From contig QHVC01000043.1 of assembly GCA_003222205.1 (NCBI GenBank), forward strand, positions 1,944 to 65,943: a stretch of 64,000 nt of DNA. Direction: 5' to 3'. This DNA is from Gemmatimonadota bacterium. Lineage in GTDB: Bacteria; Gemmatimonadota; Gemmatimonadetes; Gemmatimonadales; GWC2-71-9. Both the position numbers and the translations under genes were made by a program. Positions within the stretch are counted from its first letter, which is position 1. Every line of letters begins with the position of its first letter. The notes under the pieces were generated by a model. That model did no database searches, was not told the DNA's origin, and worked only from the letters and a program-made list of their open reading frames with translations. Below, in pieces: positions 1 through 64,000 of this stretch.

Positions 1-301
1 CGTGGTGCGCGGTCCCGTTGTCGCCGTTGTCGTCGTCGTCGCCTTCGCGCTCGGCCGGGTCTTCGTCTTCGTCCGAGGCGATCAGGTCCGAGGCGTGGAG
101 GAAGGCGCTCTTTTCCGCCCCGATATCGACGAACGCCGCCTGGATGCCCGGCAAGACGGCTTCGACCTTGCCGAGGTAGATGTCGCCCACGGAGCGGCGG
201 GCGTCGGGGCGGTCGACCAGCAACTCAACAAGGCGGTCGTCCTCCAGAATCGCCACGCGCGTCTCCCGCGGGCTGCCGCTGATGAGAATCTCGCGCTTCA
301 A
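1..301 (-). CDS. rng: Ribonuclease E/G family protein, N-terminal fragment (continues beyond window start)
   Basis: Reverse strand from 301 reads (M)KREILISGSPRETRVAILEDDRLVELLVDRPDARRSVGDIYLGKVEAVLPGIQAAFVDIGAEKSAFLHASD, the canonical S1-domain N-terminus of RNase E/G. TTG at 301 lies 6 nt after a GAGGTGA Shine-Dalgarno; GTG at 310 is an alternative start. Confidence 0.8.
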   Translation of the reverse strand, partial: MKREILISGSPRETRVAILEDDRLVELLVDRPDARRSVGDIYLGKVEAVLPGIQAAFVDIGAEKSAFLHASDLIASDEDEDPAEREGDDDDNGDNGTAHH

Positions 302-480
302 AGCAATCACCTCTGGCCCCGGTCGGCCAACAGCCGCGCGGGGCGCCTAGTACGGTCCAGCAGAAACTGGTTCCGGTGTGGACAACGGATGAGTGACGGG
401 GGACCCGCTGGCCCGGCAGAGCCGCCGAGAGACCGGCACGGATGACGGGCAGGGCCATAGTCCGCATCATAACATCGATA

Positions 481-509
481 AATCTAGGAGCACTTGGGAG
501 TTACGTCAA
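481..509 (-). promoter_or_regulatory. Putative sigma70-type promoter for the RNase E/G gene (TTGACG-N17-TAGATT)
   Basis: The minus strand reads TTGACG (504-509), a 17-nt spacer, then TAGATT (481-486). It sits in the only AT-richer patch of the 311-579 intergenic region and implies a ~170-nt 5' leader. Confidence 0.35.
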
Positions 510-579
510 TGCACCGCGCCCCATAGCTTGAAGCACGTCCCTGCGATTCACCGCTCACCTCAGTCACCAGGGTATCGCG

Positions 580-1971
580 ATGGCGGAACTCGCGACCGAT
601 CTCACCCCAGAGCTCCTCTACCTCCTGGCCGGCGACCCTCTCGAGTTCGCCGAAGCCATCGCCGGGCTGCGCAGCGTCGATCTGGCCGAGCTGCTGCGCG
701 ACGTCCGGCCCGAGGCCGCGGCCGTCGTGCTGTGCGCGCTGCCGTTCGACGTCGCGCTCGCGGTGTTCAACGAGCCCGAGCTCGAAAACCGCCACGCGAT
801 TCTCAGCCACATCGACGACGCCACGGCGGCGGCGCTCATCGACGCGATGTCCCCGGACCAGCAGGCGGATCTGTTCCGCACGCTCTCGGAAGCGGACCGC
901 GCCCGCTACCTGAAACAGCTCGACCAGCCGACCCGGGAGCGCCTGAAACTGCTGCTGCGCTATCCGGCTGAAACCGCCGGGGGCCTCATGACGACCGAGT
1001 TCGTCACCGTTCCGGCCAATTGGACGGTCGAGCAGGCCCTGCACCACATCCACAACGTCGGCGAGGCGAAGGAGACCGTGTACGCCGTGTACGTGCACGA
1101 TCCCCAGGATCGGCGCCTGGTACACGTCGAGTCGTTGCGTGAGCTGGTCGTCGCGGACAAGCAGATGCGCGTCGCCGACGTCGGTGAGCCGCGGCCCCCC
1201 ATCACCGTCGGGCCGCTGACCGATCGGGAGGAGGTGGCGCGGATCATCGCCAAGTACGACCTGCTCGCCGTGCCGGTGGTCAACGCTTCCGGCCAGGTCA
1301 TGGGGATCGTCACGGTGGACGACGTCATCGACGCGCTCACCAGCGAGCTGACCGAAGACGTCCAGAAGTTCGGTGGTATGGAGGCGCTCGACGCGCCGTA
1401 CACGGAGATCGGCCTCGGCACGATGATCAGGAAGCGCGCCGGCTGGTTGTGCGCGCTGTTCATCTCGGAGATGTTCACCGCCAGCGCGATGAGTCACTTC
1501 GAGCATGAGATCGCGCAGGCGGTCGTGCTCGCGCTGTTCATCCCGCTGATCATCAGCTCGGGGGGCAACTCCGGCTCTCAGGCCACCTCCCTCATCATCC
1601 GCGCGATGGCCCTGCGCGAGGTCACGCTGCGCGACTGGTGGCGGGTGGCGCTGCGCGAGCTGCCGTCGGGCCTCGCCCTCGGCGCTATCCTCGGGCTGAT
1701 CGGCGTGGTGCGCATTCTCTCCTGGCAGGCGCTCGGCTGGTACGACTACGGCGTCCACCACGTCCGCGTCGCCGCCACCGTGGGGACTGCCCTCGTCGGC
1801 GTCGTCACCTTCGGCTCGCTCACCGGCTCGATGCTGCCGTTCCTGCTGCGCCGCCTGGGCTTCGACCCCGCCAGCGCGTCGGCCCCGTTCGTCGCCACGC
1901 TGGTCGACGTCACCGGCATCGTCATTTACTTCACGATCGCCGCGCTGATGCTGCGAGGCACGCTGCTCTGA
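580..1971 (+). CDS. mgtE: Magnesium transporter MgtE
   Basis: 463-aa ORF with an MgtE N-domain, a tandem CBS pair (..LLAVPVVNASGQVMGIVTVDDVIDAL..) and a C-terminal 5-TM domain carrying the IISSGGNSGSQATS motif. Confidence 0.93.
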   Translation: MAELATDLTPELLYLLAGDPLEFAEAIAGLRSVDLAELLRDVRPEAAAVVLCALPFDVALAVFNEPELENRHAILSHIDDATAAALIDAMSPDQQADLFRTLSEADRARYLKQLDQPTRERLKLLLRYPAETAGGLMTTEFVTVPANWTVEQALHHIHNVGEAKETVYAVYVHDPQDRRLVHVESLRELVVADKQMRVADVGEPRPPITVGPLTDREEVARIIAKYDLLAVPVVNASGQVMGIVTVDDVIDALTSELTEDVQKFGGMEALDAPYTEIGLGTMIRKRAGWLCALFISEMFTASAMSHFEHEIAQAVVLALFIPLIISSGGNSGSQATSLIIRAMALREVTLRDWWRVALRELPSGLALGAILGLIGVVRILSWQALGWYDYGVHHVRVAATVGTALVGVVTFGSLTGSMLPFLLRRLGFDPASASAPFVATLVDVTGIVIYFTIAALMLRGTLL

Positions 1972-2051
1972 AGATCGGCCGATAACACCAAGCGCGCTTG
2001 AGAGTTACCAGGCGCGCGCGTATTGTTGTGCCGACCCCAGAGAGGCCGCTC

Positions 2052-2795
2052 ATGCCCAAGTTCAACTGCTCGCTGTGCGGGACGCCGGTCGACGGTCGCA
2101 AGCTCATCTCCCCGCAGAAGCTGGAAAACCAGATTCTCGACATCATCAAACGCGACCGCCCGGAGTGGGATGCGAAGCGCGGCATCTGCCCTCACTGCCA
2201 CGAGCAGTTCCGGGCGAAGAAGTTTCTGGGGTATCTCGAGAAGGAGTACGAGAAGATCTCGGAGATGGAGAAATCGCTGGTCACGCAGATCGCGCGGCGC
2301 GGGCGTGTCAGCCGCATGGTCCAGCAGGAATACGAGGCGGCCATGACGCTGGGCGAGCGCGTCGCCGACCGCGTGGCGAAGTTCGGCGGCAGCTGGACAT
2401 TCATCGGGATCTTCGGGGGGATCCTGCTCATCTGGATGGCGCTCAACAGCTGGGTGCTGCTGCGCCGGCCGTTCGATCCCTATCCGTTCATCCTCTTGAA
2501 CCTCGCGCTCTCGGCGCTGGCCGCGCTGCAGGCGCCGGTGATCATGATGAGCCAGAACCGCCAGGCCGAGAAGGACCGGTTGCAGGCGACGCAGGACTAC
2601 CAGATCAACCTGATGGCGGAGGTGGAAATCCGCGACCTGCACGACAAGATGGACGGGCTGCGCTACAAGCAGTGGCACGAGCTGTGGCACATGCAGCAGC
2701 GCCAGCTGGAATTGCTCGAGCACCTGCACAAGGAGCTCGCCCACCCTGAGGAGAAGACCCTCGAGCCAGCGCCCTACAAGCCGCCGGAGCTGTGA
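2052..2795 (+). CDS. DUF1003 family membrane protein with N-terminal Cys4 zinc-ribbon-like segment
   Basis: ATG at 2052 follows AGAGG. Sequence shows CSLCG...CPHC, then two TM helices and the LQAPVIMMSQNRQAEKDRL signature typical of DUF1003. The start was chosen inside the 1998..2795 ORF. Confidence 0.7.
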   Translation: MPKFNCSLCGTPVDGRKLISPQKLENQILDIIKRDRPEWDAKRGICPHCHEQFRAKKFLGYLEKEYEKISEMEKSLVTQIARRGRVSRMVQQEYEAAMTLGERVADRVAKFGGSWTFIGIFGGILLIWMALNSWVLLRRPFDPYPFILLNLALSALAALQAPVIMMSQNRQAEKDRLQATQDYQINLMAEVEIRDLHDKMDGLRYKQWHELWHMQQRQLELLEHLHKELAHPEEKTLEPAPYKPPEL

Positions 2796-2800
2796 CACCG

Positions 2801-2840
2801 GACGGAGAAGGATGGAGGAGGACGGAGGACGACGGAGAAG
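2801..2840. repeat. Tandem array, 4 x 10 bp (GACGGAGAAG / GATGGAGGAG / GACGGAGGAC / GACGGAGAAG)
   Basis: Read directly from the sequence; it starts 6 nt after the DUF1003 stop codon. It is the inverted partner of the array at 3301-3331. Confidence 0.9.
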
Positions 2841-2916
2841 GGGCCTCGTGCGAGAATCCGCTACAGTGTGCGGTTGTTTGGTTTGTGTACCAGGAATCCG
2901 CCGCCATCTTGTTGCT

Positions 2917-3288
2917 GTGGATCACTACGAACGCCTCGTTGCGTGGCGGGAGTGTCACGTGCTCGCCAAGATGGTGTATGCGGCCACGCGAGCATTTCCG
3001 AAAGACGAGCGATTTGGACTGACTTCGCAAGCACGGCGAGCCGCGTTCTCCGCACCCGCTAACATCGTGGAAGGCTCGGCCAAACGTGGGGCTCTGGAGT
3101 TTCGGCGTTTCCTAGATATCGCCTTGGGCTCGCTCTCGGAAGTCGGTTACATCCTACGATTCTCTTGGGAGATAGGCCTTCTGGAAGACCAGATGTATGG
3201 CGATCTTCGAAACGCTCACGGCAGGGCTCGGGCTATGACCTGGAAGCTTTACGTCGCTGTAGGAAAGCGGTCGACACCCCGCGGTTAG
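2917..3288 (+). CDS. Four-helix-bundle protein (23S rRNA intervening-sequence protein / Avd-like family)
   Basis: GTG at 2917 gives (M)DHYERLVAWRECHVLAKMVYAATRAFPKDERFGLTSQARRAAFSAPANIVEGSAKRGALEFRRFLDIALGSLSEVGYIL... This carries the family signature (F..E.fgLtsQlrRAa.Si..NIaEG....s..ef..Fl.iA.GSl.E). GC is visibly lower than in the flanking genes. Confidence 0.8.
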   Translation: MDHYERLVAWRECHVLAKMVYAATRAFPKDERFGLTSQARRAAFSAPANIVEGSAKRGALEFRRFLDIALGSLSEVGYILRFSWEIGLLEDQMYGDLRNAHGRARAMTWKLYVAVGKRSTPRG

Positions 3289-3300
3289 GACGCCTCACGG

Positions 3301-3331
3301 CATTCTCCGCCCTTCTCCTTCCTTCTCCGTC
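3301..3331. repeat. Tandem array, 3 x 10 bp, inverted copy of the 2801-2840 unit (reverse complement GACGGAGAAG GAAGGAGAAG GGCGGAGAAT)
   Basis: Read directly. 3320-3331 (TCCTTCTCCGTC) is the exact reverse complement of 2801-2812. The array abuts and overlaps the stop codon of the convergent acyl-CoA dehydrogenase gene. Confidence 0.9.
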
Positions 3332-4550
3332 AGTCTATGAGATCCCCGAGCAGCTGCCGCGCGATCACGATGCGTTGGATCTCGCTCGTGCCTTCCCCGA
3401 TCTCGCAGATCTTGGCGTCGCGCATCATGCGCTCGACCGGGTACTCCGTGGTGTAGCCGTAGCCGCCGTGCAGCTGCACGGCTTTGATCGTCGCGCGCAT
3501 CGCCAGCTCGGAGGCGTAGAGCTTCGCCATCGCGGCCTCCCGCTTGAACGGGTGACCGTGCTGTTTGAGCCACGCGGCGTGGTAGACGAGATGCTTCGCG
3601 GCCTCGATCTCCGTCGCCATGTCGGCGAGGGCGAAGTGCACGCCCTGGTAGGTGGCGATCACCCGACCGAACTGCTTGCGTTGACTGGTGTAGGCGAGAC
3701 ACTCCTCCAGCGCCCCCTCGGCGATTCCCAGGGCCAGCGCCCCGATGCCGATGCGCCCGCCGTCCAAAGTGTGCAACATCTGCGGGAATCCGCTCCCCAC
3801 GGTGCCGAGCACGTTTTCCTTGGGGACCATCGCGTCCGCGAAGATCAGCTCCCGCGTGTCGGAGGCCCGCCAGCCGAGTTTGTCTTCTTTTTTTCCCGCG
3901 TGAATGCCGCCCATCTTTGCGAGCTCGGGCGCGTGCCCGACCCCGACGCGTGCCGCCTCGTTGAGATCGGTGGTGTCCTTGGTCACGATGAAGGCGGTGA
4001 TGCCGTGGGTCTTCTGAGCTTTGGGATCGGTCCGCGCCGTGACGACAAAGACCTCCCCCACGCCGGCGTGAGTAATGAAGATCTTCGAGCCGTTGAGGAC
4101 GTAGTGATCGCCCTTGTCAACGGCCGCCGTCTTGGTGCCGCCCGCGTCCGATCCGGCGCCGGGCTCGGTGAGCCCAAAGCCGGCCAGCACCCGGCCCTGC
4201 GCGAGCAGGGGGATGTAACGGTGCTTCTGGTCGTCGGTCCCGAAGTCCACGATGGGCGAGGTGCCGAGGGTCGTATGCGCGCTGACCGTGATGGCATGGC
4301 TCGCGTCCACCTTCGCCAGCTCGTGGATCACCGTGATGTAGGAGAGGTAATCCATCCCCGCGCCCCCGAGCCCCTCGGGCCACGGGATGCCGAACAGGCC
4401 CAGTTCGGCCATGCGTTTCACGTTGTCCCAGGGGAAGCGGCTGTCGAGATCGTAGGCCCGCGCGCTGGGTTTCACCACGGTTTGCGCGAAATCGCGCACC
4501 ATGTCCCGCACCTGCAGGTGGTGATCGGAGAAGTACAGCGCGTCGTGCAT
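3330..4550 (-). CDS. Acyl-CoA dehydrogenase
   Basis: 406-aa ORF with ..[15 protein letters not shown].., ..[12 protein letters not shown].. and a C-terminal ..[35 protein letters not shown].. typical of short/medium-chain ACADs. Confidence 0.92.
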
Positions 4551-4712
4551 GCCGCAATATAGGCGGGAGTGGCGCGGCGGGTGCCGTCCCGTGCAAGTTA
4601 CGCCCTGTCAGAGTGTCAGCTACAGCGATTCGGTGACCTGTCTCACGCCGCCTCGGGCGGGGGTCCCCTATATCACAGGCCGTCTCCATCCCGGCTGAAG
4701 AAAGGCACTCAC

Positions 4713-5942
4713 ATGCTCGCGTCTATCCCGCAAGCGATTCCGTCCACGTGGCAGGAGGCACTGCGGTTCCTCTCGTCCCCCTTCACGTGGATCCTCGATT
4801 CGCAGAAGTTCCTGCTGGGCTTCGCCGTCACGGGGAACACGGGATGGGAAATCCTCTTGAAAGCGCTGTTCATCCTGCTCCCCACGGCGCTGCTCGTGGC
4901 CGCGCTGTGGTGCACGGTGCTCTCGGCGTACACGCTGCCGTTCCGATCGGGGCGCGGCGGCTTCCTCATCGCGATGGTGATGTCGTGGTGGGACGCGTTG
5001 CGGATGATGGTGTTCTATTGGGCGGGCCTGGTCCGGTTCGTGGTCGTGGTGCTCAGCTGGCTGTGGGGGCTGCTCAAGCTGGGCGGCTCACTCTTCATCC
5101 GGTTCATCAAGTTCATCTTCACCCGGCCTTTCGCGCTGCTCGATTGGGCCACCAAACAGTATTTCCAGCCAGGTGTCCCGTGGCTCGCCTTCATTTTTAT
5201 CCTATTCTGGTCCGCACTCGAAGCAACGATCTTCACGTTTACGCTGCGGCCCACCGTCAGCGAACTGTTCGCGGACATCATAGGTGGCGAGGTGTCAGGT
5301 CTGGTCGTGAGCCTGATCCTGTGGCCCTTCTTGTTCCTCATCATCTCCGGGAGCTTCGCTGCCATCCAGGTGCTTGGCGAGGCGATCAAGTCGCGGCAGA
5401 CATCTCGAATCGTCGGCATGGTGATCGCCGAAGCGGCCGTCATGTTCTTCGAAGTCGTGTTTCTGTACCGCGAACTGATCGATGCGATCACCCCCTGGAT
5501 CTCCTCACAAACCGGTGTTCAGCTGGGGTTCTTCTGGACCCTGGCGCTGGCTTCCTTCGGGTGGGCAGGCGTTCGCGCCATGACCTGGTTCCTGTTCGGG
5601 CGCTTCGGGACTCCGGCGCTGCTGGGCATCCTGGCCCGTCAGAACATCGCGGGCGCCCAGGGCGCCTCCGCGGTGGCGCCCATCGAGCCCGACTTCTGGA
5701 AGGGGCCGATCGACGCGTTGAAGCGCGAGGCGACGTGGTTCAAACAGGAAGCGCGGGAGGTGTTCGGGCTGATCAGCCTCCCGGTGCTCCAGCTGCTGGC
5801 GGCGGGCGGCAATTTCGCCATCGTCGTCATCCGCGGCCATCCGATTTTCACGTTGCCGTTCCGCAACCTCGACGCCGTCGAGGCCGCGACGCCGCAGATG
5901 ACGCCCAGCGGGAAGCACGTGCTCCCGGGAGGCGCCCCATGA
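4713..5942 (+). CDS. Hypothetical polytopic membrane protein (family not recognised)
   Basis: ATG at 4713 follows GAAGAAAGG. The 409-aa product has about 8 hydrophobic helices rich in W/F. GC is lower than in neighbours. The stop overlaps the next start as ATGA. Confidence 0.6.
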   Translation: MLASIPQAIPSTWQEALRFLSSPFTWILDSQKFLLGFAVTGNTGWEILLKALFILLPTALLVAALWCTVLSAYTLPFRSGRGGFLIAMVMSWWDALRMMVFYWAGLVRFVVVVLSWLWGLLKLGGSLFIRFIKFIFTRPFALLDWATKQYFQPGVPWLAFIFILFWSALEATIFTFTLRPTVSELFADIIGGEVSGLVVSLILWPFLFLIISGSFAAIQVLGEAIKSRQTSRIVGMVIAEAAVMFFEVVFLYRELIDAITPWISSQTGVQLGFFWTLALASFGWAGVRAMTWFLFGRFGTPALLGILARQNIAGAQGASAVAPIEPDFWKGPIDALKREATWFKQEAREVFGLISLPVLQLLAAGGNFAIVVIRGHPIFTLPFRNLDAVEAATPQMTPSGKHVLPGGAP

Positions 5943-6730
5943 ACGCCCTGCGACTTCTCGCCAGCATGGCGCTGGTGGCCGCGACCGCGTGCGGGAGGCG
6001 GGGGGACGGGGGGGGGGCGGGGGGGGGCGACCAGGCCAAGAAGCCGCCGGCGTCAACCATGATCATCGGTATCGACGTGAGCGGCTCATTCCGGGACTCG
6101 CGCCTGTACGACGACGCCATTCAGTTCGCGTCGCTGTACATCTATGCCCACCTGAACGGGATCGGGGAGCTCAAGGTCCCGACGGCGCTGTTCGTCAGCT
6201 CGATTGGCGGCGCCCGCGTCGGCGAGCCCAAGGCGTTCCACCCCATCAACGACTTCCAGGGGCGCACGCCGGACCAGATCGCCGCTGATCTGCACTCCTG
6301 GTTCCCGCAAACGGACCTCTATACAGACTTCAACGCGTTCTTCGGGCGCGTGAGCAGCCTGGTGCGCGAGCGGGGACTGATCCTCGCCCCGTTGAACGTG
6401 GTGGTCTTGAGCGACGGCATGCCGGACGTGCCGCCGGGGACGCGCCTCGCCGCCAACCAGAACCCCTACACGCGCATCGACGTCTCGCCGCTCGAGTTCC
6501 TGTCGCGCAGCGTGACGGTACGCATCCTGTACGCCAGCCCCCAGGTGGGGGAGAACTGGAAGCGGCTGGTGCACCACAAACGCGTGCGGTTCTGGACCCA
6601 GGAGGCGCAGGTGATGGCCGGCTGGCACCAGCAGTACAAGCCGAATCTGCCGCTGGCGCAGCAGGCGGATCTGTGGAAATGGGTGCGCGACAACGTGGAC
6701 TTCCGGGCGCGAGCGGGCAACCTGTTCTAG
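5939..6730 (+). CDS. VWA-like lipoprotein
   Basis: Signal peptide with lipobox (LVAATAC), a Gly-rich linker, then a MIDAS-like IIGIDVSGSF and later VVVLSDGMPD, as expected for a von Willebrand A fold. The ATG overlaps the upstream stop (ATGA). Confidence 0.6.
   Translation: MNALRLLASMALVAATACGRRGDGGGAGGGDQAKKPPASTMIIGIDVSGSFRDSRLYDDAIQFASLYIYAHLNGIGELKVPTALFVSSIGGARVGEPKAFHPINDFQGRTPDQIAADLHSWFPQTDLYTDFNAFFGRVSSLVRERGLILAPLNVVVLSDGMPDVPPGTRLAANQNPYTRIDVSPLEFLSRSVTVRILYASPQVGENWKRLVHHKRVRFWTQEAQVMAGWHQQYKPNLPLAQQADLWKWVRDNVDFRARAGNLF
6000..6027 (+). repeat. Homopolymeric G tracts (G6, G10, G9) inside the lipoprotein linker
   Basis: The runs are 6000-6005 G6, 6008-6017 G10 and 6019-6027 G9, translated as RGDGGGAGGGD. 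Confidence 0.95.
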
Positions 6731-7887
6731 CCGCAGACGTCGCACCCGCTGCACCCGTCGAGGCGCTCCCCGAAGTACTCCAGCAGCATACGGCGCCGAC
6801 ACCGGCGCGCTTCCACGTAGCGCCGCATCGCCGCCACGTGCTCCCCGAAGCGGAAGTCCTCGGGCCGCCACAGCACCCAACACCCTGCGGGGCTGCCATC
6901 CCGTCCCGCCCGCCCGGCCTCCTGGTAGTAGCCCTCCAGCGTCCGCGCGGGGCCCCAGTGCAGCACCCGCCGCACGTCGGGCTTGTCGATCCCCATCCCG
7001 AACGCCGTCGTCGCCACGACGACGGCGACGCGATCGCCCAGGAACGCATCGAGCACGCGGCGCCGCACCCCAGCCGTGAGCCCCGCATGGTAGGGGGCCG
7101 CGCCGACGCTGCGCCGCAGCAGCGCACGGGTGATCAGCTCGACGAGCCGCCGGGTCGGCGCGTAGATCACGACCGCCCCGCCCGCCCCGCGGATCAGCTC
7201 CCGCAGCCGCGCGAACCGCGTGCGGTTGTCCTTCACGCGCTCGACGGCGAAGCGCAGATTGGGTCGATCGAATGAGGTGACGACGACGTCCGCCTGCGGA
7301 ATCCGCAGGACGTGGAGGATGTCCGCCCGGGTGTGCGGCGTGGCGCTGCCAGTGAGCGCGAGCGTGAGCGGGTCGCCCAACAGGTATCGCCACCGGCCCA
7401 GCTGGCGATACATCGGGCGGAATTCGTTCCCCCACTCGGTGATGCAGTGGGCTTCGTCCACCGCGAGCAACGCGGGACGGATTCCGGCGCTCCGCAGGGC
7501 ACCGACAAGCGAGCCCAAGCGCTCCGGAGCACAGTAGAGGAGACGCACCTGGCCGGCGAGCGTCGCCTCCAGCACGGCGCGTCGTGCCTCCCGGGGGAGG
7601 GCGCTGTTCAGGTACGCCGCCGCAACGCCACGCCGCCGCAGCGCGCCGACCTGATCCTGCATCAGGGAGATCAACGGCGACACGACCAGGGTCAGCGCGT
7701 TCCCCATGAGCGCGGGGACCTGATAGCACAACGACTTGCCGGCGCCCGTGGGGAGCACCGTCAGCACGTTGCGCCCGGCGAGCAGCGGCCCCAGGACGCG
7801 GAGCTGCGGCACGCGGAAACTGGGGTAGCCCCAGTGACGAGCCAACAGCTCCCGCGCCCGCGGGAGTCCTCCGGCAATTGATCCCAC
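6727..7887 (-). CDS. recQ: RecQ-family ATP-dependent DNA helicase, short form (helicase core plus Zn-binding region only)
   Basis: Motifs present: ..FRVPQL.., TGAGKSLCYQ, DEAHCITEWGNEFR, ATTAFGMGIDKPDVR, QEAGRAGRDG and a C-terminal Cys cluster (C..C..CSGCDVC). GTG at 7887 lies just downstream of the terminator hairpin; the longer ORF start at 8082 would overlap the neighbouring gene. Confidence 0.8.
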   Translation of the reverse strand: MGSIAGGLPRARELLARHWGYPSFRVPQLRVLGPLLAGRNVLTVLPTGAGKSLCYQVPALMGNALTLVVSPLISLMQDQVGALRRRGVAAAYLNSALPREARRAVLEATLAGQVRLLYCAPERLGSLVGALRSAGIRPALLAVDEAHCITEWGNEFRPMYRQLGRWRYLLGDPLTLALTGSATPHTRADILHVLRIPQADVVVTSFDRPNLRFAVERVKDNRTRFARLRELIRGAGGAVVIYAPTRRLVELITRALLRRSVGAAPYHAGLTAGVRRRVLDAFLGDRVAVVVATTAFGMGIDKPDVRRVLHWGPARTLEGYYQEAGRAGRDGSPAGCWVLWRPEDFRFGEHVAAMRRYVEARRCRRRMLLEYFGERLDGCSGCDVCG

Positions 7888-7898
7888 GACCGCATACG

Positions 7899-7934
7899 AA
7901 AACGGGTCCCGCGCTCCGGAGCGGGACCCGTTTT
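7899..7934. terminator. Bidirectional rho-independent terminator hairpin
   Basis: AAAACGGGTCCCGC (7899-7912) pairs with GCGGGACCCGTTTT (7921-7934): a 14-bp stem and 8-nt loop, with A/T tracts on both sides. It lies 27 nt after the GroES-like gene stop. Confidence 0.75.
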
Positions 7935-7960
7935 GCGCCGCGCGTGGCAAATCGCCGCGA

Positions 7961-8335
7961 TTATCCCGGGCCCGCCCCTTCGCGGACCAGCACCAGGATC
8001 GCCGCCTGGGGGACGACGAGGTAGCTCTTGTCCTCGAACGTGATCTCGACGGCGGCCTTGCGGAAGAACAACGCATAATCACCCACGTGCGCCTGCACTG
8101 GCAGGTATTTCACTTCGGCGCTGCGGATCTTCCACGGCTCGTCATCCAGCGCGGCCGGCTCGCCCATCGGCGTTCCGGGGCCGGTCGCGATGATGCGGCC
8201 GCCCTGCACCTGGCGGCCCTCGAGCGCCGTCGCGGGGAGGTAGAGTCCCACGGTGGTGCGCTCCTCACCTTCGGCGGGGGCGACGAGCACCCGGTCCCCG
8301 ACGACGATCAGGCGCTTCGTCGGCTCTTCAGGCAC
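7961..8335 (-). CDS. GroES/Cpn10-like family protein
   Basis: 124-aa ORF; ..KRLIVVGDRVLVAPAEGEERTTVGLYLP....QGGRIIATGPG.. matches the Cpn10 beta-barrel pattern. It is longer than canonical GroES. Confidence 0.6.
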   Translation of the reverse strand: MPEEPTKRLIVVGDRVLVAPAEGEERTTVGLYLPATALEGRQVQGGRIIATGPGTPMGEPAALDDEPWKIRSAEVKYLPVQAHVGDYALFFRKAAVEITFEDKSYLVVPQAAILVLVREGAGPG

Positions 8336-8765
8336 AGAACCGGTCGAACGCGGCGACGAGGTCGGCGGCGATATCGCGCGGGCTGCGGCCCTCGATGCTG
8401 CGCCGCTCCAGCATGTAGACGAGTCGGCCGTCGCGAAACAGGGCCATGGAGGGTGAGGACGGACCGTAGCCCGTGAAGTAGGAGCGGGCGCGGGCGGTGG
8501 CCTCGGCGTCCTGGCCGGCGAACACCGTGTACAGCTTGTTCGGGCGCACCGGGTGCTCGAGCGCTAGCGTGGCGGCGGGGCGGGCGTTGCGGGCCGCGCA
8601 GCCGCACACCGAATTGACCACGACGAGCATCGGGGCGCGCTCGTCGGCGAGCGCGGCGTCCACCTCGGCGGCGGTGCGCAGCTCGCTGAATCCGATGCGC
8701 GTCAGCTCTTCACGCATCGGGCGCACCATCGCGGGGTCGTACATGGGGACGTTCAGTGAAGCCAT
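8328..8765 (-). CDS. Bacilliredoxin (BrxA/BrxB, DUF1094/YphP family) thiol-disulfide oxidoreductase
   Basis: ATG at 8765. MASLNVPMYDPAMVRPMREELT..GF.ELRT..EVD......MLVVVNSVCGCAA..ARPA is the family signature, including the CGC redox motif. The 3' end overlaps the GroES-like start by 8 nt. Confidence 0.8.
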   Translation of the reverse strand: MASLNVPMYDPAMVRPMREELTRIGFSELRTAAEVDAALADERAPMLVVVNSVCGCAARNARPAATLALEHPVRPNKLYTVFAGQDAEATARARSYFTGYGPSSPSMALFRDGRLVYMLERRSIEGRSPRDIAADLVAAFDRFCA

Positions 8766-8802
8766 GCGAACCTCGCTCGGGAAACGACAGTAGAATACTA
8801 CC

Positions 8803-9939
8803 ATGATCCGTCTTCCACGTGCCCTGGCTGCTGCCGCCGCCGCACTGGTTCTCGCCTGCTCTGACAACGGGGGCACTCCCCCACCGCCCCCACCTGGGTT
8901 CACCCTCACCCCCGTGACCATCACCGGGGATGCGGGCAGCTCGCTCGGCGTGCTCGACCCTGCACTGGCGTACGCCGCGGGCGCGGGCAGTGGTGGTCTC
9001 GTCTATTCGAGCGTGCCGAGCCAGAGCTCCGTGCACACCCGCGTAGCGCAGTCGAGCGACGGCGGCGCCACCTGGGCCTTCCTCGCGGACGTGAACGTCG
9101 CTACGGCTCGCACCATCACGACCACGGACATGGCGGTGTGCGGCGCCGCCACCTGCACCGGGACGTGGGTGCACGAGGTGCCCACCCTCGTCGTGGATTC
9201 CACGGACCCGGATGCGAGCCGCCGCTACAAGGTGTTCAACCACAGCTACTTCGTGACCTCGGGCGGGACACTGGAATACGCCTACGGCGTGATCTCCCTG
9301 TACACCGCCCCGGCGCTCGGCGGCCCGTGGTCGGCGGAAACGCGGCTCCTGGGGTGGGACTCGCCCTCGACGGCTTCGGACAGCGGCGTGGGCCAAAACA
9401 TCACACACGACCCCGCCCTGACGGGGGTCAGCAACTGTGTGCTGCTCACGGAGCCTGGCGCGCAGACTCGCGGCACGACGATCGATCTCGCCGTCGGCTG
9501 CGTGTGGTTCACAGGGACCAAGTTCCCCATCGACATCCGGCTGCTGCGCTCCACCGATCACGGGGCGACGTGGACTTACGTGACGACCCTCGTCGACACG
9601 GCCGGGGCCAACTTTCTGGGGTCGGATCGGGCGCAGATCAACGGCGCCGACTTGTTCACCGCCGGCGGGAAGTACTACCTCCTGGCGGACCCGCACGGAG
9701 CGGGTGGTGCCTACCTGGGTTGTGTGGAGTTGGAGTTCACGGACATCGCATCGGGCGCCCTGCTACAGCTCATGGGCGGGCCCGAGCCCCGGCGTCTGTA
9801 TCAGGCACCGGTGGGGGTGGGTTGGACGCCGTGCACGGGGGCGCCGGGCGCCACACAAACAGGCTTCCTGATGGGCGTGGCCAATCTGTCCGTCTCGCCG
9901 CCGCTGCGCATCGTGGCGACCAACCAAGGCCCGCCCTGA
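8803..9939 (+). CDS. BNR/sialidase-like repeat lipoprotein
   Basis: Lipobox LVLAC followed by a poly-Pro linker. Two Asp-box/BNR motifs are present (SSDGGATW, STDHGATW). Confidence 0.6.
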   Translation: MIRLPRALAAAAAALVLACSDNGGTPPPPPPGFTLTPVTITGDAGSSLGVLDPALAYAAGAGSGGLVYSSVPSQSSVHTRVAQSSDGGATWAFLADVNVATARTITTTDMAVCGAATCTGTWVHEVPTLVVDSTDPDASRRYKVFNHSYFVTSGGTLEYAYGVISLYTAPALGGPWSAETRLLGWDSPSTASDSGVGQNITHDPALTGVSNCVLLTEPGAQTRGTTIDLAVGCVWFTGTKFPIDIRLLRSTDHGATWTYVTTLVDTAGANFLGSDRAQINGADLFTAGGKYYLLADPHGAGGAYLGCVELEFTDIASGALLQLMGGPEPRRLYQAPVGVGWTPCTGAPGATQTGFLMGVANLSVSPPLRIVATNQGPP

Positions 9940-9948
9940 TCGGCCGAG

Positions 9949-10110
9949 TCACGACGACTTCTTTTCAGCGAGGCGCACCAGGAACGCCATCGCCAACAGC
10001 CCGACTGCCACGACCACCAGCACTCGCCGCTGGAGCGCCATGCCGATGATCCCCACGACGAGGCCCGATGCGCCGAGCCAAGCCTTCACGCGGAACCACG
10101 GGAGCGCCAC
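9949..10110 (-). CDS. Small two-TM membrane protein (53 aa)
   Basis: GTG at 10110 lies 2 nt after the enoyl-CoA hydratase stop. GC3 is high, and the sequence WLGASGLVVGIIGMAL..VLVVVAVGLLAMAFLV forms two hydrophobic helices. Confidence 0.4.
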   Translation of the reverse strand: MALPWFRVKAWLGASGLVVGIIGMALQRRVLVVVAVGLLAMAFLVRLAEKKSS

Positions 10111-10112
10111 GA

Positions 10113-10871
10113 CTACTTCTTGAGGAACGCCTGCAGGGCGGCGCGGAAATCCGGCGTCGTTCGGCTGATGGCGTTGACGTCGGCGGAGAGGCGGATGCCC
10201 TCCGCGAACGGCACCCCCTCCAGCCGGTAGAACAGCTGTTTGGTGAGCGCGAGGGCGCTGGCGCTGATCGTCGTCAAAGTGCGGAGCAGGTCGGCGGCCT
10301 GCTCCTCGAAGTCGGCGTCCTCGTAAACGCGGGAGACGAGCCCCACGGCGGCCGCCTCGGTCGCGGTCAACACATGACCGGTCGCGGCCAGGTCGAACGC
10401 GATCTTGTCCCCGACGCTGCGTTTCAGCAGGTTCATCACGAGCGCCGGCACGAAGCCGCGCTGCACCTCCGGATAGCCGAACTGCGCCGACTCCGCCGCG
10501 AGCACCAGGTCGCACGCCGTGGCCAGGCCGCAGCCTCCCGCGAGCGCGCGCCCGCGCACCAGCGCGACCACCGGCTTGGGGAGCTGCCGCAGGCGGACGA
10601 AGATCTCGCCGAAGTGCAGCGCCGCCTCCCGGTTCTCCGTCACGGTCTTGTCGGCCGAGGCGAGCAGCTCGTGGAGATCCATCCCCGCGCAGAAGTCGAC
10701 GCCCGCCCCCCGCAGCGCGACCACGCGCACCTCGGCGTCCAGGTCGGCGCGCTCGAGCAACGCGAGCAGCGCGTCGATCATGGCCGCATCGATGGCGTTA
10801 CGCTTGTCGGGACGGTTGAGGGTCCCTGTCAACACGCCGCCTTGCAGCGCGCTCAGCACCCGATCGCTCAC
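10113..10871 (-). CDS. Enoyl-CoA hydratase/isomerase (crotonase) family protein
   Basis: 252-aa ORF; ..LNRPDKRNAID.., ..FCAGMDL.., ..VVALVRGRALAGGCGLA..CDL.. are the crotonase oxyanion-hole motifs. Confidence 0.9.
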   Translation of the reverse strand: MSDRVLSALQGGVLTGTLNRPDKRNAIDAAMIDALLALLERADLDAEVRVVALRGAGVDFCAGMDLHELLASADKTVTENREAALHFGEIFVRLRQLPKPVVALVRGRALAGGCGLATACDLVLAAESAQFGYPEVQRGFVPALVMNLLKRSVGDKIAFDLAATGHVLTATEAAAVGLVSRVYEDADFEEQAADLLRTLTTISASALALTKQLFYRLEGVPFAEGIRLSADVNAISRTTPDFRAALQAFLKK

Positions 10872-11254
10872 CGCGGCACCTCCACCATCATGCGGAGCAG
10901 GGCGGTCGAGAACACCTTTCCCTGGGCGTCCGTCTTGAGCGAGATCGTGCCGCCGCCGTCGAGCGCGCCGTGCAACAGGAAATTGAGGGCCCGCAAGTTC
11001 GGCAGCTCGAAGCGCTCGACCGGTCCGGTGATCATCCCCTTGAAGTGCCGGGCGACCCGGGCGGCGGTCACGTGCTTGACAAGGTGCGCGTAGTACTCGG
11101 GTTTCCGCGCGATGAGCCCGACATTGGCCGTGTCACCCTTGTCTCCAGACCGGGCGTGAGCGAGGTCGAGCAGCAGGACCTTGCCCTTCCTGTCCGACGG
11201 TCCGACCGTCCGACCGTCCGACGCCTCCCTTAGACCGCGACCACGTCCACGCAC
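10868..11254 (-). CDS. AtuA-associated small protein (DUF4387-like)
   Basis: Conserved core [29 protein letters not shown]...[30 protein letters not shown]. The only canonical in-frame start is GTG at 11254, which overlaps the atuA end by 25 nt. The N-terminus is encoded by the 8-bp repeat array, so the start is uncertain. Confidence 0.6.
11192..11222. repeat. Tandem array, 4 x (GTCCGAC + 1 nt), period 8
   Basis: Units begin at 11192, 11200, 11208 and 11216. On the coding (minus) strand they read GTCGGAC. The array begins 8 nt downstream of the atuA stop codon. Confidence 0.95.
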
Positions 11255-12603
11255 GGCTGGACCTCCCGCTTGTCGATGAGCGCCGGCCAGTAGGCGACGA
11301 TCTCCTCCGGCTTGGGCCGCCCGCCCGCGAACCCCGTGACGCTGGGCGGACCGTTGAGGATCAAGGGCGCGATCTCGCGCGTGAACCGCTCGACCGGGGC
11401 GAGCTCGCGCGCCCGCACGCCGACCCGGAGCTGCACCTCGGGGAGGTCGACGGGCACGCCTGCGGCGCTCGCGAGCCGACCGTGCGTCGCGTCCACGCCG
11501 ACGAATTCCGTCACGATCGCCTCGAACTCGAGTCCCAGGTCCGCGAGCCGCCGCCGCAACACCTGGTCGGCGCGGCGTGCCTTCGCGTAGGCGTCGGGCC
11601 ACGCGTACACCAGCGTCCCGACAGCCTTGTAGCCGTAGCCATAAGCGATCGAGACCTTGAGCTTGTCGGTCGCGGAGCGGCCTTTGATGCCGGCGAACCG
11701 CACGCGGTCCTTCCCTACCTGCGTCAGCTGGATGGTCGTGAAGTCGGCGACGCAGTCGGGCGTGATGTAGGCGCGCGGGTCGCCCATCTCGTAGACGAGC
11801 TGCTCGGTCACCCCGGCCACGGTGACGCGGCCGCCCGTGCCGGGATGCTTGGTCACGTCGAAGCTGCCGTCGGGGCGGGCCTCGACGATCGGATACCCGA
11901 CGTTGGCGAGGTCGGGCACGCGCTCCCAGTCCACGAGGCAATTCCCGCCGGTGCACTGGGCGCCGCATTCGATCGTGTGTCCGGCCACGGTGCCGGCCGC
12001 GAGCAGATCCCACGCGTCGCGGCGCCATCCGAAGGCGTGCATCATGGGCCCGAGCGTTAGCCCCGTGTCGGTGACGCGCCCCGTGATCACGATGTCTGCG
12101 CCGCGGCCCAGCGCCTCCACGACGGGTGCGGCGCCGAGATACGCGTTGGCCGACTGCACGCGGTCGCGCACGTCGCCGAGGGGCCGCCCGGTATCGAGGT
12201 TCTTCAGCCCGTGACCGCGCGCGAGGAGGTCGTCCAGTCGGCCCAGCAGGTCGTCGCCGCTGACGACGCCGATCGTGAGCTTCCCGGCCAGGCCGAGCCG
12301 GCGGGCGAGCGCGGCGACGGCCTCCGCGCAGGCGCGCGGGTTCACCCCGCCCGCATTCGTCGTCACCTTGATGCCGCGCTGCGCCAGGGTGGGAAGGATC
12401 CGCTCCATCAGCGGCACGAAATCCTTGGCATAGCCGAGAAGCGGGTCCCGGGACTTCTGCTTCTGCATGATGGACATGGTCACTTCGGCGAGATAGTCCA
12501 TCATCAGGTAATCCACCGGACCGCCGGTCACCTGGCGCACCGGTGCCTCGAGCCAGTCTCCCCAGAAGCCCTGCCCCGCCGCGATCCTGACGGTTTGCGT
12601 CAC
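11230..12603 (-). CDS. Acyclic terpene utilisation AtuA-like protein (DUF1446)
   Basis: GTG at 12603 overlaps the S8 peptidase stop (GTGA). ..[28 protein letters not shown].. and ..[14 protein letters not shown].. are typical DUF1446 segments. Confidence 0.8.
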
Positions 12604-15428
12604 GGATGCTCCAGGGTCGCGCGCAGAATCGCCGCGTCGCCGCCGGGAGGCGTCACGCGCACTTCGACGAGGGGCTGGAAGCCCGCGGGCGCCTGCAGCG
12701 GGGGCGTAGCGGCGATCTCGAGCGTGGAGCGGCCGCCCGCGACGACGGTCACGTCCTTGCCGGCCTGGGCCGGCCGCGGCGTCTTGAGCAGGAATCGCAC
12801 CCGCACCGTGGCGCGCCAGGCCGGGACCGGCCCGACCTGGGCCGACGCGGGGAACAGCTCGACGGTGAGCGCCTGACCGGCCAGCTCCTCGGGAACCGCG
12901 AACCGCTGGCGGGCCACCGCGTAGTTCATCGGCCCTTCGTTCACCTGCTGGCCGCTGGAATCGAAAACCGTGACCCCGAAATCGGTGAACCGGTTCCACT
13001 GCTCGCGCGGCATCTCGACGTCCACCTCGGCCCGCGCCGCCCACGCCGGGACGCGTACCGTGAGCGACTCGGCCGGGAGGCCGCGTCCTTCGACCGCAAA
13101 CGCGGCTTCCGCGCCGATCAATTGCGAGGTCACCCGGCCAGCCACCGTCTCCGATCCGGCGTCGCCGGCCTCCAGGCCATGCCCGGTCCGGGCGAGCGTC
13201 ACGGCGGCGATCGCGGCGCGCACGTCCGCGGTCACGGCCGCCAGCGGCGGGGCGACGACGTCCAGCTCGTACACGCCGGCGACGAGGTCCTCCGCCCGGA
13301 CCACGACGTCCGTCGTGCCGCCGTCGGCCCCGCCGACACTGATGTCGTCGGGTGCGTCGCGGAACGGCCGACCATCCGGCTCGTAGAGCTTGGCGAACGC
13401 GTGCTGCGTGGAATCGGCCAGGGACACCGTCGCGTGCAACGTGGAGCCCACCGCCGGCACGCGCAGGAAGTAGCGTTGGACCCGGCCCGCCGCGACGGCG
13501 TGCCGCGGGTCGCTCAGCGGACGGGTCGGGAGATCGTAGGGAACGACGATCGCGTTGACAAGCTCGAACAGCGGCCCCGAGAGGGTATCGCTGGGGTTGC
13601 GCGCGGTGACGGTGCCCACGTACACGCCCGGCGCGGCGAAGCTCGCTCCCCGGTATGCGACGGCGATATCGGTCGCCGGCGCCCCCGCCCGGATCTGCGC
13701 CGGGACCGAGAGCCACGCTGCGTCGCTGCGCAGGTCCAACTGTGCGGCGCGGAACCCCATGGCGGGCGCGACGTGGAAGGACTGCACGGTGTCGCCCGGT
13801 CCCGCGAGACCGTCGCGCCGGAAAGCCGCCGAGCTCCCGTTGGGGGTGCGCACGACGTACACCGCTCCCTGGTGCCCGGCGGCAAGCCACCGGTAGGCGG
13901 CCTCGAGTTTCGGCACGCCGGCGCCGGCATCGAGGACCGTTGTCCCGGCGATCGGGGTCGCCGAGACCCGCAGCGCCTGCATGACCTCCGCCGCGCCGGG
14001 CCGCCGACCCTCCTGCGTCATCGCCGACACGAGGCAGGCCGCCAAACCAGTGGCGTGCGGGGCGGCCATGCTGGTGCCACCCTTAATCTCGTCTCCGGTG
14101 TTCCAGCGCGGCACCGAGGAGAATGCCACCCCCGGCGCCAGCAAGTCCGGTTTGTCGCTGTCGCCGCCGCGCGAGCTGAACCAGGCGAGCGCGTCGGGCG
14201 CCGGGGGCACGCCGGGCTGCGGCGGGCGCGAAAAGACTCCGGGATACAGGGCCCCAACCGACAGGGCGAGGTCCGCGGACCCGGGAAAGCCCATGGTCGA
14301 GAGTCCCGGCCCGTCGTTGCCGGCGCTGATCGCGAACACCACGTCAGGGTGAGCAGCGAGGAATCCGTTGATGAGCGAGTCGATGAGCGCCCGTCCTTCC
14401 TGCTCGTTGCCCACGCCGAAGCTCATATTGAGCACCAAGGGGAGGTTGCGCTGGGCGGCGAAACGAGCCGCGTACTCCATCGCCCGCACCATCGAGCCGT
14501 TCACCGAGATGCCGCCGCGCGCGTTGTTGGCGATCTTGAGCGCCAGCAGCTGCGCGCCGGGAGCCACCCCGTCGAATCCCTGCACGTTGTAGAGGTTGTG
14601 CCCCGCGGCGATGCCGGCGACGTGAGTGCCGTGGCCGGACGTATCGAACACCAGGTCGAGGATCGGCGCGCCGGCGCTGTCGGTGAAGTTGGCCGCGATG
14701 GTGAGCGGGCGGCGCCCCAAGGCGATCGTCTCGCGACCCTGCCGGTAGTCGTGCAGCGGCGTTTCGTCCTCGAGCGAGCCGTTGAGGTTCGTGTCGAGGA
14801 ACGCGACCCAGCCATCCATCGCCTTCACCACGACGACCGGGAATTCATCGGTGTTGTCCCCATCGCCGTTCACATCGGCCGCGGGGAGCTTGCCCAGAGG
14901 CAGCTCGCGGAACACGCCTGCATACCACCTCGCACCGGTCGCGAGGCGGGCGATCCGCCCGGCCCCCACGAGCTGCTTTCCCGCGACCGTGACCACGCCG
15001 TCGCCGGTCGGGGTGACGGGAGTGAGGACGATCCGGCCCTCCCCGGAAAAATCGCGCAGGTCGAGGAGCTTGGGCGCCCCGGTAGTGGTGGTGATGAGGC
15101 CAGCGACGCCGGGATCCACCCCCGAGTCCAGGATCCCGATGATCACGCCGCGGCCGTCATAGGTCGGATGCGCGGTGCGGAACTGGTCCACGCCCGTGGC
15201 CCCGAGCGGCATGAGCCCCGCCAGGAGCGCGAGCGGCGGCGGCACGATCGGCTCCGCTTGCTCCGGCGTGGCCCGACTGCCGTCGGCGGGGGCGGCGGGG
15301 GCGGCGGGAGCGGCGGGAGCCGGTGTCGCGGCGGGCTTCGGCGTGGCGGGTGCTGGGCTCCGGCCGGCGCAGGCGGCGACGCACACCGCGGCGAGGACAG
15401 CCCACCAGCAAGGGAAGCGCAGCGTCAT
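12600..15428 (-). CDS. S8 family serine peptidase lipoprotein, tripeptidyl-peptidase-II-like with large C-terminal extension
   Basis: 942 aa with lipobox VAAC and a Pro/Ala linker. The catalytic triad contexts are ILDSGVD, HGTHVAG and GTSMAAPH. An inserted domain lies between Asp and His, as in TPPII-type subtilases. Confidence 0.85.
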
Positions 15429-16993
15429 GGATGACTCGGCAAAGTAAAGGGCCCGAGGTGGGGCCCGCTGAACTCGGTCGTCACCGCGAGCAGGAACGCG
15501 AGGAGGTCGCGGGTCTCCTCGGGGAGCACGATCGCGTCCACGAAACCGCGGGCGCCCGCGAATCTGGCGTCGAGCTGGTGGTCGTAGTCGGCGCGCATGG
15601 CATCCACGGCGGCCGCGTTCTGGGACTTGGCCGCCTCTTCGCCGAAGACCGCCTGGACGGCCGACTCGCCTTCCATGACTCCCATGCGGCCGGTGGGCCA
15701 GGAGAGGATGAAGTCGGGATCGAAGCCCTGGCCGGCCATGGCGTAGTAGCCGGCGCCGGAGGCGTGGTTCACCGTGAGGACGAGCTTGGCCACGGTAGCC
15801 GTCGCCATCGCTTCGACGAAGCGCGCCCCGGCGCGGATAATCCCGGTGTGCTCGGCCTCGACGCCGACCATGAACCCCGACACGTCCTGCACAAACAGCA
15901 GCGGGATGCGCTCGCGATCCGCGTTCTCGATGAAATACGCGACCTTCTCGGCGCTCTCGGTATAAATGATGCCGCCGATCTTTGGGGGCTCACCCTTCTT
16001 GCCCTTGATGACGCCGCGGGAGTTGGCGATCACCGCCACCGGGCGCCCTTCGATCACCCCATGTCCGCAGATCATCTCGGGCGCGACCTCGGGCTGGAAC
16101 TCATCGAGCCGGCCTTCGTCGAGCAGACACTCGAGCACTGCGCGCGCGTCGTAGCTCATGCGGTGGTCGGCGGGCAGGAGATCGTACAGTTCCGTGGGGT
16201 CGCGCTTGGGCGGCTTCGCGGGCGGGACGGGACGAGCGGTGGCGGGGAGTCGCGCCACGTAGGCGCGGATGCGGTCCAGACACTCGGCGTCGTCCTTGGT
16301 CCGATAGTGCGCTACGGCGCTGATGGCGGTGTGGGTCCTCGCGCCGCCCAACGTTTCCCCGTCCACGGTCTGGCCGGTCGCGCCCTTCACGAGGTTGGGG
16401 CCGCCGAGTCCCATGAACGACGTGCCGTCGACCATGAAGATCACGTCCGAGAGCGCGGGCAGGTAGGCGCCCCCGGCGATGCACGGTCCCATCACGGCGG
16501 CGATCTGCGGCACGCGCAGGTAGTGGCGCATCAGTGAGTTGTAGAAGAAGATCCGCGCCGCGCCGTACTGCCCCGGGAACACGCCCCCCTGGTAGGGCAG
16601 ATTCACTCCGGCCGAGTCGACGAGATAGACGATGGGGATGCGCTGGCGCATGGCCACTTCCTGGGCGCGCAGCATCTTCTTGATCGTCTCGGGCCACCAC
16701 GAGCCCGCCTTCACCGTGGCGTCGTTCGCCACGATCACCACCGGCCGCCCCGCCACCCGCCCCACGCCGGTGACCACTCCCGCGCCCGGGGCCTGGCCGT
16801 CGTATTGGTCGTGGGCGACGAGCAGGCCGAGCTCGAACCAAGCGCTGCCCGGGTCGAGCAACTTCGCGACCCGCTCGCGCGCCGTGAACTTCCCTTGGTC
16901 GTGCTGGCGCTTGATCTTGTCGGGGCCGCCGCCCTGCTCCAGGCGGGCCCGCAGCTCGCGCACCTCGCCGGCGAGCGTCTTGAGTCGCGTCAT
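15425..16993 (-). CDS. Acyl-CoA carboxylase carboxyltransferase (beta) subunit (propionyl-/methylcrotonyl-/geranyl-CoA carboxylase family)
   Basis: ATG at 16993. ..GKFTARERV..LLD.GS..E.. and ..VANDATVKAGSWWP.. match the family pattern. The stop overlaps the peptidase start (ATGA). Confidence 0.9.
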   Translation of the reverse strand: MTRLKTLAGEVRELRARLEQGGGPDKIKRQHDQGKFTARERVAKLLDPGSAWFELGLLVAHDQYDGQAPGAGVVTGVGRVAGRPVVIVANDATVKAGSWWPETIKKMLRAQEVAMRQRIPIVYLVDSAGVNLPYQGGVFPGQYGAARIFFYNSLMRHYLRVPQIAAVMGPCIAGGAYLPALSDVIFMVDGTSFMGLGGPNLVKGATGQTVDGETLGGARTHTAISAVAHYRTKDDAECLDRIRAYVARLPATARPVPPAKPPKRDPTELYDLLPADHRMSYDARAVLECLLDEGRLDEFQPEVAPEMICGHGVIEGRPVAVIANSRGVIKGKKGEPPKIGGIIYTESAEKVAYFIENADRERIPLLFVQDVSGFMVGVEAEHTGIIRAGARFVEAMATATVAKLVLTVNHASGAGYYAMAGQGFDPDFILSWPTGRMGVMEGESAVQAVFGEEAAKSQNAAAVDAMRADYDHQLDARFAGARGFVDAIVLPEETRDLLAFLLAVTTEFSGPHLGPFTLPSHP

Positions 16994-17007
16994 GGAAGGA
17001 CTACGGG

Positions 17008-17427
17008 TCAGGCCGCCACATGCTCGGCGGCCCACGCTTCGATGTACTTGACCAGATCCGCCGTCGGCGTGCCCGGCCCGAACAGCTTGCCGATGCCCTG
17101 CCCCTGGAGCGCCGCCATATCCTCCGGTGGGATGATCCCGCCGCCCGTGACGAGCACGTCGTCGCGCCCCGCCTGTGCGAGCAGCGCCCGGACGCGGGGG
17201 AACAGGGTCATGTGGGCGCCGGACAGGATCGAGAGCCCCACGACGTCGGCGTCCTCCTGAATCGCGGCCTGCGCGATCATCTCCGGCGTCTGGTGGAGGC
17301 CGGTGTAAATCACTTCCATTCCCGCGTCGCGCAGCGCGGCGGCGACGACCTTGGCGCCGCGATCATGTCCGTCCAGCCCGGGCTTCGCGACGAGGACCCG
17401 GATGGGCCGCTTGCGCGCCCGCGCCAT
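17008..17427 (-). CDS. Methylmalonyl-CoA mutase, cobalamin-binding small subunit
   Basis: 139 aa; ..[31 protein letters not shown].. contains the DxHxxG B12-binding motif. Confidence 0.92.
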
Positions 17428-18539
17428 CAGCGCCGGAACCTCAACAGGGCGGCCAGCCCGTCGACGGCGCGGCGGGCTTGGTCATCGTACAGCACGTCCA
17501 CCTGGGCCCGCTCCGCCAGCGCCTCCTCGACCGCATCGTCGATGCGCAGGTCGTCTGCCTGCCCGTCGGCGAGCAGCGTGCGGACCTGCCCGCGCCGCAA
17601 CGCTTTGAGCGTCGGCTCGACCCCGTTCACCGCCCAGCCCGTCCCCAGCCCGTCGCGAACGGATGCGCCGTGCGCGCGCTCCCACGCGCGCTCCCGCGCC
17701 TCGCGCAACGCCAGGGCAGCCTCCCGCACCTGCGGCGCGGAAGCGCTCTTCGGGTTGAGCTTGACGACTCCCAGGACCAGATCATGGAGATAGGTATGGA
17801 GGTGGGGCAGCACGGCGGCGGCATCGACCCCCACACCGGCCACGACGAGCCCCGCGAGCGGCCGCTGCGTGTGCAGCTGAAAAAGCTGATCCGCGACGGC
17901 GGCATAATGGCGGTGCTTCTCCTCGCGGATGCGCTGGTGATAGTTGTGCTCCCCCGAGCCCGCGCCCACTTGCCCGCCGCGGATGACCCGCCGCGCCCCG
18001 CGAAACTTGGAGGGTCGGGTCGCGAAGGCCGGGAGACCCGACAGCTCCGTTACCTCGTAGGCCGTCACGGCGAAAAAGCGCGCACTGCTGCGGTCGCAGA
18101 GGGCGACGACGATGGTGCCGAACTCCTCCTCGAGCGCGACCAGCTCACGAATGAGGGGCGTCGGGGTCACGGCGAGCCGCGACTTGTGCACATGCGGGAG
18201 CGGGAGCATGTCGAACAGACCCAGCTCCCCGCACGCGAACAAGGCAATGCCGCGCGCCGAGGGAAGCCGGCCCGGGTCGTCGAAGTAGCGGCGCACCCGT
18301 TCCAGATCCGCGGCGACCGCTTCCCGCTCCGGTCGCTCCAGGGGCAGCCGGGCAACCTCGGCGGCCGCCCGCTTGACCCGGTTCTTCATTTTGATGAGGT
18401 ACTTGCCGCGGGTCTTGTCGCGCGGCTCCAGCTTCAGGTAGCACGACACCACGCGAGCCGCGTCGAGGCTGATCCGCGACAGACGCGCGATCGCCGCGCG
18501 GATGGTGTCCTCCGTCGCGAGGGTGGGCAGGGCGGTCAT
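17427..18539 (-). CDS. eRF1-like protein (bacterial archaeo-eukaryotic release factor, baeRF-type) with intact GGQ
   Basis: 370 aa. The N-terminus has ..[12 protein letters not shown].. GGQ sits at residues 188-190 (nt 17970-17978), followed by HQRIREE..RHY. The C-terminal [23 protein letters not shown] resembles eRF1 domain 3. Assignment rests on motif recognition only. Confidence 0.55.
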
Positions 18540-18541
18540 GG

Positions 18542-20101
18542 CTAGAAGAACACCGGCTCGCGGTAGGCGCCCCAGACCCGCTCCAAGGCGTGGCGGATCT
18601 CGTACAGCGTGCAGTCGGCCCGGGCGCAGTCCAGCATCGCGGGGAGCACGTTCTCGTCGTGCTCAGCGGCGGCCCGCAGCGCCGCCAGCCGCCGCTCGAC
18701 GAGCCCCGCGTCGCGGCGCTGCCGCAGCTGCGCGAGGCGCTGGCGCTGGCTGGCTTCGGCGTCGTTGGAGATCTTGAGAATCTCCACGGGGTGATCGTCT
18801 GCCGTGACGTACTCGTTGACGCCCACGATGACGCGGTCGCCGGCCTCCGCCTGCCGTTGGAACTCCGCCGCCGACCGCGCGATCTGGCGTTGGAACCACC
18901 CGTTCTCGATCCCCTTCACCACACCGCCCCCCGATTGGATCTCCGCGAACAGCGCGTCGGCCTCTCGCTCGAGCTGGTCGGTCAGCGCCTCGACGTAGTA
19001 GGACCCGCCCAGCGGATCGACCACGTCGGCGACGCCGGTTTCGTGCGCGAGGATCTGCTGCGTCCGCAGCGCCACCTGGACGGCCTGCTCAGTCGGCAGC
19101 GCCAGGGTCTCATCCAAAGAATTGGTGTGCAGGGACTGCGTGCCGCCGAGGACCGCGGCGAGCGCTTGATAGGCGACCCGCACGATGTTGTTGTGCGGCT
19201 GCTGGGCGGTCAGGGTCACCCCGGCCGTCTGTGAATGGAAGCGCATCATCCACGACCGTGCATTCTTGGCCCCGTACTTCTCTCTCATGTGCCGCGCCCA
19301 GATGCGGCGCGCCGCGCGCAACTTCGCGATCTCCTCGAAAAAGTCGTTATGGATATCCCAGAAGAAAGACAGCCGCGGCGCGAAACTGTCCACGTCGAGG
19401 CCGCGCGCGATGCCGCGCTCGACGTACGTAAAGCCGTTCGCCAGCGTGAAGGCGAGCTCCTGGGCGGCCGTGGCGCCCGCCTCGCGGATATGGTAGCCGC
19501 TGATCGAGATCGTGTTCCACTGCGGCGTGTGCCGGGGACACCACTCGAACATGTCCACGATGACCTTGAGCGCCGGTTCGACGGGATAGACCCAGGCGTG
19601 CTGGGCCATGTACTCTTTGAGAATGTCGTTCTGGACGGTCCCCCGCAGTTTGGCGACGTCCACCCCCTGCCGCTCCGCCGCGACCACGTAGAAACAGAAG
19701 AGGATCGCCGCCGGTCCGTTGATGGTCATCGACGTCGAGACCTGATCGAGCGGAATGCCGCGAAACAGATCTTCCATGTCCACGGCGCTCGAGATCGCGA
19801 CGCCGCACTTGCCGACCTCGCCCTCGGCGCGGGCGTGGTCGGAGTCGTACCCCATCAGCGTCGGGAAGTCGAACGCCACCGAGAGCCCCGTCTGACCCCG
19901 CTCGAGCAGGAAGTGGTAGCGCTCGTTGGTATCCGCCGCGCTCCCGAAGCCCGAGAACTGCCGCATCGTCCACAGCCGCCCGCGGTGCATCGTCTGATGG
20001 ATGCCGCGGGTGAACGGATACCGGCCCGGCTCACCCAACCGCTCCGCCAGGTCTCCGGTCAGATCCTCGGGGGCATAGACCGGCTTTTTCTCGATGGTCA
20101 T
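18542..20101 (-). CDS. Methylmalonyl-CoA mutase, large (catalytic TIM-barrel) subunit
   Basis: ATG at 20101 overlaps the meaB stop (ATGA). ..YPFTRGI...[16 protein letters not shown].. and ..[15 protein letters not shown].. are diagnostic. Confidence 0.93.
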
Positions 20102-21168
20102 CGGATCGCTCCGCTCCGCAGCTGCTCCAGAATGTCGGCCGCCACGTCGTAGGGGCTGCGCCGTCCCTCGGCCATCTCGGGCAGCTGCTGGGCGAGGAGC
20201 TCCGGTGCCGGAGTCTCCTCCCAGACCCACTGCCGCAGTCCCCGCTCCACTACCGCGCGGGTGCGCTCGGCGAGGCGCTCGCGCCGCCGCGCCACGAGCC
20301 GCCCGCTCGCGTCGAGGAAGGTCCGGTGGCGGTCCAGCGCGACCGCGAGCTCGGCTACGCCCTCGCCGGTCGTGGCGACTGTCGCGAGCACCGGTGGCTC
20401 CCAATGGTCGGACGGTCGGACGGTCGGACGGTCCGACTGAGGGCGCTTACGGTCAGACTGTCCGACCGTCCGACGGTCCGACCGGTGGTGGTGGGCGGGC
20501 AGGTTGCGAAACGCGTTGCCCCGGCGCAGGCCCAGCATCACTTCGATCTCCTGCCGCAGCGTGTCGCCCCCGGGGCGGTCGCTCTTGTTGATCACGAACA
20601 CGTCGGCGATCTCCATCACGCCCGCCTTCAGTGTCTGGATGGCATCGCCGGACTCCGGGACCAGCACGAGCGCGGTGGACTCGGCGCTGCGGGCGATGTC
20701 GAGCTCCGTCTGCCCCACGCCGACCGTTTCGATGAGGATGCGATCGAAACCGAACGCCTCGAGGACGTCGGCCACCTCTTCCGTCGTCGTGGCGAGGCCG
20801 CCGAGGGAGCCGCGGGTCGCCATCGAGCGGATGAACACGCCGGGATCGAGGCTCACCGACTCCATGCGGATGCGGTCGCCGAGCAGCGCGCCACCGGTGA
20901 ACGGGCTCGTCGGGTCCACCGCAATCACCGCGACGCGGAGATCCTGCCCGCGGTAGCGCTGCACGAGGCGCTCGGTGAGGGTGCTCTTCCCCGCTCCCGG
21001 CGGTCCCGTGAGGCCGATGCGACGCGCGCCACGGCGGCCGACGCGGGCGTGCGCGTGGGTGAGCACGTCTTCACAGCCGGCGCGGCGGTTCTCCACGAGG
21101 CTGATGGCCCGGGCCAAGGCGGCGGTGTCGCCGCGATCGAGCGCGTCCACCAGAGCCCGGGTCGTCAT
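20098..21168 (-). CDS. meaB: Methylmalonyl-CoA mutase-associated GTPase MeaB/ArgK, carrying an in-frame repeat-derived insertion
   Basis: P-loop [16 protein letters not shown] and NKSD motifs are present. The segment [31 protein letters not shown] is encoded by the 20407-20482 repeat hairpin. Confidence 0.9.
20407..20482. repeat. Inverted pair of 8-bp-period arrays (4 + 4 units of GTCSGAC) forming a ~31-bp hairpin
   Basis: The left arm has units at 20407, 20415, 20423 and 20431; the right arm at 20452, 20460, 20468 and 20476; the centre is 14 nt. Base-by-base pairing shows 2 mismatches and 1 G-U. Confidence 0.95.
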
Positions 21169-21187
21169 GCGTGATTACAAGTTATGT

Positions 21188-22384
21188 TCACCGCGCGTCC
21201 TCCGCCCGGTCGAGCACGGTCGCGTTCACGGGCCCGGGTCGCACGGCGACCCGCTCGACGTGCGTCGCGGTGGCAACCAGGACGTCGAACTCGAGCCCGT
21301 GCAGAAGGAACCGCTCGCCCGGACGGGGGATGCGGCCGAGCGTTTGCACGAGCAGGCCGCCCACCGTCTGCGCCCCGCGAGCGGCCGGCACCGTCCCGAA
21401 CGTCTCCACCAACGCGGTCACGGGCGCGTTCCCGCCGAATTCCATGATCCGGGCCGGCGCGCCCCCCGGCGGAGGCGCAGGCGCCTCGAATACCTCCGCC
21501 ACCAGGGCACGCAGCACGTCCTCGAAGCTGACCACTCCTGCGGTGCCGCCGAACTCGTCGAGGACCACGGCGAGGTGGCTGCCGCCCCGCTGCATCGCCA
21601 GCATGACGTCCCCCGTCCGCTGCGTCCCGGGGACGACGTTCACCGGCCGCACCGGCACGGGATCCTCCGGCTGGAGGCGCAGCAGGTCGAAGGTGTGCGC
21701 GACTCCGACGATCTCGTCGAGCGAGCCACGGTACACGGGGTAGCGGCTGTAGCCCGATTGGGAAAAGACGTGGGCCATCTCCGCGGCCGCGAGGCCTTCG
21801 GGGATCGCCACAATCGCCGTGCGCGGCGTCATCAACTCCCGCACAGGGCGGTCGGAGAACGCCAGGACGCCCGACACGACCTCGATCTCGTCGGTGCCGG
21901 CGAGCGCGTCCGTGTCAGCGCTGGAAAGCACGGCGGCGAGCGCCGTCTGCGTCGACGGCTCGCGCCGCGGGATGAACGGCGCCAGCACGTCTCCGGCGCG
22001 CTCCATCCACGGCAACGCCCGGGCGACGATCGCCTCTGCCCAGCGGCGCCCCAGCACGCGCGGGACGAGGTAGGCCGCGTTGACGAACAGGGGGATGATC
22101 ACCGCCACGGTGAACACGCCAAGGAAGGTCGGCGTCGTTTGGGCGAGCAGCGCGGGGACGGCGGCCGCCGCGACCACGACCCCCAGCGTCGTGAGCGCGT
22201 TGGCGGTGGCGAGCACCCGGCCGGGGTGCTCGAGCAGGCGGACGGCTGCCTCCGTGCCGCGCAGCTTGTAATGCACCCAACGCGTGAGCTCCACCTGCGA
22301 CACCGCGGCCGCGGCCACGCCGATCGCTGCCGCGACGCCGGCCAGGCCGAGGCCCAGGAGCAGGACCATCAGGGAGGCGATCAT
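21188..22384 (-). CDS. CNNM/CorC/HlyC-family transporter-associated protein (DUF21 + CBS pair + CorC_HlyC)
   Basis: ATG at 22384 overlaps the upstream stop (ATGA). The protein has an N-terminal TM domain, ..RELMTPRT.., ..VLDEFGGTAGVVSFEDVL.. and a C-terminal transporter-associated domain. Confidence 0.85.
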   Translation of the reverse strand: MIASLMVLLLGLGLAGVAAAIGVAAAAVSQVELTRWVHYKLRGTEAAVRLLEHPGRVLATANALTTLGVVVAAAAVPALLAQTTPTFLGVFTVAVIIPLFVNAAYLVPRVLGRRWAEAIVARALPWMERAGDVLAPFIPRREPSTQTALAAVLSSADTDALAGTDEIEVVSGVLAFSDRPVRELMTPRTAIVAIPEGLAAAEMAHVFSQSGYSRYPVYRGSLDEIVGVAHTFDLLRLQPEDPVPVRPVNVVPGTQRTGDVMLAMQRGGSHLAVVLDEFGGTAGVVSFEDVLRALVAEVFEAPAPPPGGAPARIMEFGGNAPVTALVETFGTVPAARGAQTVGGLLVQTLGRIPRPGERFLLHGLEFDVLVATATHVERVAVRPGPVNATVLDRAEDAR

Positions 22385-23565
22385 ACCTTCTCGAAGACCA
22401 CTCGGGTGACGCGGCGGCGGTCGACCTGGTCCACCACCACCCGGAAACCGTCGAGCTTCAGTTCCTCGCCGGGGCGCGGCACGCGGCCGAGCACCGAATA
22501 GACCAGTCCGCCGACCGTCGAGACATCCGGGTGCTCGAAGCTCTGCCCCAAGGCCAGGGAGAGGTCGCCGAGCGAGGTACGGCCATCCACCCAGAACCGG
22601 TTCCCCTCGTGGCGGATGGCCGGCGCGGCGTCGACGTCGTGCTCGTCGCGGATCTCCCCGACGATCTCCTCGAGGATGTCCTCGAGCGTGATCAGCCCCG
22701 AGGTCCCCCCGAATTCGTCCACGACGATGGCGAGGTGCGCCGGCCCGCGCTGGAAGTCGCGCAGCTGCGCGTCGAGGGTCTTGGATTCGGGCACGAAGGC
22801 CGCGGGCTTCACCAGGTCCTGCCACCGTTGCGGCGCGTCGGGCCCGGGCAGCCCCATGACGAGCAGGACGATGTCCTTCGCGAACAGCACGCCCACGACG
22901 TTGTCGGGCGTGCCGTCGGAGACGGGGAGCCGGGTGTACTCGTGGTGGCGGAACGTCTCGAGCACGGCATCGAGCGGCGCCGCGACGTCAACGGCGACCA
23001 TGTCGAGCCGGGGGGTCATGACTTCGACGACCGTCGCGTCGGCCAGGGTGAAGATCCCCAGCAGCATGTCGCGCTGTGCCACGCCGAGCTCGGGCTGAAG
23101 CGGCTGGCTCGTGGTCACCAGCCCGTGGAGGCCGCGGTCCACCCACGCCAGCAGCATGAGCAACGGGGCGAACGGCATCAGCGTGCGGCGCGCGAGGGGG
23201 AGCGCCGCATCGGCGAGCTCGGGGGCGAGGCGAGCCACGCTGCGCGGCAGCGCGTCACCGACCACGAATAGGAACCCCGCCGCGACGAGCAGGGCGCCCA
23301 GGGCGCCCACCCAGGGCCGCTGCCACCAGCCCAGCGAGTGGGCGGCGGCCACGGCCCCAAGGACGAGCAGCGCGAGCCGCGCGACGTGCAGGGCCCGGTG
23401 GAGGGGGACGTGCCCCCGCACCGCCGGCGGCGGGGCGTCGCCCAGAGTGTGCAGTGCCTCGCCCACAGCCGCTTCCTCCCCGAGGGCGAGCAGGCCGGCC
23501 CACCCGGCGGCCACGACCGCGGCGACGACCCCCATCCACGAGAGCGCGGCGGCACCGAAGCTCAT
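22381..23565 (-). CDS. CNNM/CorC/HlyC-family protein (second tandem paralogue)
   Basis: ATG at 23565 overlaps the ybeY stop (ATGA). ..VVEVMTPRLDMV.., ..VVDEFGGTSGLITLEDILEEIVGEI.DEHD.. are present. Confidence 0.85.
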   Translation of the reverse strand: MSFGAAALSWMGVVAAVVAAGWAGLLALGEEAAVGEALHTLGDAPPPAVRGHVPLHRALHVARLALLVLGAVAAAHSLGWWQRPWVGALGALLVAAGFLFVVGDALPRSVARLAPELADAALPLARRTLMPFAPLLMLLAWVDRGLHGLVTTSQPLQPELGVAQRDMLLGIFTLADATVVEVMTPRLDMVAVDVAAPLDAVLETFRHHEYTRLPVSDGTPDNVVGVLFAKDIVLLVMGLPGPDAPQRWQDLVKPAAFVPESKTLDAQLRDFQRGPAHLAIVVDEFGGTSGLITLEDILEEIVGEIRDEHDVDAAPAIRHEGNRFWVDGRTSLGDLSLALGQSFEHPDVSTVGGLVYSVLGRVPRPGEELKLDGFRVVVDQVDRRRVTRVVFEKV

Positions 23566-24020
23566 CGCCCGCCCGCGGTGAGCCGGCGCACATAGCGCTC
23601 CTGCCGCCGCCACATGGTCGAGCGCGTCCGCCCCCGCCCCTCCGGGTGGTCGTAGCCGAGGACGTGGAGCGTGCCGTGAACCATGAGACGGATCAGTTCG
23701 CTGCGGAGGTCGTCGGTGGTCGGTGTGCCGTTGTCGGTCGTCGTCAGCCAACCCTCGGCCACAGTGGGGCAAATGCAGACCTCCCCGACGATCGAGCCGT
23801 CGGGCTGCGGCAGGGCGAATGCCATGACGTCGGTCAGCCCACGCCGGCCGGTGGCGCGGCGGTTCAGGCGCTGCATCGCGGGCGCCCCGAGCAGGGTCAG
23901 CTCCACGCGCACGTCCCGCGCGCCCTCCCAGGCGAGCACTCGACGCGCCACGCGCAGCAACGTGCGCTCAGAGACCCGACGCCTGCGGGGCCGGCTGCCA
24001 GTCCTTGCTGATGCCGCCAC
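23562..24020 (-). CDS. ybeY: Endoribonuclease YbeY (rRNA maturation)
   Basis: ..TDVMAF.. and the zinc motif HGTLHVLGYDH are present. The start is uncertain: ATG at 24020 overlaps pgpH by 53 nt, while TTG at 23960 lies 7 nt after the pgpH stop. Confidence 0.85.
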   Translation of the reverse strand: MAASARTGSRPRRRRVSERTLLRVARRVLAWEGARDVRVELTLLGAPAMQRLNRRATGRRGLTDVMAFALPQPDGSIVGEVCICPTVAEGWLTTTDNGTPTTDDLRSELIRLMVHGTLHVLGYDHPEGRGRTRSTMWRRQERYVRRLTAGGR

Positions 24021-26172
24021 TGGACTCGGGGTAGTCGATGCGGTTGTGGTACATGCCGGACAGGACGCGGATGAATTCCGCCTTCACCACGTCGATCTGC
24101 TGCAACGTGAGCGGCGCCTCATCGAGCTGGCCGGAGCTGAGCTTGGTTCGTACGATGTGATTGATCGCTTCCTCGATCTTCTGGGGTGTGAGATCCTCGA
24201 GCACGCGCAGCGCGGCCTCGACCGAATCGGCCAGCATCGCGACGGCGGTCTCGACCGAGCGCGGCCGCGGACCGGGGTAGCGATAGTCTTCCCGGCGCGC
24301 GGCCCCGTCACCCTGCTTCTTGGCGCGGTCGTAGAAATAGGTGATCTCGCTGGTGCCATGATGCTCCGGGATGAACGCGGCCACGACCGCGGGGAGGCCT
24401 CCCTCCTCGGCAAGGGCGAGCCCGTCGGTCACGTGGCGCTTGATGATCTCCGCCGACTGCGCCGGCGCAATCTTGTCATGCGGGTTGCCGCCGCGCGTCT
24501 GGTTTTCGACGAAATACAGCGGGTTGCTGAGTTTCCCGACGTCGTGGTAGTAGCAGCCCACGCGGCCCAGCAGGCCGTTCGCCCCGATACGGTTGCACGC
24601 CGATTCGACGAGGTTCGCCATCGCCACGCTGTGGGCGTACGTCCCCGGCGCCTCGAGCGACAGGCGTCGCAGTAGCGGTCGGCTCGGATCGGACAGCTCG
24701 AGCAGGGTCAGGTCCGTCGTGACGTGGGTGAACGCCTCCGCGAGCGGGAGCAGCAGGATCGTGAGCGCGCCGCTCACCAGCCCGTTGGCAATCCCGAACA
24801 CCGAGGTCCAGCCGATCTCCCCGATGCGCCAACTGCCGGCGAGCCCCAGCGCGATGGCGCCCGCGAGGTACCCCGCTCCGACGATCAGCACGGCCGTGTA
24901 GAGATGGCTGCGCCGCCGCAGCGAGCGCACCGACAGCGCGGCGGTGACGCCGCCCAGCAGGCACAGAAACAGCGCCGGGCTATCGTGAAACACCGGCTGG
25001 GTGCCGATCACCGCCGAGACGATCATCGCCCCGATCATCGAGACCCGGCCGTTGAACAGGACGGTGAGCATCATCGCCTGGAACGGCAGCGGGATCAGCT
25101 CGGGATGGCCGGGCCGCGTGTGGGCGACGGCGGCGGCGCCGAGCAGCGTCGCAGCGAACAACAGAGCGACGAGCGCCACTTGGCGCTGTTCGCGGTAGGT
25201 CTCGCGCCGGTAGAACACCATCAACACCCAGAACACGCCGAGCATCAACGCGTCGCGGAGCATCGGCCCCACGACGCCGCCGAACGACGTGCTCGTCGCG
25301 GCGCCGCGGCGCACCAGCTCGTTGTGCAGCGCCTGCAGCTTCTCGTGCGCGGGCCCCGAGATGATCTCTCCCGCCGAGGCAAGCCGGTCCCCCTGGCGCA
25401 CCACGTACTTGCTCGGGTCCACGCTGCCCATCAGCTCGCTGCGCCGCCGCCGCGTTTCCGCCTCGTTCGGCACGAGCGTCGCGCGGAAGAAGCGCCGCAC
25501 GAGCTTCAGGTACACCACGTCGCCCACGCTCGACCCCGGATCGGGGTGCACCGCCCGCGAGCGCAGCAGGTACTCGTTGTAGCTCAGCACCTGGTCGCGA
25601 GCGACGGGCTGCTCCGAAGCCCCGCGCCGCACGATCAGCTGAGTCGAAGTCTCGGCCTGCAGCACCCCCGACCCGGTCACGCCCTGGGCCAGGGTCTGCG
25701 CGAACAGGTCGGTGAGCGCGCGCTCGAGGTTGCGGCGCTTGCCGCCCTTCTGGAGGTAGCCGGCTTCGGCGAGCGACAGGGGGAGACCGGCGCGGCGCCC
25801 CACGCGGATGATGGCCTGCGGCCCCTGGCCGACGGAGTCGCTGAGCGTCTGGAAGAACGCGTGCAGCTCGGCCGTCGTGCTGTCGTAGACCCGCTGCTGA
25901 AACTGATAGAGCGGCTTGGCGCTGGCGGCGAGATCCTCCGCCTCGCGCGCCAGCTCCTCGTCGGTCTTGGTCACGACGAAGTCGAACGGCGCGACGACGT
26001 CGCGCCCGGCCTTCGCTCCCGGCTCGAGCAGCGGCCCGAGGTCGGTGGCGCTCGAGGGGAACGCCAGATACGCGAGCACCGCGAGGCCGACCACCCACGC
26101 CCAGCGCGTCCCGTGGTAGCGCACTTCGTCCCAGCTCGGTCGTCTCATCTCAGCCTTGAGCATCCTCGGCAT
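23968..26172 (-). CDS. pgpH: 7TM-receptor HD-domain phosphohydrolase (PgpH/YqfF-like)
   Basis: Extracellular N-domain, 7 TM helices, then an HD domain (..YAHSVAMANL..YYHDVGK..). An alternative ATG at 26148 lies 1 nt after the phoH stop. Confidence 0.85.
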   Translation of the reverse strand: MPRMLKAEMRRPSWDEVRYHGTRWAWVVGLAVLAYLAFPSSATDLGPLLEPGAKAGRDVVAPFDFVVTKTDEELAREAEDLAASAKPLYQFQQRVYDSTTAELHAFFQTLSDSVGQGPQAIIRVGRRAGLPLSLAEAGYLQKGGKRRNLERALTDLFAQTLAQGVTGSGVLQAETSTQLIVRRGASEQPVARDQVLSYNEYLLRSRAVHPDPGSSVGDVVYLKLVRRFFRATLVPNEAETRRRRSELMGSVDPSKYVVRQGDRLASAGEIISGPAHEKLQALHNELVRRGAATSTSFGGVVGPMLRDALMLGVFWVLMVFYRRETYREQRQVALVALLFAATLLGAAAVAHTRPGHPELIPLPFQAMMLTVLFNGRVSMIGAMIVSAVIGTQPVFHDSPALFLCLLGGVTAALSVRSLRRRSHLYTAVLIVGAGYLAGAIALGLAGSWRIGEIGWTSVFGIANGLVSGALTILLLPLAEAFTHVTTDLTLLELSDPSRPLLRRLSLEAPGTYAHSVAMANLVESACNRIGANGLLGRVGCYYHDVGKLSNPLYFVENQTRGGNPHDKIAPAQSAEIIKRHVTDGLALAEEGGLPAVVAAFIPEHHGTSEITYFYDRAKKQGDGAARREDYRYPGPRPRSVETAVAMLADSVEAALRVLEDLTPQKIEEAINHIVRTKLSSGQLDEAPLTLQQIDVVKAEFIRVLSGMYHNRIDYPESSGGISKDWQPAPQASGL

Positions 26173-27109
26173 ACGCGCGGATGATGTCCCGCACCAGCCG
26201 GTGACGGACCACGTCCGTTTCCGTGAGATAGCAGAAGCCGATGCCGTCGATGCCTGGGAGGATCCGCTCGATCTGGAGCAATCCCGAGTCCTCGCGGTTG
26301 GCCAGATCGATTTGCGTCTTGTCGCCCGTGATCACGGCCCGCGAGTTCACGCCGAGCCGCGTCAGGAACATCTTCATCTGCATCCCTGTCGCGTTCTGCG
26401 CTTCATCGAGAATCACGAACGCGTCGGCCAGCGTCCGGCCACGCATGTACGCGAGTGGAGCGATCTCGATGGTGCGCGATTCGATCGCCTTCTGCACACG
26501 GTCGCGCGGCATCATGTCCTCGAGCGCGTCATACAGCGGCCGCAGGTATGGGTCCACCTTCTCGTGCAGGTCGCCGGGGAGAAAGCCCAGGCTCTCCCCC
26601 GCCTCGACGGCCGGCCGCGCGAGCACGATGCGCCGTACCCGCTTGCGCGCCAGCGCGTCGACCGCCGCCGCCACCGCGAGATACGTCTTCCCCGTGCCCG
26701 CCGGCCCAATCCCGACGACGATGTCGTTCTGCGTGATGAGCTGCAGGTAATCCCGCTGCCCCGCGCTCTTGGGGCCGATGACGCGCCGCAGGCCGGGGAG
26801 GATGATCTTCAGCTCCTGCTGCGCCGCCTCGCCGCTCAGCGTGCTGCTCGAGCCCTCGAGCGCGAGGCGCTCTACGTCATGGATATCCAGCTCCTCGCCC
26901 ATGCGCGCCAGGTCCACCATCGCCTGCGCCACCGGCGAGGCGCGCTCGACGGCCGCCGCCGGTCCCTGCAGCGTGAGGCTGTCCCCCCGGAGCGACACGC
27001 GCACCCCCATCCGCTTCGTCAGCTCGATGAGGTTGGCGTCGTTCACGCCGGCGAGCGCCAGCGGATCCACCCCCTCGACCGTCAGGCGCTGGGTGACGTC
27101 GTCGCTCAT
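26150..27109 (-). CDS. phoH: PhoH-like ATPase
   Basis: ATG at 27109 overlaps the aspS stop (ATGA). Walker A GPAGTGKTYLA is present, plus ..ILDEAQN.. and ..VITGD.TQIDL.. Confidence 0.92.
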   Translation of the reverse strand: MSDDVTQRLTVEGVDPLALAGVNDANLIELTKRMGVRVSLRGDSLTLQGPAAAVERASPVAQAMVDLARMGEELDIHDVERLALEGSSSTLSGEAAQQELKIILPGLRRVIGPKSAGQRDYLQLITQNDIVVGIGPAGTGKTYLAVAAAVDALARKRVRRIVLARPAVEAGESLGFLPGDLHEKVDPYLRPLYDALEDMMPRDRVQKAIESRTIEIAPLAYMRGRTLADAFVILDEAQNATGMQMKMFLTRLGVNSRAVITGDKTQIDLANREDSGLLQIERILPGIDGIGFCYLTETDVVRHRLVRDIIRAYAEDAQG

Positions 27110-28878
27110 GGCACCACCTTGAGGTGGAGGGTCGCCAGGTCCTCGGCCCGAGCGGCGGCCGGGGCGCCCTCGAACAGGGCCCGGGCGGCGGTCGTCTTGG
27201 GGAACGCGATCACGTCGCGCAGCGAGCCGGCCCCCGCCGCCAACATCACCACACGGTCGAAGCCGATGGCGAACCCGCCGTGCGGCGGCGCGCCGGCGGC
27301 GAGCCCCTGCAACAGGAACCCGAACCGCTCCCCGATCTCCTGGTCCGTGAGGCCCAGGTGGCGGAACACCGTTCGCTGCACGGAAGCGTCGGTGATGCGG
27401 ATCGATCCGGAGCCGAGCTCGTTGCCGTTGTAAACCGCGTCGTAATGCAACGCCCGACAGGCGAACGGGTCGCTCTCCAGCTTCGCCACGTCGTCGGGAT
27501 GCGGCGCGGTAAACGGGTGATGGGCGAAGACCGGCTTCCCCGTTTCCGCGTCGGGCTCGAACAATGGAAAGTCCATCACCCAGCAGAACGCGTGGGCCGT
27601 CGCAGGAGCTGGCGCAACGCGCCGGATGACCTCCTGGCGCAGCCGGTCCAGGACGGGTGAGGTCACGCGGTCGGGGCCGATCGTCATCAGCGCGACATCG
27701 CCGTCGCCCACGCCCAGCCGACCCAGCGTCTCCGCCGTGAAGTGCTTGGCTACCGAGCCGGAAAGCTGATCGCCTTGGCGTTTGACCCACGCGAGCCCTG
27801 AGCCCCCCAGCTGCTTCGCCGCTTCGGCAAGCTGATCGACGTCCTTGCGGGACAGCGCGCTCCCGCCCCGCACGGGGATCCCGCGCACGCGCGCCCCGTT
27901 CTGGCCTGCGGTCTGGAAGAAGGGGACCGCCAGCGGCGCCACGGCCGCGGTCCAGTCCGCGATGACCAGGTCGTAGCGCAGATCGGGCTTGTCGGTGCCG
28001 AAGCGCTCCATCGCGTCCCGCCAGCGCAGCCGCGGAAACGGCCGCGTCACCGCGTGCCCCGCTTCGTCCCAGAGCGCGACGAGGACCGCTTCGACATACG
28101 CCAGCACGTCGTCCGACCCGACGAACGACGCTTCGAGATCGATCTGCGAGAACTCCGGCTGCCGATCGTTGCGGAGATCCTCGTCGCGGAAGCACCGCGC
28201 GATCTGGAAGTAGCGGTCGAACCCCGCGACCATCAACAGCTGCTTGTAGATCTGCGGGGACTGCGGCAGCGCGTAGAACTCCCCCGCGTGCACGCGCGAC
28301 GGCACCAGATAGTCCCGGGCCCCTTCGGGCGTCGGCTTGGTGAGGATCGGCGTCTCGATTTCGAGGAACTCCAGCTCGGAGAGCGTGCGGCGCGCCCGCT
28401 GCAACAACCGGTGCCGCAGCATCAAGTACGCCTGCAGCTCGGGCCGCCGCAGATCGAGGTGGCGCTGCTTGAGCCGCAGCTCCTCGGCCGGAAGCTCTTC
28501 GTTCTTGGCGCGCGCGACGGGGATCGCGGGCGTTGTGGCCGCCCCGACGACCTCCAGGCGCGTCGCGTGCACCTCCACGTCCCCCGTCGCCAGCTCGGCG
28601 TTCTTCATGTTCGCCGGCCGCAGCACTACCTCCCCTTCCACGACGACCACCGTTTCCGCGCCGAGGGATCCGGCGCGCGCCAGCACGTCCGGCGGCGCCC
28701 AGGCCGGGCCCAGCGCGACCTGCACGATCCCGTCGCGGTCGCGCAGATCGAGAAACACGATCCCCCCGAGGTCGCGGCGGCGGTGCACCCATCCCCCCAG
28801 GCGCACCCGGGCTCCCACGTGCTCCTTGCGCAACGCGCCGCAACGGTGCGTGCGCTGGCTTGTCTGACTCGCGCTCAC
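27106..28878 (-). CDS. aspS: Aspartate--tRNA ligase
   Basis: ..THRCGALR..HVG..V.L.GWVHRRRDLGGIVFLDLRDRDGIVQV.. and class II motifs (..FRDEDLR.., ..GGSGLA..). GTG at 28878 lies 7 nt after the ptsN stop; ATG at 28926 is the alternative start. Confidence 0.92.
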   Translation of the reverse strand: MSASQTSQRTHRCGALRKEHVGARVRLGGWVHRRRDLGGIVFLDLRDRDGIVQVALGPAWAPPDVLARAGSLGAETVVVVEGEVVLRPANMKNAELATGDVEVHATRLEVVGAATTPAIPVARAKNEELPAEELRLKQRHLDLRRPELQAYLMLRHRLLQRARRTLSELEFLEIETPILTKPTPEGARDYLVPSRVHAGEFYALPQSPQIYKQLLMVAGFDRYFQIARCFRDEDLRNDRQPEFSQIDLEASFVGSDDVLAYVEAVLVALWDEAGHAVTRPFPRLRWRDAMERFGTDKPDLRYDLVIADWTAAVAPLAVPFFQTAGQNGARVRGIPVRGGSALSRKDVDQLAEAAKQLGGSGLAWVKRQGDQLSGSVAKHFTAETLGRLGVGDGDVALMTIGPDRVTSPVLDRLRQEVIRRVAPAPATAHAFCWVMDFPLFEPDAETGKPVFAHHPFTAPHPDDVAKLESDPFACRALHYDAVYNGNELGSGSIRITDASVQRTVFRHLGLTDQEIGERFGFLLQGLAAGAPPHGGFAIGFDRVVMLAAGAGSLRDVIAFPKTTAARALFEGAPAAARAEDLATLHLKVVP

Positions 28879-28885
28879 CTCGATG

Positions 28886-29341
28886 CTAGGCTCCCTCTGC
28901 TTGGCACAAGGACCGGTAGAACTCATCCGCGGTCTGCGCGGCGAGCAACCGCGCGCGCACCGGCTCTTGGCGCACCAGGCGCGAGATGCGGCTCAGCGCC
29001 TTTACGTGCACCCCCGCCTGCGACTCGGGTCCGGCCAGAAGGAAAAACAACCGCACCGGCTGCCCGTCGATCGTCTCGTATGCCACCGGCTGCTGAGTCG
29101 TCCCTGCCACCACCACCAGGTTCGGCACCACCGGCGTTTTGCCGTGGGGCACCGCGACCCCGTATCCGATGCCCGTCGGGAACTGTCGCTCCCGTTCGAG
29201 AATCGCCCCCAGAACCTCCTCGGCCTGGGGGCCATCACCGGCCAGCGCCATGGCCACGAGCTCACGCAGCACCCCCTCTTTGTCCCCCGCCTTGAGGGGA
29301 ACGCGGATGTGGTCTGGCGTGAGCAGCTCGGACAGGCGCAC
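28886..29341 (-). CDS. ptsN: PTS EIIA(Ntr)-type regulatory protein
   Basis: 151 aa with a PTS_EIIA_2 pattern: ..RERQFPTGIGYGVAVPHGK.. contains the phosphorylatable His. Confidence 0.8.
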   Translation of the reverse strand: MRLSELLTPDHIRVPLKAGDKEGVLRELVAMALAGDGPQAEEVLGAILERERQFPTGIGYGVAVPHGKTPVVPNLVVVAGTTQQPVAYETIDGQPVRLFFLLAGPESQAGVHVKALSRISRLVRQEPVRARLLAAQTADEFYRSLCQAEGA

Positions 29342-29417
29342 GGCGTCTCGAAGTGGTGTAAGCGATTGAATCTAGTTAAGTTGAGCCGTCCACGCCACGC
29401 CGCGCGCGCGCCCTGCC

Positions 29418-30314
29418 ATGCAACGTTTTGTCCCCATGCTGGTTGCCCTCGGCCCCGCCGTCCTCGGGGCCCAGCAGGCTGCCGGTGCCGAACTGTGGCG
29501 CTTGGCGGGCGTAACTGTCTCGGTCCCGGCGGCGCTCGCGCGCGACGGTGCGGCGGCATTCTGGAATCCGGCCCAGGAGGCCGACGGAGCGCGGACGCTC
29601 GCGAGCCTCGAAGCCATCGAGACGCCGGAGATCGTGGGCGCCTCGGGCCTGCTCGCTTCGCTCCGCGTCCAGGTCAAAGGCGTGGGCCGGGTCGGCCTGA
29701 TCTACGGTCGCATGCAGCTCGGCGGATTGACGCGCACGTCGTTTGGCCCGGACGACAATGGCGGTACCATTCCGTTTTACACGCACACCGCCGGTCTTAC
29801 CTGGACCCGGTCGTTCGGCGCCACGACCCTCGGCGCCACGGCCGGCTATCACGACACGCAGCTCGACGACCTCCACGAGAGCCACTGGACGTTTGACATC
29901 GGCGCGGCGCGGCGGATCAACGACGTCCTCCGCCTGGCTGCCGCGACGCACTTTTTCGCGCGCTTCCAGACCGCTGACAACGTGCAGGACCTGTACGGGG
30001 CCGCCGAGCTGCGGGTGTTCCAGGGGCCGCTGTGGGACAGCAGCGCGGTGGCGACCGTGCGCGCGCGATACGGAGTCACGGTCACCCGCGCCGGCGCGGT
30101 TGACCACGCCTTCGGCGCCGGGATCGAGTTCGGACCCCCGCTCGCTGTGGACGCGCTGCTGGTGCGGGAAGCCGGTTACGGGGGAGCGGCCTGGCGCGTG
30201 GTGGGAGGCCTGCGCGTCGCCGTCGGGCACTACCGCATCAGCTTCGCGCGGGATACGGGCGTGAACGACATCGGCGCGGCCTACCGCGTCGGGCTCGAGG
30301 CGCGCCTGCGGTGA
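29418..30314 (+). CDS. Putative outer-membrane beta-barrel protein (family not recognised)
   Basis: Signal peptide (..LGPAVLGAQQ), then alternating hydrophobic/aromatic beta-strand pattern through to the C-terminus. The stop overlaps the rlmN start (GTGA). Confidence 0.45.
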   Translation: MQRFVPMLVALGPAVLGAQQAAGAELWRLAGVTVSVPAALARDGAAAFWNPAQEADGARTLASLEAIETPEIVGASGLLASLRVQVKGVGRVGLIYGRMQLGGLTRTSFGPDDNGGTIPFYTHTAGLTWTRSFGATTLGATAGYHDTQLDDLHESHWTFDIGAARRINDVLRLAAATHFFARFQTADNVQDLYGAAELRVFQGPLWDSSAVATVRARYGVTVTRAGAVDHAFGAGIEFGPPLAVDALLVREAGYGGAAWRVVGGLRVAVGHYRISFARDTGVNDIGAAYRVGLEARLR

Positions 30315-31378
30315 CGGACCTCCTATCGCTCGCCCCGGACGCGGCGCGGGCCGCACTCACGGAATGGCTGGACCGCACCGGGGAGGCGGCGTACCGGATC
30401 CGCCAGGTGCTCCCCCGCTTGTGGCAGCGCCCGGTGGCCCGTTGGGCGGACGCGACCGATCTGCCGGCCGCGCTGCGTGCGGCGCTCGATCGGGAGTTCC
30501 CACTGGCGCGGCTCGAAGCCACGGCCCATCAGGTTTCGAACGACGGCACTGAGAAATTCCTGTGGAAGTTGGCCGACGGCGAGGCGGTCGAGTCGGTCCT
30601 GATTCCCGAGGGCCGGCGCCGCACCCTGTGCATCTCGTCGCAGGTCGGGTGCGCGCTGGGCTGCGTCTTCTGCGCGACGGGCCGGATGGGGTGGCGGCGC
30701 GACTTGAGCGCTGATGAGATCGCGGGGCAGGTGCGGGCGATCATCGTGCGCGACCCGCACCAGAAGCCGACCAACGTCGTCTTCATGGGGATGGGCGAGC
30801 CGCTGCTCAACTGGGAGGCGGTGGATGTCGCCCTCACGATTCTCAATCACGGCGACGGCCTGGGGATCGGGGCGCGTCACATCACCGTGTCGACGGTCGG
30901 GATCCTCCCGAGTCTCGCAAAGTTCGCGCAGCGCCCCGAACAATTCCGTCTGGCCCTCTCGCTCCACGCGCCCGTGCCTGCCCTGCGTCGCGACCTGATG
31001 CCGATCGAGAAAAAATACGCGTTGCCGGACGTGATGAAGGCGCTGGCGCAGTTCTCGCGCCGCGTGACCCTGGAGTACGTGCTGATCGGCGGCGTGAACG
31101 ATTCCCTCGACACAGCGGATCGCCTCGTCAAGCTCGCCAAGCCGTTGGGCGCGCTCGTGAACCTGCTGCCGCTTCATCCTGGCGGGGCGCCGGGACTCAC
31201 CCCGAGCCCCCACGCGCAGATGCTCGCGTTCGAGCGGCGTCTCAAGCGTTCCGGCGTGGCGGCGGTGCTGCGCCGCAGCCGCGGGCTCGACATCAGCGCC
31301 GCATGCGGGCAGCTACGGGTGGAACTCGGACCGCGGCGGCGCAAAGTCGGCGCCGAGGAGCACGCTGGCGTCGAGTAG
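30311..31378 (+). CDS. rlmN: 23S rRNA/tRNA (adenine-C2)-methyltransferase RlmN (radical SAM)
   Basis: ..YRIRQV..W.., the radical-SAM cluster motif CALGCVFCATG, ..NVVFMGMGEPL.N.. and the C-terminal ..DISAACGQL.. are present. Confidence 0.93.
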   Translation: MTDLLSLAPDAARAALTEWLDRTGEAAYRIRQVLPRLWQRPVARWADATDLPAALRAALDREFPLARLEATAHQVSNDGTEKFLWKLADGEAVESVLIPEGRRRTLCISSQVGCALGCVFCATGRMGWRRDLSADEIAGQVRAIIVRDPHQKPTNVVFMGMGEPLLNWEAVDVALTILNHGDGLGIGARHITVSTVGILPSLAKFAQRPEQFRLALSLHAPVPALRRDLMPIEKKYALPDVMKALAQFSRRVTLEYVLIGGVNDSLDTADRLVKLAKPLGALVNLLPLHPGGAPGLTPSPHAQMLAFERRLKRSGVAAVLRRSRGLDISAACGQLRVELGPRRRKVGAEEHAGVE

Positions 31379-31735
31379 CCGGGTGGAGTCGCGTTGGAGC
31401 AGGATGGTGCCGGTGCGGAGTGCCTGACGGACTCGTTCCCCGATGCTGGCTGGCCCGCGGCGCACCAGGATGCGCGTCGAATCGAGCGTGCCCAGGCTCG
31501 CCGGCGCGTTGCCGTAGAAGACGACGTCCACCCCCGCCTCGCGCAGCACTCGCGTCGCCGTTCTGGCCAGGCCGGGTTTGCCGCTCGCGTTCAGGACTTC
31601 GACCATCACCCGCTCGCCCTGATCGCCCGGGATAGTGGCCGGCCCACTTGACGGCCGACTGCCACGACAACCGAGCACGACGATCAGGATTGCCAGTCCG
31701 ACCGTCCGACAGTCCGCCCGTCCGACGATTCTCAT
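31313..31735 (-). CDS. LytR_C domain lipoprotein
   Basis: ATG at 31735 overlaps the upstream stop (ATGA). Lipobox VVLGC is present. ..VEVLNASGKPGLA......L...G..V.......... matches the LytR C-terminal domain pattern. Signal-peptide residues 4-13 are encoded by the 8-bp repeat array. Confidence 0.65.
   Translation of the reverse strand: MRIVGRADCRTVGLAILIVVLGCRGSRPSSGPATIPGDQGERVMVEVLNASGKPGLARTATRVLREAGVDVVFYGNAPASLGTLDSTRILVRRGPASIGERVRQALRTGTILLQRDSTRLLDASVLLGADFAPPRSEFHP
31696..31726. repeat. Tandem array, 4 x (GTCCGAC + 1 nt), period 8 (third unit degenerate: GTCCGCC)
   Basis: Units begin at 31696, 31704, 31712 and 31720. The array begins 6 nt after the upstream stop and 7 nt after the LytR_C start codon, reading on the minus strand. 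Confidence 0.95.
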
Positions 31736-32226
31736 GAGACCAGCGAGTTCCAGAACTGCACCGTCTCCTCGCGCAGCGGCCACCCCGACCGCACCGTCCA
31801 AGCGATGCGGCGCCGGGCCACCTCCCGCAGCACGCCATCCCGCTCGGCGGGCACTCGCTCAACCAGGTCGTGTCGCTCGTTTTGATCGAACGCCCGTCCA
31901 GGGTCGAGAAAATCGGCGAGGTACAACATCCGGCCCACGTCGTCCCACCGCGGGTAGCCGATCGAGTGGTAGCGCACGGCGTCGAGGACTCCACGATCCC
32001 GCTCGCCGTCCCGCGCCGCGCGATCGGCGGCGAGCGGGCCGTGATCCAGCTCCGACGCCGCGGGCGCGTCGCGCAGCGCGTCGTGGAGCCAACCCGCCCG
32101 CAACCAGCGATCCCGCTCCACATCCCCCACACGCATCGCCCCGGCCCACTCGCCGAGCAGTGCTACCACGCGCTCGATGTGTGCGCGCCGCTCCGGCGTG
32201 GCGACGGCCCACAGGGGCAGCGCCAC
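31732..32226 (-). CDS. HD-domain phosphohydrolase (YqeK-like)
   Basis: GTG at 32226 lies 1 nt after the panC stop. ..RRAHIERVVAL....A.......... and WLHDAL.. give the His...HD metal-site pattern. Confidence 0.6.
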   Translation of the reverse strand: MALPLWAVATPERRAHIERVVALLGEWAGAMRVGDVERDRWLRAGWLHDALRDAPAASELDHGPLAADRAARDGERDRGVLDAVRYHSIGYPRWDDVGRMLYLADFLDPGRAFDQNERHDLVERVPAERDGVLREVARRRIAWTVRSGWPLREETVQFWNSLVS

Positions 32227-32227
32227 G

Positions 32228-33097
32228 TCAGGCTCGCACGGCAGGGTCAGCCGCGATGCCTTCACCCAACACCACGTTGTCGATGAGCCGCGTCGCGCCG
32301 ACGCGGGCCGCCACCGCCACGATCGTCTTCGCCGTCACCCGCTCGACGGGTTGCATCGCCTCATCCACCAGCGCCACGTACTCCGGCTGCACTCCGGGCG
32401 CAGCCAGCGTCTCCATCCCTTTCTTCTGCAGCGCCGCGGCCTCGGCCTGGCCCCCACGCCAGGCCTGCTCCACGGCGCGCAGGGCGCGGGAGAGCGCGAG
32501 GGCGGAGCGCCGTTCATCAGGGGACAGGTAGGTGTTGCGGGAAGACAGCGCGAGCCCATCCAGCTCACGGACGGTGGGCGCGACCTCGATCTCCAGGGGA
32601 AAGTCGAGATCCCGCACCAGACGTTGCACCAGCATCGCCTGCTGAAAGTCCTTGCGACCGAACAGCGCGACGTCGGGCTCCACGACGTGGAACAGCTTCG
32701 CCACGACCGTGAGCACGCCGCTGAAGTGCCCGGGTCGGATCTTTCCTTCGAGCACGTCGGCCATGGGGCCGGCGGCTACACGGGCGATCGGGTCCGCCGG
32801 GTACATCGCCGACCGCTCCGGGGCGAACAGGCAGTCCACGCTCCGGGCGTGTGCCAGTCGCCGATCGCGGTCCAGGTCGCGGGGGTAGCGACTGAAGTCC
32901 TCCTGGGGCCCGAATTGCAGCGGGTTGACGAAAACGCTCAGCACCACGCGGTCGGCCAGCTCCCTGGCGCGGTCCACGAGGCGCAGGTGCCCTTCATGGA
33001 GGAAGCCCATCGTGGGGACGAACCCGATGCGGCGGCCGCGCGCTTTCTCCGCGCGGGTCCAGGCGCGCATGGCGGACAGGCTGGAGATTTCCTGCAT
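32228..33097 (-). CDS. panC: Pantoate--beta-alanine ligase
   Basis: ATG at 33097. ..IGFVPTMGFLHEGHL.L.., ..VSVFVNPLQFGP.ED...YPR.. are present. Confidence 0.93.
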   Translation of the reverse strand: MQEISSLSAMRAWTRAEKARGRRIGFVPTMGFLHEGHLRLVDRARELADRVVLSVFVNPLQFGPQEDFSRYPRDLDRDRRLAHARSVDCLFAPERSAMYPADPIARVAAGPMADVLEGKIRPGHFSGVLTVVAKLFHVVEPDVALFGRKDFQQAMLVQRLVRDLDFPLEIEVAPTVRELDGLALSSRNTYLSPDERRSALALSRALRAVEQAWRGGQAEAAALQKKGMETLAAPGVQPEYVALVDEAMQPVERVTAKTIVAVAARVGATRLIDNVVLGEGIAADPAVRA

Positions 33098-33099
33098 CG

Positions 33100-33921
33100 C
33101 TACTTCTGGAAGGAATGCTCCGGGTCGGGATACTTCCCCTCCCGCACCTCCGCCGCGAACCCCTGCACCGCCTGCTTCACGTCGTCGGCGAGATGCGCGT
33201 AGCGTTTGACGAATTTCGCGGAGAAGCGGTCGTTCAAGCCCAGGAGATCGTGAAGCACGAGCACCTGCCCGTCGCAGTCCTTCCCCGCGCCGATGCCGAT
33301 CGTGGGAATCGCGAGCGAGTTGGTGATCTCGGCGGCGAGCGGCGTGGGCACCAGCTCCAGGACGACGGCGAACGCGCCGGCATCCTCGAGCGCCCTGGCG
33401 TCGTCCTTCAGACGCTGGGCGGTCTTGTCGTCCCGCCCCTGCACGCGGTAGCCCCCCAGCGCGTGCACCGACTGCGGGGTGAGCCCGATGTGCCCCATCA
33501 CCGGAATCCCGACGTCCACGACGGCGCGCACCGTGTCCGCAATCGGCCGGCCGCCTTCCACCTTGATGGCGTGGCACCCGGTCTCGGCCATGACGCGCCC
33601 ACCGTTGCGGATCGCCTCTTCCTTCGTGACCTGGTAGGTGAGATACGGCATGTCGCACACCACCATCGCCCGCTGCGCGCCACGTCGCACGATCTTGGTG
33701 TGGTAGATCATCTGATCGAGTGTCGCCGAGAGGGTGGACTCGGCGCCGGCGAGCACCTGATTCACCGAGTCGCCGACGAGCAGGACGTCCACGCCGCTCG
33801 CGTCGAGCAGGCGCGCGAACAGGGCGTCGTAGCACGTGAGCATCACGATGCGCTCGCGCTTCTCCTTCATCTGCAGGAGGGCGTGGACGGTGACCGGCTT
33901 TGGGGCGGGGGCCTCAGGCAC
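33100..33921 (-). CDS. panB: 3-methyl-2-oxobutanoate hydroxymethyltransferase
   Basis: 273 aa; ..IVMLTCYDA..A.LLD..GVDVLLVGDS.., ..IKVEGG.., ..GHIGLTPQS.. are present. Confidence 0.93.
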   Translation of the reverse strand: MPEAPAPKPVTVHALLQMKEKRERIVMLTCYDALFARLLDASGVDVLLVGDSVNQVLAGAESTLSATLDQMIYHTKIVRRGAQRAMVVCDMPYLTYQVTKEEAIRNGGRVMAETGCHAIKVEGGRPIADTVRAVVDVGIPVMGHIGLTPQSVHALGGYRVQGRDDKTAQRLKDDARALEDAGAFAVVLELVPTPLAAEITNSLAIPTIGIGAGKDCDGQVLVLHDLLGLNDRFSAKFVKRYAHLADDVKQAVQGFAAEVREGKYPDPEHSFQK

Positions 33922-34348
33922 GGGCGGGACTCAACGCCTCCAGCTCCGCCACCTCGCGGCGCCAGAAGTCGCGGTTAGGCAGCTCGGGGTGGGGAACGGT
34001 GAGCCCGGGCTCGGACACGACCCAGTCGCCGTAGCGCACGATGTCCAGGTCCAGCGTGCGGGGCCCCCAGCGCTCGCCGCGATCCCGGCCGCGCTCCCGC
34101 TCGAGCTCGAGCAGCCCGAGCAACAGCTCCCGCGGTGGAAGCGACGTCTCCAGCAACACCATCTGGTTGAGGAATCGTCCCTGTGGGACGGGGCCCAGCG
34201 CCGCCGTTTCCTCCACCTGGGAGGCGGCGACCAGCCGCGTGTCCGGCAGCGCGCCGAGGCGCTCGCGGGCGAACGCCAGGTGGGCTGCGCGGTCGCCGAC
34301 GTTCGATCCGAGGGCCACGTAGACCCGCTCGACGGGGGGGGAGGACAC
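33914..34348 (-). CDS. folK: 2-amino-4-hydroxy-6-hydroxymethyldihydropteridine diphosphokinase
   Basis: 144 aa; ..VYVALGSNVGDR.., ..RWGPRTLDLDIV.., ..L.VPHPEL..R.F are present. Confidence 0.9.
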   Translation of the reverse strand: MSSPPVERVYVALGSNVGDRAAHLAFARERLGALPDTRLVAASQVEETAALGPVPQGRFLNQMVLLETSLPPRELLLGLLELERERGRDRGERWGPRTLDLDIVRYGDWVVSEPGLTVPHPELPNRDFWRREVAELEALSPARA

Positions 34349-34365
34349 GCGGGAATCCTAAACCC

Positions 34366-36450
34366 TCAGGGGACGCTGGCAAAGCCGCGCGTCAATTCGC
34401 GCAGCATTCCCGCCACTTGCTCGAGCTCGCGGGTCGCCTGCTCCAGCTCCGCGAGGCCGCGCGCCGCTTCGCTCGCCCGCGTCGCCACGCCGTCGGCCTC
34501 GCCGCGGTTCTTGCCCGCGATCTCGGCCACCGCGTTGATGCGCTGGCGCAGCCGCGCGAACGCTTCGTCCTGCTCCCCCGCCGCCGAGGCGATCCGCTGC
34601 GCGTGCGTCGTCGCATCCGCCGTCGCCGCCACGATCGCGTCCAGCGCCTCCAGCGCGCCCGCCGACAACTCCTCGACACCTCCCACGTTCACCTGCCCGC
34701 GTCGCATCTGCTCGACGACCTCGCCCACCTGGCGATGGATGTCCTGCACCAGCTCGCCCGCCTCGAGCGCGGCCGTGGCGCTCTGCTCGGCCAAGCGCCG
34801 GACCTCCTCGGCCACCACGGCGAACCCCTTGCCGTGCTTGCCCGCCCGCGCCGCCTCGATGGCGGCGTTCAGGGCCAGCAGGTTCGTCATGTCGGCGAGC
34901 TCGCGGATGGAAGCGATGAATCCCGTGATCCGCCGACTCACCTGCCCGAGCTGCTGCACCTTCGACGAGCTCTCCCCCACGAACCCCTTCAGCGCCACCA
35001 ACCGCTCGATGGCGTCGCGGATTTGCTGGCGGTTCTTGCCCGCGACCTCGCTCGCCGCGCTGGAGGCGCGCGCCGCTTCCGCGCCGTCGTTCGATACCCG
35101 CCGCGCCACCTGGGACAGCGTTTCCGTCGCCGCGAGCCCTCCGGACACCTCGCCTTCTTCGGCCACGACGCCGCCGCGGATCACCTCGGTCGACGCGGCC
35201 ACGGCCTTCGCCGCTTCCCGCAGCGCCACCGCCGCATGGGTCAGCGTCTGCAGCTGCTGCGTCACGCGCTCCACGGTCTCGACCAGCGGGCGCCGCAACT
35301 CGGTGATGTGGATCGCGGTGGCGAGCTGGTTGGCGAACGTGGTGATCGTGAGCACGTCCTTGCGGCGGTACGCCTTGCGCTTGTGATGCTCGAGCTCCAA
35401 GGTCCCGATCACCAGGTCGCCGAACTTGAGGGGGACGATGACCAGACTCTGCACTTCGAGCGGGGCGTCGGCGACGCGCTGGTCGCGGGTCACATCGTCG
35501 ATCACCACAGTCTCCCCCGCGCGCACCGCGGCGTCGCGCAGCTCCACCGTATCGGAAGAGGGGTCGCTCCGGACCTCACGCCCGATGGCGCTGCGATACG
35601 CCAGCGCGAGCCCGCCGTCCTGGCGCCGATAAATGCGGAAGTCCCCCCAGTCCACCAGGCGGTTGGCGAGCCGCTCGATGCGGCGGAACGAGTCCTCGAG
35701 GCTCAGGTTGCTCGTGATCACCGCGTCCATTGCGTGGATCTTGTTGAGCTCCTCGGCCGACACTGCTTCCTCCAGCATCATCTTGAGGAGCAGGCCCAGC
35801 CCCACGAGGACGGGCGCCACGAACACCCATACGAGCGGCTGCTCGCGAAACCCGACGATCGTGCCGACCACGGCTGCCGCCCCGATCAGGGTGGCGAAGT
35901 AGGCGAGCATCTCGTACCGCAGGATCAGCATGCGCTCGCCCACCTCGAGCTTGCTGCGCACCAGCAGACTCAGGTAAAACAGCGTCCGGGAGATGAGGAA
36001 GTAGGTGAGTGCTATGGCGAACAGGGGCAGGATGATCGCGCTGTGTGGCTCCGGCGGGATCTCCGCGGCTTCCAGCACGAACGCGTACACGCCGTACGCC
36101 GCGACCAGCGCGATCACTTCCCGGCCGAGATTGATCCAGGCGACCCGCAGCGGCTTGCGGTGCCACGTCCAGTCGACGATCAGCGTGCCCCCCGCGACCG
36201 CGGTGGCGGTCGCGGGGAGTCCCACGAGCAGGCTCCCCGCGAGTGCGACGAGGCCGGTCTGCGTGAGATAGGAGTACTTGCTCAAGGGGATGTGGAGGCC
36301 GCGCAGGGCGACGCAGGCGCCGAGCAGGACGATGATCTCCGGGATCTGGTGCAGCCAGCGCGGGTCCGCCGCCAACACCGCAGCGAGCAGCACGAGTCCC
36401 GTGTAGGCAAGACCCTGGCTGTAGAGCACGACGAACCGCTGGATCGTCAC
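34366..36450 (-). CDS. Polytopic-membrane / GAF / methyl-accepting-chemotaxis signalling-domain protein
   Basis: GTG at 36450 overlaps the trpA stop (GTGA). About 6 N-terminal TM helices are followed by a GAF-like region (..VIDDV..D.R.....[23 protein letters not shown]..). The canonical MCP hairpin tip [39 protein letters not shown] follows. No HAMP or periplasmic domain is seen. Confidence 0.8.
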
Positions 36451-37247
36451 GACCGCTGCTCCGCTGCCGACCGCACCGCCGTGACGAGCTCGGCGAGCAA
36501 CCGCTCGGCCGAGGCGAGGCCGCCGTTGCCGAGCGCTTCGACCAGCGCGCTCCCCACGATCACGCCGTCCGCCACTCTCGCCGCGGCTGCCGCTTGCGCG
36601 GCCGAGCCGATCCCGAATCCGATGGCGACGGGCAGCGGCGTCGCCGCCTTCACCCGCGCTACCTGGCGCTCCAAATCGGGCGGCACCTGCTCGCGCACAC
36701 CTGTCACGCCGAGGCGGGAGATGAGATAGATGAAGCCGGTGGCGCCGCGCACTGCCTCGGCGAGCCGACTGTCGGGCGTCGTGGGAGCGATGAGGCGGAT
36801 CAGCGCCAACCCACCGGCCGCCGCCCGCCGCTCCAGCGCCGGGTCGGCGCCCGCCGGCAGGTCGGTCAGGAGCAGCCCCGACGCGCCGGCGGCCTGCGCG
36901 GCGGCCACGAAGCGCTCCACGCCGAAGGCTAGCACCGGGTTCAGATAGGTCATGATCACGACGGGGACGTCGAGGCGCGCTTCGCGCACGAGGTCCAGGA
37001 CTCCGGCCACGGTCATCCCCTGGTCGAGCGCGGCCTGCGTGGAGCGCTGGATGGTGGGTCCGTCGGCGAGGGGATCGCTGAACGGCACGCCGACCTCGAG
37101 GAAGTCGGCGCCCGCCCGCTCGGCGAGGCGTAACGCGTCCCGACAGGCCGCGGGGCTGGGGTAGCCGGCGGTAACGTACGGCATCAGGGCCGCGCGCCGC
37201 TCGGCGCGCACGGCCCGCCAGCGGGCGGCGATCGGGTGGTCAGACAA
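36447..37247 (-). CDS. trpA: Tryptophan synthase alpha chain
   Basis: ..[10 protein letters not shown]......... and ..[22 protein letters not shown].. are present. The TTG start at 37247 overlaps the HD-GYP gene stop by 8 nt (TTGTCTGA). Confidence 0.9.
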
Positions 37248-38715
37248 AGTAGTCGCTGACCTGGATGCCGTACTTCGCCGGATCGCTGACCTTGATGATG
37301 GACCGGGGGAACTTGCCCTGTTCATCGCGATGCGCGAGGTCGACGACGGTCCCCGGGTGCTGGAGCGCGCCGTCGGGCGAGGCCACGATTCGCACCACCG
37401 GCCGGTGCACCCCGGAGACGTCGGCATTGGCGGCCTGGACCAGCGCCACCTCGAAGGTGTCGAGGATGACGCAGGTGCCCACCGGATAGATGCCGATGAG
37501 ATTGATGAACGCCTTGACGACCACCGGGTCGTACCCGCGGCGCGGGTTCTCCCACATCTCCTTCAGCACCTGGTCGGGCTGAATCGGCACCGTCTGGTAG
37601 ACGCGGCGGCTGGTCGCCGCGTCGAATCCATCCGCGACGGCGACGACTTTGGAATAGATCGACAGCTCCCGGGACCGGACCGACTTCGGGTACCCCGTCA
37701 GGTCGGTCTTCATGTGATGCTCGTAGGCGACGATCATGCCCCGGTAGGGGATCTCGCCGTACCCCCGCAGCCCGAAGAGCGTGAGTACCCCGAGCCAGGG
37801 GTGCGCCTGCATGATGCGCCATTCCTCGTCGCTCAGTCCGCCCTGCTTGTTCAGCACTTCCAGCGGCACCCGCGACTTGCCCACGTCGTGAAACAGAGCG
37901 GCGATCCCCAGATCGTAGAGCTGCAGCTTCGTGAGGCCGAGTTTGCGGCCCAGAGCGACGGAGAAGATGCAGACGTTCACCGAATGCGTGAAGGTGTACT
38001 CGTCGTAGTCGCGTAGGGTGGTGAGGCCCATGAGCGACGATTCGTTGTTCAGCACCTGGTCCACAATCGCCTGCACGGCCCGCTTGACCTTCTTGACGTT
38101 GGCCGTGCGGCCCAGCCGGATGCTGTTGATGACCTCCTTGGTCACCGCCACCGAGCGCGCGTAGGTGCGCTTCGCGGCCTCCTTCAAGCGCTCGACTTCC
38201 TCGACGTCCTCCTCGGTCTCGAGCGGGGGCTCGACCGAGATCAAGGAGACCCCGCCGTCCTGGAGCTTCTGCGCCAACTCGAAGACTTTGTTGGGGTTCG
38301 CTTCCTTGGCTGAGTACGACAGCAGCAGCGAGACGAAGATCTGGAGTTGCTTGCGGTCCACACCCTCATCCATGCGCACCGCGCCGACGCCGCACTGGCG
38401 CAGCACGCCGAGGATGTGCGAGAACGAGGCGTAGTTGTCGAGGTCGAGCCGCAGGCGCGTGGAGTTGACGAAGATGAACTCGCCCTGCAGCCGCAACTCC
38501 AGTTCGCGCTCGACCTCGAGCAGGTGCTTCGTGGCACTGGCGAGATCGTCGAGGGCGCGCTGCACCTGCGCGTTCTCGATGGGATACAGCTTCAGCGAGC
38601 GCAGCGCCGTGTACAGGAAGATCAGGAACTCGCGGCCCGCGAGCCGCAAGAACCCGTCGGTCGTCGCGACGGTTTCGACGATGGAGGCCCGGCGCGACGC
38701 CTGGGGATCGCTCAC
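37240..38715 (-). CDS. HD-GYP domain protein (putative c-di-GMP phosphodiesterase) with an uncharacterised N-terminal domain
   Basis: GTG at 38715 overlaps the HEAT gene stop (GTGA). ..THSVNVCIFS.., ..LFHDVGK.. and ..YEHHMKTDLTGYP.. form the HD ... HHxxxDxxGYP signature, which is slightly divergent here. Confidence 0.85.
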   Translation of the reverse strand: MSDPQASRRASIVETVATTDGFLRLAGREFLIFLYTALRSLKLYPIENAQVQRALDDLASATKHLLEVERELELRLQGEFIFVNSTRLRLDLDNYASFSHILGVLRQCGVGAVRMDEGVDRKQLQIFVSLLLSYSAKEANPNKVFELAQKLQDGGVSLISVEPPLETEEDVEEVERLKEAAKRTYARSVAVTKEVINSIRLGRTANVKKVKRAVQAIVDQVLNNESSLMGLTTLRDYDEYTFTHSVNVCIFSVALGRKLGLTKLQLYDLGIAALFHDVGKSRVPLEVLNKQGGLSDEEWRIMQAHPWLGVLTLFGLRGYGEIPYRGMIVAYEHHMKTDLTGYPKSVRSRELSIYSKVVAVADGFDAATSRRVYQTVPIQPDQVLKEMWENPRRGYDPVVVKAFINLIGIYPVGTCVILDTFEVALVQAANADVSGVHRPVVRIVASPDGALQHPGTVVDLAHRDEQGKFPRSIIKVSDPAKYGIQVSDYFV

Positions 38716-40310
38716 CCGCCGACCTCCCGCAGCGCCCGGCTCACCGCGTTGCGCACCAGCGCTTCCTTATCTTGGGCCGCGCGCTCCAGGACGGCGCGGG
38801 CGTCCGGGTGCCGGATCTTGCCCAGCGCCATCGCCGCGCAGGCGCGGGTTTCGGGATCTTCCTTTTTGGCGAGCATCCCCTTGGGCACCAGCATCTTTTC
38901 CAGCAGTGGCACGGCTGCCGCCCCCGCCAGCGTGCCGTAGGCCTCGAAGAACGCCATCTTTTCGGTCAGGTCGCTGCCTTTGAGCTTGCTCCCCGTGACC
39001 GCGCCCTCGATGCGCGCGAACGCATTCCGATAGCCGCGCGCCGCCAGGACCTTGACCGCGGAGATACGCACGTCGCGCTCCGGGTCCGCGACCGCCGTCT
39101 CCAGCAACCGCAGCGCCGCTGGGCTCCCGATGGCGGTCAACGCCTCGACCACCGCGACTTTGAGCTCCCGGTCGCCGGTTTCCAGCAGCTTGCCCATGCC
39201 CTCCGGCGCGCCGGGCAGCTTCAGGCGCGCCGCCAGCCGCACCATCTCGAGCTGCGACGCGCTGTCGTCGCTTGCCAGTGCCTTCAACACCTCGCCCGCG
39301 TGCGCCTGCGCCAGCCGCTCCGCGGCTTTGTGCACGAGCTCTTTGACGCGCGCGTTGGTGAGCTTCGGCAGCCAGCTCATCAGCGTGACGAGGGCATCGG
39401 ACCGCAGCTCCTGAAACAGCTCGCTCAGCTCCTCCTCGGAGGGGTGGACGGCCGCCTCATCGAGCGACTGCAACAGCTGCGACAGCGCCTCCGGCTGCGA
39501 CAAGCGCGCCGGCAAGGCTTCGAGCGCCTGGCGGTGCTCGGGGATGACCTCCCGGGCCCGCTCCAGCACGTTGCGGCTCTCGCGCAGGACATACGCGACC
39601 GAACGGAAATCACCGGCGCCGAGGAGGTAGGGGATGAAGTTCTCGACGATGGAAATCAGCTCCGCGCGGACCGTGCCGTAGGTCTGCAGCTCCAGCAGGT
39701 CGAACAGCATCGCCAGCACGTTGCGGCGCAGGTCCTGCTGATACTCGCGCTCCACCTCCTTGTGGAGGTAGTCGATTTCCTTGTCGTCCAGGAAATAAAG
39801 CGTGGTGTCGAAGTCTTCGACCGAGACCACGCCCTCTCGCTTCGGCGGCGCCTCTTCCTGCACGTGCTGGCGCACGTCGTTGGGGCTGATCGACGGGATC
39901 GTCTCGCCGGCTTCGATCGGCACCGCATTGTCGCTCGCCAGCTCGCGGAAGGTGTAGTTCAGGAACTGGAAGTCTTCCTGCCACAGCAGGGTCAGGAGGT
40001 CGTCGGCGGCTTCGGCCTGCAGGCTGCGCGACTGTTGCAGCACGCGCAGAAACTTGACGATCTCTTCTTCCTCGACGCCCGGCTTCATCGCCAGCGAGCG
40101 CACCCCGTCTTTGTACAGTGTCCAGGCAACGCTCTCGTTTTTCTGATCGTTGGCGTAGACGATGTGCTCTTCCCAGCGCAGCGACGTTTCCAGCACGTCG
40201 AACACGAGGTCGCCGGTGGCCTGCCAGATCTGGCGGAGGGCGCTCCGGATGTTCTCCACCGCGCGCTGGTAGACCGGGTTGTTCGGCAGGTACAGCTGGG
40301 TCGCCCGCAT
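38712..40310 (-). CDS. HEAT-repeat protein
   Basis: C-terminal HEAT/PBS-lyase-like repeats are present (..DRELKVAVVEALTAIGSPAAL.LL..AVADPERDVRISAVKVLAA.., ..ACAAMALGKIRHPDARAVLERAAQDKEALVRNAVSRAL). The first canonical start is ATG at 40310. High-GC3 coding signal continues upstream to the trpB stop at 40385-40387. Confidence 0.7.
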   Translation of the reverse strand: MRATQLYLPNNPVYQRAVENIRSALRQIWQATGDLVFDVLETSLRWEEHIVYANDQKNESVAWTLYKDGVRSLAMKPGVEEEEIVKFLRVLQQSRSLQAEAADDLLTLLWQEDFQFLNYTFRELASDNAVPIEAGETIPSISPNDVRQHVQEEAPPKREGVVSVEDFDTTLYFLDDKEIDYLHKEVEREYQQDLRRNVLAMLFDLLELQTYGTVRAELISIVENFIPYLLGAGDFRSVAYVLRESRNVLERAREVIPEHRQALEALPARLSQPEALSQLLQSLDEAAVHPSEEELSELFQELRSDALVTLMSWLPKLTNARVKELVHKAAERLAQAHAGEVLKALASDDSASQLEMVRLAARLKLPGAPEGMGKLLETGDRELKVAVVEALTAIGSPAALRLLETAVADPERDVRISAVKVLAARGYRNAFARIEGAVTGSKLKGSDLTEKMAFFEAYGTLAGAAAVPLLEKMLVPKGMLAKKEDPETRACAAMALGKIRHPDARAVLERAAQDKEALVRNAVSRALREVGG

Positions 40311-40384
40311 CCCCTTGCCGAGGAGCGACCACAGCTCCTCGACCTGCGACGGCGGCAGGGCCAGCTCGGGGATTGGCGCGTTGC

Positions 40385-41575
40385 TCAGGTCCGGACTCCC
40401 GTGAGGTCCGCGACCAGGGCGACGTCTTTGTCGCCCCGCCCGCTGAGATTGATGAGGACCACGTCCCCGGCGGACCACCGCCCGGGGTGCGCCAGGACCC
40501 AGGCCACCGCATGGGCGCTTTCCAGCGCGGGCAGGATGCCCTCCAGCCGGCTGAGCCCCGCGAAGGCGTCCAGGGCCTGGCGGTCGGTCACGGCTTCATA
40601 CAATACCCGACCGGCGTCCTTGAGGTAAGCATGTTCGGGCCCGACCCCGGGATAGTCCAGACCCGCGGAGACCGAATGCGCCGGTTGCACTTGTCCGTCC
40701 TCGTCTTGGAGCAGGTAGCTCAAGCTGCCGTGGAAGACGCCCGGCCGCCCACGGGCCAGCGACGCCGCGTGCCGCCCTTCCAGCCCTTCGCCCGCTGCCT
40801 CCACGCCCACGAGCTCCACCTCCCGGTCGCCAAGAAACGCGGTGAAGATCCCGAGTGCGTTGGACCCGCCGCCGACGCACGCCACGACCGTGCGCGGCAG
40901 CCGTCCGAACCGTTGCAGCACCTGCTCCCGCGCTTCGCGCCCGATCACCGCCTGGAAGTCCCGCACGATGCGCGGGAACGGGTCCGGCCCCACGACGGAG
41001 CCGATGATGTAGTGCGTGGTCGTGACGTTGGTGACCCAGTCGCGCAGGGCTTCGTTGGTCGCGTCCTTCAACGTGCGCGTGCCGCTGGACACCGGGACCA
41101 CTCGCGCCCCCATCAGCTCCATGCGGTACACGTTGAGCCGCTGGCGGCGCATGTCCTCCTCGCCCATGTACACCACGCAATCGAGACCGAAGCGCGCACA
41201 CACGGTCGCCGTCGCCACGCCGTGCTGGCCCGCGCCCGTTTCCGCGATGATGCGGCGCTTCCCCATGCGTCGCGCGAGCAGCGCCTGGCCGAGCGTGTTG
41301 TTGATCTTGTGGGCCCCGGTGTGGTTCAGATCTTCGCGCTTCAAGACGACTCGGACCCCCGCCCCGACCTGCGCTGAGAGCCGCGGCACGTCGCTGAGCG
41401 GCGTCGGCCGGCCGACGTAGTCTTTGAGCAGCGCCTCCAGCTCCGCCGCGAACGCAGGGTCCGCCGTCGCCGCCTCGTAGACGCGGGCCAGCTCGTCCAA
41501 CGCCGCCATCAGCGTTTCCGGCACGTAGCGGCCGCCGTAGGGGCCGAACCGGCCGAGGTCCGTCGTCACCGTCAC
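40385..41575 (-). CDS. trpB: Tryptophan synthase beta chain
   Basis: ..[15 protein letters not shown].. and ..[14 protein letters not shown].. (PLP lysine) are present. GTG at 41575 overlaps the trpC stop (GTGA); ATG at 41599 is the alternative start. Confidence 0.92.
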
Positions 41576-42363
41576 CGCCCCCGCCTCGGCACGCCGCATA
41601 ATGCCCGTACCGCCCCTTCGGGATCCGCGAGGCGCGCAACCGAGGTGCCGACCAGCACCAGATCGGCCCCGCATCCTGCGAGCCGTTCGACGTCGGCCAC
41701 GGTTTCAATGCCGCTCTCGCCTACCGCCGTCACCCCGGTCGGCACGAGCGGCAGCAGTCGCTCCGCCACGCGCAGGTCGACGGCGAGTGTGTCGAGATCG
41801 CGGCTGTTGACGCCGACGGCCGTCGGCGCGGCGGCGAGCGCCCCTTCCAGCTCCGACTCGGAGTGCGCTTCGATCAATGTGCCGAGACCGAGGCCCTTCG
41901 CTTCCCGCGCGAGGGCCCGCAGCCGGTCGGGGGCGAGCGCGCGGACGATGAGCAGCACGCCGCTCGCGCCGGCGGCCCGCGCTTCGAACAGCTGCAGTAC
42001 GTCGACGATGAAATCCTTGCACAACACCGGCACCGGCACCGCTCGCGCCACACGTTCCAGGTCTTCCACCGCGCCGCCGAAGTGCCGCTCGTCGGTCAAC
42101 ACCGAAACCGCCGCGGCACCGCCGCGCACATACGCCCGGGCGTGCCCGACCGGGTCCAAATTCTCCCGGATCGCTCCCGCCGACGGCGAGCGGCGTTTCA
42201 CCTCGGCGATCAGTCCGACGGTCGCGCCGCGGAACGCCGACTCGAGCACGGGCCCGGGCGGGGCCGCCGCCGCCGCGCGCTCCAGCTGGCGCGCCTTGGG
42301 CCGCAGCGCCGCGACGCGTTCGCGCGTTGCTTCGAGGATGCCGGCAAGGGTGGGGTTGGTCAC
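41572..42363 (-). CDS. trpC: Indole-3-glycerol phosphate synthase
   Basis: ..[14 protein letters not shown].., ..AVSVLTD...F.G.., ..LCKDFI.., ..IEAH.. and ..VGVNSRDL.. are present. GTG at 42363 was chosen; ATG at 42420 would abut the lexA start. Confidence 0.9.
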
Positions 42364-42370
42364 GCTTGCG

Positions 42371-42412
42371 TTCGGTCCGTCTTCGGGTAGATTATATTCG
42401 GTTTCCTTTCGG
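42371..42412. promoter_or_regulatory. Four direct TTCGG repeats in the trpC/lexA divergent region (candidate operator)
   Basis: TTCGG occurs at 42371, 42382, 42397 and 42408, giving spacings of 11, 15 and 11 nt. An AT-rich TAGATTATATT block lies between the two pairs, 8-49 nt upstream of the lexA ATG. Confidence 0.3.
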
Positions 42413-42419
42413 GGGCCCA

Positions 42420-43028
42420 ATGCCGCTCACGCGTCGCCAGCGCGAAATCCTCGATTACCTCACGGGCTACATCACCGACCACGGGTACGCTCCCAGTTTC
42501 GAGGAAATCGCCCGCCAATTCGCCTTCGCCTCGCTCGCGACGGTCCACGAGCACCTGACCAACCTCGAGCGCAAAGGGTACATCCGCCGCAACCACAACG
42601 AGAGCCGCGCGATCGAGATCGTGCCGCCCAAAGGCCAGACGGGGGCCACCGAGCTCCCGCTGCTCGGCCTCGTCGCCGCCGGCCAGCCGATCGAAGCCGT
42701 GACCGGGGACGACACCATCGCCGTCCCCGACGAACTGCTGCCGCGGCGTGGCCGCAGCTACGTGCTCCGCGTCCGGGGCAATTCGATGGTCGACGAGCAC
42801 ATCCAGGACGGCGATTTCGTCGTGGTCCAGGAGCGCAACCAGGCGGACAACGGACAGACGGTGATCGCCCTCGTGGACGGCTCGAGCGCCACCGTCAAGA
42901 AGTTCTACCGCGAGCCCGGCGGCTGGATCAGGCTGCAACCGGCGAATCCCGAGATGGCTCCCCTGCGCCTCAACGAGCGCGACGTGATCGTCCAGGGAGT
43001 CGTCGTCGGCGTCATCCGGAAGTACTAG
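42420..43028 (+). CDS. lexA: LexA repressor
   Basis: MPLTRRQREILDYL.......GYAPSFEEIA is the winged-helix N-domain. The cleavage site VAAGQP and the S24 peptidase motifs ..RVRGNSM.. and ..ATVKKF.. are present. Confidence 0.93.
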   Translation: MPLTRRQREILDYLTGYITDHGYAPSFEEIARQFAFASLATVHEHLTNLERKGYIRRNHNESRAIEIVPPKGQTGATELPLLGLVAAGQPIEAVTGDDTIAVPDELLPRRGRSYVLRVRGNSMVDEHIQDGDFVVVQERNQADNGQTVIALVDGSSATVKKFYREPGGWIRLQPANPEMAPLRLNERDVIVQGVVVGVIRKY

Positions 43029-44067
43029 GGCTCGCTCGCCGGAGGCGCTGCAGCGCCTCCCCGGCGGCGCCGGACTCCACCGCGTCGCGCGCCCGCGCGA
43101 TTCCTTCCTCGTAGCTAGCCGCCAGGCCGGCGACGTACACCGCCGCGCCGGCATTGAGCAGCACGGCGGCCAGACCGGGCGCGTCGCCCCGCTCCCGCTC
43201 CAGGAGGCGGCGCAGTCGGGCGGCGTTGGCCGATGGGTCCCCGCCCCGTAACGCGGCCGCGTCATCCACCGCCAGGTGGTGCGCTCCCGGATCCAGCTGC
43301 CAAGGGCGGACCTCGTCCCCGCGAACCTCCCAGACGTCGGTCACGCCGATCGGCGAGATCTCGTCCATGCCGACCCGCCCGTGCACGACGAGCGCGTGCT
43401 CGGTTCCGAGACGCGCGAGGGCAGCGGCGAGCAGTGGCGCGCGGTCGCGGTCGGCAACGCCGACGACCTGACGCGTGGCACCCGCCGGATTGGCGAGCGG
43501 GCCCAGGAGGTTCATGATCGAGGGGGTCCCAAGCTCGCGCCGTACCGGCCCCACGTGCCGCATCGCGGGGTGAAAGTTCGGCGCGAACAGGAAGGCCACG
43601 CGCGCCTCGCGCAATACCCGCGCGGCTCCCGCCGCGTCGAGGCCGATCCCGATTCCCAACGCTTCCAGCACGTCCGCCGAGCCGCATTGCGACGTGAACG
43701 AGCGGTTGCCGTGTTTGGCGACCGCGGCGCCCGCGCCGGCGGCGACGAAGGCCGCCCCGGTCGAGATATTGAACGTCCCGACCGCCCCACCGCCGGTCCC
43801 GCAGGTGTCCACGAGGTGAGCGCCGTCGGCGTCGACGCGGACCATCGCCGCGCGCAACGCCCGGGCCGCGCCCGCCACCTCGTCCGGCGTCTCCCCCTTG
43901 ACCCGCAGGCCGACGAGCAAGCCGGCGATCTGCGCGGGCGAAGCCTCGCCCCGCATCACGACCCCGAAGACGGCGGCGGCGAGCGATTCGCTGAGCGACT
44001 GCCGGTTGGCGAGGGCGACGAGGGCCTGCTGCAGGGGGGGTGCGGAGGGCGTCGCGGCGTCGGGCAT
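43012..44067 (-). CDS. trpD: Anthranilate phosphoribosyltransferase
   Basis: 351 aa; ..GLLVGLRVKGET..E.., ..VDTCGTGGG...FNIST.., ..KHGNRS.TS..GSADVLEALG.. are present. Confidence 0.92.
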   Translation of the reverse strand: MPDAATPSAPPLQQALVALANRQSLSESLAAAVFGVVMRGEASPAQIAGLLVGLRVKGETPDEVAGAARALRAAMVRVDADGAHLVDTCGTGGGAVGTFNISTGAAFVAAGAGAAVAKHGNRSFTSQCGSADVLEALGIGIGLDAAGAARVLREARVAFLFAPNFHPAMRHVGPVRRELGTPSIMNLLGPLANPAGATRQVVGVADRDRAPLLAAALARLGTEHALVVHGRVGMDEISPIGVTDVWEVRGDEVRPWQLDPGAHHLAVDDAAALRGGDPSANAARLRRLLERERGDAPGLAAVLLNAGAAVYVAGLAASYEEGIARARDAVESGAAGEALQRLRRASPSTSG

Positions 44068-44088
44068 GGAGCGAGGTCAGGGGTGCCA

Positions 44089-44118
44089 AAGCTACCCCGA
44101 AAAACGGGCTTTTGTCAA
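44089..44118 (-). promoter_or_regulatory. Putative promoter for trpD (TTGACA-N18-TAGCTT)
   Basis: The minus strand reads TTGACA (44113-44118), an 18-nt spacer, then TAGCTT (44089-44094), ending about 20 nt upstream of the trpD ATG. Confidence 0.3.
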
Positions 44119-44176
44119 ACAGGGACAACGGGTTGCGCCGCTTGATGCCCCCCCGCGTTTTCTCTATCTTTCGCGC

Positions 44177-44956
44177 GTGACAAGCCGGCCCTTCCTCGCC
44201 GTGGTGCACTACGACGGGGCCCAGTTCGTGGGGTGGCAGCGCCAGGCCAAGGGCCGGACCGTTCAGGGGGAGTTCGAGGAGGTGCTCGCGCGCCTGCTCG
44301 GCCACCGAACGACCGCGACCGGTGCCGGACGCACCGACACGGGAGTCCACGCCCTCGGGCAAGCTGTCGGATTCGCGACTGAGGATCGCTGGGCGGGCGA
44401 CGTGTCGGGGCTCAAGCGGGCGCTCAACGCGCTCCTCCCTCGGGATGTCTGGGTCGAGCGCGTGCACGCGATGCGGCCGGGGTTTCACGCCCGCACCAGC
44501 GCCACAGCGCGGCGCTACCGGTACGTGATCGGCACCGACGAGGCGTGCCGGTCCCCGTTCCGGCGGCCGTACGAATGGGCCTTGGGACGGCCGCTCGATC
44601 TCGATGGCCTGACCCGGGCCGCGGCCGGGCTCGCCGGGGAGCACAGCTTTCGCGGCCTCGCGATGGCCGGCGCGTCGCGACCCGACTACCGATGCCGCGT
44701 GGCGCTCGCCCAATGGGCGCCGCGAGCGGACGGAGCGGGCGTGACGTTCGAGATCGAAGCCGATCGGTTCCTGCACCGCATGGTGCGCTTCCTGGTGGGG
44801 CTCATGGTGGACATCGCCCTCGGGCGCCGCCCGCCGTCGGATCTCTCCACTCTGCTCGCCGCGGCCGATAACCAGGCGGCCAGTCCGCCCGCCCCGCCCC
44901 AGGGATTGTACCTGGCGGCCGTGCGCTATCCTCCTGACCTCTACGCCGAGGCCTGA
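44177..44956 (+). CDS. truA: tRNA pseudouridine(38-40) synthase TruA
   Basis: GTG at 44177. ..YDG..F.GWQRQ.., the catalytic ..GAGRTDTGVHA.GQ.. and ..F.HRMVR.LVG.. are present. Confidence 0.9.
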   Translation: MTSRPFLAVVHYDGAQFVGWQRQAKGRTVQGEFEEVLARLLGHRTTATGAGRTDTGVHALGQAVGFATEDRWAGDVSGLKRALNALLPRDVWVERVHAMRPGFHARTSATARRYRYVIGTDEACRSPFRRPYEWALGRPLDLDGLTRAAAGLAGEHSFRGLAMAGASRPDYRCRVALAQWAPRADGAGVTFEIEADRFLHRMVRFLVGLMVDIALGRRPPSDLSTLLAAADNQAASPPAPPQGLYLAAVRYPPDLYAEA

Positions 44957-44959
44957 GCC

Positions 44960-45628
44960 ATGAAGTTCTTCCTCGATACCGCCAGCTTGAAGGACATCAG
45001 CTGGGCCGCGCAGGCGGGCCTCATCGACGGCGTGACCACGAACCCCTCGCTGCTGGCGAAGCAGGCCGGCGACCTCGATCCGCGGGACGTGCTCAAGGAG
45101 ATCTGCTCGCTCGTCGACGGACCGGTCTCCGCCGAGGTGGTAGCGATCGACACGGACGGCATGCTGAAGGAAGGCCGCAGCCTCGCGAAGATCGCCGACA
45201 ACATCGTGGTCAAGATCCCGATGCTGGAAGACGGCATGATCGCGGTGCGCCGCCTCGCCGCCGAGGGGATCAAGACCAACGTCACGCTGTGTTTCTCGAG
45301 CGTGCAGTGCCTCATCGCCGCGAAGGCGGGCGCGGCGTTTGTGAGCCCCTTCATCGGACGGTTGGACGACGTGGGCCAGGAGGGGATGGACGTGATCCGC
45401 GAGGCCCGCGTCATCTTCGACAACTACGACCTCGCCACCGAGATCCTCGCGGCCTCGATCCGCCACCCGCGCCACGTCGTCGAGGCCGCGATGATCGGCG
45501 CTGACGTCGTGACGCTGCCCGCGGACGTTCTCAAGAAGCTGCTACTGCATCCGCTCACCGATCGCGGACTCGATCAGTTCCTGAACGACTGGAGCAAGCT
45601 GGCCGCGCGCGCCAAGGCCTCGGTTTGA
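44960..45628 (+). CDS. fsa: Fructose-6-phosphate aldolase / transaldolase (short, class 3B)
   Basis: [11 protein letters not shown]......[11 protein letters not shown].., ..VKIP.. and ..TNVTLCFS..Q...AA.AGA..VSPF.GR.DD are present. Confidence 0.9.
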
Positions 45629-47058
45629 GCTACGTCTCGCCGCTCTCGACGCGGTACGCCTCCCCGGCGATGCAGGCGCTGTGGAGCGAGCGCCGGCGCA
45701 TCGGGTTGTGGCGACGGCTGTGGCTCGCCTTGATGGAGGGGCAGCGCGAGCTGGGGCTCGACATTCCCGGGGCCGCCGTGGAGCAGCTCCGCGCGCACGT
45801 CGACGACGTCGACCTCGATCGCGCGGCCGAGTACGAGAAGCGGCTGCGCCACGACGTCATGGCGCACATCCACCACCTGGGCGACCAGGCGCCGGCGGCA
45901 CGTGGTTTCCTGCACCTCGGGGCCACCAGCGCGTACGTCACCGACAACGCGGACCTGCTGCTGATGCGGGAAGGCCTGCAGCTGCTCCTCGGGCGGCTCC
46001 AGGCGGTGCTCGTCGCGCTCGGCAAGGTCGCACGCCGCTACCGCGCCGTCCCCTGCCTCGCGTACACGCACTTTCAGCCCGCGCAGCTGACCACCGTGGG
46101 CAAACGCGTCACGCTGTGGATGCAGGACTTCCTCCTCGACGCGGAGGAGGTGCTCCACCGCCTGGAGACGTTGCAGTTCCGGGGCGTCAAGGGGACCACC
46201 GGGACACAGGCCAGCTTCCTCGACCTGTTCGACGGCGACCAGGAGAAGGTCGCCGAGCTCGACCGCGGCGTCGCGCGCCGCATGGGCTTCGCGCGGGTGT
46301 TCTCGGTCACCGGCCAGACCTACCCGCGCAAGCAGGACGCCCAGGTGCTGGCGGCGTTGTCCGGCATCGCGACCTCGGCGGCCAAGTTCGCGACCGACGT
46401 GCGGCTGCTGCAGCATGAAGGCGAGGTGCTGGAGCCGCTCGAGGGCGAGCAGGTGGGCTCGAGCGCAATGGCCTACAAACGCAACCCGATGCGCGCTGAG
46501 CGGATGACGAGCCTCGCGCGGTTCGTCATCGAGCTCGAGGGCAACGCCTGGCACACCGCGGCGACGCAGTGGCTCGAGCGCACCCTCGACGACAGCGCGA
46601 ACCGGAGACTCGTAATCCCCGAGGCGTTCCTCGCCACGGATGGAATCCTGGTGCTCGCCACCAACGTGGCCGCGGGGCTCGAGGTGCGCGAAGCGGTGAT
46701 CGCCCGCCACGTCGCGGCGACGATGCCCTTCCTGGCCACCGAGCGGCTCCTCATGAAGGCGGTAAAGGCCGGCGGCGACCGTCAGACCCTTCACGAGGTG
46801 ATCCGCACACACAGCCTCGCCGTGACGCAGGCGGTCGCGGAGCAGGGGGCGGCCAACGACCTGCTCGATCGGCTGGCCGCCGACTTCGAGTTCAAGCGAC
46901 TCAAGGTCCGAGTGACCGCGGACGAGCTGGCGCCCGGCGGCTACGTCGGCCGCGCTCCGCAACAGGTGGATGAATTCCTGGACGACGTGCTCCCCCCGGT
47001 GCTGCGGCGCATCGAGACGGCCGCCCCGGCCACTGCGACCGCCGAGGTGCAGGTATGA
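45625..47058 (+). CDS. purB: Adenylosuccinate lyase
   Basis: ..LSTRYASP.M...WSE.., ..[13 protein letters not shown].. and the signature [11 protein letters not shown] are present. The TTG start overlaps the fsa stop (TTGA). Confidence 0.92.
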
Positions 47059-47978
47059 CCGTCCCGTTGGTGGAGAGCCGCCTTCCCCTGCCGCTGCTGC
47101 GGCGCGGCAAAGTGCGCGAGGTCTACGAGGTGGACCAGGACGCGCTCTTGATAGTCGCGAGCGACCGGGTGAGCGCGTTCGACGTGGTGCTGCGCGAGCC
47201 GGTCCCGCACAAGGGGGCCGTGCTTACCCAGCTCAGCGCCTTCTGGTTCCGCCTGCTCGCGCGCGCGATGCCGCACCACTTGCTCACCGCCGCCCCGGAC
47301 GAGATCGTCGCGCGCGTCCCCGCCCTCGCCGACCACCGCGAGGCGATCGCGGGTCGGGCCATGCTGGTGCGGCGCACGACGCCGCTGCCGTTCGAGTGCG
47401 TCGTGCGCGGGTTCCTGTCGGGGTCGGCGTGGTCCGAGTACCGGCGGGCGGGGACTCTGGCCGGTGAGCCGCTGCCGGGTGGATGGGTCGAGAGCCAGCC
47501 GCTCGACCCGGCGATCTTCTCTCCGGCGACGAAGGCCGAGCGCGGCCACGACGAGAACGTGACGTTCGCGTACGTGGTCACGGCGCTGGGCCAGGCGCTC
47601 GCCCAGCGGCTGCGGCGCGCGAGCCTCGAGCTCTACGAGGCGGGCCGCGCGTTCGCCGCCGGGCGCGGCATCATCATCGCCGACACCAAATTCGAGTTCG
47701 GAACGACGGCCGACGGGACGCTCCTGGTCATCGACGAGATGCTGACGCCCGACTCGTCGCGCTTCTGGCCGGCAGACAGCTACGCCCCGGGTCGCGGCCA
47801 GCCCAGCTTCGACAAGCAGCCGCTGCGCGACTATCTCGCGGACCTCAAGGCTCAGGGACGCTGGGACGGGGATCCCCCGCCCCCGTCGCTTCCCGACGAG
47901 GTAGTCCACGCGACGAGCGCACGCTATCTCGAGGCCTACCGCCGCCTCACCGGCGCGGACCTGGAGACGGCCCAGTGA
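47055..47978 (+). CDS. purC: Phosphoribosylaminoimidazole-succinocarboxamide synthase
   Basis: ..[11 protein letters not shown].., ..ASDR.SAFD.. and ..[11 protein letters not shown].. are present. The ATG overlaps the purB stop. Confidence 0.92.
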
Positions 47979-48634
47979 AGATCGCGCCCGAGGGCCGGCC
48001 GTTCATCGCCCTGGGGTGGAGCCTCACGGCGTTAGCGTGGTGGGCCGCGTGGCGGGGGGGCTGGAGCGTCGGATGGAGCGTGGTCGCGGCGGTGCTCAGC
48101 CTCCTCGCGATCTGGCTGGTGGTGTTCTTTCGCGATCCCACCCGGGATGGCCCGCGCGGCGACGCGGTGGTGATCGCCCCGGCGGACGGCAAGGTCGTGG
48201 GCGTGGTCGAAGCCGACGAGCCGATGTACCTGAAGACCCGGGCGCTGCGCGTGTCCATCTTCATGAGTGTGTTCGACGTGCACGTGAACCGTTACCCGGT
48301 GTCCGGCACCATCGAGCTGGCGCATTACAACCCCGGCAAGTTCCTGCACGCGGCTCGGGAGAAAGCGAGCCTCGACAACGAGCAAGCGTCCGTCGGCCTG
48401 CGCGGCCGGCGCGGGCCCGTGCTGGTGCGTCAGATCGCCGGGTCGATCGCGCGCCGTATCGTCACCGACGGCAAGGTCGGTGACGCGGTGACGCAAGGTT
48501 CGCGTCTCGGGATGATTCGCTTCGGCTCGCGGGTGGATGTCTTTCTCCCTGTGACGGCGCGCGCGGCGGTGCGCGTGCGCCCCGGCGATCGCGTGGCGGC
48601 CGGGGCCACGGTGCTGGCGGAGTACGGGTCGTGA
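47975..48634 (+). CDS. psd: Phosphatidylserine decarboxylase family proenzyme (short form)
   Basis: GTG at 47975 overlaps the purC stop (GTGA). ..FFRDP.R......V..PADG.V.., ..HVNR.PV.G.. and the self-cleavage ..FGSRVD.. site (GS) are present. Confidence 0.85.
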
Positions 48635-49488
48635 GGCCGCCGGCGATCCGCCCCCCCAACATGCGGCGCGTCGTCATCGTCGTGCCGAGTCTGTTCACGC
48701 TGTTCAACCTGTTCTTCGGTATCTGGGCGATGGTACTGGCGGCGCGGGGTGAGTTCTACCGGGCGAGCTGGTTCATCGTCTTCGCCGGGATCCTGGACAC
48801 GCTGGACGGCCGGGTCGCCCGCCTGTCGAACACAGGGACGCGCTTCGGGGCTGAGCTCGACAGCCTCGTCGACGTGGTCAGCTTCGGCGTCGCGCCCGCG
48901 TTCCTGATGTACCAGCAGCATTTCGCCGCGGCCGGCGCGGCGGCGTGGATCTTCTGCTACTTCTACGTCATGGGCGCGGCGATCCGGCTGGCGCGATTCA
49001 ACATCACGCAGGCCGGCCGGGCCAAGACACACTTCATCGGCCTGCCGTCGCCGGCCGCCGGGATGACTCTCGCCACCTACTATCCGTTCTCGCAGACGGC
49101 GCTGTACCAGGAGCGACTCGCGCACTGGCCGTGGCCGCTGCTGCTCACGTTCCTGATGATCCTGCTGACGATCCTCATGGTCAGCAACGTGCGCTACGCG
49201 ACCCTCCCGCGCGCCGGGCTGCGGACCGTGCGTGGGCTCTTGGGACTGGCGGTCATCCTGTGTATCCTCATCTTCGGGATCTGGCGGCCCGACGAGTTCC
49301 TCTTCCCTCTGGGGATCACGTTCATGGCGTACGGCGTGCTGCGGGCCGCGGTGCTGGGACTGTTCGTCGGCCCCGAGGAGGACGAGGAGACGGAGATCGC
49401 CGGCCCCATCGTCCTCGGCGACACCGACCGCATCGGCGAAGCCTACGGGCCGCCGCGGCGCGGCATCTCGCCGCGCGGAGGGATCTGA
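48631..49488 (+). CDS. pssA: CDP-diacylglycerol--serine O-phosphatidyltransferase
   Basis: The CDP-alcohol phosphatidyltransferase motif is present: DTLDGRVARLSNTGTRFGAELDSLVD. Confidence 0.9.
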   Translation: MRPPAIRPPNMRRVVIVVPSLFTLFNLFFGIWAMVLAARGEFYRASWFIVFAGILDTLDGRVARLSNTGTRFGAELDSLVDVVSFGVAPAFLMYQQHFAAAGAAAWIFCYFYVMGAAIRLARFNITQAGRAKTHFIGLPSPAAGMTLATYYPFSQTALYQERLAHWPWPLLLTFLMILLTILMVSNVRYATLPRAGLRTVRGLLGLAVILCILIFGIWRPDEFLFPLGITFMAYGVLRAAVLGLFVGPEEDEETEIAGPIVLGDTDRIGEAYGPPRRGISPRGGI

Positions 49489-49754
49489 TGGCGCCGTTCC
49501 GCATCGAGGTGCGGGTGATGCCGCGGGCCGCGCTGCTCGACCCGCAGGGCCAGGCGGTGGAGCACGCGCTGCACGCGCTGGGGTTCCCCGAGGTGAGGCA
49601 GGCGCGGGTGGGCAAGCACCTTGTGCTCGAGGTGGAAGCGCCGACCCGTGAAGACGCTGCCGCGCGCGCCCGGGCCATGTGCGACCGGCTGCTCGCCAAC
49701 CCGGTGACGGAGGACTACCTACTCGCCGTGGACGGCGGGGGGAAAGGCGCGTGA
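49488..49754 (+). CDS. purS: Phosphoribosylformylglycinamidine synthase subunit PurS
   Basis: 88 aa; [29 protein letters not shown]...RVGK...LEV.. matches the PurS pattern. Confidence 0.88.
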
Positions 49755-50470
49755 GCAAGCGCGTCGCGGTGGTGGTGTTTCCCGGGTCGAACTGCGACGC
49801 CGACACGCTCGCCGCCGCGCGGGCGGCCGGCTCGGACGCCTACTACGTGTGGCACCGCGACACCGACCTCCGCCAGGCGGACGTCGTCATCTTGCCGGGC
49901 GGGTTCAGCTACGGCGATTACCTGCGCTCAGGGGCGATCGCGCGTTTCTCCCCGGTGATGCGCGCCGTGGAAGCGCACGCGCTGGGAGGTGGACCGGTGC
50001 TGGGGATCTGCAACGGCTTCCAGATCCTGTGCGAAGCTGGCCTGCTCTCCGGCGGCCTGATGCGCAACGCCCGCCTCAAGTTTCTGTCCCGGCCGGTACG
50101 GGTGCGGGTGGAGGCGACCGACACGCCGTTCACGTGTCTGTCGACGACGGGCGAGGAGCTGGTGCTGCCGATCGCGCACGGCGATGGACGCTACGTGGCC
50201 GACGCGCACACCGCAGCCGAGCTCGAAGCCGACGCGCGGGTGGTGTGGCGGTACGTGGGGGACAACCCCAACGGATCGACGAACGACATCGCGGGAATCT
50301 GCAGCGTGGCGCGCAACGTGGTGGGCATCATGCCCCATCCGGAGCGTCGCAACGAGGCACTGTTGGGCGGCCCGGACGGCGCCCGCGTCTTCCAGTCCAT
50401 GGAGGCTGGTCATGCGACGCAGCACGCTGGCGCTCTTCGCGCTGTTGGCGGTCGCCACGACGGGATGTGA
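49751..50470 (+). CDS. purQ: Phosphoribosylformylglycinamidine synthase glutaminase subunit PurQ
   Basis: ..[11 protein letters not shown].., ..[16 protein letters not shown].., the catalytic GICNGFQ and ..MPHPER are present. GTG overlaps the purS stop. Confidence 0.92.
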
Positions 50471-50981
50471 CAAGATCAAGCTGGCGATAGACAAGATCAA
50501 AGGGCGCAAACCAGCCCCCCAGGCCGCCGCGCGGCCAGCTGTCCCGTCCGGCGACACCGCCATACGGCCCGTTGTTCCCGCGCCGCGCCAGCCCGCGGCC
50601 CGCCCACCCACCCGGGAACCGTCGCCGTCAGTCGGGTCCCGCCCGCCACAGGCCCCGGTGGTTCCGCACCCCAATCGTGACGTCCCCTACGTCTCGGAGG
50701 ACACCGGCACCATCGCCCCGGGGATGGGCGAGCGGGACATTTATTCGATCTGGGGCCAGCCGATCGCGGTGCGGCGCGAGGGCGAGTACACCTACCTCTA
50801 CTTCCAGAACGGGTGCGAATGGACCTGCGGGATGCAGGACCTCGTGATCCTGCAGAACGGCAAGGTCGTGGACGCGGTACTGCGCTGGCCCGGCCACGGC
50901 TACAGCGGCGAGTCGTCCTCGCCGCCGGGGAAGAAGCCGGTGCCGAACCTGGGCGGCGACACGTTGCGCGTCAAGCAGTGA
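50412..50981 (+). CDS. Lipoprotein with BamE/SmpA_OmlA-like C-terminal domain
   Basis: GGAGG-N6-ATG. Lipobox ATTGC is followed by a Pro-rich linker and then ..[16 protein letters not shown]...EYTYLYF... The gene overlaps the purQ 3' end by 59 nt. Confidence 0.55.
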
Positions 50982-50984
50982 GGA

Positions 50985-51317
50985 GTGATGACCGATAAGA
51001 AGCCCAGGAAGAACGAAGAGGAGTACTTCGCCAGGCGGGAGGCCGACCTGCTGCGCCAGCAGCGCGCGACCGCCCAGGAGGCCGCCGCCGCCGCCGCCCG
51101 GCGCTCGCATTACATGAAATGCCCGAAATGCGGCTACGACCTGATCACCGGTGAGTGGCACGGCGTCGAGATCGATCAGTGCACGCATTGCCACGGCCTC
51201 TGGTTCGATGCCGGCGAGGCGGAGTCCCTGCTCGACCATGAAGACCGCGGCATCTTCTCGCGCGTGTTCCGCGCGGTGTTGAAGGGCGTCAGCGGCGCCC
51301 GGGCGTCCGACACGTGA
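50985..51317 (+). CDS. Zinc-ribbon protein (zf-TFIIB-like, C4)
   Basis: 110 aa; CPKCG...........[16 protein letters not shown] is the C4 zinc-ribbon pattern of small bacterial zf-TFIIB-type proteins. Confidence 0.65.
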
Positions 51318-53587
51318 CCGGGGGCCCCCCCCCCACGCCCTTCCCGGGCGACCCCCCGATCACCCTGGCGCTGGTTCGCGAGCACAACCTCACCTCCGAC
51401 GAGTACCGCCGCATCGAGGCGCTCCTGGGTCGCGCGCCCACGTTCGCCGAGCTTGGCATTTTCTCCGCGCTGTGGAGCGAGCACTGCTCCTACAAGCACA
51501 GCAAGTCCGTCCTCAAGACGTTGCCGGTGACCGGTCCTCAAGTGGTCCAGGGCCCGGGGGAGAACGCGGGCGTCCTGCGCCTTCCGCACGGCTGGGCGGT
51601 CGCCTTCAAGATCGAGTCTCACAACCACCCCTCCGCCGTCGAGCCGTACCAGGGGGCCGCCACCGGCGCCGGCGGCATCCTGCGCGACGTGTTCACCATG
51701 GGTGCCCGGCCCGTCGCGCTCCTGAACAGTCTGCGCTTCGGGTCCCTCGACGACGCGCGCAACCGCTATCTGTTCGGCGGCGTCGTGCGCGGCATCGGGG
51801 ACTACGGCAACTGCGTCGGCATCCCGACTCTGGGCGGCGAGGTGGACTTCGGCGCGGGCTATGCCGGCAACCCGCTCGTCAACGCGATGTGCGTCGGACT
51901 GCTCAAGGAACGCGACTTGATCCGCGCCCGCGCCCACGGCGTCGGCAACGTGCTGTTGTGCGTGGGGTCACGCACCGGCCGCGACGGCATCCACGGCGCC
52001 TCGTTCGCCTCCGAAGAGCTGACCCGCGAGAGCGAACAGCGCCGCCCCCAGGTTCAGGTCGGCGATCCGTTCACGGAGAAGCTGCTCCTCGAGGCGAGCC
52101 TCGAGCTCATCGCCTCGGGGCATATCGTGGCGATCCAGGACATGGGCGCGGCGGGGCTCACGTCGTCGTCGGCCGAGATGGCGGCCCGCGGCGGCGTCGG
52201 GGTCGAGATCGATCTGGCGCTCGTGCCGACGCGCGAGCCGGGGATGACGCCCTACGAGATCCTGCTCTCCGAATCCCAGGAGCGCATGCTGGTCGTCGCC
52301 AAACCGGACCGTCTCGCGGAGGTCCGGGCGATCGCCGCCAAGTGGGAGCTCGACGCCACGCCGGTCGGCCGCGTCACCGACGACGGCATGTATCGCTGTC
52401 GCTGGAAGGATCAGGTCGTGGTGGAGATTCCGGGTCGGCCCCTGGTCGAGGACTCCCCCGTGTGTCACCCGGAGGCGCGCGAGGACGAAGCGATCGCCCG
52501 CCTGCGGTCGTCGCGCCCCACGCCCCACACCCCACTCCCCACGCCTGAAGAGTGTCTCCTGCGCCTGCTCGACTCACCCTCCATCGCCTCGAAGCGCTGG
52601 GTGTTCGAGCAGTACGACTCGACGGTGCAGGCGAGCACGGTGATCGCGCCGGGAGGAGACGCCGGGGTGCTACGCGTGCGCGGGGAGGCGTTCGGCGTCG
52701 CGGTGAGCACCGACGGCAACGCGCGCTATGTGCTCCTCGATCCCTATGAGGGAGGCAAGGCGGCCGTGGCGGAGGCGGCCCGCAACGTGGCCTGCACGGG
52801 GGCACGACCGCTGGGCATCACCAACTGCCTGAACTTCGGCAACCCCGAGCGGCCCGCCGTGTTCCAGCAGTTCAAGGAGGCCTGCCGCGGCATCGCGGAC
52901 GCGTGCCGGGCGCTGGGGACGCCGGTCACGGGCGGCAACGTCTCTTTCTATAATGAAAGCCCGACCGGCGCCGTCCCCCCGACGCCGGTGATCGGCATGG
53001 TGGGGCTGCTCCCGCGGGTCGACCACGCCGTCCCCAGCTTCGCGCGCGCCGCAGGCGACGCGGTCCTCGTGCTCGGCAGCACGCGCGCGGAGCTGGGCGG
53101 CTCGGCGCTGTGGGAAGCGGTGCTGGGCTTTACCGGCGGAGAGCCGCCGCGGGTCGACCTCGAGGCCGAGCGCCGCCTCGTCGACCTGCTCGTGACCGCC
53201 GCCGAGCGCGGGTTGCTGCGCTCCGCGCACGACTGCTCGCACGGTGGGCTGGCGGTCGCCCTGGCTGAAGTGGCGATGGGCGGGCCGTACGAGGAGCACC
53301 CCTTCGGGCTCGACGTCGACCTTACGTCGTACGCCGCACGACTTAGTCCTTACGAATTGCTGTTTAGCGAGTCGCACGGGCGAGCGGTCGTCACGTGTGC
53401 GCAGGATCGCGCGGCGGTGGTCGTAGCGCTCGCCGCGGAGCTCGGGGTTCCCGTGCACCGCGCCGGCGTGGTCGGCGCTCCGAATGGCACGTTCCGCGTC
53501 ACGCTGCGCGACGGCCAGATCGCCCGCCCTGTCGCGGCGCTGCGCAGGGTATATTTCGAAGCAATCCCGCGGCGCATGGGAGACTAG
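51314..53587 (+). CDS. purL: Phosphoribosylformylglycinamidine synthase subunit PurL
   Basis: ..[29 protein letters not shown].. and ..[23 protein letters not shown].. are present. GTG overlaps the upstream stop. Confidence 0.93.
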
Positions 53588-53588
53588 G

Positions 53589-54989
53589 ATGTGCGGCATC
53601 ATCGGCGTTTCGGGCCTCGCGGAAGCCGCCCGGCTCGCGTACCTCGGCCTCTACAGCCTGCAGCATCGCGGCCAGGAATCGGCTGGCGTGGTGGCGGTGG
53701 ACGGGGAGGGCGTCGCCCGTGCCCATCGCGGCATGGGCCTGGTCGCCGAGATCTTCAACGAGCAGATCATCGCCGGGCTCCCCGGCGACGTCGCCATCGC
53801 CCACACGCGCTACTCCACCGCCGGCACCTCGGTACTCGCCAACGCCCAGCCGGTACTGGCCGGCTACCGCGAAGGTCCGCTGGCGCTCGCCCACAACGGC
53901 AACCTCACCAACGCCGTGCAGCTGCGCAGTGACCTCGTCGCCAAAGGCTCGATTTTCCAGACCAGCTCCGACAGCGAGGTGCTCGTGCACCTCATCGCCC
54001 GCTCCGAGGCCCGCGAGCCGGAGGATCAGCTGCTCGACGCGCTGGAGCGGGTCGAGGGCGCGTACTCGCTGGTGATCACCGTCGGCCGCACGCTGTACGC
54101 GATCGTCGACCCGCGCGGCTTCCGCCCGCTGTGGCTCGGCCGTCTGGGAGCGGGCCACGTCGTCGCGTCCGAGACGTGCGCGTTCGACCTCATCGGCGCG
54201 AAGGCGGTGCGCGAGCTGCAGCCCGGCGATTTCGTCCGCATCCGCGACGGCAAGGTCGAGCGGCTCCCCTCGTTGCCCCCCAAGCCGGCGCGGCGCTGCG
54301 TCTTCGAGCTGGTGTATTTCTCCCGGCCCGACAGCACCATTTTCGGCCGCTCCGTGGACCGCGTGCGCCGGGCGCTGGGGCGCGAGCTCGCGCGCGAGCA
54401 GCCCACTCCCGGCGCCGACTGCGTGTTCTCCGTTCCCGATTCCTCCAACGCGATGGCTCTGGGCTACGCCGAGGAATCGGGCCTGAAGCTCGAGCACGCG
54501 TTGATCCGCAATCACTACATCGGACGCACGTTCATTCACCCGGCGCAGCAGATCCGCAGCTCCGCGGTGAAGATCAAGTTCAACCCGGTGCGCGAGGTGC
54601 TCGAAGGCAAGAAGGTCGTGGTGGTGGACGACTCGCTCGTGCGCGGCACGACGAGCAAGGAGCTGGTGCAGATGATCCGCCAGGCGGGGGCGCGCGAAGT
54701 GCACTTCCGCGTCGCCTCCGCGCCGATCACGGGGCCGTGCCACTACGGCATCGACACCCCGACCCGCGAGGAGCTGATCGCGGCCAGCCACTCGGTCGAC
54801 GAGATCCGCGCCCACCTGGGCGTCGAATCACTGGGCTATCTCTCCCTGGACGGGATGCTGCGGGCCGCCGGCGGCGACCCCGGTGAATTCTGCCACGCGT
54901 GCTTCTCCGGCGACTACCCGACCACCATCCCCGAGGACCTCGCGGCCAACCGGCACGCGGCCCCGCTCGCGACGGCGGTCACGCCGTAG
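53589..54989 (+). CDS. purF: Amidophosphoribosyltransferase
   Basis: MCGIIG is the N-terminal nucleophile Cys. ..LQHRGQESAG.., ..HTRYSTAG.. and the PRPP motif ..VVVVDDSLVRGTT.. are present. Confidence 0.93.
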   Translation: MCGIIGVSGLAEAARLAYLGLYSLQHRGQESAGVVAVDGEGVARAHRGMGLVAEIFNEQIIAGLPGDVAIAHTRYSTAGTSVLANAQPVLAGYREGPLALAHNGNLTNAVQLRSDLVAKGSIFQTSSDSEVLVHLIARSEAREPEDQLLDALERVEGAYSLVITVGRTLYAIVDPRGFRPLWLGRLGAGHVVASETCAFDLIGAKAVRELQPGDFVRIRDGKVERLPSLPPKPARRCVFELVYFSRPDSTIFGRSVDRVRRALGRELAREQPTPGADCVFSVPDSSNAMALGYAEESGLKLEHALIRNHYIGRTFIHPAQQIRSSAVKIKFNPVREVLEGKKVVVVDDSLVRGTTSKELVQMIRQAGAREVHFRVASAPITGPCHYGIDTPTREELIAASHSVDEIRAHLGVESLGYLSLDGMLRAAGGDPGEFCHACFSGDYPTTIPEDLAANRHAAPLATAVTP

Positions 54990-54993
54990 ACCG

Positions 54994-57646
<2,653 letters not shown>

Positions 57647-57657
<11 letters not shown>

Positions 57658-58330
57658 TCAGCATCCCCAACAACAGGATCGGCGACGAGAGCAGCACGAG
57701 GCCCACGACATAGGCCAGAGCGGTCATAGTTATCGCGCTCCCTCGTGCAGTCCCGTGTGTGACCGAGATCCCCGTCCCACAAAGCCAGACCCCCCAAACA
57801 GAGAATGGATTAATACCGTTCAGCACCGCGCCGACGAACAGCCCCGCCCCCGGCGCCAGCAGGTCTAGTCCGAGCGGCGGCCGGAGGTCAGCGAAGGACG
57901 ACACCGACTCGACGCCCCGCACGTTCAGCACAATCCAGCTGATCGCTCCGAAGATCGCGTAAGTAATCGCACCATGGGCGAGGATGCTGAGCAGGGTCTT
58001 GTAGCGCGCCTGCGTGCCGGTGATCGCGACGCCGATCCACAGGAGTCCTGCACCGGCCGCGAGCGCGATGAAACACACGATCGGGGTACCGATCACGACC
58101 TTCACGATCGACTGTCCCGGACTGCCCATGCGCGCGGCCTGTTCGGCCGGCAGTGTCGCACGAAATGCCTCCATCGCCGCGTTTTGATAAGGCCGGCTCA
58201 GCAGCGACAGTACGAGCAGCAGCGCGGAGAGCACCAGCCAGGCGACGACGAACCGCGGCCGTTCCTTGATGCGACCGAAGACCGCCTGAGGCTCCCACAG
58301 CACTCTGAACATGTCGAGCACCGCGTCCAT
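57647..58330 (-). CDS. Yip1-domain membrane protein
   Basis: ATG at 58330. ..VLWEPQAVFGRIKERPRF..AWLVL.. is followed by 5 TM helices. GC is lower than in neighbours. Confidence 0.6.
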
Positions 58331-58396
58331 GCCGTTCCTCCCGCGCGAAGGTTCGCCTTGCTGGCCCGCCGGACGGCGCACAATATACGTGCCGCC

Positions 58397-59317
58397 ATGC
58401 AAGCGTTCTACGCCGATCACTTCGTCCTGCCGCTGCCGCCGGGGCACCGCTTCCCGATGGCGAAGTATGCGCTGCTCCGGGAGCGCGTCGTGGCGGCCGG
58501 GGTGGTCGCGCCCGCCGACCTCCACGTCCCCGCGCCGGCCACCGATGCGACCCTAACGCGGGTCCACACCGCGGAGTACGTGCGAAGGATTCAGGATGGT
58601 CGCGTCGCCGCCGCGGAGGCGCGGCGCATCGGATTCCCGTGGTCGCCCGAGATGGTGGAGCGGTCGCGCCGGTCGGCGGGCGGGACCGTCGCCGCGTGCC
58701 GCGCCGCGCTCGAGGACGGCGTGGCGGTGAACCTCGCCGGCGGGACGCACCACGCCTTCCCCGACCGTGGCGAGGGGTTCTGCGTCTTCAACGACACAGC
58801 GGTCGCCACGCGGGCGATGCAGGCGGAGGGCCGGGCGCGCCGCATCCTGATCATCGATTGCGACGTGCACCAGGGGAACGGCACCGCCGCGATCTTCGCG
58901 GACGACGACACCGTGTTCACCTTCGATATCTACGCCGCCAAGAATTTTCCCTTCGAGAAGCAGCCTGCCGACGTCGCGATCCCGCTCGCCGATCGCACGG
59001 GGGACACATGCTACCTCGATTACCTGGAGATGGGTCTCGAGCGCGCGGTGACAGGCGCCCGCGCCGACCTGGCGATCTACGTCTCGGGCGCGGACCCCTA
59101 TGCGGGTGACCGGTTGGGGCGCCTGGCCCTTAGTAAGGAAGGCCTGGCCGACCGGGACCGGCTGGTGTTCGCGACGTGCCGCCGGGCGGGCCTGCCGGTG
59201 GCCGTCACGATGGCGGGCGGGTACGGGCGGGACGTGAGCGACACCGTGGACATCCACTGCCGCACGGTGCAGCTGGCGGCGGGCCTTGACCCTTTCCCAC
59301 CGACGGGGGTACGGTAA
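58397..59317 (+). CDS. Histone deacetylase-family (class II-like) deacetylase/amidohydrolase
   Basis: ..NLAGGTHHAFPDRGEGFCVFND.., ..IIDCDVHQGNGT.. and ..SGADPYAGD.LG.L.LS.. form the HDAC zinc-site pattern. Confidence 0.88.
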   Translation: MQAFYADHFVLPLPPGHRFPMAKYALLRERVVAAGVVAPADLHVPAPATDATLTRVHTAEYVRRIQDGRVAAAEARRIGFPWSPEMVERSRRSAGGTVAACRAALEDGVAVNLAGGTHHAFPDRGEGFCVFNDTAVATRAMQAEGRARRILIIDCDVHQGNGTAAIFADDDTVFTFDIYAAKNFPFEKQPADVAIPLADRTGDTCYLDYLEMGLERAVTGARADLAIYVSGADPYAGDRLGRLALSKEGLADRDRLVFATCRRAGLPVAVTMAGGYGRDVSDTVDIHCRTVQLAAGLDPFPPTGVR

Positions 59318-59330
59318 GGCCAAGGGGCTC

Positions 59331-60572
59331 ATGGTTCTTCCGCTCGTTCTAAGGCTCGCGCTACTCACCCAGGCGCCCGTTCTCTCCGCGGCCGCCGCGC
59401 ACGCCGCGCCGACCATCAACGCTGCCTCCGTCCGTGTCTGGTTATCCGACAGCAAGTTTCAGGTCGGCGCACGCGCGCGGGTGTTCGTGAACCTCCGCGA
59501 CCCGGGCTATCTCGTCGTCCTGCACGCCGATGCGGCCGGCCGAGTCCGCGTGCTGTTTCCGCGGAGCCCGGACGAATCCGCCCAGGCGCCGGCGGGCGCC
59601 ACGCTGGAGGTCGCGGCGTCGAACGACCGCGCGGCGTTCGTGGTGCCGGCGGGGAGCGGTGTGGGGACGGTGGTCGCGGTGCGCTCGCGCACCCCGTTCG
59701 AGTTCGACGAGCTGCGCGATGCGGACGGCTGGGACTACGCGAACGCTCTGCTCTTCCAGCCGACGGCGGGGAACCCGCTCGCCGCGCTGCTGGACATCGC
59801 CGATCGCATGGCGGGCGGCGCTCGCTATCAGTACGACATGGCGGAGTATCGCACTCCGCAGACCGCGGCGATGCTCGCGTTCCAGGATGAAGTGCCGTGG
59901 AGCGGCTCCGGATCAGGCTCCTACTATCCGGACCAACCGGCCGCGCCGCCGGCGGCGACGGTCGTGGAGCAGACCAACTCCGTCGACTGCTCCAACGCGA
60001 ATCTCGTGGACTCGTTCTGCGGCGTGATCGACAATCATGTGACGAACATCTATCAGCAGCAAGCCGAGCCGGCGCCAGCGCCGGCCTACGTCCCCTATTA
60101 CATCCCGTTCTTCGTCCCGCGGCGGCACCGGTTCAGTCGGGACTCCCAGCCGCCGCGCCCGCAACCGGCGATCGCGCTGGCGGTGAACCTGCGGGCGCTG
60201 CGCACCACAATGGTCCCGCCGCGCCAGCGTGAGCCGGCGCCCATCCGCGTGCGGCAGCCCTACGCGCCGAGTCATCTGTCGCCGCCGGAGCAGGAGGCAC
60301 CCCCCGCGAGCCCGCGCGTTCAGATCATCAGCAACATGCCGATGGGAACTGCGAGCGCCGAATCCGCGACACCAGGTCGAGTGATGCTGGTGCATTCGGT
60401 GCCGGCAGGCGTGGCGGTGTGGCGCGGGGCCGCGGCCGGTGAACCGCCCACCGCGGCGGCTCGCCAGGAAGTCACCGGCAGTAGTTCCTCAGGAACCAGC
60501 GCGTTCGCGCGCCCGGTACCGCTCCGGGTGGGTGGGACGGTCCCCTACCGCGGAGCGGTGCGACACCGCTAA
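59331..60572 (+). CDS. Secreted DUF4384-domain protein with Pro-rich C-terminal half
   Basis: AAGGGG-N5-ATG followed by a signal peptide. ..VGARARVFVNLRDPGYLVVLHADAAGRVRVLFP.. is the DUF4384 signature. Confidence 0.6.
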   Translation: MVLPLVLRLALLTQAPVLSAAAAHAAPTINAASVRVWLSDSKFQVGARARVFVNLRDPGYLVVLHADAAGRVRVLFPRSPDESAQAPAGATLEVAASNDRAAFVVPAGSGVGTVVAVRSRTPFEFDELRDADGWDYANALLFQPTAGNPLAALLDIADRMAGGARYQYDMAEYRTPQTAAMLAFQDEVPWSGSGSGSYYPDQPAAPPAATVVEQTNSVDCSNANLVDSFCGVIDNHVTNIYQQQAEPAPAPAYVPYYIPFFVPRRHRFSRDSQPPRPQPAIALAVNLRALRTTMVPPRQREPAPIRVRQPYAPSHLSPPEQEAPPASPRVQIISNMPMGTASAESATPGRVMLVHSVPAGVAVWRGAAAGEPPTAAARQEVTGSSSSGTSAFARPVPLRVGGTVPYRGAVRHR

Positions 60573-60585
60573 GAAGTCGTTGGTC

Positions 60586-62340
60586 TTAGGGAACCGGCCT
60601 GTGTGAGTGCACCCAAGCCACCCGCACGTCCTCGCGGTCCCTTCCCAAAGGCGCAAGGTACGAAATCCACTCGCCCTCCCGGAAGACTTCCATGCCCGGG
60701 AACTGAGCTTTGATTTCAGCGTCCCCAATCTGCGTGTAGCGCTGCGTCGCGATGTGTCGTAATACCCGGTCCGTGCTATCAGCCAGAATCCACAGAATCA
60801 CCGGGGGATCAACCTGGGCGCGCAGGTATTGAGGGTAAAGGCGAGCAATGGCTTCCTTAGCCCAGCGCACCAGGACTTCGTTCGGTGGAGGGAGCCGGCG
60901 ACCTGCCGAGACACCGTCGCCCCCGACTGCCCGCAGCCGGATGGAGGCACCTGACACCACCGCCAGGCTCCTCGCGGCCCCTTCCGAGGAGAGAGCGCGA
61001 TTGGTGTCCTGAACTCTCGCGACGCCCACACTGCTCTTCGGGCTGTGCAGCCACAGCCAAATGACCGGAGGACTGTTCTCTCGAACCGCCCCAGGTCCGA
61101 AGAGAGTGACGGAATACCACGCCAGGGTGTCGTAGCCCGGTACAATGCGGCTGGCTTCGGCGGTACTCACGCTGTTCGATGAGCCGGCCGCGACGCCGCT
61201 GCGAACGATGGTGCCGTCGCTATCCGCGATGAACCACACACGCGCCTGCGTATCGCCATAGCGTGCGAGTAGCTCCTGATACCGGCTACGCAAGATGTCC
61301 CTTGCCGATTCCACGGCACCGCTAACTGATGAAGCGCCCGTCGTCGAGACACCTGCGCCAGTCACTGAGGCGCTGCCTCGCGTCGATGGGGAGCCCAGCG
61401 TGGCGACAGGTCCCTCCGGGGTCACTGGCCTCGGCGCCTCGCACGCGATCGCCAGGGCCACTCCGGCTGCGGCGGTGAGCCCTACGGCGTGGGCCGCGAA
61501 CCGACGAGGACGGGCCTCGGTCATCCGCCGGATCCGTCGCTCCAGGAACGACATCGGCTCGGTCAGCGCCGGCGCAAACGGCAGCCGCGCCGAGATCCGG
61601 CGACCCACCGACAACAACAGCTCCCCGTAGGCCGACAGGTCCGGCGCGCGCCGCAGTACCCGGGCGTCACAGTCCATTTCGATCGCCAGCCGCAGGCGCC
61701 GCACCTGCCACCACAACGCCGCGTTCCACGGCATCGCTACGAGGGCGAGCGCGGCGGCGACCAGCAGCCACGGATCCCTCGCGGCGAGATGCTCGGACTC
61801 GTGCATCAGCATCAGGCGCTGCAGGCGCGCGTCCAATTCGAGCGCCCATTCGGGAACGACGATGCGCCCTGCTGGGATGCCCGCAACGGCCGGCCCAATG
61901 TCCGCTGAGACCAGAACCGTCCTGCCGTCGAGGGAAGTCGGGCGCCACGACCGCTTGAGCCGCCACAGCCGCAGGGCCGCGAGGCCCCCGAGCGCAAGGA
62001 GCGTCGCGGAAGCGATTCCCCAGGCGATGGACAGGGGTCGGTCGAGGTCGGTGATCGAGAAGCGCGGCGCGGCGACACTCGCTCTCGAGGATGCGATCGT
62101 CGGTCTGGCGCTAGCTTTCAACGAGACCGCCGGAGCGGCTGCGACCGGGATTGCGATCGGCGTGAACGCTTCCGGCTTGACGAGCGCGAGAGCGGGCAGC
62201 ACGAACGAGCCCGCGAGCGCGCCCACCCACACCCAGCGGCTAGGCCGCTCCACGAGATGCAGCCCGCGCTCCAATGCCAGCCCTGCGCCCACGATCAGCA
62301 GGGCGAGAGTCGAACAGTACAGCATCCAGGCGGCGATCAT
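60586..62340 (-). CDS. BlaR1/MecR1-type M56 peptidase signal transducer with a duplicated unclassified C-terminal sensor region
   Basis: ATG at 62340 overlaps the blaI stop (ATGA). TM helices are followed by the zinc motif HESEHLAARD. Confidence 0.8.
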   Translation of the reverse strand: MIAAWMLYCSTLALLIVGAGLALERGLHLVERPSRWVWVGALAGSFVLPALALVKPEAFTPIAIPVAAAPAVSLKASARPTIASSRASVAAPRFSITDLDRPLSIAWGIASATLLALGGLAALRLWRLKRSWRPTSLDGRTVLVSADIGPAVAGIPAGRIVVPEWALELDARLQRLMLMHESEHLAARDPWLLVAAALALVAMPWNAALWWQVRRLRLAIEMDCDARVLRRAPDLSAYGELLLSVGRRISARLPFAPALTEPMSFLERRIRRMTEARPRRFAAHAVGLTAAAGVALAIACEAPRPVTPEGPVATLGSPSTRGSASVTGAGVSTTGASSVSGAVESARDILRSRYQELLARYGDTQARVWFIADSDGTIVRSGVAAGSSNSVSTAEASRIVPGYDTLAWYSVTLFGPGAVRENSPPVIWLWLHSPKSSVGVARVQDTNRALSSEGAARSLAVVSGASIRLRAVGGDGVSAGRRLPPPNEVLVRWAKEAIARLYPQYLRAQVDPPVILWILADSTDRVLRHIATQRYTQIGDAEIKAQFPGMEVFREGEWISYLAPLGRDREDVRVAWVHSHRPVP

Positions 62341-62711
62341 GATTTCCTCCCGCGCAAACGCTCGTCGAGCAGGCGCCGCAACCGCCGCAGCTCGGCGGCC
62401 GACAGCCCCCGCTCGCTCACGAGCTGCGTGAGCAGCAGCTCCGGCGACCCCTGAAACAGCTTGTCCACCATGCGGCGCAACGCGCGCGCGCCGGCCGCCT
62501 CCCGCTTCACGAGCGGCTTGTAGCGGTGCGCTCGGCCCTCCTCTGCGTGGCCGACATATCCCTTCTGTTCCAGCGTGCGGAGAACGGTGAGCACGGTCGT
62601 ATAGGCGAGCTTGGCCGGCAGCCGCTCCTGAACCTCGGCAACGGTGGCGGAGCCCAGGGTCCACAACTCACCCATGACGTCCAGCTCGCGGTCGGTGAAG
62701 GTCGGTTTCAC
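62337..62711 (-). CDS. blaI: BlaI/MecI/CopY family transcriptional repressor
   Basis: 124 aa; ..ELDVM..LW..G.ATV.EV...L......YTTVLT.L..LE.KG.V........H.Y.P.. is the family winged-helix pattern. Confidence 0.88.
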   Translation of the reverse strand: MKPTFTDRELDVMGELWTLGSATVAEVQERLPAKLAYTTVLTVLRTLEQKGYVGHAEEGRAHRYKPLVKREAAGARALRRMVDKLFQGSPELLLTQLVSERGLSAAELRRLRRLLDERLRGRKS

Positions 62712-62719
62712 GGAAGGTC

Positions 62720-62742
62720 TCTACTACTAGTGTTGTAGTAGA
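62720..62742. promoter_or_regulatory. Candidate BlaI operator 1 (TCTACTAC-N7-GTAGTAGA)
   Basis: Perfect 8-bp inverted repeat located 9-31 nt upstream of the blaI GTG. It abuts the putative -10 element. Confidence 0.55.
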
Positions 62743-62770
62743 TGGTAGGACAGGCGGCGCGATTTGTCAA
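62742..62770 (-). promoter_or_regulatory. Putative blaI-blaR1 promoter (TTGACA-N17-TACCAT)
   Basis: The minus strand reads TTGACA (62765-62770), a 17-nt spacer, then TACCAT (62742-62747). Confidence 0.4.
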
Positions 62771-62788
62771 CTATGCTTCTAGTAGTTG
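62768..62788. promoter_or_regulatory. Candidate BlaI operator 2 (CAACTA-N9-TAGTTG)
   Basis: 6-bp inverted repeat overlapping the -35 element. Its right half contains ACTACTAG in inverted orientation relative to operator 1. Confidence 0.35.
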
Positions 62789-63462
62789 GGAGTGCCTCCT
62801 TGTGGCGAGACCGCCACATCCCGGTGCCGGTCCGCCCACCACGCCCACGTCACCGTCACCGCCTCCAGCACCAATCCCAACGTGACCATCGCGCTCACGC
62901 TCGGCGGCGGCGCTCCGTTCGCATCCACGGCATACAGGGCGGCCAGCACCACCACGAGCCCCCACCATCCCCATCGTCCAATGGCATCCCGCGCCCTGGT
63001 CGTCCGCGCGTACAGCCACACCCCGGCGACGAACAAGAGACTCTCGACCACGACGGTCCCGGCGACTGAGTTCCACAACCCCAGGCCGAGCTTCGTGTCG
63101 AGCCCCGGCGCGAGCGGCATGTCGGGCCGATGGGTCACCCAATCCAGCACCCAGTGGCTCACCACGCCGACAAAGATGGCGATCGCGCCGGCCCGGTACT
63201 TCGTGACGCCGTAGTAGATCCCGCCGAACACCAGCCCCCACACGCAGTCCATGAGCAGGCTGTGCGACCAAGGGTAGTACTCGAGGTCCAAGGGATTGAA
63301 CGCCATCAGGCCGGGAACGATGCGCACGCGCTCGACGCCGAGCAGCACGAAGATCGGCCAGAGGATGTCGGCGAGGAGGGGAGCGGCGAGCAGCGGACCC
63401 AGCGAGGCCTTGGGAGCAACCCTCTTCGACGCGAAGCCGACGGCGAAGTGTCCGATGAACAT
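62779..63462 (-). CDS. Membrane-bound metal-dependent hydrolase (YdjM/DUF457-like)
   Basis: ATG at 63462. MFIGHFAVGF.... and ..SHW.LDW.TH.. sit in a polytopic membrane context. The longer ORF to 63588 runs into the tmRNA gene and is rejected. Confidence 0.6.
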   Translation of the reverse strand: MFIGHFAVGFASKRVAPKASLGPLLAAPLLADILWPIFVLLGVERVRIVPGLMAFNPLDLEYYPWSHSLLMDCVWGLVFGGIYYGVTKYRAGAIAIFVGVVSHWVLDWVTHRPDMPLAPGLDTKLGLGLWNSVAGTVVVESLLFVAGVWLYARTTRARDAIGRWGWWGLVVVLAALYAVDANGAPPPSVSAMVTLGLVLEAVTVTWAWWADRHRDVAVSPQGGTPNY

Positions 63463-63470
63463 GGGGGGAA

Positions 63471-63825
63471 TGGAGGCGCGGGGAATCGAACCCCGGTCCG
63501 AATCTGACTCCGATGCCGCTCCTACGTGCGTAGGCGACGCTTTTTGAGTCTCACTACCGTGGCGCCTCGCCGGCCCCGGCAGCAACAAGCCCTTTTACAA
63601 CTCTCGCGCAACCCGTTCGGGCCCCGGGTCACACCAGCCCGACTTTGCGATACGTGAGCGCCGCCTCAGGCGGGCTGCCACTCACGCAGGTGCGTAAGCC
63701 GAAGCTTACGCAGCCAGGGCCAACTCAGTGTTGGCAGTTAAAAAGTGCCAGTTGTTTTTCGAGGTGACTGACGACCTCGGCACGCAGCAACACCCTCATC
63801 AAACCCGTCGAAACCTGTCGCCCCC
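63471..63825 (-). ncRNA. ssrA: tmRNA (SsrA), tag peptide (A)ANTELALAA
   Basis: The minus strand starts GGGGGCGACAGGTTTCGACGGG and ends GGACCGGGGTTCGATTCCCCGCGCCTCCA. The 7-bp acceptor stem contains a G3-U pair. The tag reading frame GCC AAC ACT GAG TTG GCC CTG GCT GCG TAA lies at 63706-63735. CCA is not encoded. Confidence 0.93.
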
Positions 63826-63835
63826 CGAGGCCAAC

Positions 63836-64000
63836 CTAGTCGCCCGGCCGCGCCTTTTCAACTCGGTTGCGCCCCGCCTCTTTGGCGCGGTACAGCGCCG
63901 CATCGGCCGCGCTGCGCAGGTTGTTGATGTCGCGCACCGTCTCGGGATACGCCGCGACGCCGCACGACGCCGTCATCGGGTACGGCGTGCTGTTCCAGCG
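63836..64000 (-). CDS. GGDEF-domain (diguanylate cyclase) protein, C-terminal fragment (continues beyond window end)
   Basis: The minus-strand frame reads ..TASCGVAAYPETVRDINNLRSAADAALYRAKEAGRNRVEKARPGD*, the conserved GGDEF-domain C-terminus. The stop lies 10 nt before the tmRNA 5' end. Confidence 0.8.
   Translation of the reverse strand, partial: RWNSTPYPMTASCGVAAYPETVRDINNLRSAADAALYRAKEAGRNRVEKARPGD

What the first reader, a model, noticed from the sequence alone, without database searches (positions are those of the whole stretch)
17427..18539. eRF1-like (baeRF) protein with intact GGQ, coupled between the two methylmalonyl-CoA mutase subunits
The 370-aa ORF sits between the mutase catalytic subunit and the B12-binding subunit. 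The catalytic subunit's stop is 2 nt upstream of its ATG, and the B12-binding subunit's ATG shares a base with its TGA (TGATG). Its features match bacterial homologues of archaeo-eukaryotic release factor 1. These are an N-terminal [12 protein letters not shown], a central RGGQ at residues 188-190 followed by HQRIREE..RHY, and a C-terminal [23 protein letters not shown] resembling eRF1 domain 3. In human eRF1 the catalytic GGQ is at 183-185, an almost identical position. A putative peptidyl-tRNA hydrolase or ribosome-rescue factor embedded in a B12-dependent acyl-CoA operon (meaB-mutase-X-mutase-carboxyltransferase) has no obvious functional rationale. I do not know of a described case.
Basis: partly seen in the sequence, partly recalled or inferred. 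Interest (0 to 1): 0.72.

Follow-up and report, generated by a model that had tools for sequence, protein, structure and literature searches.

The report
Balon-like ribosome factor inside mutase operon
A real, conserved gene for an eRF1/Balon-type ribosome-binding protein sits between the two subunit genes of a B12-dependent acyl-CoA mutase throughout the Gemmatimonadales, but its "GGQ" is a lineage-specific accident, so it is more likely a translation brake than a peptide-release enzyme.

Summary
ORF 17427-18539 (-) encodes 370 aa. It follows the mutase large-subunit stop by 2 nt and shares one base with the B12-subunit ATG.

The protein is an aeRF1-fold protein:
- Pfam baeRF_family10 scores 48.8 bits against a cutoff of 27.1.
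- The AlphaFold model has pLDDT 88.5.
- The best solved relative is the mycobacterial hibernation factor Msmeg1130 (Balon), ahead of aRF1/eRF1/Pelota.

The position is conserved. All 80 Gemmatimonadales species loci, and deeper lineages only 42-50% identical, keep MeaB-mutase-baeRF-B12-carboxyltransferase-S8, mostly with overlapping stop/start codons. The nearest relatives outside this clade sit next to HPF, HSP20, Usp or an ECF sigma factor.

The "intact GGQ" does not hold. Only 6 of 199 orthologs have RGGQ. aRF1's GGQ aligns six residues downstream, at 193-195. The invariant motif there is G196-E197-H198, where family-10 relatives carry GGWSQ. The NIKS-equivalent region is variable. The C-domain insert found at the aRF1 zinc-ribbon site in Msmeg1130 is deleted; I infer that this insert is Balon's EF-Tu-binding hairpin.

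Best reading: a Balon-like, probably non-hydrolytic A-site factor captured once into a catabolic operon. The reason for the linkage is unknown. It is a new variant of a known kind, of moderate interest.

The parts
17427..18539 (-). Gene for a 370-aa three-domain aeRF1-fold protein (baeRF family-10-like, a Balon homologue in the broad sense).
   Evidence: PF18854, 48.8 bits against cutoff 27.1; AF2 pLDDT 88.5; Foldseek top hit Msmeg1130 Balon, E 1.4e-21; profile against PDB: Msmeg1130 5.8e-32, aRF1 1.5e-22.
17970..17978 (-). Codons for G188-G189-Q190, the 'GGQ' of the finding. It lies in a low-confidence, basic, variable loop and is not conserved.
   Evidence: coordinates; RGGQ in 6 of 199 orthologs; position 190 mostly V or M; loop 171-194 has pLDDT 54-68.
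17946..17960 (-). Codons for G194-S-G196-E197-H198, the conserved loop-tip and helix N-cap motif. It is the counterpart of the aRF1 GGQ region and of the family-10 GGWSQ.
   Evidence: G196, E197 and R203 in 199/199; H198 in 189/199; aRF1 GGQ aligns to profile 'pGw', residues 193-195; GGWSQ aligns with G-x-G-E; helix starts at 195.
18537..18544 (-). Junction TAGccATG: the mutase large-subunit stop, 2 nt, then the baeRF start.
   Evidence: gap of -1 to 5 nt in 51 loci; no value for 10, and about 20 implausible values I take to be script errors.
17425..17429 (-). Junction TGATG: the baeRF stop overlaps the B12-subunit start by one base.
   Evidence: overlap of 1 nt in 49 loci and 4 nt in 28 loci, out of 82 measured.
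18542..20101 (-). Acyl-CoA mutase large (catalytic) subunit, 519 aa. Its ATG overlaps the MeaB stop (ATGA).
   Evidence: best solved match HcmA 4r3u, then the MCMs.
17008..17427 (-). Mutase small subunit (B12-binding domain), 139 aa.
   Evidence: TIGR00640, 174 bits against cutoff 57.
20098..21168 (-). MeaB, the G-protein chaperone of the mutase.
   Evidence: TIGR00750, 322 bits against cutoff 241.
15425..16993 (-). Acyl-CoA carboxylase carboxyltransferase subunit. The likely start is ATG 16993.
12600..15428 (-). S8 subtilase. Its start overlaps the carboxyltransferase stop. It is conserved in the same array.
10113..12603 (-). The rest of the array: AtuA (11230-12603), the AtuA ferredoxin-like protein (10868-11254) and enoyl-CoA hydratase (10113-10871). 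All have overlapping stops and starts.
   Evidence: The same genes follow in L088 and L089.

Best explanation
The ORF is a genuine gene for a three-domain aeRF1-fold protein of the bacterial baeRF-1 clade. [quoted passage not shown]

Shown:
- The fold and family.
- The absence of a conserved GGQ or NIKS.
- An invariant G-E-H at the loop-tip/helix N-cap.
- Basic N and M domains.
- One monophyletic clade of these genes lodged in a MeaB / mutase large subunit / X / B12 small subunit / carboxyltransferase / S8 protease / AtuA / enoyl-CoA hydratase operon. Overlapping stop/start codons are conserved across Gemmatimonadales.
- The nearest relatives outside the clade lie next to classical stress or hibernation genes.

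Inferred:
- The protein still works on the ribosome. It would occupy the A site, with the N domain at the decoding centre and the basic M-domain loop and following Arg-rich helix at the peptidyl-transferase centre.
- It would recognise no stop codon and most likely would not hydrolyse peptidyl-tRNA, acting as a Balon-like brake or protector of ribosomes.
- Because it is translationally coupled to catabolic enzymes, it would be made in step with them. Those enzymes (a secreted protease plus acyl-CoA carboxylase, mutase and hydratase) suit scavenging of amino acids and branched or odd-chain acyl-CoAs.
- This would tie a damping or hibernation of translation to a nutrient-poor, scavenging state.
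- It has lost the C-domain insert at the site where Msmeg1130 has one; I infer this is the hairpin Balon uses to contact EF-Tu. Any use of EF-Tu must then differ from Balon's.
For: Family and fold:
- Pfam baeRF_family10 scores above cutoff.
- The AF2 model has pLDDT 88.5 and three domains.
- Foldseek puts Msmeg1130 (Balon) on the ribosome first (E 1.4e-21, TM 0.61), then aRF1, Balon, eRF1, Rv2629 and Pelota.
- The clade profile against PDB gives Msmeg1130 5.8e-32 over the full length.

Motifs:
- GGQ is not conserved, while G196/E197 are invariant.
- The NIKS-equivalent segment is variable.
- The protein has pI 9.75, and the loop carries 6 Lys/Arg and no acidic residue.
- R203, R205, K208 and R210 in the helix after the loop are near-invariant. 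Burroughs & Aravind (PMC6514570) read this feature as large-subunit rRNA binding.

Context:
- Synteny holds in 80 of 80 species loci and in deeper lineages.
- Coupling junctions are conserved.
- Mutase-linked members are monophyletic in an NJ tree.
- Out-group contexts are HPF+CSD, HSP20, Usp and an ECF sigma factor. These match the stress-operon contexts reported for Balon homologues (PMC10901736).
- The baeRF gene is retained next to the carboxyltransferase and S8 genes in a lineage that lacks the split mutase genes at this locus. This argues that its function does not depend on them.
- A tmRNA gene in the window shows that canonical rescue exists.
Against: - No experiment bears on ribosome binding by this clade.
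- It fails the NCBIfam equivalog cutoffs for both mycobacterial Balon families (41 bits against 480; 31 against 320).
- It lacks the C-domain insert that Msmeg1130 has at the aRF1 zinc-ribbon site, which I take to be Balon's EF-Tu-binding beta-hairpin.
- It keeps a long, basic loop with an invariant G-E-H that Msmeg1130 lacks.
- A Gln is present in the loop in most members: Q184 in 178 of 199 orthologs, and GDQ in about 80% of the sister clade. Catalysis is therefore not excluded.
- The strict placement between the two mutase subunit genes over deep divergence is not explained by a hibernation role.
- The 'scavenging state' rationale is inference only.
Confidence: 0.5

Rival explanations
1. 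It is an active peptidyl-tRNA hydrolase or ribosome-rescue factor. It would use a non-canonical loop: a Gln in the basic Gly-rich loop and/or the invariant G-E-H in place of GGQ/GGxSQ. It would release nascent chains from stalled ribosomes.
For: - Family 10 is the baeRF family singled out as possibly catalytic because it keeps a Gln (PMC6514570).
- A loop Gln is frequent in the mutase-linked clade: Q184 in 178 of 199 orthologs, and GDQ in about 94 of 117 sister-clade proteins.
- The window lineage lacks Q184 but has Q190, which could be compensation.
- G196-E197 is invariant exactly where relatives have S-Q.
- Loop length is mostly constant.
Against: - No Gln position is invariant.
- 14 of the 21 orthologs without Q184 have no Gln anywhere in the loop, and three species delete the loop segment yet keep GEH.
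- The window's GGQ occurs in only 3% of orthologs and does not align with aRF1's GGQ.
- The position homologous to the family-10 Gln is Glu.
- The stop-codon or empty-A-site sensing elements (NIKS, loop A) are not conserved.
- tmRNA is present in the window.
- The best structural relative is a non-catalytic hibernation factor.
Confidence: 0.2
2. The aeRF1 fold has been exapted for a non-ribosomal job in the mutase system. Possible roles are scaffolding or assembling the split large and small subunits, or assisting MeaB-gated cobalamin loading or repair.
For: - The gene sits strictly between the large and small subunit genes over deep divergence, down to 42% identity.
- Overlapping stop/start codons imply roughly stoichiometric co-production.
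- The C-domain insert that I infer to be the EF-Tu-contacting hairpin has been lost in the window clade.
- The clade left the stress-gene contexts of its relatives.
Against: - Features typical of rRNA binders are retained: pI 9.75, a basic loop, and an invariant Arg-rich helix after the loop.
- The family-wide C-domain motifs shared with aRF1 and Balon are kept: GWAV.G..TL.AL..GQVRTLL and GLAALLRFR.
- One lineage keeps the gene beside the carboxyltransferase although the split mutase genes are gone from the locus.
- Another lineage has a HAD hydrolase gene between it and the B12-subunit gene.
- No genuine gene fusions with mutase parts were found, only chimeric calls on poor contigs.
- Split mutases elsewhere function without such a protein (general knowledge of HcmAB, IcmAB and archaeal MCM, not tested here).
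Confidence: 0.12
3. It is a passenger. A stress-type baeRF gene landed once between the split mutase genes and persists because excising it would disrupt a tightly coupled operon. On this reading its placement carries no functional meaning, and the protein may be ordinary or decaying.
For: - The NJ tree suggests a single capture event.
- The same intergenic slot also accepts an unrelated HAD gene in one lineage.
- One locus carries a frameshifted copy.
Against: - Orthologs are intact and full-length in 80 of 80 species loci. Median identity is 69.7%, similar to MeaB at 69.2%.
- Motifs are invariant.
- The gene is retained even where the flanking mutase genes were lost. The protein itself is therefore under purifying selection.
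Confidence: 0.08

Closest known systems
[quoted passage not shown] 2024, PMC10901736; PDB 8rd8, 8v9j, 8v9k)
   Same: It shares the three-domain aeRF1-like architecture. Msmeg1130 is the best structural and profile match. There is no conserved NIKS or GGQ. The N and M domains are basic. The close out-group relatives sit beside HPF, HSP20 and Usp, as Balon homologues do.
   Different: It scores far below the NCBIfam equivalog cutoffs. The C-domain insert at the site where Msmeg1130 has one (inferred to be Balon's EF-Tu-binding hairpin) is deleted in the window clade. It keeps a long basic loop with an invariant G-E-H where Msmeg1130 has a deletion. It is embedded in a B12 mutase / acyl-CoA catabolic operon rather than a stress operon. 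Ribosome binding is untested.
baeRF-1 family 10 (Pfam PF18854; Burroughs & Aravind 2019, PMC6514570)
   Same: This is its best Pfam family, with a score above cutoff. It has the full three-domain arrangement. The loop motif is clearly related: G-[WFY]-[GS]-[EQ] followed by an Arg-rich helix.
   Different: Typical members score 73-115 bits and carry xQGGWSQ. This clade scores 49 bits and has Glu at the Gln position. The paper's main text mentions no mutase linkage.
Archaeal and eukaryotic class-I release factor aRF1/eRF1
   Same: It has the same fold and domain order. The homology is significant at profile level (4af1 1.5e-22). The C-terminal GxxxTxxALxxGxVxTLL and G(L/I)A(A/G)(L/I)LR(F/Y) motifs are shared.
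   Different: The GGQ is not conserved and the window's GGQ is not at the aligned position. NIKS is absent. The window protein has no Pfam eRF1_1/2/3 hit at E<0.01. The organism's primary bacterial release factors were not looked for here.
Pelota/Dom34
   Same: It belongs to the same superfamily, is a non-catalytic A-site factor, and has a variable loop in place of GGQ.
   Different: The structural and profile matches are weaker. There is no evidence for Pelota's loop A or for a partner GTPase or ABCE1.
Split B12-dependent acyl-CoA mutases with a MeaB-type chaperone (HcmAB, IcmAB, archaeal MCM)
   Same: The flanking genes are a large catalytic subunit, a small B12-binding subunit and MeaB.
   Different: To my knowledge, and untested here, the large and small subunit genes in those systems are not separated by a translation-factor homologue. 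Here they are, in every genome of the clade examined.

Membership tests
aeRF1 superfamily / bacterial baeRF-1 clade (Pfam baeRF_family10, PF18854) | Score against the family HMM above the curated gathering cutoff. | tested here: met
   48.8 bits against 27.1, E 1.1e-12, covering profile positions 1-140 of 143.
aeRF1 superfamily / bacterial baeRF-1 clade (Pfam baeRF_family10, PF18854) | Three-domain architecture: N domain, central RNase-H-like domain with loop plus long helix, and a C-terminal Pelota/L7Ae-like domain. | tested here: met
   AF2 model with pLDDT 88.5. There are full-length Foldseek and profile matches to Msmeg1130, aRF1 and eRF1.
aeRF1 superfamily / bacterial baeRF-1 clade (Pfam baeRF_family10, PF18854) | The well-conserved loop Gln that sets family 10 apart from other baeRF families (GGWSQ-type motif). 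| tested here: not met
   The aligned position is E197, invariant in 199 of 199 orthologs and in 117 of 117 scored sister-clade proteins. Which Gln the 2019 paper meant was inferred from the GGxSQ description, because the figure is not held.
Balon-type ribosome hibernation factors (NCBIfam MSMEG_1130 and Rv2629 families; Balon of Psychrobacter) | Equivalog-level sequence membership. | tested here: not met
   NF052288 scores 41.1 bits against cutoff 480. NF052289 scores 30.6 against 320.
Balon-type ribosome hibernation factors (NCBIfam MSMEG_1130 and Rv2629 families; Balon of Psychrobacter) | Absence of the aeRF1 NIKS and GGQ motifs. | tested here: met
   This holds at clade level. RGGQ occurs in 6 of 199 orthologs. 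The NIKS-aligned segment (about residues 55-66) is variable.
Balon-type ribosome hibernation factors (NCBIfam MSMEG_1130 and Rv2629 families; Balon of Psychrobacter) | A beta-hairpin insertion in the C domain that contacts EF-Tu. | tested here: not met
   The roughly 32-aa insert present in Msmeg1130, the 412-aa sister clade and most relatives is missing. The model goes from strand 319-325 straight into helix 331-342. Equating this insert with Balon's hairpin is an inference from its position.
Balon-type ribosome hibernation factors (NCBIfam MSMEG_1130 and Rv2629 families; Balon of Psychrobacter) | An HP motif in the N domain and a lasso loop / bL27 trap in the M domain. | not tested
   Residue-level definitions were not available in the text read, and model coordinates could not be superposed.
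Balon-type ribosome hibernation factors (NCBIfam MSMEG_1130 and Rv2629 families; Balon of Psychrobacter) | Binds the A site of 70S ribosomes and inhibits translation. | not testable with these tools
   This needs pelleting, cryo-EM or in vitro translation assays.
Class-I release factor aRF1/eRF1 | An invariant GGQ at the tip of the M-domain loop. | tested here: not met
   aRF1's GGQ aligns to residues 193-195 (A-G-S in the window protein). The window's GGQ at 188-190 is not conserved.
Class-I release factor aRF1/eRF1 | Stop-codon recognition motifs (NIKS, YxCxxxF) in the N domain. | tested here: not met
   No such motifs are present. The aligned region is variable among orthologs.
Vms1/VLRF-1 type release factors | A GGxSQ loop motif and the characteristic domain architectures. 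| tested here: not met
   The motif here is G-x-G-E-H. The window protein has no acVLRF1 Pfam hit, although GGWSQ-type relatives do have one.

The most novel reading that the evidence does not exclude
The aeRF1/Balon fold has been recruited as an integral component of a B12-dependent acyl-CoA mutase system. It might act as a physical partner of the split subunits or MeaB, or as a device coupling the ribosome directly to flux through this pathway. Its invariant G-E-H loop would then serve a function other than classical A-site occupation.
Probability: 0.12. Interest if true: 0.8.

Novelty: new variant of a known kind. Interest (0 to 1): 0.5.

Why it matters
Balon-type factors are a recently recognised and widespread way for bacteria to idle ribosomes. 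So far they are known from stress operons and are thought to work with EF-Tu. This clade has three unusual properties:
- It has been hard-wired by overlapping stop/start codons into a metabolic operon across a whole soil-dominant order.
- It has lost the C-domain insert that I infer to be the EF-Tu hairpin.
- It has fixed a Glu where catalytic relatives have Gln.

If it still acts on ribosomes, it is a natural case of translation control co-regulated with a specific catabolic pathway. It is also a natural test of what the hairpin and the loop Gln are for. If it does not act on ribosomes, it would be the first aeRF1-fold protein with a non-ribosomal job.

The work also corrects an attractive but wrong cue. 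The GGQ should not be used to annotate these proteins as release factors, as JGI's automatic name 'peptide chain release factor subunit 1' does.

Tried and rejected
- A single-sequence search of PDB sequences gave only a marginal aRF1 hit (E 0.047). A clade profile was needed.
- PADLOC gave no defence-system match.
- Rfam at gathering threshold found no cobalamin or other riboswitch in the window, only tmRNA.
- The promoter and terminator consensus scan of 9000-28900 found nothing above the shuffled expectation and no terminator flanking the gene.
- Literature searches linking baeRF, Balon or aeRF1 with methylmalonyl-CoA mutase or Gemmatimonadetes found nothing relevant. 'Mutase' is absent from the main text of PMC6514570. 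That paper's supplements are not held. The held supplement files of the Balon paper do not mention it.
- The search for Rosetta-stone fusions with mutase parts found only short chimeric gene calls on poor contigs.
- I considered a NIKS-like reading of 'IKMKNRVKR' (residues 49-57, against eRF1's NIKSRVNR). I rejected it because the profile alignment places aRF1's NIKS further downstream, in a variable segment.
- I considered that the ORF might be a high-GC shadow ORF. Conservation, HMM hits and fold reject this.
- My first statement that the loop has no conserved Gln was revised. Q184 is present in 89% of orthologs but is dispensable.
- The junction script gave about 20 nonsensical large gaps for the mutase-to-baeRF junction. 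I take these to be script errors (not checked) and ignored them.
- The taxonomy of the stress-context out-group could not be established.
I therefore could not ask whether cultured Gemmatimonas species carry the arrangement.
Full report
**1. Observation**

The window is about 70% G+C. On the minus strand, ORF 17427..18539 encodes 370 aa.

The junctions are as described:
- The upstream gene ends in TAG. Two bases later comes the ATG of this ORF.
- The ORF's TGA overlaps the ATG of the next gene (TGATG).
- The MeaB stop also overlaps the mutase start (ATGA). The mutase large subunit is therefore 18542..20101 (519 aa), not the longer TTG-initiated ORF.

Pfam and NCBIfam confirm the neighbours. 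Reading along the minus strand they are:
- PhoH, a 7TM-HD protein, YbeY and two CNNM/CorC proteins;
- MeaB and the mutase large subunit;
- this gene;
- the B12-binding small subunit, a carboxyltransferase and an S8 subtilase;
- AtuA, an AtuA-ferredoxin-like protein and an enoyl-CoA hydratase.

From MeaB to the hydratase, nearly every stop overlaps or abuts the next start.

**2. What the protein is**

- Pfam places it in baeRF_family10 above the curated cutoff (48.8 bits against 27.1). Sub-threshold hits go to other baeRF families.
- NCBIfam gives only weak, far sub-threshold hits to the two mycobacterial 'ribosome hibernation factor' (Balon) families.
- An AlphaFold2 model built on 79 relatives is confident: pLDDT 88.5, pTM 0.76. 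It shows three domains. A poorly ordered loop (171-194) leads into a long helix that starts at residue 195.
- Foldseek against the PDB ranks ribosome-bound Msmeg1130 (Balon) first (E 1.4e-21, TM 0.61). aRF1, Psychrobacter Balon, eRF1, Rv2629 and Pelota/Dom34 follow.
- A profile of the clade finds Msmeg1130 at 5.8e-32 over its full length, aRF1 4af1 at 1.5e-22 and Rv2629 at 2.8e-21.

In the broad sense used by Helena-Bueno et al. (PMC10901736), this is a Balon homologue.

**3. The GGQ**

I aligned 199 orthologs of the 370-aa clade.
- RGGQ occurs 6 times and RAGQ once. Position 190 is V, M, T, L or I in about 165 of the 199.
- The profile alignment to two aRF1 structures places their GGQ on the profile's 'pGw', which is window residues 193-195. 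This is six residues downstream of the window's GGQ. The near-identity with human eRF1 numbering is a coincidence.
- What is invariant is G196-E197 (199/199), H198 (189/199), and R203, I204, R205, E207 and R210 in the following helix.
- More typical family-10 proteins score 73-115 bits and carry xQGGWSQ at this place. Their second Gln aligns with E197.

One nuance arises. Most orthologs have a Gln at position 184 (FHGERQ, 178 of 199), and the 412-aa sister clade has FHGDQ in about 80%. The window protein has R184.

Of the 21 orthologs that lack Q184:
- 4 have Q190 (at most two independent lineages);
- 14 have no loop Gln at all;
- three species have in-frame deletions of the loop segment while keeping GEH.

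A loop Gln is thus common but dispensable, unlike a catalytic GGQ.

The segment aligned to NIKS is variable among orthologs.

The window clade also lacks a roughly 32-aa C-domain insert (GFRC..SGRL..C..G). This insert is present in the sister clade, in most relatives and in Msmeg1130, at the site of the aRF1 zinc ribbon. I infer that it is the beta-hairpin with which Balon contacts EF-Tu.

The protein is basic (pI 9.75). The loop has six Lys/Arg and no acidic residue.

**4. Conservation of the position**

A scan of one genome per GTDB species returned 148 relatives. The best 80 were all Gemmatimonadales or Gemmatimonadota MAGs at 62-75% identity.
- Every one has the order mutase large subunit / this gene / B12 subunit, wherever the contig reaches. 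MeaB lies upstream and the carboxyltransferase and S8 lie downstream.
- Median identities are 69.7% for this protein, 69.2% for MeaB, 79.1% for the mutase large subunit, 87.3% for the B12 subunit and 82.6% for the carboxyltransferase.
- The stop of this gene overlaps the B12-subunit start by 1 nt in 49 loci and by 4 nt in 28, out of 82 measured.

Deeper lineages keep the arrangement. These proteins are only 42-50% identical and many are 412-415 aa, with the C-domain insert.
- L081, L082, L088 and L089 keep it unchanged.
- L094/L095 have an extra HAD hydrolase gene between this gene and the B12 gene.

Two variants exist:
- L085-87 keep this gene, the carboxyltransferase and S8 but lack the split mutase genes. 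An IcmF-like fused mutase lies nearby on the other strand.
- L091 has a frameshifted copy followed by the B12 and carboxyltransferase genes.

In an NJ tree (no support values) all mutase- or carboxyltransferase-linked members form one clade.

The nearest relatives outside that clade lie beside different genes:
- an HPF(S30AE)-CSD gene;
- HSP20;
- a universal stress protein;
- a PolX-like gene;
- an ECF sigma factor.

These are the kinds of stress contexts described for baeRF and Balon genes (PMC6514570; PMC10901736).

**5. Mechanism**

The best-supported reading is a single ancestral capture of a Balon-type factor into a catabolic operon, followed by vertical inheritance under purifying selection.

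I infer that it still binds the ribosomal A site. The reasons are the fold, the basic N and M domains, the invariant Arg-rich helix after the loop, and the family-wide C-domain motifs. I infer that it acts without stop-codon recognition and probably without hydrolysis, as a brake or protector of ribosomes.

Translational coupling means it is made together with a secreted protease and acyl-CoA carboxylase, mutase and hydratase enzymes. That set is plausible for scavenging amino acids and odd- or branched-chain acyl-CoAs. This rationale is inference only.

The window also carries a tmRNA gene, so canonical rescue is available.

Rivals:
- A non-canonical hydrolase that uses the loop Gln and/or G-E-H.
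- Exaptation as a mutase accessory protein.
- A mere passenger gene.

The lineage that keeps the gene without the split mutase genes, together with the RNA-binder-like features, argues against a dedicated mutase-assembly role. Uniform intactness and invariant motifs argue against a passenger. The dispensability of every loop Gln argues against classical catalysis. None of these rivals is excluded.

**6. Comparison with the known, and novelty**

The family is known. baeRF-1 family 10 was defined in 2019 and flagged there as possibly catalytic. Balon-type hibernation factors were shown on ribosomes in 2024. I found no report of a linkage to a B12 mutase operon.

This clade differs from described members in four ways:
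- Glu replaces the family-10 Gln.
- The C-domain insert, inferred to be the EF-Tu hairpin, has been lost in the window clade.
- It has a long basic loop with an invariant G-E-H that Msmeg1130 lacks.
- It sits in a fixed, translationally coupled position inside a metabolic operon.

I rate it a new variant of a known kind, with moderate interest (0.5).

Noticed in passing
window 63468-63825 (-): A tmRNA gene (Rfam RF00023, 159.6 bits, full length). The organism therefore has canonical trans-translation rescue.
   Followed up: partly
window 10113-28843 (-): A long co-directional array: PhoH, 7TM-HD (PgpH-like), YbeY, two CNNM/CorC proteins, MeaB, mutase large subunit, baeRF, B12 subunit, carboxyltransferase, S8 subtilase, AtuA, AtuA-ferredoxin and enoyl-CoA hydratase. 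The upstream phoH-ybeY-corC part is the widespread rRNA-maturation-associated cluster. In the 412-aa sister clade the MeaB-to-hydratase block stands alone behind a VTT-domain gene.
   Followed up: partly
window 12600-15428 (-) and 12606-15434 (+): Two mirror ORFs of exactly 942 aa lie on opposite strands. The minus-strand ORF is the S8 subtilase. I take the plus-strand ORF to be a high-GC shadow ORF.
   Followed up: no
window 18542-20101 (-): The mutase large subunit's best solved-structure match is the 2-hydroxyisobutyryl-CoA mutase large subunit HcmA (4r3u, 545.7 bits). This is ahead of the human and bacterial methylmalonyl-CoA mutases (about 475-500 bits). The substrate is therefore not settled, and 'methylmalonyl-CoA mutase' may be too specific a name.
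   Followed up: no
L094 7275-7970 and L095 1398-2093: In one deep lineage a HAD-family hydrolase gene sits between the baeRF gene and the B12-subunit gene. The slot between the two mutase subunit genes has therefore accepted a second unrelated gene.
   Followed up: no
L085-L087 (e.g. L085 8001-14312 and 16233-17191): One lineage keeps baeRF, the carboxyltransferase, an OMP gene and S8, but lacks the MeaB, mutase large-subunit and B12 genes at the locus. An IcmF-like fused mutase (B12-binding + MeaB + mutase domains) lies nearby on the opposite strand.
   Followed up: partly
L091 876-1971: The baeRF homologue is split into two reading frames, through either a frameshift or an assembly error. 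A B12-domain gene lies on the opposite strand upstream.
   Followed up: no
L056, L067, L079 (baeRF loop region): Three species carry in-frame deletions of most of the basic loop (window residues about 181-193) while keeping the invariant GEH.
   Followed up: partly
window 15449-15466 (-): A perfect GGGCCC/GGGCCC hairpin followed by a T-rich tail lies inside the 3' end of the carboxyltransferase gene, just before the S8 start. The terminator-like hits in the region were not more numerous than in shuffles.
   Followed up: no

Follow-up and report, generated by a model that had tools for sequence, protein, structure and literature searches.

The window, which is the whole stretch of 64,000 nucleotides analysed here, carries a meaB gene whose product matches PF03308 (E = 5.7e-87), followed by the gene for methylmalonyl-CoA mutase; by their position, the two genes lie in one operon (Table 1). 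Within the meaB reading frame is a hairpin of 76 nt in total, made from two facing arrays of an 8-nt repeat with four units on each side. On the forward strand, GTCGGAC units start at 20407, 20415 and 20423 and a GTCCGAC unit at 20431, and on the other side of the loop a GTCAGAC unit starts at 20452 and GTCCGAC units at 20460, 20468 and 20476. The original prediction, made from the letters alone, had listed these unit positions, the unit types and the 14-nt centre at 20438–20451, and every detail was reproduced. On the mRNA (minus) strand, the segment folds at −65 kcal/mol, compared to −37.7 ± 3.8 for shuffled sequences (z = −7.3; none of 200 shuffles equalled it). The predicted stem of about 31 bp is there; its mismatches fall at spacer positions and one pair is G–U. 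The 8-nt unit is free of stop codons in all six frames, and the meaB frame does stay open through the hairpin, as had been claimed.

A pattern of two adjacent units is matched 12 times in the window, where 0.29 matches would be expected, and none of 100 shuffled sequences reaches this count. Within the window, the matches are confined to 20407–20482, 11192–11222 and 31696–31726, the last two being the places where the unit had been said to recur. The hairpin is thereby confirmed as real, strongly non-random and in frame within meaB. At Rfam gathering thresholds the hairpin is unmatched, the sole match in the window being a tmRNA, and the same scan found no rRNA in the window. A full-text literature search with the two-unit 15-mers matched no paper, and a search for Gemmatimonadetes together with palindromic repeats returned nothing relevant. 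Two familiar roles for such sequences were dropped on reasoning: a CsrA-type reading of GGA motifs, because several of the unit families lack GGA and the motifs are buried in the stem, and an intrinsic terminator, because no U-tract follows the stems.

Table 1. Features of the window discussed in the text
Feature	Coordinates	Strand	Remarks
Left arm, G-rich	2800..2842	+	About four units of GGACGGAGAA; gene-containing relative of the meaB hairpin
PF05635 gene between the arms	2908..3288	+	Start codon position uncertain
Right arm, C-rich	3298..3336	+	TTCTCCGCCC-type units; complementary to 2800–2842
Single four-unit array	11192..11222	−	Stop/start junction of AtuA (PF07287) and AtuA-ferredoxin-like (PF23544) genes
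Methylmalonyl-CoA mutase gene (PF01642)	18542..20095	−	Directly downstream of meaB
meaB coding sequence (PF03308), 356 aa	20098..21168	−	ORF uninterrupted through the hairpin
3′ arm on meaB mRNA, C-rich	20407..20437	−	GTCGGACC GTCCGACC GTCCGACC GTCCGAC
Loop, 14 nt	20438..20451	−	CGUAAGCGCCCUCA on the mRNA; encodes part of ...DRKRPQ...
5′ arm on meaB mRNA, G-rich	20452..20482	−	Four units: GGTCGGAC CGTCGGAC GGTCGGAC AGTCTGAC
Single four-unit array	31696..31726	−	Translated; forms the n-region of a lipoprotein-type signal peptide (MRIVGRADCRTVGLAILIVVLGC) in a LytR_C protein

In the protein, the hairpin codes for approximately residues 229–254 (26 residues), in a variable loop that follows the G4 motif (NKSD) and precedes the W-x-PPV strand. 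A predicted model of MeaB has a disordered loop at 219–253 (pLDDT < 50), flanked by a helix at 201–211 and a strand at 260–262. The original prediction had stated that characterised MeaB/ArgK proteins have only a short linker there, and this proved correct: among the solved homologues with alignments shown, the distance from NKxD to W-x-PPV ranges from about 5 residues (6cum, an unaligned gap) to 25 (3md0, from M. tuberculosis), versus about 49–56 here, and the hairpin segment is missing from the solved structures compared.

Most MeaB orthologues from the Gemmatimonadales, down to about 66–72% identity, do have a hairpin at the identical site, made from units that are lineage-specific. The motif SD.RTVG.SDRK..SD.PTVRPSD or its derivatives is found there in 120 homologues. 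At the DNA level, 81 orthologous meaB loci were compared (80 metagenome loci and L015); the linker could be extracted from 79 of them, and the units include GGTCGGAC, GGGCGGAC, GGTTGGAA, GATGGGC and others. The idea that a palindromic element resides in a coding region with the gene left intact is upheld by the unbroken ORF and by the dispersed family described below, whereas a recent insertion is contradicted by the site being shared among orthologues. The comparison of related strains that had been proposed revealed variation in unit type as well as loss of arms: at 86–87% identity, P0008 and P0009 lack one arm and P0013 lacks both. Many other lineages have G-rich repeats at the site that do not form a hairpin, including whole sub-clades that are non-pairing, and some orthologues have 9–10-nt G-rich repeats without a partner arm. 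Together, the arm losses and the non-hairpin repeats indicate that the stem is dispensable. In a neighbor-joining tree of MeaB, the lower clade is poorly resolved and the linker types are intermingled, so that gains and losses cannot be counted and a single acquisition is unproven.

Where the stem is present, its two arms have evolved together. Good pairing of a 5′ arm is limited to 3′ arms built from its own unit class: the window's own arms, for example, form a duplex of −67 kcal/mol, versus −18 to −37 kcal/mol with type-D arms. Among 11 type A and B hairpins, 86.5% of the cells are paired, a number that drops to 16–43% when the register is slid. With these arms aligned without gaps and linked through an artificial GAAA loop, the covariation score is 0.089 versus 0.038 in shuffles, and none of 500 shuffles reach the observed value. 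The 14-nt loop is partly conserved in the type-A orthologues. For 21 orthologous hairpins aligned simply with MAFFT, RNAalifold produced only a weak consensus (−9 kcal/mol); three-unit and four-unit sequences were out of register in that alignment.

The conservation of the arms does not follow the genetic code. At codon position 3, the pairwise difference amounts to 0.43 for flank sites (n = 325) and to 0.098 for arm-core sites (n = 16), and none of 100,000 resamplings gave a value as low as the latter; the core positions are thus about four times better conserved than synonymous sites in the flanks. The spacer position of the unit, on the other hand, varies at 0.5–0.8 even where it is codon position 1 or 2. 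Variation keeps step with the 8-nt repeat and with arm-to-arm pairing, and not with the codons. Judged by this pattern of substitutions, the constraint is one that acts at the nucleic-acid level rather than on the peptide.

Rather than being confined to one site, the 8-nt unit occurs in at least 111 stretches, overwhelmingly from Gemmatimonadota, of which only one is meaB. Neither finding that would have refuted the original prediction was obtained, be it a homologous segment of equal length in MeaB from unrelated phyla or a lack of the unit in the rest of the genome. Three units are found in 44 arrays, four in 68, five in 11 and six or more in 20; four is the modal length, although the scan required at least three units and counts below four are truncated thereby. 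By a crude GC3 test, 11 of the 93 classifiable copies (about 12%) are in frame within coding sequences, with ValRS, PheT, a Cu-ATPase, RarA, a kinase and others as the housekeeping host genes, and the other copies sit between genes or at their ends. Of 54 inverted pairs, 53 begin with the G-rich arm (about 11 of the 54 are meaB orthologues and hence not independent), as do 28 of 28 pairs from families that use other units; for ordinary inverted repeats, with the arrays masked, the ratio was 125:108. The spacers of non-orthologous copies range from 6 to 74 nt and are unrelated, and sharing is limited to the arrays themselves. When about 890 kb of the relatives' MeaB loci, including flanks, was scanned at lag 8, no 8-nt arrays turned up except in the meaB linker. 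Repeats of this family often terminate short contigs. No mobilising enzyme was identified for the arrays.

The single array at 11192 is missing in the closest relative, L112, which has an array-free orthologue that is 90% identical. By comparison, the array appears as a block with no clean target-site duplication, and the flanking bases differ too. Sequence containing GGTCGGAC was gained at this AtuA junction in two separate lineages.

The element at 2800–3336 differs from the meaB hairpin by having a gene between its arms, which are 34 nt long, 82% complementary and 463 nt apart. The gene belongs to PF05635, the 23S-rRNA-IVS protein or IVP. In 14 of 14 PF05635 loci examined, this one included, the gene is bracketed by convergent arrays; the loci span Gemmatimonadota, cyanobacteria, Xanthomonas and a true Azospirillum 23S rRNA IVS. 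At L068 and L084, the flanking unit is GGTCGGAC/GGTCAGAC, as in the meaB hairpin; the IVP copy at L084 contains a stop codon. Outside the Gemmatimonadales, the gene is flanked by other 7–11-nt units, in cyanobacteria, in Xanthomonas and in the Azospirillum 23S rRNA gene. In Xanthomonas, the G-rich heptamers known from that genus flank an IVP gene sited between accB and accC. On plasmids of Nostoc punctiforme and Trichormus variabilis, the IVP genes lie between heptamer arrays (AGTCAGG/AGTCAGA) and the complement of these, and the Azospirillum IVS has tandem arms that are purine-rich on the left with the complement on the right. Gene-bearing copies have a GC content below that of the host. Presence on 19–25 contigs at first suggested that the IVP gene is mobile, a notion that was abandoned since these turned out to represent one conserved locus sampled in many metagenomes. 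On the basis of their common architecture and common unit, the gene-less meaB hairpin appears to be related to the IVP cassettes.

The hairpin is probably a gene-less, stem-only member of this family of convergent G-rich repeat pairs, an IVS-like element in a protein-coding gene. Such pairs form a long stem around PF05635 genes, so the hairpin can be viewed as an IVS-like stem-loop element outside rRNA, in which four copies of GGTCGGAC are followed by a short spacer and four copies of GTCCGACC. It may have been acquired once, in the ancestor of the Gemmatimonadales clade that carries the same-site hairpins. It would act and persist as a nucleic-acid hairpin, with the peptide as a passenger in a disordered loop. 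Replication slippage would homogenise the units within an arm, and the arms may stay complementary through intra-hairpin template switching, selection for the stem, or both. By analogy with IVS stems, the ~31-bp duplex in the mRNA would be a potential RNase III substrate, and it would have to be melted by ribosomes translating meaB. Its net effect in meaB is probably neutral to mildly modulatory.

A different possibility, which we regard as unlikely, is that the hairpin is a selected mRNA structure that regulates the meaB–mutase operon, either by pausing ribosomes between the G and C-terminal domains or as an RNase III site exposed under slow translation. The stem is kept, with compensatory changes of units, across lineages that are near synonymous saturation, the mutase gene comes directly after meaB, and IVS stems of like architecture are RNase III substrates (PMC4990558). 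However, one or both arms are gone in relatives at 86–87% identity, and entire sub-clades carry repeats that do not pair. The same arrays are also present in unrelated genes and intergenic DNA, and a purely structural role would leave the conservation of the unit sequence, beyond what pairing demands, unexplained.

It is quite doubtful that the hairpin arose on the spot, with the meaB loop as a slippage hot spot and the second arm made by fold-back or template switching, so that no pre-formed element was ever inserted. The many repeat types at the site, including the 9–10-nt G-rich ones with no partner arm, would fit such an origin, as would the repeated gain at the AtuA junction. In addition, L125 has a T-to-G change common to three of its four 5′ units and not yet matched in the 3′ arm, which indicates homogenisation within an arm. 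However, the identical 8-nt unit is found at more than 100 unrelated loci in many genomes and the 11192 array stands as a block against its array-free orthologue; the same unit is unlikely to have been created independently unless a template or a sequence-specific factor was involved.

A more speculative idea, to which we give little credence, is that convergent arrays are written rather than moved: a short template would be copied over and over onto both 3′ ends of a chromosomal break or staggered cut, and the ends would then be joined, either directly or around a captured fragment. The synthesis might be reverse-transcriptase-like or rely on slippage, possibly with the Avd-like PF05635 protein as a cofactor. 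Writing of this kind would explain why the G-rich strand runs 5′ to 3′ toward the centre, as in the geometry of telomere–telomere fusions, why spacers are unrelated and units differ from copy to copy, why PF05635 genes and rRNA IVSs always lie between the arms, and why in-frame copies occur in essential genes.

Selection on the peptide itself, a charged and flexible loop of 26 residues that might for instance contact the mutase, is very improbable. The motif is recognisable in many orthologues, and the loop lies in the G domain of MeaB, close to the parts that touch the mutase in known complexes. However, variation peaks at non-synonymous spacer positions and is lowest at codon position 3 of the core, lineages with other units have unrelated peptides with the stem retained, and the loop is disordered in the predicted model. 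An artefact of assembly or sequencing in a repeat-rich metagenome bin, as might be suspected from the frequent location of these repeats at the ends of short contigs, is hardly credible, considering that the same hairpin is found in frame and with sensible divergence in independent assemblies from different projects.

As a probable stem-only, IVS-like element, the hairpin joins three puzzles that have been treated separately: the four-unit arrays of G-rich 7–8-nt repeats, the 23S rRNA IVSs and the Avd-like four-helix-bundle genes (PF05635). It comes with a strict and testable geometric rule, that the G-rich arm comes first. If arrays are indeed written, they would represent a novel type of insertion or repair system in bacteria, present in at least three phyla. 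The meaB copy shows that the gene of a conserved enzyme can keep such a stem in its reading frame across an entire bacterial order, with conservation that resides in the DNA or RNA, not the protein, and it offers a natural system for studying stem maintenance, RNase III cutting in mRNAs, ribosome slowing and the role of the IVS protein. For annotation, the arrays account for odd low-complexity loops, lost start codons (as at 11192) and contig breaks in Gemmatimonadota genomes.

The original prediction had likened the hairpin to the Rickettsia palindromic elements (RPEs), as the sole precedent that it named. RPEs are palindromic elements of 100–150 bp with a family consensus along their entire length, which are found in frame in housekeeping genes, where they add a surface peptide and leave the protein intact. 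The likeness holds for the in-frame copies in conserved genes (meaB, ValRS, PheT, Cu-ATPase, RarA) but not for the sequence: here there is no fixed element, sharing is limited to arrays of the 8-nt unit and the spacers differ, in another phylum and in association with IVP. The resemblance is only one of tolerance to in-frame insertion. REP/REPIN sequences with their RAYT (Y1 transposase), and MITEs, are likewise short, dispersed, mostly extragenic and often present as inverted doublets that form hairpins. In those, however, an arm is one imperfect palindrome and not a tandem array of 7–11-nt units, and no RAYT or other transposase was noticed beside the arrays, where the associated gene is PF05635. 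Of the marks of a MITE, which are terminal inverted repeats and a target-site duplication, the arms here are inverted, while at 11192 no clean duplication was seen and the flanking bases differ as well. The STRRs (short tandemly repeated repetitive sequences) are intergenic heptamers of heterocystous cyanobacteria, dispersed in tandem in the Nostocales, and the IVP-flanking heptamer arrays there resemble them, as compared by description.

Among rRNA IVSs, the short ones have a loop without any gene. The IVSs in the 23S rRNA of Coxiella, Leptospira and Salmonella have a stem formed from terminal complementary sequences that is an RNase III substrate, and a loop that may carry an S23p/IVP ORF; gene-bearing IVSs are lower in GC than the host (PMC4990558). 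The meaB hairpin shares the long stem (~31 bp) from terminal complementary sequences. It differs by residing in a translated mRNA coding region and not in helix 9, 25 or 45 of 23S rRNA, and by a 14-nt loop with no PF05635 ORF, which the sibling copies (2800–3336, L068 and L084) do have. Its arms are also clear tandem arrays, which are undescribed in the IVS literature consulted.

These IVS stem-loops (PMC4990558), together with the GGGAATC-type repeats of Xanthomonas and Nostoc (PMC4692102), are the closest known relatives, and closer precedents than the RPEs. Rehm et al. (2015; PMC4692102) described G-rich heptameric simple sequence repeats in Xanthomonas (GGGAATC) and Nostoc (GGGGAYT) with a marked four-unit preference and 70 to 75 convergent, stem-loop-capable pairs per Xanthomonas genome; the repeats are mostly intergenic, and about 7–11% are intragenic. 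The terms "S23" and "four helix" are absent from that text. The units here are 8 nt with GG rather than GGG or GGGG tracts and occur in a different phylum, and the clade-conserved in-frame copies are undescribed in that study. In other respects, the meaB hairpin and its family have the features of the class: dispersed, short tandem arrays of a G-rich unit, a preference for four units, convergent pairs and an intergenic majority, with about 12% of copies in frame here versus the 7–11% intragenic there.

The hairpin in meaB has the layout of the original prediction in unit types, positions and centre (see table). The whole window holds 12 matches to its two-unit pattern, against 0.29 expected by chance, all of them confined to three loci. 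On the mRNA strand, the hairpin folds with -65 kcal/mol (z = -7.3). The reading frame was confirmed to be open across it: ORF 20098..21168 (-) encodes MeaB (PF03308, E = 5.7e-87) and is directly followed by the methylmalonyl-CoA mutase gene. The linker from NKxD to W-x-PPV spans about 49 to 56 residues in this protein, compared to about 5 to 25 in the solved MeaB/ArgK homologues that have printed alignments, in line with the original prediction, which gave characterised members only a short linker there. Since residues 219-253 have pLDDT < 50 in an AlphaFold2 model (42 homologues), the extra segment is predicted to be disordered, as a surface loop that joins helix 201-211 to strand 260-262.

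Tandem arrays, hairpins and other features of the window and of compared DNA loci (L-numbers)
Feature	Locus	Position	Strand	Detail
First array of meaB hairpin	window	20407, 20415, 20423		GTCGGAC
First array of meaB hairpin	window	20431		GTCCGAC
Centre between arrays	window			14 nt
Second array of meaB hairpin	window	20452		GTCAGAC
Second array of meaB hairpin	window	20460, 20468, 20476		GTCCGAC
meaB-site hairpin	window, L112-L115, L123, L127, L134, L015			GGTCGGAC/GTCCGACC
meaB-site hairpin	L126, L128-L130			GGGCGGAC/GTCCGCCC
meaB-site hairpin	L133, L139, L155, L158, L162, L164, L178			GGTTGGAA/TTCCAACC
meaB-site hairpin	L132, L144			GATGGGCN/GCCCATCN
meaB-site hairpin	L116, L140, L157			other units
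G-rich decamer array	window	2800-2842		GGACGGAGAA
Complementary decamer array	window	3298-3336		
Low-GC PF05635 gene	window	2908-3288		between the decamer arrays
IVS-like cassette	window	2800-3336		complete, outside rRNA, immediately 3' of upstream gene's stop codon
Low-complexity stretch	window	5993-6029		G run with GGGAGGCGGG-like units
CGCCCCA x 4.6	window	52514-52545		would encode Pro/Thr-rich stretch
tmRNA gene	window	63468-63825	-	Rfam RF00023, 159.6 bits
GGTCGGAC hairpin	L018	1375-1489		53-nt spacer, in frame between two aldehyde-dehydrogenase domains; open frame of 1135 codons
About 18 octamer units of the family	L005 (Acidimicrobiales MAG)	4220-4366		in frame in long ORF, (SDGRTVGR)n
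PF05635 gene with very long arms	L084	726-1067		20 and 8 units; internal stop codon
Palindromic repeat, ~GTCACCCTGAGCGCAGCGAAGGGGGC + complement	L030	2509-2578		
Palindromic repeat, ~GTCACCCTGAGCGCAGCGAAGGGGGC + complement	L088	4507-4574		
Palindromic repeat, ~GTCACCCTGAGCGCAGCGAAGGGGGC + complement	L111	2971-3053		

Two other arrays of the same unit lie in the window. The four-unit array at 31696-31726 (region 31696-31735) lies in frame in a LytR_C gene, where it codes for the positively charged n-region of the lipoprotein-type signal peptide (MRIVGRADCRTVGLAILIVVLGC). The ATG of this gene shares bases with the TGA of the HD-domain gene upstream. The other four-unit array (11192-11222) takes the place where, in relatives, the AtuA and AtuA-ferredoxin genes overlap in an ATGA stop/start; it is absent from the closest relative, L112 (90% DNA identity there). 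The ATG has been lost in 11160-11235, with no in-frame ATG, GTG or TTG left before the coding part of the downstream gene, which possibly starts with CTG. At this junction, L155, L135 and L168 have an insertion that also contains GGTCGGAC but is a different one, located after the ATG. The two low-complexity stretches in the table look unrelated to the hairpin family and have no complementary partner nearby.

The unit belongs to a dispersed family. A scan requiring three consecutive exact units, with one genome per species, matched at least 111 stretches; among the matches listed, nearly all are from Gemmatimonadota, with a few from Acidimicrobiia, Opitutales, Streptomyces and Microcoleus, and just one is a meaB locus. 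Several of the samples compared are phylogenetically non-independent. The arrays occur singly or as pairs separated by 6-145 nt, and four units is the modal length. Spacers of non-orthologous hairpins are unrelated, and some hold a small hairpin of their own or another palindromic repeat. A second dispersed palindromic repeat of Gemmatimonadota (GTCACCCTGAGCGCAGCGAAGGGGGC type) was also observed, one copy of which sits in the loop of a GGTCGGAC hairpin at L107; at L047 (Desulfobacteraceae), the loop of a heptamer (AGTAAGC/GCTTACT) hairpin holds a nested GGTCGGAC array. Full-text literature searches turned up no mention of GGTCGGAC arrays.

Read directly, the unit is free of stop codons in every frame and encodes VGRSDGRT one way and RPTVRPSD the other. 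When gene context was assigned from ORFs and a crude GC3 test, 93 copies could be classified, of which 11 were in frame inside genes. Hosts include valyl-tRNA synthetase, PheT, a copper ATPase, RarA, a protein kinase, an rRNA methyltransferase, an ABC ATPase, a rhodanese and the junction of two aldehyde-dehydrogenase domains; in the L018 case, the hairpin may have fused two adjacent genes.

The window MeaB is 100% identical to that of a Gemmatimonadetes MAG. Among 120 homologues, SD.RTVG.SDRK..SD.PTVRPSD or a recognisable derivative is found at the same place in most Gemmatimonadales MeaB proteins down to about 72% identity; among relatives at 86-87% identity, one arm is missing in P0008 and P0009 and both in P0013. 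Folding the linker DNA of 80 orthologous meaB loci taken from metagenomes revealed hairpins at the identical site made of different 8-nt units in different lineages. Some lineages have one arm and a single unit left (L118-L124), some have non-pairing G-rich 9-10-nt repeats, and a few have a short linker. An NJ tree of MeaB supports hairpins throughout the upper clades, but separates the lower clade poorly, with linker types intermingled there; on this tree, a single ancient acquisition is likely.

Pairing 5' with 3' arms across lineages gives duplex energies that are block-diagonal with respect to unit class. A gapless alignment of 11 hairpins of types A and B (two such classes), with the arms joined by an artificial loop, has 86.5% of cells paired, both sides changed in six pairs and a covariation score of 0.089 versus 0.038 in shuffles, reached by none of 500. 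When the register is slid, paired cells drop to 16-43%. In pairwise comparisons of eight type-A meaB orthologues, third codon positions differ on average by 0.43 in the flanks (n = 325) and by 0.098 at core unit positions (n = 16), with none of 100,000 resamples as low; the eighth (spacer) unit position differs by 0.5-0.8 even at first or second codon positions. Variation thus tracks the 8-nt phase rather than the codon phase. From these alignments, the hairpin-encoded peptide appears to be a passenger in MeaB. At L125, a T-to-G change common to three of four 5' units is so far unmatched in the 3' arm, whereas at L126 and L129 it is matched, the pattern that would be expected if changes spread within one arm first and then to the other.

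The arms also have an almost constant orientation. About 1.75 Mb was searched for tandem arrays, of any unit with period 6-12, that form inverted pairs at most 600 nt apart; the G-rich arm, which is the 5' arm on the meaB mRNA, comes first in 53 of 54 pairs. Since about 11 of these pairs come from meaB orthologues and a few loci enter the count twice, roughly 40 are independent. In families other than GTCSGAC, the figure is 28 of 28. Ordinary inverted repeats away from arrays divide 125:108, and the asymmetry is not something that a hairpin as such demands.

The decamer arrays of the window enclose a gene of PF05635 / TIGR02436, the 23S rRNA intervening-sequence (IVS) protein, an Avd-like four-helix bundle. 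The PF05635 genes examined are framed by a tandem array rich in G or purines (left) and the complement of that array (right), on either gene strand, except the Nostoc PCC 7120 copy beside an ISL3 transposase, which has the right arm only. Seven genes with such arms are among the loci compared, and at L068 and L084 the arms are the GGTCGGAC/GGTCAGAC unit itself. The L084 gene, with its internal stop codon, is probably a decaying copy. L192 and L202 represent one conserved PF05635 locus in two related organisms, where the 11-nt units differ and co-vary. Arms also bracket PF05635 genes in Gemmatirosa (L215), on plasmids of Nostoc punctiforme and Trichormus variabilis (heptamers), and on a plasmid of Picosynechococcus sp. 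PCC 7003 (L216, NZ_CP016476.1 126115-127402; AGGAGATA/TATCTCCT), where the gene separates cas10 from cmr3 in a type III-B CRISPR operon. A genuine 23S rRNA IVS of Azospirillum has a PF05635 gene and such arms, and in Xanthomonas (L218, L219), the PF05635 orthologue of XCC0516 (PDB 2GSC), between accB and accC, has GGGAATC-type arrays on both sides. An identical XCC0516-type protein (P0256) is on record on 383 contigs under the NCBI name "MULTISPECIES: Xanthomonas".

The reading favoured for the meaB hairpin is that of an IVS-like stem which holds no gene, belongs to a convergent G-rich repeat class and is kept by a process at the nucleic-acid level. It is tolerated in meaB because it is sited in a disordered loop and is unable to bring in a stop codon. 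Slippage inside arms and template switching between them would yield homogeneous, complementary arms with no function needed. That the unit sequence itself is strongly conserved, both here and genome-wide, suggests a partner or template specific for it. The hairpin may regulate the meaB-mutase mRNA, as an RNase III site or ribosome pause, but close relatives have repeatedly lost arms, which speaks against such a role being essential. Synthesis of the arrays on both ends of a break, followed by joining, is improbable; some room is left for it in that the G-rich strands point inward, spacers are unrelated and an Avd-like gene is constantly associated.

The hairpin has published relatives. The GGGAATC and GGGGAYT repeats of Xanthomonas and Nostoc, described by Rehm et al. 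2015 (PMC4692102), form dispersed arrays with four units preferred, 70 to 75 convergent pairs per Xanthomonas genome and 89-93% of copies intergenic; they form G-quadruplexes in vitro, and their function was given as unknown. A term search of that paper found neither "S23" nor "four helix". IVSs have stems of terminal complementary sequence, are excised by RNase III, are low in GC and optionally carry an S23p ORF; their origin is given as unknown, and they are discussed as selfish or once mobile (PMC4990558). The DGR accessory protein Avd likewise belongs to PF05635 (PMC10053308).

Follow-up and report, generated by a model that had tools for sequence, protein, structure and literature searches.

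In Gemmatimonadales and in more distant Gemmatimonadota, the tryptophan synthase genes trpB and trpA are separated by a self-contained two-gene cassette, present in several phyla, in which a HEAT-repeat gene is followed by the gene of a predicted HD-GYP phosphodiesterase. The reading that we favor, with rather more confidence than doubt, is that the two cassette proteins make up a heteromeric c-di-GMP phosphodiesterase whose genes are carried along in a housekeeping operon, and that their position reflects hitch-hiking rather than the sensing of tryptophan or indole. Of the c-di-GMP phosphodiesterases, the HD-GYP class is the less well understood, and for most of its members the input is not known. 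If this reading is true, a unit of HD-GYP and HEAT proteins with a common unclassified domain in several phyla would be a new regulatory architecture for cyclic-dinucleotide turnover. In a literature search we met no account of an HD-GYP enzyme that has a HEAT protein as its dedicated partner, and nothing specific on the pairing of HEAT with HD-GYP proteins.

The window, i.e. the whole 64-kb stretch of DNA analyzed, comes from a soil Gemmatimonadales bacterium. Pfam and NCBIfam bore out the gene identities and coordinates of the original prediction (Table 1), and the TrpA catalytic Glu and Asp motif can be read in the translation. The GTG start of trpC (42363) was placed from the Pfam alignment together with the sequence. 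From trpC to the MCP gene, stop and start codons overlap at five consecutive junctions: GTGA, CTGA, GTGA, TTGTCTGA and GTGA. The trpB GTG overlaps the trpC stop (41575-41572); trpB and the HEAT gene meet in CTGA (40388-40385), where a canonical start is not conserved; the HD-GYP GTG overlaps the HEAT stop (38715-38712); the HD-GYP stop (37242-37240) lies inside TTGTCTGA, which with the trpA TTG at 37247 gives an 8-nt overlap; and the MCP GTG overlaps the trpA stop (36450-36447). The three junctions described earlier on either side of the HD-GYP gene and between trpA and the MCP gene are thus confirmed by the sequence. This arrangement is far beyond chance; the same overlaps recur in 66-76 independent species-level genomes. 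The locus is not a canonical trp operon, as two genes spanning 3.1 kb separate trpB from trpA. On one side the unit is bounded by lexA, which lies on the opposite strand between trpC and trpD and leaves trpD outside; the gene at this position in related loci has Pfam matches to LexA_DNA_bind and Peptidase_S24. On the other side, folK is followed by panB and panC on the same strand (Pfam Pantoate_transf). The open frame of 958 codons at 34366-37239, which runs across trpA out of frame, is an artefact of high GC content.

Table 1. Features of the trp locus and its borders, in positions of the window
Feature	Position	Strand	Basis or remark
trpD	43012-44067	-	beyond lexA, away from trpC
lexA	42420..43028	+	ORF translation MPLTRRQREILDYL...; ATG at 42420
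TATAAT hexamer	42391..42396	-	candidate -10 box of the trpC-led unit; read from sequence
trpC (indole-3-glycerol-phosphate synthase)	41572..42363	-	Pfam IGPS, E 1.2e-68; heads the overlap chain
trpB (tryptophan synthase beta, canonical TrpB1 type)	40385..41575	-	TIGR00263, 604 bits (cut-off 392.45)
HEAT-repeat protein, 558 aa	38712..40388	-	Pfam HEAT_2, 73.2 bits, 3 stretches
HD-GYP phosphodiesterase (predicted), 491 aa	37240..38715	-	Pfam HD_5, 70.5 bits (cut-off 27.2), and HD
trpA (tryptophan synthase alpha)	36447..37247	-	TIGR00262, 227.8 bits (cut-off 102.35)
Polytopic GAF-MCP protein, 694 aa	34366..36450	-	Pfam GAF, MCPsignal
folK (HPPK)	33914..34348	-	Pfam HPPK; 17-nt spacer after the GAF-MCP gene

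The unit from trpC through panC is probably co-transcribed. In agreement with the original prediction, which had placed the inserted genes in one operon with trpB and trpA, a pattern scan of the coding strand between trpC and the MCP gene gave no match resembling a terminator, and no sigma-70-like promoter came up from trpC to the 3' end of the MCP gene, the promoter consensus being uncalibrated for Gemmatimonadota. The sole sigma-70-like match (34382-34355) is weak and lies just upstream of folK. Within the 56-nt divergent spacer between the lexA ATG and the trpC GTG, the TATAAT hexamer may serve as the promoter -10 of the trpC-led unit; with its poor -35 match, it escaped the consensus scan. 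Rfam matched only a tmRNA in the window; neither a leader nor a riboswitch turned up close to the trp genes, and the cluster itself contains no Rfam element of any kind. Overlaps of -4 are tied, in published studies, to termination-reinitiation and to the subunits of heteromeric complexes (PMC6728339, PMC10666635). The trpA TTG occupies the same position in 76/76 loci, where it is embedded in invariant C-terminal codons of the HD-GYP gene and is preceded by an SD-like motif in none (0/76), so TrpA synthesis may depend on HD-GYP translation.

Gemmatimonadota are an abundant, poorly studied soil phylum, and we found nothing specific on their trp organization in the literature. Lack of conservation in relatives would have spoken against the original prediction; instead, gene order is conserved across the Gemmatimonadales and beyond. 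Among the matches listed, all of at least 80 Gemmatimonadales species genomes (GTDB representatives, HD-GYP at least 78% identical to that of the window) show the order trpD-trpC-trpB-HEAT-HDGYP-trpA-MCP-panB as far as their flanks reach. Deeper contexts were reached through 50%-cluster representatives, cluster look-ups and contigs encoding homologues. Among them, distant Gemmatimonadota with HD-GYP proteins 70%, 59%, 57% and 48% identical to that of the window retain trpB-HEAT-HDGYP-trpA, and this order persists from 88% to 48% HD-GYP identity. A profile search with distant homologues gave 120 best matches that are all from Gemmatimonadota. Median identities over 80 loci are 85% for HD-GYP, 84% for trpB, 75% for HEAT, 72% for MCP, 68% for trpA and 64% for trpC. 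With an HD-GYP protein conserved as much as TrpB, Gemmatimonadota would gain a core signaling component. Since the nested position is kept over deep divergence and the trpA start is embedded in the insert throughout, selection may act on the trpB-HEAT-HDGYP-trpA linkage itself, which would count against hitch-hiking alone.

The HEAT gene most likely starts at the CTG overlapping the trpB TGA, a codon found there in 61/68 species. Database entries for the protein range from 539 to 582 aa, and this conserved start appears to be mis-annotated by current gene callers. Fusion of TrpB to the HEAT protein through a programmed frameshift at CTGA was considered and rejected, because the codon before TGA varies (CTC, ATC, ACC, GCC, and others) and a slippery motif is absent. 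With its five junctions and a conserved non-canonical CTG start, the locus would be a clean instance, found in nature, of a translational-coupling chain, and the likely weakness of that start argues against simple equal stoichiometry with TrpB.

Such a nested order, kept over the full range of HD-GYP identity, together with the unbroken chain of five overlaps and the trpA start buried in HD-GYP codons, could be taken to mean that the products of the HEAT, HD-GYP and GAF-MCP genes belong to one signaling module, which has a functional tie to tryptophan synthase and either senses indole, tryptophan or an intermediate, or is held in fixed stoichiometry with TrpAB. This was the proposal of the original prediction, and we consider it unlikely, because other lineages and phyla have the cassette but no trp genes with it, which makes its association with tryptophan look like a matter of position and not of function. 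In one Gemmatimonadota lineage (L087 and L088) the pair sits in the same htrA-tal-truA-lexA ... LytR_C-rlmN-aspS-phoH-ybeY neighborhood, in which there are no trpD/C/B/A, folB/K or panB/C genes; another part of the genome may hold trp genes in the L087 lineage. The pair also occurs away from trp genes at unrelated loci in another Gemmatimonadota genome (L092), in candidate division WOR-3 (L094) and on a metagenome contig (L091). A second metagenome contig (L089), whose cluster includes an Aminicenantes member, holds two tandem HEAT-HDGYP pairs at an unrelated locus, and in a Nitrospirota genome (L093) a GAF-GGDEF gene with a GGEEF motif lies upstream and shares 4 nt with the HEAT gene. Across all these contexts, the HEAT partners can be aligned full-length, and the pair with a confirmed HEAT partner is found in at least three phyla. 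Full-length HD-GYP homologues extend down to ~30% identity, with 2,536 50%-cluster representatives at E<1e-30. PADLOC, which searches for anti-phage defense genes, gave no match for the HEAT, HD-GYP or MCP proteins.

The claim of a stoichiometry tied to tryptophan synthase is further weakened by the likely CTG start, which predicts unequal expression, and the proteins have no feature suggestive of a sensor for indole or tryptophan. Nor do the three inserted genes behave as one module: HEAT and HD-GYP are a fixed pair, and several Gemmatimonadota lineages in which trpBA is split in this way lack the GAF-MCP gene. Insertions of unrelated genes are already known elsewhere; in some Flavobacterium and Burkholderia species and on one Sargasso Sea contig, foreign genes likewise interrupt the conserved and usually coupled trpB-trpA (PMC2395257). 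The present case differs from these in that the insert is a defined signaling cassette whose two ends both share codon overlaps with the flanking genes, has been conserved throughout a radiation of phylum level and contains the trpA start within its last codons. For tryptophan biology it is a cautionary example, as a tight and conserved insertion into trpBA need not mean a functional link.

The HEAT protein comprises a ~135-aa N-terminal alpha/beta domain, a helical linker and a C-terminal HEAT solenoid, and the HD-GYP protein an N-terminal domain, a catalytic domain (~235-410) and a C-terminal beta-rich domain. Profile comparison indicates that the two have a homologous N-terminal domain of ~135 aa: hhalign joins them over 136 N-terminal columns (probability 97.4%, E 1.4e-11), and the order of secondary-structure elements of this domain in the AF2 models is identical. 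Neither N-terminal domain matched any Pfam family at E up to 10, and Foldseek gave no match to it. From this common domain, and from genes that are nearly always stop/start-overlapped, we infer that the two proteins form a heteromeric complex.

Confidence in the AF2 model of the HEAT protein, built on a shallow alignment, is low for the N-terminal domain and high for the solenoid (230-558, mean pLDDT of 10-residue blocks ~70-94). Foldseek matches to alphaRep (target-normalized TM-scores of at most 0.74) and the PP2A-A subunit are of generic HEAT/ARM type only, and the NCBIfam model of NblB reaches 38 bits where its cut-off is 300. The solenoid fold is like that of alphaRep and the PP2A A subunit, and a scaffold or regulatory role beside a phosphoesterase would be analogous to that of PP2A A. 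Sequence likeness to such scaffold subunits and to the PBS-lyase-type HEAT proteins NblB and CpcE is generic to the repeat, and the HEAT protein here differs from them by the additional N-terminal domain, for which the HD-GYP enzyme has a homologous counterpart.

The catalytic motifs of the HD-GYP protein are intact. The HD metal-binding columns H250, H282, D283, H311, H339 and H340 are invariant in 30 diverse homologues; the GYP motif after HH reads EHHMKTDLTGYP in the window protein, and in the same set G347, Y348 and P349 each reach a conservation of 90% or more. PDB sequence relatives are 5z7c, 4mcw and 4r8z, Foldseek matches 4mcw, 3tm8 and 9rbz on the catalytic domain, and the closest solved relatives are active HD-GYP enzymes. 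RpfG, PmGH (4mcw), PA4781 (4r8z), Bd1817 (3tm8), V-cGAP3 (5z7c) and DvhD (9rbz) have the same catalytic domain with the HD, HH and GYP motifs, and cyclic-dinucleotide hydrolysis is likely to be their common chemistry with the protein described here. The best PDB sequence match, V-cGAP3 (E 3e-23), is specific for 3'3'-cGAMP, and a median identity of 85% is typical of proteins with many interaction surfaces. The HD-GYP protein might accordingly have another cyclic dinucleotide, for instance 3'3'-cGAMP, as its substrate, or serve chiefly to bind nucleotides as a receptor or adaptor. We doubt this, as the c-di-GMP enzyme PmGH scores essentially the same as V-cGAP3, the metal-ligand columns and GYP are all conserved, and a GGDEF cyclase gene is directly linked to the pair in Nitrospirota. 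Unlike RpfG, PmGH and the others, the enzyme is without a REC, PAS or GAF input domain and has a ~135-230-aa unclassified N-terminal alpha/beta domain, which it has in common with an obligately adjacent HEAT-repeat protein. Residues 1-230 gave no Response_reg Pfam match even at E up to 10, and DUF3391 stayed below its gathering threshold (16 bits against 27.8), with only profile positions 94-135 matched.

Under the favored reading of a hitch-hiking phosphodiesterase, the locus would be a long housekeeping unit, trpC-trpB-(HEAT-HDGYP)-trpA-(GAF-MCP)-folK-panB-panC, into which an old self-contained cassette would have been fixed between trpB and trpA, to be inherited vertically within the Gemmatimonadota trp cluster. 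The HEAT and HD-GYP proteins would pair through their common N-terminal domains, the HD-GYP subunit hydrolyzing a cyclic dinucleotide, most likely c-di-GMP, and the HEAT solenoid acting as a regulatory or scaffolding subunit. Read-through transcription, together with termination-reinitiation where the genes overlap, may drive expression, with HEAT translation set by the CTG start in the family of the window, and the position would amount to expression hitch-hiking in a constitutive operon. A bolder version, to which we give very little credence, would make the pair a widespread uncharacterized heteromeric cyclic-dinucleotide phosphodiesterase with a new N-terminal dimerization or sensor domain; TrpA would be obligatorily reinitiated after HD-GYP translation, a selected weak CTG would gate the downstream chain, and second-messenger turnover and the last tryptophan step would be linked translationally or by association with TrpAB.

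The GAF-MCP protein is a separate, dispensable and lineage-variable neighbor outside the conserved pair. Its gene overlaps trpA (A/GTGA) in 66/69 loci and is present in all close loci with enough flank, and in the more distant L085 it is full-length at 43% identity. The 64-kb window contains no Pfam match to CheA, CheW or a response regulator in ~48 ORFs, as had been noted before. One could therefore envisage an unconventional chemosensory output in which the receptor controls HD-GYP through the HEAT scaffold, replacing or adding to CheA/CheW. This seems to us highly improbable, since the gene is absent from L081-L083 and L090, Gemmatimonadota that keep the split trpBA, from L087 and from every non-Gemmatimonadota context with the pair, and since the protein has the canonical hairpin tip, which in known MCPs binds CheA and CheW. 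More plausibly, it would be a separate chemoreceptor, presumably signaling to CheA/CheW encoded elsewhere. A GAF protein of 431-436 aa encoded upstream of trpD in other lineages was tested as kin of its TM-GAF part and is unrelated. The MCPsignal domain (492-644, 111 bits against a cut-off of 34.6) and the tip of the ~310-aa signaling hairpin are like those of transmembrane MCPs. The predicted lack of a periplasmic or HAMP domain holds, as Pfam gives only GAF (251-381) and MCPsignal and there is no large periplasmic loop; the predicted six-segment membrane block becomes ~7 closely spaced hydrophobic segments by hydropathy (7-224). In contrast to classical transmembrane MCPs, the input of the GAF-MCP protein thus consists of ~7 TM segments and a cytoplasmic GAF domain, and its gene has no che genes nearby.

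The trp genes of this window (~70% G+C) lie in a compact unit in which genes for a HEAT-repeat protein and an HD-GYP phosphodiesterase-type protein separate trpB from trpA, a polytopic, chemoreceptor-like GAF-MCP gene follows trpA, and folK, panB and panC lie 3' of it. We assign the window to Gemmatimonadales because near-identical proteins and related loci carry that lineage in their source names and titles, respectively. The original prediction had described this order and called every junction tight; Pfam and NCBIfam matches together with direct reading of the sequence confirm both, and all junctions from trpC to MCP overlap, with the correction that the HEAT gene most likely starts at a non-canonical CTG. 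trpD falls outside the trpC-led unit because lexA, on the opposite strand, separates it from trpC, and for the same reason we infer that transcription of the unit most likely begins within the 56 nt between lexA and trpC, where a TATAAT hexamer occurs. A check for internal signals by consensus scans, which are not calibrated for Gemmatimonadota, found the coding strand free of terminator-like sites from trpC to the MCP stop; the single promoter-like hit, a weak one, falls where MCP meets folK. Rfam detected no leader or riboswitch in the trp unit.

Features of the trp unit and of other genes discussed in the text (window positions)
Feature	Position	Strand	Evidence or remark
trpD	43012-44067	-	not contiguous with the trpC-led unit
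lexA	42420-43028	+	between trpD and trpC
trpC	41572-42363	-	Pfam and NCBIfam
trpB	40385-41575	-	TIGR00263, 604 bits
HEAT-repeat protein	38712-40388	-	Pfam and NCBIfam
HD-GYP protein	37240-38715	-	Pfam and NCBIfam
trpA	36447-37247	-	TIGR00262, 228 bits
Polytopic GAF-MCP protein	34366-36450	-	Pfam and NCBIfam
PgpH-type 7TM receptor	23968-26331	-	7TMR-HDED, 7TM-7TMR_HD, HD
baeRF-type ORF	17427-18662	-	baeRF family 10, family 3
tmRNA gene	63468-63825	-	Rfam RF00023, 159.6 bits, full length

Some variation surrounds the unit. The 3' ends of lexA and trpD overlap convergently by 17 nt, and the placement of lexA between trpD and trpC is kept in Gemmatimonadota loci L081, L083, L085, L087 and L090. 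trpF stands between trpC and trpB in L081, L085 and L090 and is absent from that place in the window and L083, where trpC directly overlaps trpB (41572-41575 in the window); trpF, trpE and trpG are all absent from the 64-kb window. Directly 5' of trpD and overlapping it, several Gemmatimonadota (L081:2632-3942, L085:2520-3815, L090:302-1612) encode a conserved protein with a GAF domain, 431-436 aa long. It is missing from that position in the window, and a comparison with the TM-GAF part of the MCP protein found no relationship.

A scan with the HD-GYP protein across one genome per GTDB species found at least 80 loci; those listed are all from Gemmatimonadales, at 78-88% identity, and tblastn with the window's proteins recovered the order trpD-trpC-trpB-HEAT-HDGYP-trpA-MCP-panB in the listed loci wherever the flank allows. 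Median identities over 80 loci were 85% for HD-GYP, 84% for trpB, 75% for HEAT, 72% for MCP, 68% for trpA and 64% for trpC, so that by sequence identity the inserted predicted phosphodiesterase is as constrained as TrpB. The core trpB-HEAT-HDGYP-trpA is kept in four distant Gemmatimonadota lineages, whose HD-GYP proteins are 70%, 59%, 57% and 48% identical to that of the window; MCP follows trpA in only one of the four. A split trpBA is not new in kind, since foreign genes between trpB and trpA were noted earlier in some Flavobacterium, Burkholderia and one Sargasso Sea contig (PMC2395257).

The HEAT and HD-GYP genes also travel without trp genes. A HMMER search with the HD-GYP protein over 1.84 billion cluster representatives returned full-length homologues (N-terminal plus catalytic domain) down to ~30% identity; 2,536 representatives scored E<1e-30, and by source name there are members in Gemmatimonadota, Aminicenantes, Nitrospirota, a deltaproteobacterial MAG and candidate division WOR-3. 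Two Gemmatimonadota loci, L087 and L088, carry the pair in the same neighborhood, with htrA-tal-truA-lexA upstream and LytR_C-rlmN-aspS-phoH-ybeY downstream, and there trpD/C/B/A, folB/K and panB/C are all absent from the contig neighborhood. The pair occurs at unrelated loci in another Gemmatimonadota genome (L092), a metagenome contig (L091) and WOR-3 (L094), and twice in tandem on a contig whose cluster has an Aminicenantes member (L089:6057-13018); a 35-codon ORF is called between these tandem pairs. In Nitrospirae RBG_16_64_22 (L093:3086-7467), the order is a GAF-GGDEF gene (motif GGEEF), HEAT and HD-GYP, the first two overlapping by 4 nt; this would be a compact cluster of cyclase, scaffold and phosphodiesterase. 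Because the pair recurs in trp-less contexts, with a HEAT protein that in every context can be aligned to the window's from one end to the other (18-56% identity), the conserved unit is HEAT then HD-GYP, and the trp genes and MCP are optional neighbors. The proposal that three signaling genes form one module tied to tryptophan synthase is not supported, in view of the trp-less pairs and of MCP following trpA in only one of the four distant lineages; what survives of it is the conserved synteny and, judged from gene arrangement, a plausible co-expression of the unit, while a role in sensing tryptophan or indole is unsupported.

Read directly, the junctions are GTGA at trpC/trpB, HEAT/HD-GYP and trpA/MCP, CTGA at trpB/HEAT, and TTGTCTGA, an 8-nt overlap, at HD-GYP/trpA. 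Across close relatives HD-GYP starts with ATG (41), GTG (31) or CTG (2) and MCP with GTG (34) or ATG (32). The apparent HEAT start is CTG in 61 of 68 relatives (from among L001-L080) and GTG in the other 7; in the window it overlaps the trpB TGA at 40385-40388, and distant Gemmatimonadota have ATGA or GTGA at the homologous position. About half of the loci lack any in-frame canonical codon (ATG, GTG or TTG) between the CTG and the upstream in-frame stop; on the 3' side of the CTG, the first such codon varies in position (+15 to +153 nt). In 65/68 loci the CTG or GTG is preceded by an SD-like sequence (GGAG, GGGAG or GGAGG), and the 30 codons that follow the CTG vary as coding sequence does, with entropies of 0.65 at the first, 0.34 at the second and 1.02 at the third codon position. 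A frameshift fusion of TrpB and HEAT is unlikely, as the codon before the stop varies and a slippery site is absent. We consider it likely that HEAT translation begins at the CTG, through reinitiation by ribosomes terminating on trpB. HEAT proteins in database gene calls range from 539 to 582 aa, a spread expected if gene callers cannot see the true start, and the HEAT start is therefore probably misannotated in public databases.

The trpA start is an embedded TTG in all 76 loci. The HD-GYP C-terminus, ...DYFV*, is near-invariant at the DNA level (GACTACTTTGTCTGA, window 37243-37260) in the window and its family, consistent with the embedded start placing a second constraint on these codons. 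Since trpA starts inside the HD-GYP reading frame and is not preceded by an SD-like motif, ribosomes may have to complete HD-GYP before trpA is translated, and this is the one point on which a weak version of the predicted coupling can still rest; the missing motif is no proof of coupling, because trpC in this genome also lacks one. The MCP frame is open for 958 codons (34366-37239, - strand), back through the whole of trpA to the HD-GYP stop, and was rejected as a longer gene, being a high-GC off-frame artefact.

The HD-GYP motif columns (H, HD, H, HH, GYP) are all conserved, and the protein resembles solved HD-GYP enzymes in sequence (5z7c, 4mcw, 4r8z, 9rbz, 3tm8) and also in fold. In a profile-profile comparison (probability 97.4%, E 1.4e-11), the first ~136 residues of the HEAT protein proved homologous to those of the HD-GYP protein. 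AF2 models of the two domains show an identical order of helices and strands; the HD-GYP copy is modeled with high confidence (pLDDT 76-95 for most of residues 20-160, with a single block at 62), the HEAT copy with low confidence. No Pfam model describes this common domain; the DUF3391 match covers a fragment and scores just 16 bits. Over its C-terminal two-thirds the HEAT protein is confidently modeled as a solenoid resembling alphaRep and the PP2A A subunit. PADLOC returned no match for the cassette proteins or MCP. The HD-GYP class itself is well known, but in the literature on HD-GYP and HEAT proteins we found no description of a dedicated HEAT partner or of the common N-terminal domain. 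The fixed adjacency, stop/start overlaps, shared domain and intact active site together suggest that the two proteins would pair into a complex via their paralogous N-terminal domains; published work (PMC6728339, PMC10666635) describes genes with -4 overlaps as translationally coupled and their products as often being subunits of one heteromeric complex. The HD-GYP subunit would break down c-di-GMP, favored as substrate because a GGDEF gene is linked to the pair in Nitrospirota, with 3'3'-cGAMP a possible alternative, and the HEAT solenoid would serve for regulation or docking. Gemmatimonadota would express the cassette within a constitutive biosynthetic operon, where the CTG start would probably hold its level below that of TrpB.

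The MCP protein belongs to the MCP family by its signaling domain, and its TM-GAF input is unusual. HAMP and periplasmic domains are both absent from it, in agreement with the original prediction; the 6-TM block described there is indeed polytopic, with the count nearer seven hydrophobic segments. The claim that the window holds no cheA, cheW or response-regulator gene is borne out by ~48 window ORFs, none of which matches CheA, CheW or a receiver domain. A second HD-family nucleotide-signaling candidate in the same conserved neighborhood is a PgpH-type 7TM receptor whose intracellular domain is an HD hydrolase. Elsewhere, the window carries a full-length tmRNA gene and an ORF with domains of the bacterial archaeo-eukaryotic release-factor-like type; this ORF is flanked by genes for a carboxyltransferase and a methylmalonyl-CoA mutase.
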